From assembly GCA_002733735.2 (NCBI GenBank), contig NVWT02000006.1, positions 1-44,244 of the forward strand: a DNA stretch of 44,244 bases, given 5' to 3'. A model generated the notes under the pieces. It saw nothing but the letters and a program-made list of their open reading frames with translations. It was not told the origin of the DNA and made no database searches. This stretch comes from Robiginitomaculum sp. (lineage in GTDB: Bacteria; Pseudomonadota; Alphaproteobacteria; Caulobacterales; Maricaulaceae). A program made the translations under genes and the position numbers. Positions 1-44,244 of the stretch are shown here, piece by piece. Position 1 is the stretch's first letter. Each line of letters begins with the position of its first letter.

Positions 1-99
1 ATTGTTGGCCATTCATCACCTTTGGAAAAAGAGGCGGCAACAGCTTTGCATCCAGCTAGGTTTGCTGCAAGAACTGCTCGTCGTGAAGCTGATAAGTAA
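1..99 (+). CDS. possible 3' end of a CDS truncated by the left window edge (...HPARFAARTARREADK*)
   Basis: Frame 1 is open from base 1 to TAA at 97-99. It is too short to identify, and composition is the only support. Confidence 0.25.
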   Translation: MVGHSSPLEKEAATALHPARFAARTARREADK

Positions 100-180
100 C
101 TATGACTGTTTTGTTCCAACCGGGCATTACTTTGTTCAGTTTTTAAGGAATAGCTTTTTTAACAGGAGTAAGCCTGTTTT

Positions 181-257
181 GGTCCCGTAGCTCAGTAGGA
201 TAGAGCACCAGATTCCTAATCTGGGGGTCGCGCGTTCGAATCGCGCCGGGATCACCA
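181..257 (+). tRNA. tRNA-Arg (anticodon CCU)
   Basis: The cloverleaf folds by eye. Acceptor is GGTCCCG/CGGGATC, D stem GCTC/GAGC, anticodon stem CCAGA/TCTGG. The loop is TTCCTAA with anticodon CCT at 215-217. T arm is GCGCG-TTCGAAT-CGCGC, discriminator A, encoded CCA at 255-257. Confidence 0.93.
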
Positions 258-390
258 TTTTGTTTGTACTCCATCAACTTACCCAAAAACTGGTGCCCAC
301 TTTTTGGATCGATGGAGTATACATTATCATATTGGTAGACTTTGTTTTGGTTTTACAAATCTTACATATTTACTTGATATTACCACTCAC

Positions 391-416
391 TAATATTAGG
401 TTGAATTAATATTAGG
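391..416. promoter_or_regulatory. two copies of TAATATTAGG, each containing the palindromic octamer TAATATTA; candidate operator upstream of the SRPBCC-ArsR pair
   Basis: Exact 10-nt copies lie at 391-400 and 407-416, 9 nt upstream of the ATG at 425. The second copy overlaps the SD-like AGGGG. Assigning it to the ArsR repressor is inference. Confidence 0.3.
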
Positions 417-424
417 GGCGAATT

Positions 425-1060
425 ATGAATTATGGCAACGCATTTGGGATTGAATTTAGAGGCACAGAGGAAATAACGTACAAGGGCAAGCCTGCTCGCA
501 GCGTAACCGGTACGCGAGTATTTCTTACCGAAATTGATGACCTATGGGATGCACTGACAAATCCGGAACGAATACCGCGTTGGTTTCTTCCCGTCAGTGG
601 CGATTTTCGTCTGGGAGGGCATTACCAACTCAAAGGCCATGCTGGCGGTAAAATTACCGAATGTGACCCACCCAAAGCGCTTAGCGTAACGTGGGAGGTT
701 GGGAACAACACAAGTTGGGTTAGGGTAAAATTGGATGCAAAAGAGCGAGGTACTCGGTTATTGCTCGAGCATGTGATGCTCAAAGATGCCGATAGCGAAT
801 CCTATTGGAAGCAATACGGCCCTGGCGCAACAGGTGTTGGGTGGGACCTGTCCTTTCTTGCCCTCAACTATCATCTGGTAAATAATGGTGCCACTATTAA
901 CCCAGAAGAAAATGCCGCATGGATGGCATCAGACAATGGGAAGGCTTTCATACGCAATGCCGCGCAAAATTGGGGCGCAGCTCATATTGCTTCAGGAGAA
1001 TCAGCTGACATCGCAGATGACATGGCCAATTTGACGGCCAAATTTTATACAGGTGAGTAA
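425..1060 (+). CDS. SRPBCC-superfamily (AHSA1/START-like) protein
   Basis: This is a 211-aa ORF with an SD-like AGGGG 6 nt upstream. The sequence pattern (NPERIPRWF..., beta-rich) resembles Aha1-domain SRPBCC proteins. A TAATG 1-nt stop/start overlap joins it to an ArsR-family gene, which is a recurrent pairing. Confidence 0.7.
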   Translation: MNYGNAFGIEFRGTEEITYKGKPARSVTGTRVFLTEIDDLWDALTNPERIPRWFLPVSGDFRLGGHYQLKGHAGGKITECDPPKALSVTWEVGNNTSWVRVKLDAKERGTRLLLEHVMLKDADSESYWKQYGPGATGVGWDLSFLALNYHLVNNGATINPEENAAWMASDNGKAFIRNAAQNWGAAHIASGESADIADDMANLTAKFYTGE

Positions 1061-1383
1061 TGCACGCATTTGATGTTTTGGGTGACCCTGTTAGGCGCCA
1101 CATTCTCCAATTATTGTCAGGCAACTCTCTATCTTCGGGTACCATTGTTGATATTGTCCACAAGGAGTTTGGTATTGGTCAATCAGCAATCTCTCAACAA
1201 TTAAAAGTACTACGCGATAATGGATTTGCCAATGTGACGATAGATGGAGCGCGCCGTATCTACGGACTTGATACTTCTGGTTTGAAAGAAATAGATGATT
1301 GGTTGTCGCCGTTTCGCCAGTTTTGGACACCAAAATTCGAAGCATTAGCTACTGAGGTAGCCCGCGGGAAACGCAAGAAATGA
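1060..1383 (+). CDS. ArsR/SmtB-family winged-helix transcriptional regulator
   Basis: The 107-aa protein reads FDVLGDPVRRHILQLL...GQSAISQQLKVLRDNGF, the typical ArsR HTH signature. It is translationally coupled to the upstream ORF. Confidence 0.85.
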   Translation: MHAFDVLGDPVRRHILQLLSGNSLSSGTIVDIVHKEFGIGQSAISQQLKVLRDNGFANVTIDGARRIYGLDTSGLKEIDDWLSPFRQFWTPKFEALATEVARGKRKK

Positions 1384-1432
1384 TTACCATCGGTAGAAAA
1401 GAAAAGACATCATTGCGGTAGCGCAAGAAAAA

Positions 1433-1517
1433 TGGTGCGGGTGGTCGGACTCGAACCGACACTCCGTAAGGAACGGCATTTTGAGTGCCGCGCGTCTACC
1501 AATTCCACCACACCCGC
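1433..1517 (-). tRNA. tRNA-Leu (anticodon CAA), class II with long variable arm
   Basis: The reverse complement reads GCGGGTG...GGTAGAC...CGGCA-CTCAAAA-TGCCG...GGTTCGAGTCC...CACCCGC-A-CCA. It is 85 nt long with anticodon CAA in a 7-nt loop. Confidence 0.9.
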
Positions 1518-1814
1518 ACGAAGTGAACTTTCTACAGCAGAATTTCATAAATGCAACAAGAACTATTTGCAAGAATAATTATTGTGTACGTATTATAATA
1601 TATACTCAAAATACCGAATTAAACGATATTCGTGGGCATATAAAGCATAGCGTTTTTATGTCATTTTGGCACTTGTTCTGCAGTTTTGTGCTATTAGAGA
1701 GAATATGAAATTCGCTAAAATGTGCAATTTCCTTGTCTTGGCGCGTAGGTTATGAGAAACGGTGCTACGAGGAATTTAGCAATGCAGTTTTGCTTCTAGG
1801 AGTAACAGATAATC

Positions 1815-2786
1815 ATGGAAGTTTTTGTTCCTACTTTGTGGCTGGTATTTGGAATTGTAGTTCTGATAATTGCTGGTGACTTATTGGTACGTGGCTCTGC
1901 TTCTTTGGCTAAGGGTTGGGGCATTCCGCCATTGATCATTGGCCTTACCGTGGTTGCCCTTGGCACTTCGGCACCAGAATTAGTGGTTAGTGTCGGTGCC
2001 GTGCTTGCTGGTGCTCCTGGCTTGGCCGTGGGTAATGTTATCGGCTCCAACATTGCCAATATGTTGTTGGTGCTTGGTATTCCGGCGATGATATTGCCAA
2101 TAGTCACAACGGCTCCGGGTATTCGGCGCAATATTACGATTGCGATTGTGGCAACGATTATTTTCTTTCTGATGGCCGCTGGCGGAGTGATTGTATTTTG
2201 GCAAGGTGCAATGTTGTTTGCATTGATCATAATTTATTTGATTTACTTATTTGTATCTGCACGAAGCGGTAAGGAAATAGCTTCGGACATTTCTGAAATG
2301 GCTGATGTCGATAATATGGACGGCTTGCCAAAGAAGAAGGCAAGCATTGCTTTGTTTGTATTTAGCGGGCTTATCGGCTTGCCGCTGGGCGGTTATCTGG
2401 TTGGTACTAATGCTGTAGACATTGCTGAGTATTTTGACGTTTCCCACGCAATTATTGGCTTAACGATTGTGGCGATTGGTACTTCATTGCCAGAATTAAC
2501 AACATCAGTAATTGCCGCTCTTCGAGGTCATTCTGAATTGGCAATTGGTAATGCCTTTGGCTCAAATATCTTTAACATTTTTGCAGTAGGCGGTGCTTCG
2601 GCTATGGCCGGTAATTTGCCAGTAGACCCAAGCCTGTTATCTTTTGACTTACCGATCATGTTGGCGGCCAGTGTGCTGCTGGCTATATTTGCATTTTCGC
2701 GAAAACCAATTGGCCGAATAGCCGGCTTTTTGATGTTCGCCAGCTATTTGGCTTACCTTAGCTGGCTGGTGTTAAAGGTAGCTTGA
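1815..2786 (+). CDS. CaCA-family Ca2+/Na+ antiporter (YrbG-like)
   Basis: The 323-aa polytopic membrane protein carries the two alpha-repeat signatures: GTSAPELVVSV...GNVIGSNIANMLL and GTSLPELTTSV...GNAFGSNIFNIF. Confidence 0.88.
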   Translation: MEVFVPTLWLVFGIVVLIIAGDLLVRGSASLAKGWGIPPLIIGLTVVALGTSAPELVVSVGAVLAGAPGLAVGNVIGSNIANMLLVLGIPAMILPIVTTAPGIRRNITIAIVATIIFFLMAAGGVIVFWQGAMLFALIIIYLIYLFVSARSGKEIASDISEMADVDNMDGLPKKKASIALFVFSGLIGLPLGGYLVGTNAVDIAEYFDVSHAIIGLTIVAIGTSLPELTTSVIAALRGHSELAIGNAFGSNIFNIFAVGGASAMAGNLPVDPSLLSFDLPIMLAASVLLAIFAFSRKPIGRIAGFLMFASYLAYLSWLVLKVA

Positions 2787-2789
2787 ACG

Positions 2790-3542
2790 ATGCGCAGAGT
2801 ATTGGTCACAGGTGGCGGCGCACGAATAGGACAAGCTCTTTGTGTTGCTCTGGCCAAGGCCGGGCTTTATGTAATTGTCCATTACAATACTTCGGCCAAA
2901 GGCGCTGAGCAAACCTTGGGGCAACTGCAAGCAGTTGGCGGCAAGGGTGAGAAAATTCAAGCCGATTTATCCAGTCATAATCAATGCTTGGGATTATGGA
3001 AAGAAATTGCTAGCGCTCAAACTCCGGTACAAGCATTGATCAATAATGCCAGCCTGTTTGAGAACGATCATTTGGATGAGATGAGCGAACAAAGCTGGGA
3101 TAAACACTTTGCAATAAATGCCAAAGCTCCGGTGTTTTTAAGCCAAGGTTTCGCCGCACAATTACCGGCGGATCAAACTGGACATATAGTCAATATACTT
3201 GACCAAAGACTAGCAAAGCTTAATCCGGATTTTTTCAGTTACACTTTGTCAAAAGCAGTGTTAGGGGTTGCGACCACCACTATGGCACAAGCCTTAGCTC
3301 CGCAGATCAGGGTAAATGCCGTTGCTCCGGGGCCGACATTGGCTAATGCGCGACAAAGCAAACAGGATTTTAAGAAACAGCAAGCCGCTAGTTTGCTACA
3401 AGCAGGCTCACCGGTTCAAGAAATTATTGCCGCAGTGATGTTCTTGTTGAACAGCAGCGCGATAACCGGCCAGACCTTAACGGTCGATGGCGGCCAAAGT
3501 CTTTTATGGCAAACTGCCGATATAACGGGGATCAGCGAATGA
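2790..3542 (+). CDS. short-chain dehydrogenase/reductase, FolM/pteridine-reductase-like
   Basis: The N-terminal VLVTGGGARIGQAL fits the TGxxxRIG form typical of FolM/PTR1-type SDRs. A YxxxK-type motif (YTLSK) is present. An ATGA overlap joins it to the FolB/FolX-family gene. Confidence 0.75.
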   Translation: MRRVLVTGGGARIGQALCVALAKAGLYVIVHYNTSAKGAEQTLGQLQAVGGKGEKIQADLSSHNQCLGLWKEIASAQTPVQALINNASLFENDHLDEMSEQSWDKHFAINAKAPVFLSQGFAAQLPADQTGHIVNILDQRLAKLNPDFFSYTLSKAVLGVATTTMAQALAPQIRVNAVAPGPTLANARQSKQDFKKQQAASLLQAGSPVQEIIAAVMFLLNSSAITGQTLTVDGGQSLLWQTADITGISE

Positions 3543-3907
3543 GCTTGGCAAATACAAGTATTTTTCTAACCGGTTATCAGGTGATGAGTAGTATCGGCGT
3601 TCATGACCATGAGCGAAAGCATAAGCAAGCAATCAAAGTTGATATTGAACTTGATATGGGAGAAATTGCACCGCCAAAAGATGATCTCTTGGTGGAGACC
3701 TTAAATTATGAATGGTTGGCCGATATTATCGAGACTGAATGCAAAGCCGGCCATGTGCAATTGATCGAAACCCTGATCAACCGAATCGCCGATCAATGTT
3801 TAAGCGAACCGCGAGTGCAAGCGATAAGAGTTCGCATAGAAAAACCAGCAGCTATTGCCAAAGCCGCCGCTGCCGGTGTCGAGATTTACCGCCGAAAAAC
3901 TTGTTAA
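3539..3907 (+). CDS. dihydroneopterin aldolase / epimerase family protein (FolB/FolX)
   Basis: I place the start at the ATG at 3539, which overlaps the SDR stop (ATGA), rather than at 3506. The 122-aa protein has the FolB-like pattern IGVHDHERKHKQAIKVDIEL...IETLI. FolB and FolX cannot be separated by eye. Confidence 0.75.
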   Translation: MSLANTSIFLTGYQVMSSIGVHDHERKHKQAIKVDIELDMGEIAPPKDDLLVETLNYEWLADIIETECKAGHVQLIETLINRIADQCLSEPRVQAIRVRIEKPAAIAKAAAAGVEIYRRKTC

Positions 3908-3982
3908 GTTTTTTGAAGCTTGGGTGACGCAGCAAAACCGTGCCGGCTTTGCCCATTCTCGCCAAAAGGGATTCAGCGAAGC

Positions 3983-4027
3983 TGGTGCACCCGGCGAGAT
4001 TCGAACTCACGACCTCTGCCTTCGGAG
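3983..4027 (-). repeat. att core copy 1: displaced 3' fragment of tRNA-Arg(CCG), with no 5' half
   Basis: The reverse complement is CTCCGAAGGCAGAGGTCGTGAGTTCGAATCTCGCCGGGTGCACCA. That covers the anticodon loop, 3' anticodon stem, variable loop, T arm, acceptor 3' strand and CCA. No matching GCACCCG acceptor 5' strand occurs to the right. Confidence 0.85.
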
Positions 4028-4034
4028 TGGCGAA

Positions 4035-4141
4035 AATATACGCTAATCTGTTGTAATTATTGGATATTAACGGACCATAGTGGCGCGCAAAGGGGTATAA
4101 AAGGGCCTATTTTGACCTATTTGCGCGCCAGTTGCGCGCCA
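4035..4141. repeat. motif cluster at the left arm of island A: AATATACGCTAA plus three copies of TTGCGCGCCA (one inverted)
   Basis: AATATACGCTAA is at 4035-4046. TGGCGCGCAA (the inverted copy) is at 4081-4090. TTGCGCGCCA is at 4121-4130 and 4132-4141. The same motifs recur at 26513-26558. Confidence 0.6.
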
Positions 4142-4145
4142 ATGT

Positions 4146-6974
4146 TTAATCGACCCCATCAATAAACGTCTCAACAAATGATTTGATTTTGCCAATGATC
4201 CGTTCGGATATGGTAGAGCGTTCTTTTAAGCTCGGGCGTTTTTCCATAATATTGATCACATCGTCACGCATAGGCGTTTTCTCGGTAAACAAATAGTCCC
4301 CGATGATTTTTTGTAAACCCTCCAGATCAAGGCCTTCCTCTTCGCCCAGCGTTTTTACAGCTTTTGCTTTTTCCTTGCTCCAGTAAGTTTCAAACTCTTC
4401 GCTGATATTTCCATTTGATGATAGTTCCGCAAAATGCTCGGCAATGAAGCGTTCGATCAGCTCTTTCTTGCTGCGAAGCTGCGCCTCGGTATCCAGCATA
4501 TTCATGATAGTTTTTTGAGTTTTGGCCTGTTCTTCCGGGCTGGCATTTCGCGTGTTTTCGAGCAAGCCGATGATGTAGCTGACATTGATTGTGTCTCGTC
4601 GGATCAGCTCCAGTTCAAAATCAATATCATCAAGGATTGAGACTTTTTCTTTTTCATTATTGCCTTTCACCTTCTCATAGAGGTCAAGGTATTTGCTCTT
4701 GAAATCTGCGAACAATTGCTCATCCATCGGCAGATGGTCAAAGCTAAACTCGGTGAAACAATCCAACACGTTTTTAAGGCGGATCAGTTCACGAAAGGCC
4801 TGAATGAATTTTGCCTCATCTTCTTCGGTCAACAAGTCATCAACGCTGTCCACACTTGGTGTGATCACCTCCAGCGCTTTTACCGCTTCGCCAAAGCGGG
4901 CCACATAGTCCTCATACGGGGCTAGGATAATGTCTTCGATAGCATCTTTGTTGGCGAACAACTCGATGGCCTGATCTGTGGCGGGTTTGAGGTTGCGAAA
5001 GCACACCACATTTCCTTGGGCTTTCTTTTGCCCCATGGTGCGGTTGGTTCGCGAATAGGCTTGGATTAGCCCGTGATATTTAAGGTTCTTGTCCACATAA
5101 ATGGTGTTGAGCGGTTTGCTATCAAACCCAGTCAGGAACATATTAACCACGAGCAGGATATCGACCTGCTTTTTCTTCACTCGTTTGCCAATGTCTTTGT
5201 AATAGCCATAAAAATTATCGGTCGAATAATTGCAACCATACATCTGATTATAGTCGGCAATAAACTCGTCCAGCTTTTCACGACTATGTTTGTTTACCGG
5301 CTTTGTGCTGTCCCCATCTGTCGGAATATCGGTTTCAATAAAACCGTTCGCGTCCTTATCCTCTTCATTTGCGGAATATGAAAAAATAGTCCCCACCTTC
5401 AAATTATGATCCCCAGCCGCCTTTTTAGCCTTGAACAGATCATAATATTTAATCAAAGTTTTGACATTGGAAACGCAAAAAATGGCCGTGAACTCGCGGG
5501 CATGAGTTTTGCGGTTATGATTGGCAATAATGTAATTGGTGATCTTTTCCAGCCGCTCCGGGGCTTCCATCACTTCCGCCGTATCAATGGCCTCCACATC
5601 AATATCCACTACCTGATCTTTTTGGGTAAAGGTGCGAATATACTCGATGGAAAAGCGAAGCACGTTCTGGTCACGGATGGCATCGGTAATGACATATTTG
5701 TGCAGACACTCGCCAAACAGGTCTTTGGTGGTACGTTTGCCAAGCGCGTTCTTGGCGGCATTTTTGGCAAAGATCGGCGTACCGGTGAACCCAAACATTT
5801 GCACATTAGCAAAGAAGGCTTTGATCCGGTTGTGGGTGTCTCCAAACTGGCTGCGATGGCATTCATCAAAGATAAACACCATGCGCTTTTCTTGCAATCC
5901 CTCCATTGATCTCAAATATTTCTGGTTTTGAATGGCGTTATTCAACTTTTGCAAGGTGGTGACGATCAGAGGCGTGTCGTCGCCAAACTGTTTGACCAGC
6001 TGCGCGGTGTTGTTAGTGCCGTCAACCGAGACTTCTGAAAAGCTGTTGAACTCTTTGATCGTATGGAAATCAAGATCTTTACGGTCTACCACAAATACAA
6101 CCTTGTGCACCTCTGGGCTTTGGGTGAGAATTTGCGCAGTCTTGAACGAGGTCAACGTCTTGCCCGAACCGGTCGTGTGCCAGATATAGCCGTATTTCTG
6201 GCTGTTACGGACCTGATCCACAATCCGTTCAACCGCATAATACTGATAGGGGCGCAGCACCATCAGCATTTTTTCCGACTCGTTCAAAACCACGTATTTG
6301 GTGATCATTTTGGAAAACTGGCATTTTTCCAAAAAACTTTCCGCGAACGCACTCAATTGCGTGATCTTTTTATTGTCCTGATCCGCCCAGAAAAACGTCT
6401 GTTTGAAATCGCGCTTGCCTACCGGGTTATTGGCATAATATTTAGTGTTGACCCCGTTGGAAATTACAAACAACTGGATATAGCCAAACAGGCCATAGCC
6501 TGCCGAAAACGAATGTCTATGATAACGGTTGGTCTGGTTGAATGCCTCTTTCATTTCCAACCCGCGTCGTTTCAGCTCGATCTGCACCAGAGGTAGACCG
6601 TTGACCAGTATCGTTACGTCATAACGATTGGTGTATTTGCCCTTCATGGTGACCTGATGGGTTACCTGATACTCATTCTTGCACCAATGAATTTGATTGA
6701 TCAGCTCCACATAACCGGTGCTGCCATCATCACGGGTATAGGCGATTTTATCGCGAAGGGTTTTCGCCTTGTCAAAAATATTACCCTTGGCCAGAGCATT
6801 TAGGATTTGCCTGAATTCCAACTCGGACAGCAAAAACTTGTTGTGTTTTTCTAATTGTTTTTTGAGATTGGCCAACAATGCATCTTCATCGTCAATCCGC
6901 ACTTTCTCAAAGCCCAGTGTTTGCAGTTGGGCAATTAAATTATTTTCAAGGGTTTGTTCGGATTGTGTGGTCAT
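4146..6974 (-). CDS. hsdR: type I restriction enzyme R subunit (HsdR)
   Basis: The 942-aa protein has an HsdR-type N-terminal nuclease region (MTTQSEQTLENNLIAQL...VDILLVVNGLPLVQIELKR-like) and SF2 helicase motifs (HTTGSGKT, FDECHRS). It lies in an operon with hsdM and hsdS. Confidence 0.92.
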   Translation of the reverse strand: MTTQSEQTLENNLIAQLQTLGFEKVRIDDEDALLANLKKQLEKHNKFLLSELEFRQILNALAKGNIFDKAKTLRDKIAYTRDDGSTGYVELINQIHWCKNEYQVTHQVTMKGKYTNRYDVTILVNGLPLVQIELKRRGLEMKEAFNQTNRYHRHSFSAGYGLFGYIQLFVISNGVNTKYYANNPVGKRDFKQTFFWADQDNKKITQLSAFAESFLEKCQFSKMITKYVVLNESEKMLMVLRPYQYYAVERIVDQVRNSQKYGYIWHTTGSGKTLTSFKTAQILTQSPEVHKVVFVVDRKDLDFHTIKEFNSFSEVSVDGTNNTAQLVKQFGDDTPLIVTTLQKLNNAIQNQKYLRSMEGLQEKRMVFIFDECHRSQFGDTHNRIKAFFANVQMFGFTGTPIFAKNAAKNALGKRTTKDLFGECLHKYVITDAIRDQNVLRFSIEYIRTFTQKDQVVDIDVEAIDTAEVMEAPERLEKITNYIIANHNRKTHAREFTAIFCVSNVKTLIKYYDLFKAKKAAGDHNLKVGTIFSYSANEEDKDANGFIETDIPTDGDSTKPVNKHSREKLDEFIADYNQMYGCNYSTDNFYGYYKDIGKRVKKKQVDILLVVNMFLTGFDSKPLNTIYVDKNLKYHGLIQAYSRTNRTMGQKKAQGNVVCFRNLKPATDQAIELFANKDAIEDIILAPYEDYVARFGEAVKALEVITPSVDSVDDLLTEEDEAKFIQAFRELIRLKNVLDCFTEFSFDHLPMDEQLFADFKSKYLDLYEKVKGNNEKEKVSILDDIDFELELIRRDTINVSYIIGLLENTRNASPEEQAKTQKTIMNMLDTEAQLRSKKELIERFIAEHFAELSSNGNISEEFETYWSKEKAKAVKTLGEEEGLDLEGLQKIIGDYLFTEKTPMRDDVINIMEKRPSLKERSTISERIIGKIKSFVETFIDGVD

Positions 6975-8050
6975 GATTTATCTTTGTCAGAAGTCAGTTT
7001 TTTTTCCTGTTCCGTCAGAGCCTTGATGTTGGCCCTTTCCCCTTCTGCCTCCAGCAATTTCTTTCGTTTTTTGGCGAATTTGACATATTCTTTTTCAGCA
7101 AGAGCGCGCGCCTGTTTTTGAGAAACCTGCCCCGCATTGCTTAGAATTTCACGCTCATTAAATTGCAAGAACGCATCCAGCTTTTCTTCCCAATTGGTCA
7201 AAAAGAACTGCTGGCGGCGCAAGGCCTGATCCTCGGCGAAATCCAGCCACATAACCACAATCCGGTTTAGTTCTTGAATTTCTTTCTTGGTCAGATAGTT
7301 TTTGGCCGTACCGATATCGGATTTTAGTATTTGCCCGCCCGGTGAGTTTTTCCAACTGGTCAAACCCATGTTCTTTTTGGAGCCTCGGGCGCGGCTGGCG
7401 ATCAATTCTGCTGCGGTTTTGCCGGTGGCAGCAAAATGTAGCTTGTTCTGGATAATTTTGAAAAATTTTCGGGTCTCGCTGGAAATCGGTTTATAATCCG
7501 CTGCTAATGCGAATAATTCACGTACACGCAAATACACCCGCTTTTCGCTGGCCCGAATATCGCGAATGCGTTCCAGCAATTCATCGAAATAATCAGGGAT
7601 ACCCTGCCCATCAACCGGCGGGTTTTTCAACCGCTGATCATCCATGACAAAACCCTTGACCAGATACTCCTGCAAACGGACATTGGCCCATTGTCGGAAC
7701 TGAACCCCGCGCCGGGAACGCACGCGAAAGCCCACGGCCAAAATGGCTTGCAGATTGTAATGTTCTATAATCCGCGTCACATCCCGTTCGCCTTCCGTGC
7801 GAACTATCCGGAATTTCCGGATAGTTGCTTCCGGAGCAATCTCTCCCTCTTCATAGAGATTTTGCAAATGCTCATTGATGGTGCGTACATCCTTGTCAAA
7901 CAACTCAGCCATCAGCCGTTGAGAGAGCCAGATGGTTTCATCAGAGAACCGGCACTCAATGCGGATTTGTCCGTCCTCAGCTGTATAGAGCAAAAACTCA
8001 GCATCAGGTGGCGCTGGCAGGTTCGAAGGGTTTTTTGGTTCTTTGGTCAT
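6971..8050 (-). CDS. rhuM: RhuM-family protein embedded in the type I RM operon
   Basis: The 359-aa protein reads EFLLYTAEDGQIRIECRF...ETIWLSQRLMAELF...HYNLQAILAVGFRVRSRRGVQFRQWA, the characteristic RhuM pattern. It has a 4-nt overlap with the hsdR start and a 12-nt gap after the hsdS stop. Confidence 0.8.
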   Translation of the reverse strand: MTKEPKNPSNLPAPPDAEFLLYTAEDGQIRIECRFSDETIWLSQRLMAELFDKDVRTINEHLQNLYEEGEIAPEATIRKFRIVRTEGERDVTRIIEHYNLQAILAVGFRVRSRRGVQFRQWANVRLQEYLVKGFVMDDQRLKNPPVDGQGIPDYFDELLERIRDIRASEKRVYLRVRELFALAADYKPISSETRKFFKIIQNKLHFAATGKTAAELIASRARGSKKNMGLTSWKNSPGGQILKSDIGTAKNYLTKKEIQELNRIVVMWLDFAEDQALRRQQFFLTNWEEKLDAFLQFNEREILSNAGQVSQKQARALAEKEYVKFAKKRKKLLEAEGERANIKALTEQEKKLTSDKDKS

Positions 8051-8062
8051 GATAATAATCTT

Positions 8063-9337
8063 CTAGATAAACATCTGTTGCAACAAGCCTTTTTTGAAGG
8101 TCTTGGCGTGGGTGAATTCGGTGGCGATGAGGTCGATTTTTTGGTCAATGGCGGAGAGAAAGTCAGCGATTATTTTTTGTTCGAGGAGGGAGGGAAGTTC
8201 TACGGAAATTTTCATCAGGGCAACCTTTGACATATTAAACCGTGTGCTTCCTTGAGCTAGGCGAACTATTTTTTTTCTGAAAATTGGTTCACGGAAAGCA
8301 AACTGCAAGTAATTTGGATTTGCTAAATTCAAATCGGGTCGATAGCCAAAACAAAAACTGTTTAGATACATTTCCTCGACGTTATCGAGTAGTGCTGAAG
8401 CGGTACCAATCTCCATAGGGGTTTCAGACGAAGTTGTAAAAAACACATCGCCATATTGAACTCTGTTTTGTTTTTCTCCATTTTCAATTTCCACAAACCC
8501 ACACCCAGTGATGTCAATTTTTGAACCACTAAATATTTGCATGTATTGTATATATGGTTCTCCAACACCAAAGCTTTCCTTTGTTTTACCCGTTAATCCA
8601 CCAAACGTTTCACCCAGCTCCCCCAACCGTTTTTCCTCCCAATCAGGGAAGTCGTTCCCCTCACTGTCCTTAAACCGAAGCTGTTGCGAAAACAGCTTTT
8701 GCATCATGCCTTTTTTGTATTGCTCCAGCAGGGATTTTTTGCAGGTGAGTTGCTCAATCTTGCGATCCACCGAGGACAAAAACGCCGCGATTTTTTGTTG
8801 TTCGGGGAGGGTTGGGGCATGGACTAGAAAATTTGAAATGGTACCAAGGTTTAGCCCTGCCTTGGCTCCAGCATCATTCAGCCGGTTGAATTTTTTTGTA
8901 TTAGAGTTTCTTGCAAGGTTTTGAGCTAAAAACCTTGGGTGAGCTTTGCTGACGGTCGGTCTAACAAGAGCGGTGTGTTGGTTAATATATGAATCCCCAA
9001 TCCCATCAGGCACGATCCCAATTTTTCCAAGCTCAGCAGTTATTGAGATTAAAATGTCGTCCGCATGAATTGATGTGCGAGCACCCTCATGCCCACTTAC
9101 AGGTAACGAGACAAATTTGAGGTCAGAAAGATCAAGATCAACAGCTTCCCCTCGTTGAAGATTGGTCATTCGAATAAATTTGTCACCTTTTAGTGCGTAG
9201 AATTGTGCCCAATCTCTGGAACCGCTTGTAATTTTTTCTGAAAGTTCGCTTATGGTAACTCCCTCCCACTCTCCAGAAAACTCAGGAAAACGCAAGGCTG
9301 GCACGTTATGCTGTTGTGTGGTTGCTACGGTCATCAT
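8063..9337 (-). CDS. hsdS: type I RM specificity subunit (HsdS), two target-recognition domains
   Basis: The N-terminus is LRFPEFSGEWE. The two conserved helical spacers are LPEQQKIAAFLSSVDRKIEQL and LLEQKIIADFLSAIDQKIDLI. It has a 4-nt overlap with hsdM. Confidence 0.9.
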   Translation of the reverse strand: MMTVATTQQHNVPALRFPEFSGEWEGVTISELSEKITSGSRDWAQFYALKGDKFIRMTNLQRGEAVDLDLSDLKFVSLPVSGHEGARTSIHADDILISITAELGKIGIVPDGIGDSYINQHTALVRPTVSKAHPRFLAQNLARNSNTKKFNRLNDAGAKAGLNLGTISNFLVHAPTLPEQQKIAAFLSSVDRKIEQLTCKKSLLEQYKKGMMQKLFSQQLRFKDSEGNDFPDWEEKRLGELGETFGGLTGKTKESFGVGEPYIQYMQIFSGSKIDITGCGFVEIENGEKQNRVQYGDVFFTTSSETPMEIGTASALLDNVEEMYLNSFCFGYRPDLNLANPNYLQFAFREPIFRKKIVRLAQGSTRFNMSKVALMKISVELPSLLEQKIIADFLSAIDQKIDLIATEFTHAKTFKKGLLQQMFI

Positions 9338-10902
9338 CGTGAAAAAGGGCTAGCAATACTTAGCTCTGCACAAAACCCGGCAATGGTTTTATCAGTTTCC
9401 TGCATGTCGCTTTCCAGCGCGTGCAGTTCTGCCGCGACGGCGTCGATATCAACCTGCTCTTCATCTTCAAACGTATCAACATAGCGCGGGATGTTGAGGT
9501 TATAATCGTTTTCGGCAATCTCAGACATCGGTGCCACGTAAGAATATTTGTCGATGGTTTCGCGGTTTGCGTAACTTTCGACAATCTTGGCCACATGTTC
9601 GTCGGTTAGCGCGTTTTGATTGCCGACTTTTATAAACCCCTCACTGGCATCTATGAAAAGGATATTATCATCATGCACCCGGCATTTTTTGAACACCAGA
9701 ATACAGGCCGGAATACTCGTGCCATAGAAAAGGTTTGCCGGCAGACCGATCACCGCATCAAGATAGTTTTGCTCTTTGATGATGTATTGACGGATTTTAC
9801 CCTCTGCCGCACCGCGAAACAGCACCCCGTGCGGCAGCACCACGGCCATAGTGCCGCTATCATTCAATTGGTAAATCATATGCTGAACAAAAGCAAAGTC
9901 GGCTTTGGAGGTCGGAGCCAAGGCTCCATACTGACTAAAGCGATCATCAGTCTCGTTTAACGGGTTGTCCTTGCCTTTCCACTTGGCGGAAAATGGCGGA
10001 TTAGCCACCACTGCATCAAAACGTTGTTCCAGATGTTGCGGATGCTCCAGCGTGTCTTCTTGTTTGATATCAAACCGGCTAAAATGCACATCGTGCAAAA
10101 TCATGTTCATCCGCGCCAGATTGTAGGTGGTGCGGTTCAGCTCTTGGCCAAAAAACTCGCCCACTTCCGCCTCTCTGGCAATACGCAACAATAGCGAACC
10201 CGACCCACACGCCGGATCATAGGCGTTTTTGATGCGTTTTTTATCCAGTGTCACAATTTTAGCCAGAATTTTAGAAACCTGTTGCGGGGTGTAAAATTCT
10301 CCGGCCTTTTTACCCGCCCCGGAAGCAAATTGCGCGATCAGATATTCATAGGCATCACCCAGCACATCAGAATCCGCATCCTCCAATGCGAAATCAATCT
10401 TGTTAAGGTGTGAAAGCACTTTGGCAATCAGGGTGTTACGCGCCTCGACCGAGCGACCCAGCTTGGTGCTGTTCAGATCAAGGTCTTCAAACAGCTGGTT
10501 GAAATCGTCCTCTGATTCCGTGCCCATCGTACTTTGCTCGATGGCGTTCAAAATGCCTTGCAAATCTTCGAGGATGAAATTGCTCTGGCCTTCCACATCG
10601 GCATTGCCGCGTTTTGTGATGGCGGCAAACAACTCTTCGGGGCGCAGGAAATAGCCCAGCTTGATCAGGGACTCTTCGCGGATCGCATCAATATCGTCTT
10701 GGTCAGTTACAGCCGGGTAGTTTTTAACAGTTTCGGTTTCCAGCAATTTGTTGGCAAACAGGTGCTGCTTCTCCGAAAGGTATTTATAGAAAATAAAGCC
10801 TAAGATGTAATCGCGAAACTCGTCCGCCGACATTTTCCCACGCAACTCATTGGCGATATTCCATAATTGTTGCTCAAGCTTCTTTTTTTGGGCTTCTGTC
10901 AT
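9334..10902 (-). CDS. hsdM: type I RM N6-adenine DNA methyltransferase (HsdM)
   Basis: It has the HsdM N-domain pattern (LWNIANELRGKMSADEFRDYILGFIFYKYLSE), SAM motif DPACGSGSLL and catalytic NPPF (VVANPPFSAKW). Confidence 0.92.
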   Translation of the reverse strand: MTEAQKKKLEQQLWNIANELRGKMSADEFRDYILGFIFYKYLSEKQHLFANKLLETETVKNYPAVTDQDDIDAIREESLIKLGYFLRPEELFAAITKRGNADVEGQSNFILEDLQGILNAIEQSTMGTESEDDFNQLFEDLDLNSTKLGRSVEARNTLIAKVLSHLNKIDFALEDADSDVLGDAYEYLIAQFASGAGKKAGEFYTPQQVSKILAKIVTLDKKRIKNAYDPACGSGSLLLRIAREAEVGEFFGQELNRTTYNLARMNMILHDVHFSRFDIKQEDTLEHPQHLEQRFDAVVANPPFSAKWKGKDNPLNETDDRFSQYGALAPTSKADFAFVQHMIYQLNDSGTMAVVLPHGVLFRGAAEGKIRQYIIKEQNYLDAVIGLPANLFYGTSIPACILVFKKCRVHDDNILFIDASEGFIKVGNQNALTDEHVAKIVESYANRETIDKYSYVAPMSEIAENDYNLNIPRYVDTFEDEEQVDIDAVAAELHALESDMQETDKTIAGFCAELSIASPFSR

Positions 10903-11057
10903 GCGATACTTTCAAATTATGATTCTCTAACCTTCAGACTATACCAAAAATTACGCACGGCCATAATAAATCGGGGTTGATAGTTTGCACCTAAACGGAT
11001 CATCCGACTCGACTCTTTGCCCCAAATTCGTATCGTTGAGGTCTAATCCCCTTCAAC

Positions 11058-12761
11058 ATGAAGCTGGCCATAGCCCTCTTACGTGTATCGACGGACAAAC
11101 AGTTTCATCATGGCGATTCGATAGATACCCAAAAGACGCGGGTGGACCATGCCGCTGAGCGCGATGGTGCTTCTATTATCAGCTATTTCACCGAACACTA
11201 TTCCGGGCGGAAAACCAACCGGGTGGTCATTGAGGACATGCTCGCCTTTTTGGACGAACATACGGGCGAAATTCAAGTGGTCTATATCGTCCAGATCGAC
11301 CGCTTTACGCGAGCCGGTAGTGAGATGTATCTCTACTTGAAGCGTCAATTGCACAAACGTGGTGTCGATCTACGCGATGCCATGGGGATCATCCAAAAAT
11401 CAATCAATACGTTGGAGCACGTTGGTTTTGAATACGATTGGTCGATTACCTCTCCCAGCCAGACGGCGGAGGTCATGCAGGCCGAATATGCCAATCAAGA
11501 GGTCAACCAGATTTTGACCCGAACCATTGGACAGCAAATCAAACTGGCCCAAGAGGGATATCAAACCAGAAGCGCCGAGATGGGCTTTCGGAACGTCAAA
11601 ATCACTCGGCAAAATGGGCGCAAAGCCACCATCATGGAGCCGTTGGAGCCGGAAGCCAGTTGGATACGCGCCTTATTTGAGTTGCGCGCCGCTGGAGCGC
11701 TTTCCGATGAAGCCATCTGCGATAAAATCAATGCGATGGGCTATAAAAGCCGGATTATGCACCGCCGGGATAAGAGCACAGGCGAGGTGATCGCCATCAC
11801 CGGGAACAAACCGCTCAGCCCCAAACAACTGCAACGGTTAGTCGCCAAGCCCATTTATTGCGGCGTTCGGGTAGGCAAGTGGACCCACAACCAACCGATC
11901 AAAGCCCCATTTGATGGGCTGGTATCCATGTCGCTCTTCAACCGTGCCAATCATGGGGCGGTGGTTCTCTCAGGCTCAAAAGGGGGTGATCTAAGCATTG
12001 AACATGGGCAATCTCGTAAACACGCAACGCACCTAAATAACCCAGACTTTTTATTGCGGCATGTGGTGATGTGCCCAAAATGTGCAAAACCTTTTTGGGC
12101 TTCCAAGTCACGCGGTAAGAGCGGCCAGTACTTTGGTTACTTCCACTGTGCCCGTGCGCACAAATCTGTCAGCATATCCCAATCAGAGTTCCAAAAGACT
12201 ATTGGCTGTTATCTGGACAAGCTGGAAGCCAAGCCGGGTTTCTTGGGTCTGTTCAAAGAAGTAGTGCGTGAAACTTGGATCGCCAAAAACAAGAGCCGCC
12301 AAGAGGAATTTGAAGCCATCGATAAACACATCAAAACACTGGAATTGCGTCAGCAAAATATTCTGGATCGCATAACCGTTTCTGGTTCAACCTTGGTCCA
12401 GAAAAAGCTTGAACAAGAGATTGAAGACCTTGAAGGCGCGATCAAATCCGCCAAAAAAGAACGCTCGGAAGCGGACCTTGGCGAAGAGCAAATTGAACAG
12501 TTTTTTCAACGGGCAAAAAACAGACTGGAACACCCCAAAGATTATGGACTAGCGGCCAGTACAAAAGGCGAAACCGTCAAAACTTGGCAGACAATTTTCG
12601 CTCACCCGCCGACCTTTGATGAATTGAAGTCTGGAACACCTCAATTGACGCTCCTATACCGGCTTAACCGCCACATTGGTTGTGACAAGAAACAGTTGGC
12701 TGCGCACCTGTCCGTAAACTGGAACACCTTTGTGCGGGAGGTGGAGCATCAAATTGAGTAA
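11058..12761 (+). CDS. large serine recombinase
   Basis: The 567-aa protein has an N-terminal resolvase catalytic domain (ALLRVSTDKQ with the catalytic Ser). This is followed by a recombinase domain, a Cys-rich zinc-ribbon region (CPKCAKPF...HCARAH) and a coiled-coil C-terminus. Confidence 0.85.
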   Translation: MKLAIALLRVSTDKQFHHGDSIDTQKTRVDHAAERDGASIISYFTEHYSGRKTNRVVIEDMLAFLDEHTGEIQVVYIVQIDRFTRAGSEMYLYLKRQLHKRGVDLRDAMGIIQKSINTLEHVGFEYDWSITSPSQTAEVMQAEYANQEVNQILTRTIGQQIKLAQEGYQTRSAEMGFRNVKITRQNGRKATIMEPLEPEASWIRALFELRAAGALSDEAICDKINAMGYKSRIMHRRDKSTGEVIAITGNKPLSPKQLQRLVAKPIYCGVRVGKWTHNQPIKAPFDGLVSMSLFNRANHGAVVLSGSKGGDLSIEHGQSRKHATHLNNPDFLLRHVVMCPKCAKPFWASKSRGKSGQYFGYFHCARAHKSVSISQSEFQKTIGCYLDKLEAKPGFLGLFKEVVRETWIAKNKSRQEEFEAIDKHIKTLELRQQNILDRITVSGSTLVQKKLEQEIEDLEGAIKSAKKERSEADLGEEQIEQFFQRAKNRLEHPKDYGLAASTKGETVKTWQTIFAHPPTFDELKSGTPQLTLLYRLNRHIGCDKKQLAAHLSVNWNTFVREVEHQIE

Positions 12762-12787
12762 GTTTCTCAAAAAAACAATGGCTGATT

Positions 12788-14497
12788 TTAAATTTTCTCC
12801 TGAAGACGATCAATATAATCAATTACGTTTTTTATTTTTCCCCAATTTAAAACTGATTCATGGATTTCATTCGTGTGCATGATAGCATTTCTAATGGGGC
12901 CAATTTCTTTAGTATCAAGATCAAGTCCACGTTGATTTTTTTTGGATTTACCCGCATTTTTAGTTCTGATTTTGCAGTCAATTACTTCGCCAAGGCCGAA
13001 TAGGTCTAGGTAATTAAGATAGTGCTCATTAGCAACAATATTGCCCTTAAGGGCATGTCTCTCTTCATCACTGTGACGTAACCCTTTTATTGACCGGATC
13101 GTGTGTAAAATGTCTTTTTCTTGTTCAGTTCCGCCTTCCAAATCAGACTCACTGATGTTTTTAAGTTTAATGTACTCTCGAAATATATTTTCTAAAATAA
13201 ATAAATCCTGATAAACAATGGTATTGTTATGGGATAGGCTTTTAAGCTTCTTTTTTAGAGATTTCTTAAGCTGCGGGTCTTTTATATCCTCGTCAATTTT
13301 ATCTTTAAAATCTTTCTCTCTTCTGTTTTTACTCTCTTCCATCCTGACGACGTAACCTGGCCTATTATCATGATTTATATCTCCTTCTTCTCTAATTTCC
13401 ACTCGCCAAGGAGTCCAATCTTGGATGACTATTTTTTGAATTTCTCTTAACTTTTCCAAAAAAGCTTGATACAGCGGATCATCTTTAATCACCCCTTCTC
13501 TAGAGCTTGTAAAACGGTCAATTTCTTCATCTTCAAAACCGTCCACATGCACTTCCCCATAAAGATACTCTTCGGTTAAAGCCTTAGTTGTTATTTCATC
13601 AAATAAATTTTCTTGGCGCAATCTTCCGTTACAGAATAAATTTATACTTGCCCTGAAATCACCCCCTGAACCTCGAAGCAGCAAATTGCTAGCGACTTTC
13701 ACTGAGGCTATGAAGCCCCTTACCTCTATCTTTTGTTCTTTAAACTCAAACGCTGTTTTTTTTATAGTTTTTTCTCTTTCAATCGCCGGATACCTAGATT
13801 TAATATTTTCGTCCTGATTATTTAGATACCAAATAAACTGGGTATTATCATTTAGCTCCTTGAGGTCCTCAATTGTAACTTCTTTATTGTTTACAAAAAT
13901 TTGGAATTTATCTCCTTTTTCAAGGCTAAACATAAAATTAAACTGAGTGGCCAGATATTTTCTAATAATATCTTCACTATTAATTCGCCCCTTAATGCCT
14001 TCAAAAATAATTCGCGTCCCTTTTGGCCGTGTGTTTATTGATTGGGCTTCTCGCTCTGGCAAAGCTTCAAGGCTATATTTTCCGTCTTTTTTAATTTCGC
14101 GATCCAGAACAGTATTGTTTACCACCCCGCCTACAGCCTCTACATCCTTTTTCTTAGATATTATGCTTACCTTTTGCGATATAGATAGCATAGCAAGTTT
14201 ACCGATCCCTTTTCTCCCTATAACGCTTCGTTTTGATGTATTATCTGGATCGTCTCGCCTTGAATAACCCACTTTTAAAAACCTACCCCTAAAGTCAGCC
14301 TCGTCCATTCCTTTTCCATCATCATCAATAACTAAGCGGTCTCTTTCAATCGTAATATCCACTCTCTCAGCTCCTGCATCCCAAGCATTTGAGACAGCTT
14401 CTGCAATCACTGTCGCAAAACTTCGATATAGCCCTCTACCTAGGTGGTTTAGTACCTCTAAGGAAAATTCAAATTTAAATGGCTCAGCTTTAGACAT
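12788..14497 (-). CDS. GHKL (MORC/MutL-like, HATPase_c_3-type) ATPase with a C-terminal HEPN-like domain
   Basis: Bergerat-fold motifs are EAVSNAWDAG (N box), DDDGKGM (G1) and GRKGIGKLA (G2). The C-terminal helical region ends in GPIRNAIMHT (R-N-x3-H, i.e. R-x4-H), preceded by YLNYLDLFGLGEVI as in Swt1-like HEPN domains. It has an 8-nt overlap with the upstream methyltransferase gene. Confidence 0.7.
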   Translation of the reverse strand: MSKAEPFKFEFSLEVLNHLGRGLYRSFATVIAEAVSNAWDAGAERVDITIERDRLVIDDDGKGMDEADFRGRFLKVGYSRRDDPDNTSKRSVIGRKGIGKLAMLSISQKVSIISKKKDVEAVGGVVNNTVLDREIKKDGKYSLEALPEREAQSINTRPKGTRIIFEGIKGRINSEDIIRKYLATQFNFMFSLEKGDKFQIFVNNKEVTIEDLKELNDNTQFIWYLNNQDENIKSRYPAIEREKTIKKTAFEFKEQKIEVRGFIASVKVASNLLLRGSGGDFRASINLFCNGRLRQENLFDEITTKALTEEYLYGEVHVDGFEDEEIDRFTSSREGVIKDDPLYQAFLEKLREIQKIVIQDWTPWRVEIREEGDINHDNRPGYVVRMEESKNRREKDFKDKIDEDIKDPQLKKSLKKKLKSLSHNNTIVYQDLFILENIFREYIKLKNISESDLEGGTEQEKDILHTIRSIKGLRHSDEERHALKGNIVANEHYLNYLDLFGLGEVIDCKIRTKNAGKSKKNQRGLDLDTKEIGPIRNAIMHTNEIHESVLNWGKIKNVIDYIDRLQEKI

Positions 14498-15524
14498 GGT
14501 TTTGTTGAAAATGCTCCTTAATTGTCTTGCCTATTACAAACCCCAATCGTGGCGGAACCGCATTGCCAATATGTTTTGCGGTGCGGGTCATTGATATTAT
14601 TTTCCCAAAATCATAGCCCTTGGGAAAAGTCTGGAGTAAGGCGCCCTCTCTCAATGAAAGAGCTCGATCTTGCTCAGGATGGCCGAAACGCCCAGAGCCA
14701 TAGTTGAAAAATTGGGTGGTCATAGTTGGCGAGACATTTTCCCAACTCATCCGCCCATAAACAGATACATAAGTTTTGCCACTTGCCTTTCGATAGCAAT
14801 TTGGAAGAAGTTCTTTATCCCAATCCTTCCAAGAACCACTGGGCTTCGATTGCCTAATTCTTTTCAGATTTAGTTCATTTAAGTTCTTTACACAGTGAAC
14901 GTGGTCTTTTTTATCTACTTCTCCAACTCTCAATGGCGGTAGCTTTCCGATAATATCTTGAACCGTTTTGTATTTATTTTTTGTATGTGTTGGGCTTGGG
15001 ACCTGAATTTTGCCAATTTTTGACCCCATTAGGACAAGACGACTCCGACTTTGCGGGATACCATAATCAGGGCAATATACAATTTTGAAATCTATTGAGT
15101 AGCCAAGCTTTTCTAGTTCTTGAATAAAATTGTCAAATATTCTTGTTTTCGTGATGCCGCGTACATTTTCCATAGATATCACATGCGGATCAAGCACCCG
15201 AACGGCTTCTATAAAGTAATCTATTAGATTCCAGCGAGTGTCTGATTCTCTATTTTTATTTTTGTTGGTGTGAGACGAAAAAGGCTGACAGGGTGCGCAC
15301 CCGACCAATACTCGCAAGCTATTTTTTGAATAAAGTTTTTTTAATTCCCGAAAATCATACTCAGCAATATCAGCCGATATAAATTTTGCACCGTTATTTT
15401 TTTCATATGTGAACGAACAGGTCTCGTCGTTATCAAGACCCGCCAGCACATCTATATTTGCCTCTCGTAGGCCGCAGGTTAGCCCCCCAATGCCGCAAAA
15501 TAAGTCTATGGCTTCAATTTTCAT
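14490..15524 (-). CDS. DNA (cytosine-5)-methyltransferase
   Basis: Motif I is DLFCGIGG. The motif IV catalytic Pro-Cys is GCAPCQPFS. Motif VI is ENV, motif VIII is QSRSRL and motif X is GNAVPP. Confidence 0.9.
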   Translation of the reverse strand: MKIEAIDLFCGIGGLTCGLREANIDVLAGLDNDETCSFTYEKNNGAKFISADIAEYDFRELKKLYSKNSLRVLVGCAPCQPFSSHTNKNKNRESDTRWNLIDYFIEAVRVLDPHVISMENVRGITKTRIFDNFIQELEKLGYSIDFKIVYCPDYGIPQSRSRLVLMGSKIGKIQVPSPTHTKNKYKTVQDIIGKLPPLRVGEVDKKDHVHCVKNLNELNLKRIRQSKPSGSWKDWDKELLPNCYRKASGKTYVSVYGRMSWENVSPTMTTQFFNYGSGRFGHPEQDRALSLREGALLQTFPKGYDFGKIISMTRTAKHIGNAVPPRLGFVIGKTIKEHFQQNHV

Positions 15525-15577
15525 AATCCTATTGTAATGCTTTTTTTTGTTTACAAAAGGGGGCGCGTCACATTTAT

Positions 15578-15775
15578 TTAGCGAGAGTTTTCCTCATACG
15601 CCAACTCAGCCACGTCGCGCATGAGTCGTAAGATTTCTTCAATGTCCCCGTCTGAATAATTCCTGCCGATCATGCCCAAGGCTTTGCGGGCTTGGGGCAG
15701 GGTCAAACGTGTGCCGGTTCTGGTTTTTTGTTTTTGCATAAAGCCATGATCGGTAGAGCATGGCTGGAGTAGCAA
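15578..15775 (-). CDS. small hypothetical protein (start may be the internal Met at 15739)
   Basis: The 53-65-aa ORF is co-oriented between the DUF3768 and methyltransferase genes. No motif was recognised. Confidence 0.3.
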   Translation of the reverse strand: MLLQPCSTDHGFMQKQKTRTGTRLTLPQARKALGMIGRNYSDGDIEEILRLMRDVAELAYEENSR

Positions 15776-15793
15776 GAGCTTTGCCGGGCTGGC

Positions 15794-16126
15794 TTAGTAT
15801 TCGTCGGCCCGCATAATGGTCAAAACCCGCCGAGTGACGTTTGGATCAGCCGTGTCGGGCGATAGGCCTTTGTAAGCCGTATCGTAGTAATCCACTTTGA
15901 AAAAGAAGTTCACCTCATCTATCGTTACCCGACCAAAATCATGTTCGTCATAGGGATCATTGTCTTCACTAAAATCAGAAAATTTCCGAATCGCTGACAA
16001 GACATTGGCGCGGACGCTATGGCTGAGGTTTTGCACCCCTAAAGTTAGCAGAATATCGCCCCCGATGCCTTCCGTTCTGAGGGTGTCATTGAGCCGGGCA
16101 ACCGTAGCCGAATTAGAATTTTCCAT
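15794..16126 (-). CDS. DUF3768-family protein
   Basis: The 110-aa protein reads RLNDTLRT...GGDILLTLGV...DNDPYDEHDFGRV...FFFKVDYYD. This is the pattern I associate with DUF3768 proteins of plasmids and islands. Confidence 0.7.
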   Translation of the reverse strand: MENSNSATVARLNDTLRTEGIGGDILLTLGVQNLSHSVRANVLSAIRKFSDFSEDNDPYDEHDFGRVTIDEVNFFFKVDYYDTAYKGLSPDTADPNVTRRVLTIMRADEY

Positions 16127-16132
16127 GGAGGA

Positions 16133-17275
16133 TCATATTACATAATCCCCCATTTCGGCGTCAAAATTTGCCGTCGATGTTGGCTTTTCATCAGACCCAT
16201 TTGTGTCAATTTGGCGTAACAGCTTATCCAACGCCGCCACGGATTTTTCCATGTGATCTGGGCTGTAAGGGGCATAGCGTTCCGTCATACTAAACTCGCG
16301 CGATTTGTGGCCAAGTTGAGCGGATACATCCCACGCGGGCACACCCTCTTTGCGCATCCAGCGGGCCGCTGTGTGGCGTAAGCTATATGGATTGACCTGC
16401 ATATCCAATTCGACCTTGGCCCGGGTTCTACGCCAAGCAGTTCGTATCGTTGATACCTCTTTTCCGCGATAGCTGATAACCGGGCCCGTTTTTGGATAAT
16501 CCCCATTGTTCCAATAGCGCTCTTTAAGCGCTGGCGGGAGTTTCACCGTCGGGCGATGTTTCTTGTTTTGCTTTCGCCCCAGCGGGTTTAGCAAGATCAA
16601 ATTATTCTCAAAATCAACCTGCTCCCAAGTCATATCGGTAATGGCTTCCGGGCGTGCTGCCGTGCCCAACATCCAATAGATAAAATCCACCAAATGCGTT
16701 GAAGTCGCTCCTTCGGTCAGTTTGCGAATTTCAGAAGGCTCCAAAGGACGACCTTTGGGGTCGGCACTCCCCTTTTCTAGCATGGCAATATGCGGACAAC
16801 TTTTAATTTCTCCGCGTTTCCAAGATCGATTGATCGCGGCGCGACCCACGGACAAATTGCGATTGATGGTGGTGTTGACCTGCCCTCTAGCGCGTAGCCA
16901 ATGATGAAAACCCTCTTGCAAAGGAATGGAGGCCAGATCGCCCACACTGATATCACCAAAAAAATCGAGCCAGTACCGGATAGCCAGACGGATGCGCTGT
17001 TCGGTTCGGATATGCTTCCCGTGATGCTCATAATAGGCGCTAAGGACACTGGCCAAGGAAACTTCGGCTGGTTCGGCTTGTTCCGGGCGTTGATGGTTGA
17101 TGAACCAAGCGGTTAAGCGCTCTTTGGCTTGCTCATAGTCCGAAGTACCGAGTGAAGCGCGGTGGGTCCGTCTATTTTGTTTGTCGAGCCAAGTGCGGTA
17201 GTAGGCCGGTGATCCGCTTCGCTGGCTAAGCCAGTAGTCTCCAAGTTGAAATTTGCGTTTTGTGTAACGTGACAT
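16133..17275 (-). CDS. tyrosine-type site-specific integrase
   Basis: I place the start at the ATG at 17275 (MSRYTKRKFQLGDYWL...) rather than at 17455. Catalytic signatures are TAARPEAI (Arg), YSLRHTAARW (H-x-x-R) and LGHKS...TERYAPY (His...Tyr). Confidence 0.85.
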   Translation of the reverse strand: MSRYTKRKFQLGDYWLSQRSGSPAYYRTWLDKQNRRTHRASLGTSDYEQAKERLTAWFINHQRPEQAEPAEVSLASVLSAYYEHHGKHIRTEQRIRLAIRYWLDFFGDISVGDLASIPLQEGFHHWLRARGQVNTTINRNLSVGRAAINRSWKRGEIKSCPHIAMLEKGSADPKGRPLEPSEIRKLTEGATSTHLVDFIYWMLGTAARPEAITDMTWEQVDFENNLILLNPLGRKQNKKHRPTVKLPPALKERYWNNGDYPKTGPVISYRGKEVSTIRTAWRRTRAKVELDMQVNPYSLRHTAARWMRKEGVPAWDVSAQLGHKSREFSMTERYAPYSPDHMEKSVAALDKLLRQIDTNGSDEKPTSTANFDAEMGDYVI

Positions 17276-17622
17276 GATTGTATTTGCGTGATGAGATAGG
17301 TGGCAATTTGATACCCGAAATAAGCAACGCGCCTTTGCCCTAGCCTCACAAATGGGAGTTTCCCTTTTAATCGAAGTTTTTTGAGCGTGGCCGGGTGAAG
17401 CCCGATAATTTTGGCCGCTTGCGCTTCGCTGTAGTGCCGGTAAAGCTGAAAACATTGATCCATAGCGATGGCTTGCAACAGGTTTTCGGGAGAAATATCG
17501 CCTTTCATAAGGGGTAAAGTTAATGCCCCTTGATAGTACTTGCTTTTTCTAAAAGCGTCACCGAATCTATCTTGAAGATACGGGCTTTCATGGTTTTGTG
17601 ATGCAAACTCACACAAAGTCAT
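17113..17622 (-). CDS. excisionase/AlpA-like HTH DNA-binding protein, with its 3' end overlapping the integrase start in another frame
   Basis: The HTH segment is YSEAQAAKIIGLHPATLKKLRLKGKLPFVRLGQRRVAYF. The start was chosen at Met 17622. The last roughly 54 codons overlap the integrase and look non-protein-like, so the true 3' end is uncertain. Confidence 0.5.
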   Translation of the reverse strand: MTLCEFASQNHESPYLQDRFGDAFRKSKYYQGALTLPLMKGDISPENLLQAIAMDQCFQLYRHYSEAQAAKIIGLHPATLKKLRLKGKLPFVRLGQRRVAYFGYQIATYLITQIQSCHVTQNANFNLETTGLASEADHRPTTALGSTNKIDGPTALHSVLRTMSKPKSA

Positions 17623-17726
17623 TTTCCTGCATTTTCTTTTGTTTATCAGTCCTAAAGGTATAAAATACACTTGCTTTTAGAAGAAGCGTTGGTCGGGCTT
17701 TTTCTTGTCTCTCTTACCTCATTCTC

Positions 17727-18485
17727 ATGACACGCCTTTACGGACAGCCTTGGAACAAAGGTCGCAATGTCGGGCCACGCCAAGCGCTAACGCCTGTAAA
17801 TGTACGGGCTGTAAAAAAGTATCTGGCTCAGCAAAAATCACCGCATGATTTGTGCCTATTTACAGTCGCCATTGATTCCATGCTCCGGGCTTCGGATTTG
17901 ATGCGCTTGCGCGTGAGTGATGTATCTTTTCCCAACGGGAATATCCGTAATAGCTTTCTATGGAGACAAAAGAAAACTTCCAATGGTGTTAATCCTGTGC
18001 TAACAGACTATACGCAAAGAGTGCTTAAAAGATGGGTCAATGCTAGTAATAAACTACCAAACCATTTTCTGTTCACTCGTGAAAAACCAATAGATGGAGA
18101 GCCTATCACCGTGGGATTTTATCGGAACTTGGTCAAAGACTGGGTAAAAGCCATTGGCTTACCGCCCCATGATTATAGCGCCCATTCACTCCGGCGCTCC
18201 AAAGCCATCTATATGTATGAGAGCGGTGTGGCCGTGGAAATTATTGGTCGTTTGCTAGGGCACAAAAGCCCTGCCTCTACGCTTCACTATTTGGGAATTG
18301 ATGACAATTCTGCCCGTGCGATTGCAAATGAATACGATATTTTCAAAATCTCATCAGTAAAAAAACCCGTACAAAACAGGCAATTTTCAGCCGCTGAAAT
18401 CAGTGATTTATGTGATCAAATCTGGGCGCAACTAGCCCCGAAACTCTCAGAATTATTTGACGAAACACCCAAAATAGGTAGATAA
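17727..18485 (+). CDS. small tyrosine recombinase (catalytic domain only)
   Basis: The 252-aa protein has LRASDLMRLR (Arg), HSLRRSKAIYM (H-x-x-R) and LLGHKSPASTLHYL (His...Tyr). It is divergent from the HTH/integrase genes. Confidence 0.8.
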   Translation: MTRLYGQPWNKGRNVGPRQALTPVNVRAVKKYLAQQKSPHDLCLFTVAIDSMLRASDLMRLRVSDVSFPNGNIRNSFLWRQKKTSNGVNPVLTDYTQRVLKRWVNASNKLPNHFLFTREKPIDGEPITVGFYRNLVKDWVKAIGLPPHDYSAHSLRRSKAIYMYESGVAVEIIGRLLGHKSPASTLHYLGIDDNSARAIANEYDIFKISSVKKPVQNRQFSAAEISDLCDQIWAQLAPKLSELFDETPKIGR

Positions 18486-18922
18486 TGATGATAACTAAAT
18501 ACAATATCATGGCAGAATGCAAAGAATCCGGTAACGGCAAAGGCAATTTCAAACTAGCCTTAGGAGCGCTCTTAGCAACCGTCGGTATGGGTTTGGCAAA
18601 TTGCAATAAGAGTTCCGCCGCCGAAGAACAAGCTAAAACTCCACCTGCTAAAGAACTAGTATTGGCTAACGCTGATGAAGCCAAAGATTTTGCAACTCTG
18701 TCATTAGAAGTCCAAAATAGTATTCGAGGAAAATACGACGAGTGCATTGAGGATGTTAAAGATTTTTCCAAAGAAGGTTCTGGTGGAAGCAAAGAGGTAG
18801 AGCAAATTCTTTTTGATGATGGTGCTGATGATTGTGATGGCATGCGTAAAAGTCATATCAGAACCGCAGTAGCACAAAAAAGTATTGAAGAAACGACCCG
18901 TAGTATTACCTCTGGCTCATAA
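18485..18922 (+). CDS. hypothetical protein, possible lipoprotein
   Basis: A TAATG 1-nt overlap joins it to the recombinase stop. A hydrophobic stretch ends in the lipobox-like GLANC. The rest is acidic with no recognised domain. Confidence 0.5.
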   Translation: MMITKYNIMAECKESGNGKGNFKLALGALLATVGMGLANCNKSSAAEEQAKTPPAKELVLANADEAKDFATLSLEVQNSIRGKYDECIEDVKDFSKEGSGGSKEVEQILFDDGADDCDGMRKSHIRTAVAQKSIEETTRSITSGS

Positions 18923-18929
18923 TTATTGA

Positions 18930-20441
18930 ATGACAGAAGAAAAAGCCAGCAGCTCATTACCGGAAGCCGAGGGCGAGACGCTTAATCGTGCACCGAAAAT
19001 GGTACGACCATTAGAAGCTGGTGAAGCCCAAGCCCAAACGGACGCGAATTTGGCAAAACAAAATCAAATCCATCAAGCGGAACAAACGGCTGAGAATGCA
19101 GATCGTGCAGGACAGATTGAAATGTTCATTTTCAAAAATGAATTACTAAATAATGAAGCTGTTTTTGGTGATAAACCATTAAATAATGAAACGATGGCCA
19201 TCGCGGTTCAGTTATTATTAGACGTAGAAAACAAAGCCCGTCAGGGAAATCCTAATTTTGATATTACAAAAGTATGGAACAGTGAAACGACCAAAAAATA
19301 TCTTGAACGTAAATACTCAAAGAAAGGGGACGAAAAGGTTGCTGACAATAGAGAAATCAAGGACACCTTATTCAAGGGTGCTGTCGCAGAAATCCGCGAA
19401 AACAATCCAGAGATTACAAATGTAGAGATTTGTGCCACATTACTCAAAGCACCAGATCAAATTCCTCCAACGGAAATCGCCAAACTTCAATCCTTCGTTC
19501 GTATCCAAGAACTAGCTGCCACGCCAGAGGATGCCGCTATCGTAACGGCCAAGATCAATAATTTGAATTTTGATAATGGTATCCCTGATCCAGTGCTGTT
19601 CGTACAAGGGCAGATTTTCAATGACCCCAACCTATCTGAGGCCAGTAAAGACGCTATTGCCACAGAGCTTAAAATCCCCCGTCCAACTTTGGTGACCGGA
19701 AGCGATATCAATAAGGCTATGGACGCGGTCGATGCTGAGGGCAATCCAAAGTACACCGAGAAAAATCCGTTGCAAATACGAGGCGGCGTTAATGCCTACG
19801 TCAAACCAGACGGTTCACGGGTTGCCCGCGTTGAAGTTCAGGGCGTGGGTATTCGCGAAATTCCGTGGGAACGCAATGAACGTGGTGAGTATATCGGCCT
19901 CAAACTCTCTATGCTCAAAATCTGGGCGGTGAACGAACAGCGTGGAAACACGGACTTCTTTGGCGAAACCGTCAATATCGACAATCAAATACTGAGCCAA
20001 ACCGACCCGGAAAAACTACGCAAAACCCAACAAATCATGGAGGCCTTGCTAGGTGGTGATGCGGGCTATGACGGTGAAGTCATCACCGATGAACAGGCTG
20101 AATTTGTCAGTTGGTTCGCTCAATATGTCAGCACCAAAGGCGATGCCGCCGAGGGTGACTTTGATAAACAGGCGGCTATTGAAAACCGAACTAATCTAGG
20201 GATACATCCTAATGGTGATATCACACAGATCGATTATGAAGTCATGCGCGAAGCCGGATCATTTGCACAAGGACAATACGGAACAGGTTCACCGGATTAT
20301 CCAGCCCTGCAAAAGCATCTACACGAGATGTTCCCAGAAAAAAATATTCCACTGACGGGTGAAAATAAACAGTACGACCCTATGGCTGATTTTGAAGAAA
20401 TCACCGAGTTTGTAGACGATACTTATCAAGCGAGTAAGTAA
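18930..20441 (+). CDS. hypothetical protein (503 aa, acidic C-terminus)
   Basis: This long ORF has ordinary composition and sits 7 nt after the previous gene. No motif was recognised. Confidence 0.6.
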   Translation: MTEEKASSSLPEAEGETLNRAPKMVRPLEAGEAQAQTDANLAKQNQIHQAEQTAENADRAGQIEMFIFKNELLNNEAVFGDKPLNNETMAIAVQLLLDVENKARQGNPNFDITKVWNSETTKKYLERKYSKKGDEKVADNREIKDTLFKGAVAEIRENNPEITNVEICATLLKAPDQIPPTEIAKLQSFVRIQELAATPEDAAIVTAKINNLNFDNGIPDPVLFVQGQIFNDPNLSEASKDAIATELKIPRPTLVTGSDINKAMDAVDAEGNPKYTEKNPLQIRGGVNAYVKPDGSRVARVEVQGVGIREIPWERNERGEYIGLKLSMLKIWAVNEQRGNTDFFGETVNIDNQILSQTDPEKLRKTQQIMEALLGGDAGYDGEVITDEQAEFVSWFAQYVSTKGDAAEGDFDKQAAIENRTNLGIHPNGDITQIDYEVMREAGSFAQGQYGTGSPDYPALQKHLHEMFPEKNIPLTGENKQYDPMADFEEITEFVDDTYQASK

Positions 20442-20486
20442 GTTTGTTTGGCCACGGAACGAAGCTGAGTATCATGTAGCCAACAC

Positions 20487-21317
20487 ATGCAACTCTATAT
20501 CAACGATGACAAACAGGTGGTGCTCAAAAGCGATAACACGGATATTCACACCATTATTGATGATGTCCTGCCGCCAGTTCTCAAAGGCAAGCGGGTGAAG
20601 AGTGAGGATATCGAAGAATTTTTTTACCGCTTACATATCGCTTTGGCTCCACCGGGGCTTTTTGATGGTGTCAATAACGCTACTAAAGACAGTCCAGCCA
20701 ATGTCACTATTCCACCCATTGATGAGGGGCATTATTTTTTACTGGAAAACGGGGTATTTCAACACGAGCGGGTGCGAGACTTGGTGAAAGCAGTGGCTAT
20801 GCGCTGGCACAAACCACCGCCACCCGGATTTATATGGAATATCATCACCAGACCAGATGATTACGGACAGTTAGAGCCTATTTTGGAGAGGCTGGATATT
20901 CCTGAACCGCAGTCTGATATGCTGGACTTCGTAAATATCATGATGCCGCCAGAATACCAAAACGGCAAAGCCATGACCTCGGAAAATGCTGATGAAATGG
21001 TGCAAGTCATAATGCGCTGGGTGTTACGAGAACCACCCGCTAATGCCAAGGAAGCCGATAAAGCGATCATGAAGCGTGATCTGATGGATTTGGGCTTACG
21101 CGGTATTACAGGAGAACTGGACAAACGTCGTGCCAAATTAGCCGCCCAATATATCTGGAGTGCCGATGCGGGTGAGCCGAGTTACGCCAAGCTTAAAATT
21201 TGGCTTAATGCCCAAGATTCCAAAGACATGAAAACCGCTCAGGCCAAAACCAAAACGGCGCAGAAGAAAAAGAAAATGCAGAGGAAACAGAGGAAATTGG
21301 GAAGGAAAAGGCGGTGA
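20487..21317 (+). CDS. hypothetical protein with a Lys/Arg-rich C-terminal tail
   Basis: This is a 276-aa ORF. The C-terminus is KTKTAQKKKKMQRKQRKLGRKRR. No recognised domain. Confidence 0.55.
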   Translation: MQLYINDDKQVVLKSDNTDIHTIIDDVLPPVLKGKRVKSEDIEEFFYRLHIALAPPGLFDGVNNATKDSPANVTIPPIDEGHYFLLENGVFQHERVRDLVKAVAMRWHKPPPPGFIWNIITRPDDYGQLEPILERLDIPEPQSDMLDFVNIMMPPEYQNGKAMTSENADEMVQVIMRWVLREPPANAKEADKAIMKRDLMDLGLRGITGELDKRRAKLAAQYIWSADAGEPSYAKLKIWLNAQDSKDMKTAQAKTKTAQKKKKMQRKQRKLGRKRR

Positions 21318-21357
21318 TAGTCTCATGACGCACTCGGAAATGGTGGAGCGTTCTTTC

Positions 21358-21729
21358 TTAACGGCCTTGAGTTTGGAGAATTTCTTCAACTTTTGCAGCC
21401 GATCTTTCCTCAATGGCAGCTACACTTGCAGCCGATCGTTCCTCAATAGCAGCTACATTTACAGCCGATCTTTCCTCAATAGCCGCAACACTTGCAACAG
21501 TGCTATCCTTAATAGCTGCGATCTTTGCGTCCACGTCCGCATTAGAAATCACCACCACAGCAGCAGCTATGCCCAGCGTTCCAAGAAGAGTCCCTATCAC
21601 CCATTTTATGTTCTTGCTCTCAGAACGAGCCAACAATGCCTCAAATTCACTTTGCCGCATCTCATTGGCTGCTTCAAATTTGTTCAGAATATTTTCCGGC
21701 GGGTTTTCTTTCATTTTTACATACTCCAA
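21358..21729 (-). CDS. small membrane protein with 11-aa tandem repeats (VAAIEERSA-type)
   Basis: It has a central TM segment (WVIGTLLGTLGIAAAVVVI) followed by three to four 11-residue repeats encoded by 33-bp DNA repeats. Plus-strand ORFs over the same DNA are Cys/Phe/Ser-rich and unprotein-like. The start could be Met 21714. Confidence 0.55.
   Translation of the reverse strand: MEYVKMKENPPENILNKFEAANEMRQSEFEALLARSESKNIKWVIGTLLGTLGIAAAVVVISNADVDAKIAAIKDSTVASVAAIEERSAVNVAAIEERSAASVAAIEERSAAKVEEILQTQGR
21395..21526. repeat. 33-bp tandem repeat, three good units plus one degenerate unit
   Basis: The units are 21395-21427, 21428-21460, 21461-21493 and 21494-21526 (degenerate). The consensus is GCAGCCGATCTTTCCTCAATAGCAGCTACACTT. 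Confidence 0.85.
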
Positions 21730-21871
21730 TTTAATGCTAAAAATTGCTTAGTCAAAACTAACGCAGCGGAAGTTGGGACGAAAGCGGTGATAGTCTACAG
21801 TCAGCATTTTTATACCCGGTTGATTTATTGTCGATAGTCGAGCAATATTTGACCATACTTGGGAGATAAAG

Positions 21872-22327
21872 GTGTCAGCAAATACATTTAGTGAAAAGCT
21901 TGAAGAGAAGTACGGTCTAACAACCTATGAAGTGCAAGACATAATGCGTTATATGAAAATTCTTTGTCAGGAATTTGTCTATTTGGCACAGCGGTACAAA
22001 ACTGAATATTTAGTGGAACTCAAAGAAGCTTCAGGGCAGCTTCACAATTTCAAACAGGAAAAGAGCTTTTTTAAGAAAGCCTCGAGTCTCGTAAGAAGCC
22101 GACTAAGACCTTCTACCAAACAGCTCAAGGAGCAATACAAAAAAACACTAAAAGCAAAAAACATGTTGGTTGAGGCACTTGATGCTCACAAAATTCAAGG
22201 TGATTACAAACGGACAATCACTGAAATATTAGAATTAATGGCCGCTAGTCATCAATTGTATGATAAAGATCATACGATCACCGGAAGGCGGGCGTTTGAA
22301 ACAATGTCAGAATCAAATATTGGATAA
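21872..22327 (+). CDS. hypothetical protein (GTG start)
   Basis: The 151-aa ORF is preceded by GGGAGATAAAG. It is helical and Lys-rich, with no recognised domain. Confidence 0.5.
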   Translation: MSANTFSEKLEEKYGLTTYEVQDIMRYMKILCQEFVYLAQRYKTEYLVELKEASGQLHNFKQEKSFFKKASSLVRSRLRPSTKQLKEQYKKTLKAKNMLVEALDAHKIQGDYKRTITEILELMAASHQLYDKDHTITGRRAFETMSESNIG

Positions 22328-22332
22328 TTAAA

Positions 22333-22716
22333 ATGGCAGATTTCAGGTCTCATGAAGAAAAAAGAAACGATCAAATCCGGCAAGCTCAAGCGGAGCAAAA
22401 CCAAGAAACTGATGCTCGCCAAGCTCTCAGACGCTTGGAACCACAAATAGATGAATACAAAAATGAAGTTGCCGAGTTAAAAGCTGAAAATGCGGCAATC
22501 ATGGAAACCCTTCAAGCCCAAATCAAGGGCGTGCAAGAAACTAAAACTATGCTACTGGACCGGCTGGACAGCTTATCTCAAGACGTAGATCAACTGCACA
22601 AGAAAATAATGTCCGTTGCTGAAAATGACCTGCAAATGGTTCAGCAAATGAGTGATAGCCAAACGGCCCGATTAGAAAAACTTTCCATGCTGATCAGTGG
22701 TCGGGATGATGACTGA
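22333..22716 (+). CDS. hypothetical coiled-coil protein
   Basis: The 127-aa protein is Gln/Glu/Lys-rich with heptad-like periodicity. It sits 5 nt after the previous ORF. Confidence 0.5.
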   Translation: MADFRSHEEKRNDQIRQAQAEQNQETDARQALRRLEPQIDEYKNEVAELKAENAAIMETLQAQIKGVQETKTMLLDRLDSLSQDVDQLHKKIMSVAENDLQMVQQMSDSQTARLEKLSMLISGRDDD

Positions 22717-23269
22717 TTCAACCGAGCTGCAAAAACGTCATGAAAATACCTTGGAGAGGATTGAGCGTAGCGCAGAACTCATCCGTCAAAGGCAAACCGA
22801 GGGCCACCAGATAAAAGAGCGGCAAAGCGCCCAAATCGCGATGATTGAGGGCTCAAACGCCAGAGAACTCTTGGAGCTTCAGCATGAACTCAATAAAGAG
22901 AATCGGCTGTTTGACCACCAGTTTGCCCTAGCGGAAGATGCGAGAGAATTAGAACGCGAAGCGTGTGAAATTCTGCTCCGTCGCCGGGATGATTTTATTC
23001 GACACCATTGGGAAAAAGACAAGGAAATTTTAGCGCTAGAACTAAGAGTGATCGAGAAAATGATTGAGGGGCGATCCAAGCAAAAACTTTCAAAACAAGA
23101 ACACAGTCAGGCCAAAGATATGGCCAGCCATCAAACCAAGTTAGAAAAAGAATTGTTTGCCTACAAAGAGAAGTTTGCGACGGAACTAAAAGCCAGAACC
23201 AATCAGATGGAAGCGGCAGAAGTATCAGATCATTTGGATAAAATGTTCAAAGACGGAAAATTGGACTAG
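22706..23269 (+). CDS. hypothetical coiled-coil protein
   Basis: I prefer the ATG at 22706 (ATGATGACTGA overlap with the previous stop) over the GTG at 22697. The protein is Glu/Arg/Lys-rich and helical. Confidence 0.5.
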   Translation: MMTDSTELQKRHENTLERIERSAELIRQRQTEGHQIKERQSAQIAMIEGSNARELLELQHELNKENRLFDHQFALAEDARELEREACEILLRRRDDFIRHHWEKDKEILALELRVIEKMIEGRSKQKLSKQEHSQAKDMASHQTKLEKELFAYKEKFATELKARTNQMEAAEVSDHLDKMFKDGKLD

Positions 23270-23527
23270 GCGGCGCACTCCCCCAGCTAGGTAATTGTCC
23301 TCCCGCCGGACCGAACCACGATCAAAAAGGGATTGAGTTGAATTTCTGACGATTGAGGGAGCCCAAGCTCACGAAAGAGGAAGGTATTCAAGAAAGACCC
23401 TTTTTGTAAGGGGAACCGAATTGATAACGCCTGCTTAACCCTTTGTTTTATTGACGTATTTCCCCACCTATAGACAATGTTTAATACAAGGCTGGAAAAA
23501 GGGTAAAAAATCGCCCAATATCAGTCC

Positions 23528-25291
23528 ATGGAAATTTATGATTCATTTCATCAGGTACTCAATGATTGGCTGCAAGAGCCCCTCACTCCCAAGACAAATG
23601 GCGACATAAAAATTGGTGAAATGCAGCTCAAAGAAAACCCGGCTTTAGTGCTGGAATTGAGTGAGAAATTGGAAAGAGTGGAGGGGTGGTTGACGTTCAC
23701 CGCTTTCCAGAAATTGTTTCAGAGCAAACTCCAGAAACCCATTCCCCCACAAGAAACTGATCCGATATTTGACCCTTCAAATATCAAATACGAATCTCCT
23801 AACCAACGCCAAATAGCCGTTAGCTACCGGTACAAAAAAGCCCTACAAGAATATGAAAAACGATACGCTCGCTATACGCAAATTTCGGAGGAATCACGCA
23901 CTATTGTTTCGAATTATCGAGCTGACATTGGCGGGTATCTGGAATTTGTTGAGACTACCCTTTCATCTGCTGCACCAGTTAATTCAGGCTCGTTTTTTTT
24001 TGAACCTTGGCCAGTAAATATTCATGAAGCCGCTCGCAAAAGGCATACCTTTCTTACCGGCGGAACTGGTTCTGGAAAAAGCGAAGCCTTGAAACTTTTG
24101 ATCCGACATTACGAAACCAAACAGACCGATACCGCCTTGGTCATTCTGGACCCACATGGAAAGTTGGCCCACGATGTGGCCTTGTTTGCGGAGCATCAGC
24201 ACAATGACCGTCTGGTTTATATTGACCCCAATTTATCTTCCCAGCATACCCCGGTACTGAATGCCTTTGAGGTGTCAGATAAAAGCGTTTCCAGTCTGGA
24301 AACCCAGAGTGCCCAGTTGATGGCGGCAATGGAGCAGGTGCTGGCCGGTTTCACGCTCAATATGGAAAGTCTGCTCTTGCCCTGCCTAACTGTTTTGCTC
24401 CACCGTGATGGTTCTGATTTGTCCGATCTGGTTCGGTTTATGGACAAGGGCCGCAATCGCGATCTGGTAAATTATGGTATCCAGCATCTACCGTTTGATG
24501 AGCACCGGATATTTTTTGAAACTCAATTTTTCTCCCAGCATTTCGATAGTACGAAAGAGGCACTTAGAAACCGGTTCCAATCACTCATTAATATCCCCAC
24601 CATCAAACAATTTACCTGCGGTTCATCCACCTTTGATCTGGAAAGCCTCATCGATCAAAAGAAAATTATTGTTTTCAATCTTTCTATCTCCGGGGCCGCA
24701 AAAAATTCAACCCGGGTGATCGGTCAATTTATTACGGCACTCGTGCAAAGCTACGCCATGCGCCGAGAGCAAAACCAAAATAATCCTAAAACGCCCATTC
24801 ATTTTTTTGCTGATGAATGCCAGTATTTTGTGTCTCGAACGACCGATGATATTTTGGGCGAAAGCCGTAAGTACGGCCTATTTCTCACCTTGGCGACCCA
24901 GCGAACCGAGCAAGTTGGCGGTCGAACGCTAGACGCTATTCTGGGAAATGCGGGTTTATTTTTAGTCGGAAAAAACCGGGGCAAAACGGTTTCAAAAATG
25001 AGTAAAGAACTGGATATCGAACCAAATGATATTCGCTCGCTTCCTACCGGCAGCTTTTATTTGAGCCAATCCGGGCGAACTTGCATTCGGACCAAATTGC
25101 CACTTGTCGGGCAAAAATATGCGATGAAAGCCAAAGATTGGGAAAAGGTCAGGCAGGAGCAACTTGACCGCTATTATCGCCAGACCAATAAAGTTACCCG
25201 CCAACATTCTTCTGGAAAAGCTGCCTCTACAAACGCGCCAAAACCCAAATTGTCGTTTCCTGAAATGCCACCGATAAAGCCAAAAACATGA
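23528..25291 (+). CDS. TraD/VirD4/FtsK-HerA-like P-loop ATPase (coupling-protein-like)
   Basis: Walker A is FLTGGTGSGKSEAL. It also has VILDPHG, a Walker B-like IHFFADECQYF, and TLATQRTEQV. No N-terminal TM segments are seen. Confidence 0.6.
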   Translation: MEIYDSFHQVLNDWLQEPLTPKTNGDIKIGEMQLKENPALVLELSEKLERVEGWLTFTAFQKLFQSKLQKPIPPQETDPIFDPSNIKYESPNQRQIAVSYRYKKALQEYEKRYARYTQISEESRTIVSNYRADIGGYLEFVETTLSSAAPVNSGSFFFEPWPVNIHEAARKRHTFLTGGTGSGKSEALKLLIRHYETKQTDTALVILDPHGKLAHDVALFAEHQHNDRLVYIDPNLSSQHTPVLNAFEVSDKSVSSLETQSAQLMAAMEQVLAGFTLNMESLLLPCLTVLLHRDGSDLSDLVRFMDKGRNRDLVNYGIQHLPFDEHRIFFETQFFSQHFDSTKEALRNRFQSLINIPTIKQFTCGSSTFDLESLIDQKKIIVFNLSISGAAKNSTRVIGQFITALVQSYAMRREQNQNNPKTPIHFFADECQYFVSRTTDDILGESRKYGLFLTLATQRTEQVGGRTLDAILGNAGLFLVGKNRGKTVSKMSKELDIEPNDIRSLPTGSFYLSQSGRTCIRTKLPLVGQKYAMKAKDWEKVRQEQLDRYYRQTNKVTRQHSSGKAASTNAPKPKLSFPEMPPIKPKT

Positions 25292-26127
25292 GTTTCACTG
25301 CCCTGCCCGAAAACCCACTAAGAGCTTTGGAAGCGTTGGCGATATATCGCTACCTTACGGCCAAACAGTTGGTGGCCTTGGGTATTGCCGCCAGCCCAAC
25401 CGTGGCCAGAGATCACGTAGTTCGCCATCTGAAACGGGGGCGCTCACCACTCATTAAAACGCATGATTTTGGGCGTTGGCCTGCTTATGGTCGCTTGCCA
25501 CATATTCACTACCTGACCGCCAAGGGAGCCAGTTGCCTGTGCGAATATAAAGGCTTGCCGGAAAACTCTATCCGTTACCCTAAAGGAGGCGTGCAATTCA
25601 CCCGTGACATATTTCACCGGATGGCCCTCATTGACAGTCACATAGCTTTGCGAAATTGGGTCCACAACAATGATTTTACGGTTGATTTCTCTTACCAGTA
25701 TTTTGACAAGACGGGCTCACTCCAAGGTCAATTTTGTGACACTAGACTTGATCTGGATGGTGGCGATTTCATTGAGCCGGACGGTCTGTTTTGTCTCAGC
25801 AAAGAATCCTTCAAACTTCCCATATCTTTGGAAGTGCATCGCTATCCCGACACGGGCCGGATCGCGGAGCAATTACAAAAAAACGCCTTTGCGATCCATT
25901 CTCAATCCATGGCCAGCAAATATGATCTAGGGGTCAACAACATCGTGCTTTCGGTACACGAACAGGCAACCACCATGAAGGCTGTGCAAAAGCGATTATT
26001 AGAAGCCCCCGGATTTGATGCGTACTTGCCCGGATTCCTCTTCAATACGCTGGCACAAGTAAAAGATGATTTCTCGACAGGCTGGACGTTTGCAGACGGC
26101 ACGCCAGCTCCACATTTCAAGGGTTGA
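25288..26127 (+). CDS. replication-relaxation-family-like protein
   Basis: It has a 4-nt overlap with the ATPase gene. The N-terminal winged-helix-like pattern is LRALEALAIYRYLTAKQLVALG...HYLTAKGA, as in Replic_Relax proteins that pair with TraD/FtsK-like ATPases. Confidence 0.5.
   Translation: MSFTALPENPLRALEALAIYRYLTAKQLVALGIAASPTVARDHVVRHLKRGRSPLIKTHDFGRWPAYGRLPHIHYLTAKGASCLCEYKGLPENSIRYPKGGVQFTRDIFHRMALIDSHIALRNWVHNNDFTVDFSYQYFDKTGSLQGQFCDTRLDLDGGDFIEPDGLFCLSKESFKLPISLEVHRYPDTGRIAEQLQKNAFAIHSQSMASKYDLGVNNIVLSVHEQATTMKAVQKRLLEAPGFDAYLPGFLFNTLAQVKDDFSTGWTFADGTPAPHFKG
26090..26127 (+). repeat. 38-nt imperfect direct repeat, copy 1 (3' end of the replication-relaxation-like gene)
   Basis: TTGCAGACGGCACGCCAGCTCCACATTTCAAGGGTTGA matches 26471-26508 at 33 of 38 positions. 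Confidence 0.8.
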
Positions 26128-33475: not shown

Positions 33476-34189
33476 ATGAAAACTGGCAACCCAAACCCAA
33501 TCTACCCGCCGGAATTATTAGTGGAGATATGCCCGCATTATTACGAGCTACACGATCAACTCATGTTGGAGATTAAAAAACACTTTAGAAAAGCAAGCAA
33601 AAAACCTTTGCGTATTCTAGAAATTGGTTGTGGTAGTGGCTATACGACTACTTGCTTACTGATTAGTTTCCCTGATGCCAGCATCGTATCAATAGATCGT
33701 GATGAGAAAGCCATCCGGCAAGCTAAAATAGCTACAGAGCAATTAGGCGAACATGTACAAGTGTCTTTCGTTCATGACGATGCTTTGTTATATTTGCAAA
33801 ACAGTGATCGCCCTAAATTTGATGTCATAACTTCCGCACTTACATTCCATAATTTTACAAAGGATTATCGTAAAAAAATACATGCTATTTTGCGAAAAAA
33901 CCTTAGAACAGGAGGAGTATTTGCTAATGCTGATAAATATTATTTAGGAAATAGAGCCACCCATTTAGCGAAGTTGAATTGGCAAATTTCTCAAATTATG
34001 GATGTGTTTGCAAGCAAGGCAGATTTTGACGGTAACCATGACTGGGTTATGCACTACCTTAATGATGAATTACCTCAATTTAGAATGCCGTGGAGCACAA
34101 CTAAAAAAGAATTGAGTGGTAACGGCGCTACAAAAATTACTCGAAAATTTTCGGAGAAAATGGAAACAATATTACTGGCTACATTTTAG
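33476..34189 (+). CDS. class I SAM-dependent methyltransferase
   Basis: Motif I is LRILEIGCGSGYTT. An acidic post-I residue (SIDRDE) and FDVITSAL are present. The substrate is unknown. Confidence 0.75.
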   Translation: MKTGNPNPIYPPELLVEICPHYYELHDQLMLEIKKHFRKASKKPLRILEIGCGSGYTTTCLLISFPDASIVSIDRDEKAIRQAKIATEQLGEHVQVSFVHDDALLYLQNSDRPKFDVITSALTFHNFTKDYRKKIHAILRKNLRTGGVFANADKYYLGNRATHLAKLNWQISQIMDVFASKADFDGNHDWVMHYLNDELPQFRMPWSTTKKELSGNGATKITRKFSEKMETILLATF

Positions 34190-35456
34190 GGCCTGAGTCT
34201 GACCGAACAATTTCAGACGTTAATGCATGACTATCCACACCACGATAGAAATATTCTCCTTCTTTTTTTCCAAATATTTTTTGATCATCTTTAGACAATG
34301 AATTTTTCAAAACTTCTAAAATGCCAGGAGCTTCATCTTCAATTTCCATTAACCTAAGGTCAATAAACTTTCTTAAGGTATCATCTGACTTCCTTACTAC
34401 AAAGCCAACAGGGTATAGAAGTTCTTTCGGCTGAAGTAGGTTTATGATGTTTTTATCAATAAACTGGGGCATTCGCTCAACCTGCCACCGTTCATAAAAG
34501 AGAATGTCAGAACGGTTGTCATTATCTTTCTTTGATAAACAGGCGAGCAATTGTTTTAAGTTCCATTTATCTACTTGCGCCTCCCCTTTATGAAAGTTTG
34601 ATAGATATTTAGAGCAAATTTTTTCTTGGAGTTCGCCGGGCCTCGACCTAATATAGAGTCCTTTCCCCAATTCATTTAACTTTGATATTAATTCGTTGAA
34701 GCCAAATTTTGATTTATCTTTAATGAGTGCCTTCCAATGTGAGCCGTCAGTGCTGATAAATGCGCCAATATCGGAGTAGAAAAGGGGCTTGCAAAACTCG
34801 ACACTATTTGATCTTTCCGTATATTCATATAATGGCGTTGCGATAATGTCATATTTGTACCTGTTTTCGCCCTCTATTTTATTATTGAGACCATCCAACA
34901 AATTCTCCCATGTTGATTCATCATGGTCACCAGATAAGGTTACACCAGTGTTTTTAAAAACCTTCGTTAATAAATCAAGGCCAAAGCCTTCGACTTCATC
35001 TTGTGCATTAATCTTTAAAGTTGGATAAAATTCAATGTATCCGTATTTTACGCCATTTTTCTTAATGTCCTCAAATCTATCATATTTTTCTAGGTTTAAT
35101 GTAGCTTGAGTCTGACCACCCTTTTTGTTTAACTTATATATTCTTACGAACTGCCAAATTAATAAACCTGTCATTCCAACGGAATACAGCACTAATAACA
35201 CGACTGGCCATTGCCATTTTTCCATAAAGTTCGTTTGGGATTTGGCGGCTTCCACCGCAGGACCTACGGTGTCTCCGACATTTTCTCCATCTATCACTTT
35301 TGTGATTAAGACCGCTAAGACTAACAATATCAACCATATGATAACGCTCCATAGCCACTTAATGAAGCCCAATAATTTTTTCCATACCCACCGTAGGGCA
35401 TTTTTCCCTAATGAGGTTTTTTTATCGAGGGCGCTATTTGTATTGCTGTCGCTCAT
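34179..35456 (-). CDS. membrane-anchored protein with a periplasmic-binding-protein type 2 (amino-acid SBP-like) domain
   Basis: N-terminal TM segments are WLWSVIIWLILLVLAVLI and WPVVLLVLYSVGMTGLLIW. They are followed by an SBP_bac_3-like pattern, YGYIEFYPTL...GFGLDLL...W..LLDGL...YDIIATPL. It has a 4-nt overlap with the ABC ATPase gene. Confidence 0.55.
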   Translation of the reverse strand: MSDSNTNSALDKKTSLGKNALRWVWKKLLGFIKWLWSVIIWLILLVLAVLITKVIDGENVGDTVGPAVEAAKSQTNFMEKWQWPVVLLVLYSVGMTGLLIWQFVRIYKLNKKGGQTQATLNLEKYDRFEDIKKNGVKYGYIEFYPTLKINAQDEVEGFGLDLLTKVFKNTGVTLSGDHDESTWENLLDGLNNKIEGENRYKYDIIATPLYEYTERSNSVEFCKPLFYSDIGAFISTDGSHWKALIKDKSKFGFNELISKLNELGKGLYIRSRPGELQEKICSKYLSNFHKGEAQVDKWNLKQLLACLSKKDNDNRSDILFYERWQVERMPQFIDKNIINLLQPKELLYPVGFVVRKSDDTLRKFIDLRLMEIEDEAPGILEVLKNSLSKDDQKIFGKKEGEYFYRGVDSHALTSEIVRSDSGPKM

Positions 35457-36118
35457 GACGTTAACTTACCCCCATCCATAATATATGCTTCAGCTTTTAA
35501 CTGTTCAGAAAATTCAGAACTATGAGTTATTGCAAGAACGCTACAGTTAATGCGTTTTAGTTCTCGTAGTATATTTACAACGATTTCTATGTTTTTTGCA
35601 TCGAGAGCAGACGTTACCTCATCGAGAAGCAAAAGCTTGGGTTTGAAAGATATTGCCCTCAACAGAGCAACTCTTTGGTTCTGTCCAAGAGATAGCTGGC
35701 TTGGGTATTTATCCAATAATTCGATAATTCCTAACTTGTCCGATAAAGCTTCCATTTCGCCCTTACTATATCCGTCACGCGCTTTACGCCAAACACTGTC
35801 GATGTTTTGCCGTGCGGTCATGTGTGGCCACAAATATAATTGTTGAAAAACTATTGATAATGAGGGAAATAATGTATATCTATTTTGGTGTAGGCTACCG
35901 CCGTTTTTGATTATTGAACCGTTAAAACTATATACTATCTCTCCGTCGTCAAAGCTAGACAGTCCAGCCAAACATCTTAACAATGTGGTTTTCCCACAAC
36001 CGCTATATCCTTTAATAACAGAAATAGTTCCTGCTTTTAGTGTCAGGTTCACGCCCCTTAAAACCCGTTCCGTCCCATATGACTTATGCAATTCTTTGCA
36101 TTCTAATACTGTTGTCAT
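35453..36118 (-). CDS. ABC transporter ATP-binding protein (polar amino-acid type)
   Basis: Walker A is GYSGCGKTT. The signature motif is LSLGQNQRVALLRA. Walker B is LLLLDEVTSALD and the H-loop is AITHS. Confidence 0.9.
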   Translation of the reverse strand: MTTVLECKELHKSYGTERVLRGVNLTLKAGTISVIKGYSGCGKTTLLRCLAGLSSFDDGEIVYSFNGSIIKNGGSLHQNRYTLFPSLSIVFQQLYLWPHMTARQNIDSVWRKARDGYSKGEMEALSDKLGIIELLDKYPSQLSLGQNQRVALLRAISFKPKLLLLDEVTSALDAKNIEIVVNILRELKRINCSVLAITHSSEFSEQLKAEAYIMDGGKLTS

Positions 36119-36837
36119 CCCGCCTCCCTCTCTTCCGGTAGCGAGAATTTTTTTCTTAGAGCTTGAGCGAGAAATATAATCGGAAGTGATAAACCAAGGT
36201 AGAATATCGCTAGCAATGTATAGATTGGAATTGGTGCGTACTCTATGGAGTTGATTCTTTGTGCTACTCGGAAAAGTTCCTCAACGGATATTAAGCTGGC
36301 AAATAATGTCATATGTAGAACAGCAACTTGGATTTTGAGTAAAGCTGGAATACTTGAGCGCATTATTAGTGGAAATTCTATTTTGCGAATAGATTCATAT
36401 TTTGAAAACCCATAAATATTCCCGCACTCTATGTATTCTTTCGGGAGCTGCTTAGCGGCATTTGTTACCGTGTCCGCAACTAAGAAGGCGTTGACAACGG
36501 CAAAGATGATCGTTGCCGAATATATAGGAGCGATTACTACACCGAATGCAGATTGCAAAGGATAGTGTACCCAAAATAAAATGGCTAATACGGGCAAGGA
36601 GGCCACGACCATGCCCATGGCAAGAACCGTCTTTGACATGGTTTTTGATTTCCATGTCATGAAGCCGACAACAAACCCAATTAACAATCCAATTGAGGAT
36701 GCTAAAAAAGTTATCCATAAAGTAGTCATGGCGCCCGAAAAGAATGCGGGCCAGTATCTTATGAGTAGGTCAAACACCTTATTCGGCTGGCGATTTAGTT
36801 CTGCCAAATGAGCCAGAGTATGCTTCGTATTGGTCAA
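36115..36837 (-). CDS. ABC transporter permease (amino-acid type)
   Basis: This is a polytopic 240-aa protein with a 4-nt overlap with the ATPase gene. The annotated start overlaps the SBP gene by 59 nt, so the real start may be Met 36729. Confidence 0.8.
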   Translation of the reverse strand: MTNTKHTLAHLAELNRQPNKVFDLLIRYWPAFFSGAMTTLWITFLASSIGLLIGFVVGFMTWKSKTMSKTVLAMGMVVASLPVLAILFWVHYPLQSAFGVVIAPIYSATIIFAVVNAFLVADTVTNAAKQLPKEYIECGNIYGFSKYESIRKIEFPLIMRSSIPALLKIQVAVLHMTLFASLISVEELFRVAQRINSIEYAPIPIYTLLAIFYLGLSLPIIFLAQALRKKFSLPEEREAG

Positions 36838-37627
36838 TAATCCTATTTGCTTGGCCAGAATTGATTATTTCCTCAATAGCAATGTTCATTGTGTTTTGAA
36901 AATTGAATGATCCTTTTTTAACAAGGAAGCTGTTAGGGAATAATCGCAATGCTCCAACGCCCTGAACCTCTCTTATTGTCCCTGGGTTCTTTGCCATATA
37001 CTCCAAAGCTATTGAAGGCTCCGTAAATGTAATATCAGATTTTTTTGTTGCTATTTCCAATAATAGCTCACTAACGCCACTTATCTGCGTCAGGCTTACC
37101 TGTTGTGCATTTGGAAAGTCAGCATCTGAAATTATACCAGCCATTTCACCGTCCATCACGGCAATTTTAACATCTGAGGAATTAACCAATTTAATATTAC
37201 TGTCGAACCGTATATCGCCGTCCCGGACATAAGCTTTGACATTGCTATAAAACGTAGGCGTTAGAAAATCGGCTTTTTTTCCTCTGGCGGCAGTGGGCCA
37301 AATACTGGTTGCTACAATATCGACTCGTCCGGAATCGACGGCTTCGATCATTGATCCCCAACCAAGTTCTTCAACAAATTCTACTTCCCATCCTAAATTT
37401 TCTGCTGCCTTCATTAAGATGTCATGCGAGATGCCAGACATTTCTTTGGTGTTAGGGTCAACTATGAAGCTTGGCGGGTATGGGATATAGCCAGCTCGTA
37501 TTACCCTAGTCTTAGTGACGCGATCAAAAACGGGATCGTTAAAACCAGATGATTGCTTCCCCGTATTTGGTGTGCACGCAACTAAAGCCCCCATTAAAAT
37601 TAAAAACGGAAATAAAAATCTTTTCAT
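36779..37627 (-). CDS. ABC transporter substrate-binding lipoprotein (SBP_bac_3-like)
   Basis: It has a signal peptide with lipobox LVAC. The family pattern is IRAGYIPYPP...GISHDILMKAAENLGWEVEFVE...WGSMIEAVDSGRVDIV. Confidence 0.8.
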   Translation of the reverse strand: MKRFLFPFLILMGALVACTPNTGKQSSGFNDPVFDRVTKTRVIRAGYIPYPPSFIVDPNTKEMSGISHDILMKAAENLGWEVEFVEELGWGSMIEAVDSGRVDIVATSIWPTAARGKKADFLTPTFYSNVKAYVRDGDIRFDSNIKLVNSSDVKIAVMDGEMAGIISDADFPNAQQVSLTQISGVSELLLEIATKKSDITFTEPSIALEYMAKNPGTIREVQGVGALRLFPNSFLVKKGSFNFQNTMNIAIEEIINSGQANRIIDQYEAYSGSFGRTKSPAE

Positions 37628-37902
37628 TTTAAACCCCTTGTAACTTTTAGTATTAGTGAACAGACTTGAATATCGGAGGCTGTTTTGCCTTTGTTACGCT
37701 ACTATTAATTCGCTGTCCAGCTTGAAGAAACGCCTTTCGGTTTTAGCCGCTTAGTAGGTGAGGAGTTTTTCTGTTCAGTACAAAAATAAAACCATCTACC
37801 TCCCGAAAGTGATGGAAGTTGGGGCGCAGATCGCAATGATACCATTTTGATTTAATGTGTGCACAACAGACAGAGAGCTATAGGTCAAATACTTGCGTGC
37901 CT

Positions 37903-37930
37903 AATGTCTGAAATGCCTAGTTCAGACATT
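37903..37930. repeat. perfect 10-bp inverted repeat (hairpin) with an 8-nt loop
   Basis: AATGTCTGAA-atgcctag-TTCAGACATT lies 10 nt upstream of the microsatellite. Confidence 0.8.
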
Positions 37931-37939
37931 CAATGTTTA

Positions 37940-38040
<101 letters not shown>

Positions 38041-38050
38041 GGCAAAGCGT

Positions 38051-38056
38051 TATAAT
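38051..38056 (+). promoter_or_regulatory. candidate -10 hexamer TATAAT; the corresponding -35 position falls inside the AACT tract
   Basis: A consensus TATAAT lies 10 nt after the repeat end and 84 nt upstream of the TTG start at 38140. No transcript data are available. Confidence 0.25.
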
Positions 38057-38139
38057 TACCATTTGACCACGCCGCCCTCCAAGCTACGCTTAATTCGGGG
38101 TGAAATCGTTTTGCTCTCCCGTATTTATGGGAGGCAGCA

Positions 38140-39231
38140 TTGCTTGATAATATATGGACTGAATACCTAAAAGAACGGCTGGCCGAAGAGCTGGCTGTTC
38201 ACAAACCACCACAACAAAACCACCAATCATTACCGGAACGCTGGATAGCTATGAGCTTGATGCAAAAAGCCATAAGGCGGAGCGATTCTAACGAGGCATT
38301 GCGTGCAGGATTATATTTGCTGAATGTCGACTACCGGATACTTTGGCGGAGATTATGTGTAATTGCATGGGAAGATATAAGCTTTGGTGATTTTGATCTG
38401 TGCGGTATGATCACAGCCGCCTCAGGATCAAAGAGATGGAGAGCTAAAGTCGGCGGGGAGTGGAAGGTAGCTTCTTATCTCATCAGCCAGCTATGTGCCG
38501 CCCAAAAGAACAGGGTGACAGATGATATTGTAACCCTCGTAAACCACGATGCATCACTTGAGGTTATACGGAGAGAATTGGCAATCGCCTCTGTAGAGAG
38601 TTTGCAATCAATTGCAAATTCACATTCCGGCCTCCTCCTCCAACGTGTCATAGCTACATGGTATGCATTGGGAACGCAGAAGTTTGGCTCCGATGTTCTG
38701 CATAGACGTAAAGGCGACGTAGATCACTTCTTTACTTGTTTTGATACAGACCAATGCCCTGAGCATGTTCTAGCCATCTGTAGAGTGGCTCTATCGCGAT
38801 CAGGAACCATATTACCTGCCTTTATCCCGCTTCTATGGAATGATTGGATGAAGGTAACGGAACCATTACCCTCTAATACGGATAATGGCCTACAAAGCTA
38901 TTCTATAAATTCTATTCCTAGATACGCATTTGATGGTCACACTAGGGCGGGGCGACGGTATCTATATTGGCTGGCTGATCAATCCAATGATCTTCAACAG
39001 TTCTTACAAGATGTAGTACCTAAGGCTGACAAAAACGCTTTACTGCGCGAGCTTTGCTTTAAAACCATATCCGCACTCTGTGTTGATCGCCAAGCTTGGA
39101 GCGTCACTGATAGCGTTAGACTAAAGGCTGACCAAGTCGGCTACGGTCTTACAGCGGCTTCAATCAGTCAGGGCATGCAAATACTACGAGTGTCAATGAA
39201 TACATACCCCATGACGGAGAAGCATCTATGA
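38140..39231 (+). CDS. protein resembling the C-terminal (MgsA_C) domain of RarA/MgsA, without an AAA+ module
   Basis: The TTG start has SD GGGAGG 5 nt upstream. SLMQKAIRRSDSNEALRAGLYLL...RRLCVIAWEDISFGDFDL parallels the RarA segment ISAFHKSVRGSxPDAALYW...RRLxxIASEDVGxADP. No Walker motifs were seen. Confidence 0.55.
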   Translation: MLDNIWTEYLKERLAEELAVHKPPQQNHQSLPERWIAMSLMQKAIRRSDSNEALRAGLYLLNVDYRILWRRLCVIAWEDISFGDFDLCGMITAASGSKRWRAKVGGEWKVASYLISQLCAAQKNRVTDDIVTLVNHDASLEVIRRELAIASVESLQSIANSHSGLLLQRVIATWYALGTQKFGSDVLHRRKGDVDHFFTCFDTDQCPEHVLAICRVALSRSGTILPAFIPLLWNDWMKVTEPLPSNTDNGLQSYSINSIPRYAFDGHTRAGRRYLYWLADQSNDLQQFLQDVVPKADKNALLRELCFKTISALCVDRQAWSVTDSVRLKADQVGYGLTAASISQGMQILRVSMNTYPMTEKHL

Positions 39232-39289
39232 GCCGCTCCGTAACACACAAACCAACCTTTACCTGTTACAGAAGCTTTTGGGGAGCAGA

Positions 39290-39934
39290 ATGAAGCCCTC
39301 CGAAGCCATGCCAGCCGCATATCTACGGGTAAGCACCCAAAGGCAAGGAATATCAGGTCTAGGACTAGAGGCGCAGCGTAAGGCCATTGAGTTATTACTG
39401 GACGGCAAGCCCTACCGCGAGTTCATCGAGATAGAGAGCGGCAAGAAGGCCAAACGGCCAGAGCTTGAAGCCGCCATTGCCTATTGCCGCAAACACAAAA
39501 CCAAACTGGTCATAGCCAAGCTTGACCGCCTCGCCCGTAATGTTCACTTCATATCTGGCCTCATGGAAACAGGCATAGACTTCATTGCCGCCGACATGCC
39601 CAACGCAGACAGATTCATGCTCCACGTCTATGCTGCTATGGCTGAGGAAGAAGGACGGCGGATTAGTGAACGTACTAAAGCGGCTCTTGCGGTGGCAAAA
39701 GCACGAGGCGTTGAACTTGGAAAAAACGGCAAGGTATTGGCGGCTAAGAACAAGGCAGAAGCGGACGTGTTTGCAAGGGGGGTTAGCTCGAACTTTGAAA
39801 GGTTGGGGATTTCACAAGATATGAGTTTACAATCGATTGCCAATTTACTGAATATTGATGGTGTTACTACCCGACAAGGCGAAATTTGGTATAGAGCTAC
39901 CATCAGTCGATTACTGAGTCGTATAGAACGATAA
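39290..39934 (+). CDS. small serine recombinase (resolvase/invertase catalytic domain)
   Basis: I prefer the ATG at 39290 (SD GGGGAG upstream) over the TTG at 39278. AAYLRVSTQRQ contains the catalytic Ser, followed by LVIAKLDRLARN. The C-terminus is LNIDGVTTRQGEIWYRATISRLL. Confidence 0.85.
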   Translation: MKPSEAMPAAYLRVSTQRQGISGLGLEAQRKAIELLLDGKPYREFIEIESGKKAKRPELEAAIAYCRKHKTKLVIAKLDRLARNVHFISGLMETGIDFIAADMPNADRFMLHVYAAMAEEEGRRISERTKAALAVAKARGVELGKNGKVLAAKNKAEADVFARGVSSNFERLGISQDMSLQSIANLLNIDGVTTRQGEIWYRATISRLLSRIER

Positions 39935-40141
39935 AGGTTTGGCCTCCTTCATATGAAGTGGAATAAATTTCTTTTTGAAGGCTCTACTATGATGATTTAC
40001 TCCATGCTTTCTAAAGAGTGGAAGTTCGATTTTATCAAAATTTCCACTCTGCCAATATAATTTCGTTGTTGATAGATTGAGGGTTGTGGGTTTATCATAG
40101 CCTCACTCTCGGCAAAGAAGAAATAAAGGAACATTGCTTCT

Positions 40142-40918
40142 ATGAGCATGACTGATATTGAATGGACTGATGCAACATGGAACCCAGTCGCTGGTTGTTC
40201 CATTGTATCAGCTGGTTGTACAAATTGCTATGCAATGAACATGGCTATGCGCCTTGAAGCAATGGGAGTTGAAAAATACACTGGGCTAACGAGAAAGTCT
40301 GGAAATAGAACCATTTGGACAGGTAAAGTCAGAGAAGACCAAAAATCTTTGCAGATACCTTACGGTTGGAAAAAACCTAAGAAAATATTTGTTAATTCAA
40401 TGAGTGATTTATTCCATAAAGGAGTTAGTGTTGAGTTTATACAGTCAGTATGGGACGTTATGGCAGGAACTCCGCATCATAATTATCAGATATTGACAAA
40501 ACAACCCGAACGAATGCGGGATGTTTTGATCAAACATATAGGTGAAATTTTGCCAAACGTTTGGCTTGGAACAAGTGTGGAAAACGCAAATGTTGTCGGC
40601 CGTTTAGAATTCATTCGGGATACGCCAGCCGCAATACGTTTTGTTTCTTTTGAACCGCTAATTGGTTCGGTTGGTAATGTAAATTTAGATAAAATCCACT
40701 GGGCGATCGTTGGCGGGGAAAGTGGCCCGAAGGCACGTCCGACAAGTGAAGCTTGGATAGATGAAATACATGAGCAATGCTTAACTTACGATACTGCTTT
40801 CTTTTTTAAACAGTGGGGAACATGGGGAAAAGACAACAAGAGAAGATCAAAAAAAGCAAATGGCAGAGTGTATCGAGGGCGAATATGGGATGAAATGCCA
40901 GGAACCGCACATGCGTAA
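40142..40918 (+). CDS. DUF5131 / phage Gp37-Gp68 family protein (three-Cys motif)
   Basis: The N-terminal hallmark is IEWTDATWNPVAGCSIVSAGCTNCYA (C-x6-C-x2-C). Later motifs are IFVNSMSDLFH, FEPL and GGESGP. Confidence 0.8.
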   Translation: MSMTDIEWTDATWNPVAGCSIVSAGCTNCYAMNMAMRLEAMGVEKYTGLTRKSGNRTIWTGKVREDQKSLQIPYGWKKPKKIFVNSMSDLFHKGVSVEFIQSVWDVMAGTPHHNYQILTKQPERMRDVLIKHIGEILPNVWLGTSVENANVVGRLEFIRDTPAAIRFVSFEPLIGSVGNVNLDKIHWAIVGGESGPKARPTSEAWIDEIHEQCLTYDTAFFFKQWGTWGKDNKRRSKKANGRVYRGRIWDEMPGTAHA

Positions 40919-40940
40919 AGATTTCATAGGTAAATAGTGT

Positions 40941-42179
40941 ATGGTTAAAAAAAGCTACAATTGGGAAGATGGCGCAATCCTAGACGAGCATTCCAAAGTC
41001 AAACTAAAAATTCTCGACGAATATTTTTGTGAGTATTTGCGCGTACGGTGTGTTTTACCACAACAAGAAAAATTCAGATTAGTGGTTGTGGACGGTTTCT
41101 GTGGTGCAGGCTTGTATAGCTGCGGTGCGTTCGGTTCGCCCCTGATTTTAATGTCTGCATTACAAAGAACAGAGCAGGAATTGAACCTTTGCCGTGCTGC
41201 GGATGGTTTTAAACCTATACGCATAGAGTGTCATTTTGAGTTTAATGATACCGATGAAAATGCCGTAGCTTTATTACAGAAAAACATTGCTCCACTGATT
41301 GCAAATATTAAAGAAAACTCTCCAAATTTATTGATCAACTGTACATTCACGGTTGGTGAGTTTGAGGTGCAACAAAATCAAATTTGCAACCGTATTGTTA
41401 GCTCGAAAGTTCGAAATGTTTTGTTTAACTTAGATCAATACGGCTATTCAAATGTTTCAGAGGCCACAATAAAAAAGCTGATTTCTATCACACACTCTTC
41501 TGAGATATTTTTAACATTTGCGATTGCCTCTTTTCTTGCCTTCTTATCTCCAGAGCGTTTGCGCCAAAACTTTTCATTAAATAACGTTCCGTTTACTGGT
41601 CAATTATCAGATATCACAGCCCAACTTAGCAAACCAAATTGGCTGGGAGCTGTGGAAAGTACGGTCTTTGAAGCATTATGTAATACGGCTAAATATGTTA
41701 GCCCTTTTTCCATTCATAATCCTAGCGGTTGGCGATATTGGTTAATTCATATTGCCAATTCATACCGCGGACGTCAGGTATATAATAATGTATTGCATAA
41801 AAACAAAAGTTCCCAAGCTCATTTTGGAAGATCAGGCTTGAATATGTTGAAGTATAGCCCTGACGAAGAAACATCTCTTTATCTTTTTAAACCTGAAGAT
41901 CGCCAAACGGCAACAAACCAATTATTGAATGACATCCCTAGATTTGTTGATAAACAAAACGAGCGCCACATAAAGGTTGGAGCTTTTTACGAGCTGACTT
42001 ACAATGGAACACCTGCACATAGTGACGATATTCATACCGCTATCATAGACAATCCGGATTTAGAGGTACTAACACCAAATGGTGGAACGAGAAGAAAACC
42101 TAATATGATAAAACCGGTGGATGTTTTGCGGCTACGACCGCAAAGGACTTTATTTTCACAAGCAAATTTTGATGTCTAG
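40941..42179 (+). CDS. tcmP: three-Cys-motif partner protein (TcmP-like), Rossmann/methyltransferase-like N-terminal half
   Basis: The N-terminus is WEDGAILDEHSKVKLKILDEYF followed by VVVDGFCGAGLY (SAM-MTase motif-I-like). It sits immediately downstream of a DUF5131 gene, the defining context of TcmP. Confidence 0.65.
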   Translation: MVKKSYNWEDGAILDEHSKVKLKILDEYFCEYLRVRCVLPQQEKFRLVVVDGFCGAGLYSCGAFGSPLILMSALQRTEQELNLCRAADGFKPIRIECHFEFNDTDENAVALLQKNIAPLIANIKENSPNLLINCTFTVGEFEVQQNQICNRIVSSKVRNVLFNLDQYGYSNVSEATIKKLISITHSSEIFLTFAIASFLAFLSPERLRQNFSLNNVPFTGQLSDITAQLSKPNWLGAVESTVFEALCNTAKYVSPFSIHNPSGWRYWLIHIANSYRGRQVYNNVLHKNKSSQAHFGRSGLNMLKYSPDEETSLYLFKPEDRQTATNQLLNDIPRFVDKQNERHIKVGAFYELTYNGTPAHSDDIHTAIIDNPDLEVLTPNGGTRRKPNMIKPVDVLRLRPQRTLFSQANFDV

Positions 42180-42203
42180 CAACAGGCATATCAAGGAAAC
42201 ACG

Positions 42204-43664
42204 ATGAAGAAACTTGAGTGGTCACAACTATTAAATTCTACGCGGCGAAAAGATTTGGATAATAGCGCTAGTTCCATATCAGCGAATGTAGGAGGGTCAA
42301 GAACAGAAATTGAGCGAGACTATGACCGCATATTATTTAGTACACCAGTACGGCGTTTAGCAGACAAGACCCAAGTGTTCCCTTTAGAAAAGAACGATAG
42401 TGTTCGCAATCGTTTAACCCATTCTCACGAAGTTTCAAACCTTGCACGGAGCGTTGGTGTCGCTTTAATGTATGGAAAAAATGACTTACCCAAGGACGAC
42501 CAACAGAAGCGTGACATTCCCTCAATGCTTGCGGCAATTGGCTTGGCACATGATATCGGTAACCCACCGTTTGGGCATCAAGGTGAAAAAGCCATTGGTT
42601 CTTGGTTCAAGGATAAGAAAATAGAGGTGCTTGATTTCAAAGATTCAGAAGAAGAAGTAAGCTCACGTATTATTGAACGCATGGAAAAGGACTTTTTGGA
42701 GTTTGAGGGGAATGCCCAAGCATTTAGAATTTTGACAAAACTCCAACTTTTAAACGATCAGTACGGGCTGAATTTAACATTAGGTTCGCTTGCGGCTCTT
42801 ATGAAATACCCTACTACATCGGAGAAAACAGATACGAGCAAAGTGTCACTTAAAAAATTTGGGTGTTTCCACTCAGAACTTGATTGTTGTAAACAAGTCT
42901 GGAAGTACACTGGGCTTGAACTTGGTGTTCGTCACCCACTAGCATACATAATGGAGGCGTGTGATGATATTGCTTATTCGGTACTAGATGTAGAGGATGC
43001 AATAAAAAAGGGGTTAATCTCCTACAGGGATCTGATAAATTATCTGGGAAAGTCAACGACCGAAAACGAACTTGGCGAAGGTGACCTCCTGAAGAGGGTT
43101 ATCAAAAAGTCTGAAGAAAAGCATGAAGAACACCGACAGGAGAACCTTTCACCTTCGGAAATCAACGATATTTCCATGCAAATGTTTCGTGTTTATGCAA
43201 TTCACGAAATGATTACGTCAATAACGGAAACATTTACGAGTGAATACAATGATATAATGAGTGGTGAATTTAAGGGAGATTTAATAGGTAATTCTAAAGC
43301 CAGAATTATTTGCAAAAGGCTAAAAGACTTTGCATTCAAAAACGCCTACCAAACAAGAAGTGTTTTAGAGTTGGAATTAGAAGGCTACATAATTATTCGC
43401 TCACTGATGGACATGATGTGGCCAGCAATCAAGATGAGGGGTGATCCAATAACTCAAAAGAAGCATATTGGAAATCCATTTGAACGATATGTTTATGGGC
43501 GAATTTCTGAAAACTATAGAAGGATTTTTGAGGATAAAGACAATACGCTCCCCTTGAATTATAAAAGGTGCCAATTATTAGCTGACATGGTATCTGGCAT
43601 GACGGACAGTTTTGCGATAGACTTTGAAGCAGAATTAGCAAAATTACGAATATCGGCTAACTAA
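42204..43664 (+). CDS. dGTPase-family dNTP triphosphohydrolase (HD domain)
   Basis: Motifs are RTEIERDYDRILFSTPVRRLADKTQVF, RLTHSHEVSNLARSVG and GLAHDIGNPPFGHQGE. The C-terminal segment is DMVSGMTDSFAI. Confidence 0.88.
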   Translation: MKKLEWSQLLNSTRRKDLDNSASSISANVGGSRTEIERDYDRILFSTPVRRLADKTQVFPLEKNDSVRNRLTHSHEVSNLARSVGVALMYGKNDLPKDDQQKRDIPSMLAAIGLAHDIGNPPFGHQGEKAIGSWFKDKKIEVLDFKDSEEEVSSRIIERMEKDFLEFEGNAQAFRILTKLQLLNDQYGLNLTLGSLAALMKYPTTSEKTDTSKVSLKKFGCFHSELDCCKQVWKYTGLELGVRHPLAYIMEACDDIAYSVLDVEDAIKKGLISYRDLINYLGKSTTENELGEGDLLKRVIKKSEEKHEEHRQENLSPSEINDISMQMFRVYAIHEMITSITETFTSEYNDIMSGEFKGDLIGNSKARIICKRLKDFAFKNAYQTRSVLELELEGYIIIRSLMDMMWPAIKMRGDPITQKKHIGNPFERYVYGRISENYRRIFEDKDNTLPLNYKRCQLLADMVSGMTDSFAIDFEAELAKLRISAN

Positions 43665-43673
43665 GGAAAAGTA

Positions 43674-44244
43674 GTGCGTGTTGCAAAAGACATTAAGGTT
43701 TTAAAAAAACGGGTCAGACGGTTTTTTGAATATGTTCCAGAAGAACGCCGCACGGTGAGCAAAGTTTTACGGGACTTAGAGAATGTTGCGGATGTCTATG
43801 TCTTTGGTGGATTGATGCGTGATTTAGCCTTGTATGGCATTGATGACTTTAATAGCGATATAGACCTTGTAGTGAAACCTAACGATTTGGTGGAATTTAA
43901 ACGCATATTGGGGACTTATGGTTTCTCTCAAAATAAGTTTGGGGGGTATCGGCTGCAATCACAGAGGTGGCTGTTTGACATCTGGGAATTTAAAAATACA
44001 TGGGCATTTCGGGAAAACCATATTTCACCTCACAGTAAGCGCTCGCTCATTGAAACCACCTTTTTTAACTGGGATGCAATTTTATATGATTGTAAATCCA
44101 ACCAAATAATTTGTGATGACAATTACTTGCACGCAATAGCCCATCGCAACTTAGATATTAATCTTCGGAAAAACCCAAATAAAATAAATTCACTTATAAG
44201 GGCTTTAAAGTTTATTGTAAAAGATGGAGCTCACACCGGTACTG
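43674..44244 (+). CDS. pol-beta-superfamily nucleotidyltransferase (PolyA_pol/CCA-adding head-domain-like), 3'-truncated by the window edge
   Basis: This ORF is not in the supplied track because it has no stop in the window. I translated it by hand from the GTG at 43674 (SD AAGGA 6 nt upstream), and it is open to base 44244. The motif VYVFGGLMRDLALYGIDDFNSDIDLVV matches the GG-x-x-RD...D-x-D NTase signature. Confidence 0.65.
   Translation, partial: MRVAKDIKVLKKRVRRFFEYVPEERRTVSKVLRDLENVADVYVFGGLMRDLALYGIDDFNSDIDLVVKPNDLVEFKRILGTYGFSQNKFGGYRLQSQRWLFDIWEFKNTWAFRENHISPHSKRSLIETTFFNWDAILYDCKSNQIICDDNYLHAIAHRNLDINLRKNPNKINSLIRALKFIVKDGAHTGT

Follow-up and report, generated by a model that had tools for sequence, protein, structure and literature searches.

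The last four genes of a 44,244-nucleotide stretch of Robiginitomaculum sp. DNA (the window) form a new architectural variant of a known anti-phage system. By sequence and gene order, the third and fourth genes are a Clover system (CloA and CloB), and they are preceded by genes for a DUF5131 protein and its partner, TcmP. The four-gene clade to which this locus belongs is real, and its genes co-diverge. The locus is probably a composite, horizontally mobile defence operon, in which two self-sufficient two-gene modules were fused once and have been co-inherited since.

Layout and extent of the operon

ORF analysis of the window confirmed four tightly packed, co-directional genes, which an earlier note had described, with gaps of 22, 24 and 9 nt:

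40142..40918, + strand: gene 1, 258 aa, DUF5131 radical-SAM superfamily enzyme (phage Gp37/Gp68)
40941..42179, + strand: gene 2, 412 aa, TcmP (three-Cys-motif partner protein)
42204..43664, + strand: gene 3, 486 aa, CloA by sequence, the Clover dGTPase effector
43674..44244 (window end), + strand: gene 4, CloB by sequence, a Pol-beta-fold nucleotidyltransferase, with 190/267 codons inside the window

Longer contigs that share 40142-44244 with the window base for base (4103/4103) were used to read past the window end (window position = L001 + 32203). On these, the GTG at 43674 was confirmed as the start of gene 4, which is 267 aa long (L001:11471-12274) and stops at what would be position 44477, 233 nt beyond the window end. 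It is followed by a gap of ~450 nt and a convergent ABC-ATPase gene, so the operon comprises exactly four genes. The expectation that it might continue past the window thus held for the remainder of gene 4, but not for any further gene.

The Clover genes

Clover is an anti-phage system made of the dGTPase CloA and the nucleotidyltransferase CloB (Yamaguchi et al., bioRxiv 2025, a preprint of the Kranzusch laboratory; PMC12265719), with a mechanism established on the Salmonella and E. coli orthologues. Phage nucleotide-metabolism enzymes raise dTTP, which switches CloA on, so that dGTP is depleted and the phage cannot replicate its DNA. CloB is a constant source of the dinucleotide p3diT (pppTpT), which fills an allosteric pocket of CloA adjacent to the dTTP pocket, raising the dTTP threshold and protecting uninfected cells. 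The validated systems require CloA and CloB only, and the main text of that paper presents two-gene operons only (PMC12265719).

Gene 3 has 54% identity to Salmonella CloA (cryo-EM chains 9P8S/T/U/V; E 3e-145, 488 bits) and 50% to E. coli H5 CloA (E 1e-158); its scores against E. coli Dgt and the stand-alone SpdGTPase (PDB 9P8W) are 182 and 95 bits, respectively. It exceeds the cutoff of TIGR01353 dGTP_triPase (336 bits, cutoff 152) but falls under those of the NCBIfam housekeeping Dgt equivalogs (387 vs 439 bits and 330 vs 405 bits) and of the stand-alone antiphage dGTPase model NF041026 (200 bits, cutoff 400). The best NCBIfam names for gene 3 are generic dGTPase models, and RefSeq calls its relatives 'dgt' and 'hypothetical protein'. 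The HD motifs RLTHSHEV and AHDIGNPPFGHQGE are both present and the HE dyad is kept. Compared with CloA, 6/6 catalytic residues and 10/10 mapped residues of the dGTP site are conserved, together with 9/10 of the p3diT pocket and 7/9 of the dTTP pocket; this conservation at the four sites holds in 12/12 four-gene CloAs examined. The substitutions are T25 to V (A in the rest of the four-gene clade), Y452 to F in the dTTP pocket, Q427 to D or S, and H263 to R at an octamer contact, those at T25 and H263 being specific to the four-gene clade. These changes may alter ligand affinity or oligomer state relative to the CloA proteins studied.

The note had likened gene 3 to the single-gene effectors, a comparison that the bit scores do not bear out. 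Stand-alone anti-phage dGTPases (Tal et al. 2022) share the HD dNTP-triphosphohydrolase fold, the catalytic residues and dGTP depletion, but SpdGTPase is a single-gene, constitutively active hexamer, whereas gene 3 carries the CloA-specific allosteric pockets.

Gene 4 is 32% identical over 239 aa to the validated E. coli H5 CloB (E 4e-42), and its D62/D64 align with the catalytic D71/D73 of that protein. Residues G45, G46, R49, D50, D62, D64 and D102 are invariant among 35 homologues. The head motif FGGLMRDLALYG...SDIDLVV is present, with a spacer of 5 residues instead of the 6 given earlier. The Pfam profile NTP_transf_2 gave a sub-threshold match only (17 bits, cutoff 21). The resemblance to CCA-adding enzymes and poly(A) polymerases is genuine in the head motif but spans only ~44 residues, and no PolyA_pol match was found in Pfam. 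Instead of the free-standing signalling or toxin component that had been considered, gene 4 would be the maker of the inhibitory p3diT. CloB is 253-273 aa long in the four-gene clade, against about 255-317 aa in most two-gene loci. In 64/65 genome loci the gene directly upstream of cloB is a cloA homologue, an order spread over Proteobacteria, Negativicutes, Alicyclobacillaceae and Sedimentisphaerales. The locus described here matches published Clover in its two proteins and their order, with the 9-nt gap; it differs in that cloAB is the distal half of an operon headed by DUF5131-tcmP, a form common to one clade.

The DUF5131-TcmP pair

Gene 1 matches PF07505 DUF5131 (E 4.5e-98), a family placed in radical-SAM Megacluster-5-2 of RadicalSAM.org (PMC9477430). 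It carries the motif WTDATWNPVAGC-x6-C-x2-CYA, in which the cluster motif CX6CX2C corresponds to C19, C26 and C29, invariant among 40 homologues. No PDB match was found by sequence. The AF2 model (pLDDT 82.6) has spore photoproduct lyase 4FHF as its best PDB fold match, at ~10% identity, with MiaB next; both matches are weak (E 7.6e-3 and TMq 0.48 for 4FHF). Spore photoproduct lyase is likewise a small radical-SAM barrel, in a cluster neighbouring that of DUF5131 in Megacluster-5 (RadicalSAM.org), but its motif is CX3CX2C, and DUF5131 has an obligate partner with a methyltransferase fold and a wHTH.

That partner, gene 2, scores 197.8 bits against TIGR04474 TcmP (cutoff 53), carries the motif VVVDGFCGAGLY and matches PF22560 GMT-wHTH over residues 304-381. 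The best PDB matches of its AF2 model (pLDDT 80.8) in Foldseek are class I methyltransferases, although these are weak (E ~5e-5, TM 0.27-0.5). As modelled, gene 2 is an N-terminal class I SAM-methyltransferase-like fold followed by a C-terminal winged helix-turn-helix.

The widespread pair is conserved, as the note had said, with DUF5131 directly upstream of tcmP in 67/68 related loci. Its neighbours include Gabija, DarTG, type IIG RM and T5orf172 genes. PADLOC had been expected to call the dGTPase at most, but genes 1 and 2 match its candidates PDC-M41 and PDC-M30 (PDC-M41B 2.7e-99 and PDC-M30B 3.2e-94 for gene 1; PDC-M30A 2.5e-28 for gene 2). The two genes are adjacent and co-directional as in these candidates, which PADLOC defines as two-gene units, whereas here the pair is fused to Clover. 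Hence the statement that no system of this composition had been described applies to the four-gene combination, which is new, but not to its halves. No paper giving the DUF5131-TcmP pair a function was found in the literature.

Fusion, mobility and alternative readings

The two pairs mostly live apart. DUF5131-TcmP lies upstream of Clover in only 9/49 Clover loci and Clover lies downstream of TcmP in only 1/49 TcmP loci, so that an obligate system of four components is not the reading to start from. In other respects the neighbourhoods of both pairs are hypervariable. The four-gene unit does recur, however: 14 full-length loci were found, which answers the question of co-conservation raised earlier. 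Neighbour-joining trees of TcmP, CloA and CloB (12 of the 14 loci, no bootstrap) each place these loci in one clade with broadly alike internal branching, and the four-gene TcmPs are a separate deep branch of their family. Pairwise identities of the four genes correlate (r 0.93-0.985, 14 loci). Intergenic gaps range from -37 to 38 nt across 10 measured loci (-4 to 38 nt between tcmP and cloA), and the fusion is kept down to 50% TcmP and 37-48% CloB identity, with no split or swap. Such persistence exceeds the usual loose co-location in defence islands and hints at functional coupling of the modules.

That the operon is mobile defence-type cargo, as suggested earlier, agrees with the finding of the four-gene cassette on a conjugative plasmid, in an ICE-like region and in integrase/resolvase islands. 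Upstream of gene 1 the window contains:

38603..38619, no strand: 17-nt site TGCAATCAATTGCAAAT, containing the 6-2-6 palindrome TGCAAT-CA-ATTGCA
39278..39934, + strand: small serine recombinase (resolvase), PF00239 Resolvase E 2.8e-27, immediately upstream of the operon
40032..40098, + strand: a pair of overlapping matches to sigma-70-like promoters, each scoring 10/12, 44-110 nt upstream of gene 1

A resolvase is also found directly upstream of the closest cassette relative (L159/L160, TcmP 91% identical) and downstream of the cassette in L018; the upstream resolvase is likely the mobility function of the cassette. The 17-nt site has an identical direct copy downstream of cloB, 467 nt beyond the window end, and an 82% copy at 39828-39844. 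We estimate at ~0.002 the probability that an exact 17-mer pair arises by chance within 7.4 kb, and infer that these copies are candidate recombinase crossover sites bracketing resolvase and cassette. The promoter matches (L001 7829-7858 and 7866-7895) are the only ones outside the genes in a position to drive the operon, and are suggestive only. The promoter and terminator scans gave no more sites than shuffled sequence does, which leaves spacing alone to argue for co-transcription of the four genes. An (AACT)n microsatellite that may control the operon, as the note had suggested, is 2.1 kb upstream, with two other genes in between, while the promoter-like sites are directly upstream of gene 1.

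The clade-wide linkage might mean that the four genes work as one integrated system, with DUF5131-TcmP providing an input to Clover signalling. The pair may chemically alter or degrade p3diT or thymidine nucleotides, may mark host DNA and thereby confine the harm from dGTP depletion to the invader, or may serve as a second sensor for releasing CloA. The loci form a single monophyletic clade in which the genes co-diverge and modules have not been swapped, which fits such a system, as do the tcmP-cloA gaps, which leave no room for an intergenic promoter, and the movement of the cassette as a four-gene unit among plasmid, ICE-like and chromosomal contexts. Spore photoproduct lyase, moreover, acts on a TpT lesion, and the Clover signals are dTTP and pppTpT. 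We nevertheless regard this integration as unlikely: each pair persists without the other at the great majority of loci, CloA and CloB suffice in validated Clover, the dTTP and p3diT pockets are essentially unchanged across the four-gene clade, the lyase match is weak, and a single fusion event gives no sign of convergent recruitment.

It is considerably less probable that DUF5131-TcmP acts as a selfish or mobile gene pair for DNA modification, like the modification half of an RM system or a phage anti-restriction hypermodification, with Clover as a trapped passenger and the linkage reflecting mobile-element history instead of selection for joint function. NCBIfam links gene 1 weakly with 'radical SAM mobile pair protein A' (63 bits, well short of the 355-bit cutoff), DUF5131 falls in phage family phrog_2045, and on the phage-like contig L158 the pair adjoins a thymidylate synthase gene; in addition, three loci have an Mrr-type nuclease gene that overlaps the stop codon of tcmP, and resolvases flank the cassette. 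Trapped cargo should, however, be exchanged, whereas the same cargo is kept clade-wide and the halves diverge in parallel; transposase-like activity is predicted in neither protein, and pairs without Clover show no conserved cargo slot. Finally, the generic database names of gene 3 and the GGxxRD...DxD head motif of gene 4, which resembles class II tRNA nucleotidyltransferases, would suit ordinary metabolism, with a housekeeping Dgt and a tRNA CCA-adding or poly(A)-polymerase-like enzyme beside two prophage remnants. This reading is effectively refuted by the missed equivalog cutoffs, the far closer match to CloA than to Dgt, the short tRNA-nucleotidyltransferase similarity, and the sporadic distribution in variable mobile contexts.

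In the composite operon that we favour, genes 3 and 4 would work by the Clover mechanism, given their orthology and conserved ligand-contacting residues. From folds and genomic context, DUF5131 and TcmP most likely carry out a SAM-dependent, nucleic-acid-directed modification and would form a separate layer of defence or self-marking. The modules may also interact biochemically in a direct way, though the data do not require it. All four genes would be transcribed from a promoter upstream of gene 1, such that both layers would be expressed and transferred together.

Layout and surroundings of the operon

The arrangement proposed in the earlier note, four co-directional genes separated by 22, 24, and 9 nt, was borne out by both the ORF list and direct translation, and all the motifs quoted there were found in the translations. 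The genes, as placed by the ORF list and translation, are:

40142-40918, plus strand, gene 1, DUF5131
40941-42179, plus strand, gene 2, TcmP
42204-43664, plus strand, gene 3, dGTPase
43674 to the window end, plus strand, gene 4, nucleotidyltransferase

The GTG start chosen for gene 4 agrees with longer contigs, which give a full length of 267 aa. A protein identical to that of gene 3 is encoded on eight public contigs, and contig L001 is identical to window 40142-44244 at every base. In the contigs reaching further, gene 4 is followed by a gap of ~450 nt and then by a convergent ABC-ATPase gene, so that the operon consists of exactly four genes. Promoter and terminator scans over the operon returned fewer sites than in shuffled sequence. 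With scans not above chance, co-transcription is argued solely from gene spacing, and no inference is drawn on internal promoters or terminators.

Housekeeping genes surround the operon, and ahead of it come the genes of a 363-aa protein and of a small serine recombinase. This upstream region holds the following elements:

37941-38040, perfect (AACT)25 microsatellite, between divergent genes, ~100 nt before the 363-aa ORF
38140-39231, 363-aa ORF, no match in Pfam, NCBIfam, or PADLOC
38603-38619 and L001:12508-12524, two direct copies of the exact 17-nt site TGCAATCAATTGCAAAT (palindrome TGCAAT-CA-ATTGCA)
39828-39844, 82% copy of the 17-nt site, at the 3′ end of the resolvase gene

The first exact copy of the 17-nt site lies within the 363-aa ORF and the second after cloB, 467 nt past the window end; the copies, which bracket the resolvase and the cassette, are candidate serine-recombinase sites. 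A 31%-identical homologue of the 363-aa protein is also found upstream of the four-gene cassette in another locus (L013), and the protein may be part of a mobile element. The number of AACT copies varies among assemblies of one locus: the window has 25, L002 has 20, and L001 reads (AACT)5-AAT-(AACT)21. The tract is also the break point of several contigs. It looks like a hypermutable, possibly phase-variable switch.

Defence and mobile-element genes are abundant in other parts of the window (4146-17455, 23528-25291, and 29186-30637). These include a type I RM operon (hsdR-rhuM-hsdS-hsdM), a large serine recombinase, a tyrosine integrase, a HATPase_c_3 protein adjoining a C5 cytosine methylase, a type IV coupling-protein-like ATPase, and a reverse-transcriptase-like ORF.

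Assignment of genes 3 and 4

The earliest bioinformatic report of the dNTPase-NTase pair is reportedly that of Nicastro et al. in 2023. In the Clover anti-phage system (Yamaguchi et al., bioRxiv 2025; PMC12265719), CloA is a dGTPase with no activity on its own; it is activated by dTTP, whose level goes up as T5-like phages remodel the pool of nucleotides. CloB makes p3diT (pppTpT), which occupies an adjacent CloA pocket and restrains the enzyme; when CloB is inactivated, CloA is toxic to the cell. CloA assembles as an octameric "four-leaf clover", its Y452A mutant is inactive, and mutation showed that three arginines of the p3diT pocket are needed for inhibition (PMC12265719). Only in the systems of Salmonella, E. 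coli H5, and Xanthomonas were protection from phage, suppression of CloA toxicity by cloB, and synthesis of p3diT demonstrated (PMC12265719). The data statement of that paper gives the CloA coordinates as 8P9S-8P9V; the PDB entries are 9P8S-9P8V, beside 9P8W (SpdGTPase).

Gene 3 matches the TIGR01353 dGTP triphosphohydrolase subfamily (336 bits) and, more specifically, the Salmonella CloA cryo-EM chains 9P8S/T/U/V (E 3e-145, 488 bits, 54% identity); identity with the E. coli H5 CloA is 50%. The score of 488 bits to CloA (9P8T) compares with 182 to E. coli Dgt (4X9E) and 95 to SpdGTPase (9P8W). The protein falls below every NCBIfam equivalog cutoff, housekeeping and stand-alone anti-phage alike. 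A housekeeping Dgt was rejected on NF002205 (387.5 versus 439 bits) and NF003429 (330.4 versus 405 bits), the PDB scores being also against it, and a stand-alone anti-phage dGTPase on NF041026 (199.9 bits versus a cutoff of 400).

The metal ligands of CloA (H69, H117, D118, and D242) and its dyad (H126/E129) correspond to H73, H116, D117, D254, H125, and E128 of gene 3, and these six catalytic residues are invariant across 56 CloA sequences. All ten dGTP contacts that were mapped are kept. In the p3diT pocket (T25, R29, R34, D37, R38, F41, N75, N181, Q311, and R314), 9/10 residues are identical, including the three arginines needed for inhibition, and T25 is replaced by V. The dTTP pocket (R47, D61, Q172, K256, S418, N420, A444, T449, and Y452) is identical at seven of nine positions; the changes are A444 to M, a main-chain contact, and Y452 to F, which leaves an aromatic residue for stacking. 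H263, an octamer stacking residue that varies across the family, is R in gene 3. Throughout the clade of loci with all four genes in one operon, the only clade-specific changes in CloA are T25 to A/V and H263 to R. As the regulatory pockets are otherwise unchanged, the Clover half of the operon appears mechanistically canonical. A search of viral contigs with the Salmonella CloA gave no match.

Gene 4 belongs to a rare family (59 protein clusters among 5.8 billion) and gave only a sub-threshold nucleotidyltransferase match in the family search. It has the [D/E]h[D/E]...h[D/E]h active site of a Pol-beta nucleotidyltransferase, and across 35 homologues residues G45, G46, R49, D50, D62, D64, and D102 do not vary. 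The reference was the validated CloB of the E. coli H5 operon, located in its chromosome; gene 4 is 32% identical to it over 239 aa (E 4e-42), and the catalytic D71/D73 align with D62/D64. Profile-to-PDB likeness is confined to ~44 residues at GGxxRD...DxD (best E 2.8e-4). A class II tRNA nucleotidyltransferase, CCA-adding enzyme, or poly(A) polymerase was rejected, since there is no PF01743 match and the similarity covers just this segment. Among 65 loci with relatives of gene 4 (one genome per species scanned), a gene-3 homologue lies immediately upstream in 64, while the remaining neighbours are hypervariable; the dGTPase-NTase pair is thus a conserved unit, with a spacer of 9 nt in the window. 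From the CloA and CloB matches and the residues kept, we assign genes 3 and 4 as cloA and cloB; judged by sequence, the two genes are Clover.

The E. coli H5 Clover operon (L075:343-8935) sits in a tRNA-Sec integrase island. Its neighbours are a QueC-like 7-cyano-7-deazaguanine synthase, a PfkB kinase, an 8-oxoguanine glycosylase-like gene, and a Dam-like methylase, which suggests a guanine-modification module beside a dGTP-depleting system.

The DUF5131-TcmP pair

Gene 1 is identified by PF07505 (DUF5131, E 4.5e-98) and gene 2 by TIGR04474 (TcmP, 197.8 bits against a cutoff of 53), with a GMT-wHTH domain at its C-terminus. In PADLOC, gene 1 matches PDC-M41B (2.7e-99) and PDC-M30B (3.2e-94) and gene 2, 22 nt away, matches PDC-M30A (2.5e-28). 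The two genes constitute a PDC-M30/PDC-M41 candidate system as defined there, with "B" and "A" proteins encoded by adjacent genes. For the other half of the operon, PADLOC (DB v2.0.0, 2023) returned only "dGTPase", for gene 3; that database version predates the description of Clover. Literature searches on DUF5131, TcmP, PDC-M30, COG4422, and Gp37/Gp68 returned annotation-level mentions and no functional study.

DUF5131 is listed by RadicalSAM.org as radical-SAM Megacluster-5-2, and corresponds to phrog_2045. Its CX6CX2C motif is invariant, with a spacing unlike the canonical CX3CX2C. In a confident AF2 model (pLDDT 82.6), the barrel of DUF5131 has spore photoproduct lyase and then MiaB as nearest folds, both weak matches (E 7.6e-3, TMq 0.48); a search of PDB sequences with the DUF5131 profile gave no match up to E 10. 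The TcmP model, likewise confident (pLDDT 80.8), places a fold like that of class I SAM methyltransferases (best PDB E ~5e-5, TM 0.27-0.5) before the wHTH, and motif I, DGFxGxG, is invariant. The Pfam search with gene 2 gave no methyltransferase family match, and Foldseek against viral structures found generic methyltransferases only.

Each family is very large, with at least 1631 clusters for TcmP and at least 8000 for DUF5131. Of 80 metagenomic loci selected by TcmP, 68 extend far enough to show the gene immediately before tcmP, and in 67 of these that gene is DUF5131. The flanks otherwise have nothing in common between loci. The neighbours that do recur belong to defence systems or mobile elements, namely Gabija GajA/GajB, DarT/DarG, a type IIG restriction-methylase, a T5orf172 protein, and an Mrr-type nuclease; no consistent third partner was found, the largest neighbour clusters occurring in at most 6 of ~90 loci. 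The most economical reading, we infer, is that DUF5131 and TcmP would carry out a SAM-dependent, nucleic-acid-directed modification.

Several arrangements of the pair were also observed. In L103 (5115-6068), L104, and L113, all without Clover, a gene with an Mrr_cat endonuclease domain overlaps the tcmP stop by 4 nt, which hints at possible coupling of DUF5131-TcmP with a nuclease in the manner of restriction-modification. A second TcmP-like paralogue (PDC-M30A, 2e-10), divergently transcribed, lies upstream of DUF5131 in L117, L118, L142, and L145 (L145:4781-6112, minus strand), and in L117 and L118 tcmP is followed by the gene of a ~320-aa protein; such loci may represent a separate subtype of DUF5131-TcmP with four genes. 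Finally, the pair (TcmP 54% identical) ends a phage-like contig (L158:1457-7248), after thymidylate synthase, DUF3310, and DHHA1 genes, and is thus also present in phage genomes.

Linkage of the two pairs and its interpretation

The proposal that the four genes form one co-conserved system was addressed by two censuses, which showed the pairs to be separable and the four-gene form to be nonetheless real and conserved. Because the loci were retrieved by peptide patterns (one for CloB, two for TcmP), the census fractions are approximate: DUF5131-TcmP is present in only 9/49 Clover loci with enough upstream sequence, and Clover in only 1/49 TcmP loci with enough downstream sequence. The four-gene form is represented by 14 full-length examples and several shortened contigs. 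In the TcmP, CloA, and CloB trees alike (neighbour-joining, no bootstrap), twelve of these loci group as one clade with broadly similar inner branching, and the pairwise identities of the four proteins correlate over 14 loci (r 0.93-0.985, the pairwise values being non-independent). Gene order is kept, with spacers of -37 to 38 nt in the 10 loci measured. The single clade and the conserved order indicate that the fusion happened once and that the four genes move as one unit. The linkage persists down to ~50% identity in TcmP and 37-48% in CloB. The settings of the cassette are unrelated to one another. It was found on a conjugative Phaeobacter plasmid and, in Croceicoccus naphthovorans, in an ICE-like region that holds MobA, TraD, and AlpA genes; its closest relative lies in an integrase island with a resolvase directly upstream, and in the window it also stands beside a resolvase.

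All functional statements on the operon proteins are made by orthology or fold. The best-supported reading, and in our judgement the probable one, is a composite operon in which a canonical Clover module would be co-transcribed with an autonomous DUF5131-TcmP module, the latter adding a second layer beside Clover. An integrated four-component system would account for a linkage that is unusually durable, and a coincidence also speaks for it, in that TpT is acted on by the enzyme whose fold is closest to DUF5131, and Clover signals through dTTP and pppTpT; since both pairs are autonomous elsewhere and the CloA pockets are unchanged, we regard it as unlikely, if worth keeping in view. It is doubtful that, within the clade, DUF5131 and TcmP have become working parts of an extended Clover. 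They might act on thymidine nucleotides or pppTpT, by analogy with spore photoproduct lyase and TpT, or might install a DNA mark such that the host tolerates or directs dGTP depletion. That DUF5131-TcmP is a selfish modification pair with Clover as its trapped cargo seems improbable, and ordinary metabolism can be given hardly any credence.

The view of the locus as an undescribed system survives only in part: genes 3 and 4 are Clover by their sequence matches, and genes 1 and 2 are a listed PADLOC candidate for which no paper on function was found. Novelty lies in the conserved architecture of four genes rather than in a system of an entirely new category. The same cloA-cloB pair is found here as in published Clover, but behind DUF5131-tcmP, whereas the main text of PMC12265719 presents two-gene operons only.

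Genes 3 and 4 are better annotated as cloA/cloB (Clover) than as "dgt + hypothetical", and half of the proposed system already has a mechanism. DUF5131-TcmP is among the larger uncharacterised pairs of mobile elements and defence islands, and a lineage in which it is welded to nucleotide-pool-sensing immunity offers an experimental handle on its function. The extended form of Clover, if true, would provide the first biochemical function for the DUF5131/TcmP family and a third regulatory input to Clover. If the modules cooperate, a radical-SAM enzyme would be plugged into nucleotide-signal immunity; if they do not, the locus would be a clean case of two defence modules packed into a single compact operon and carried together by plasmids, ICE-like elements, and resolvase cassettes.
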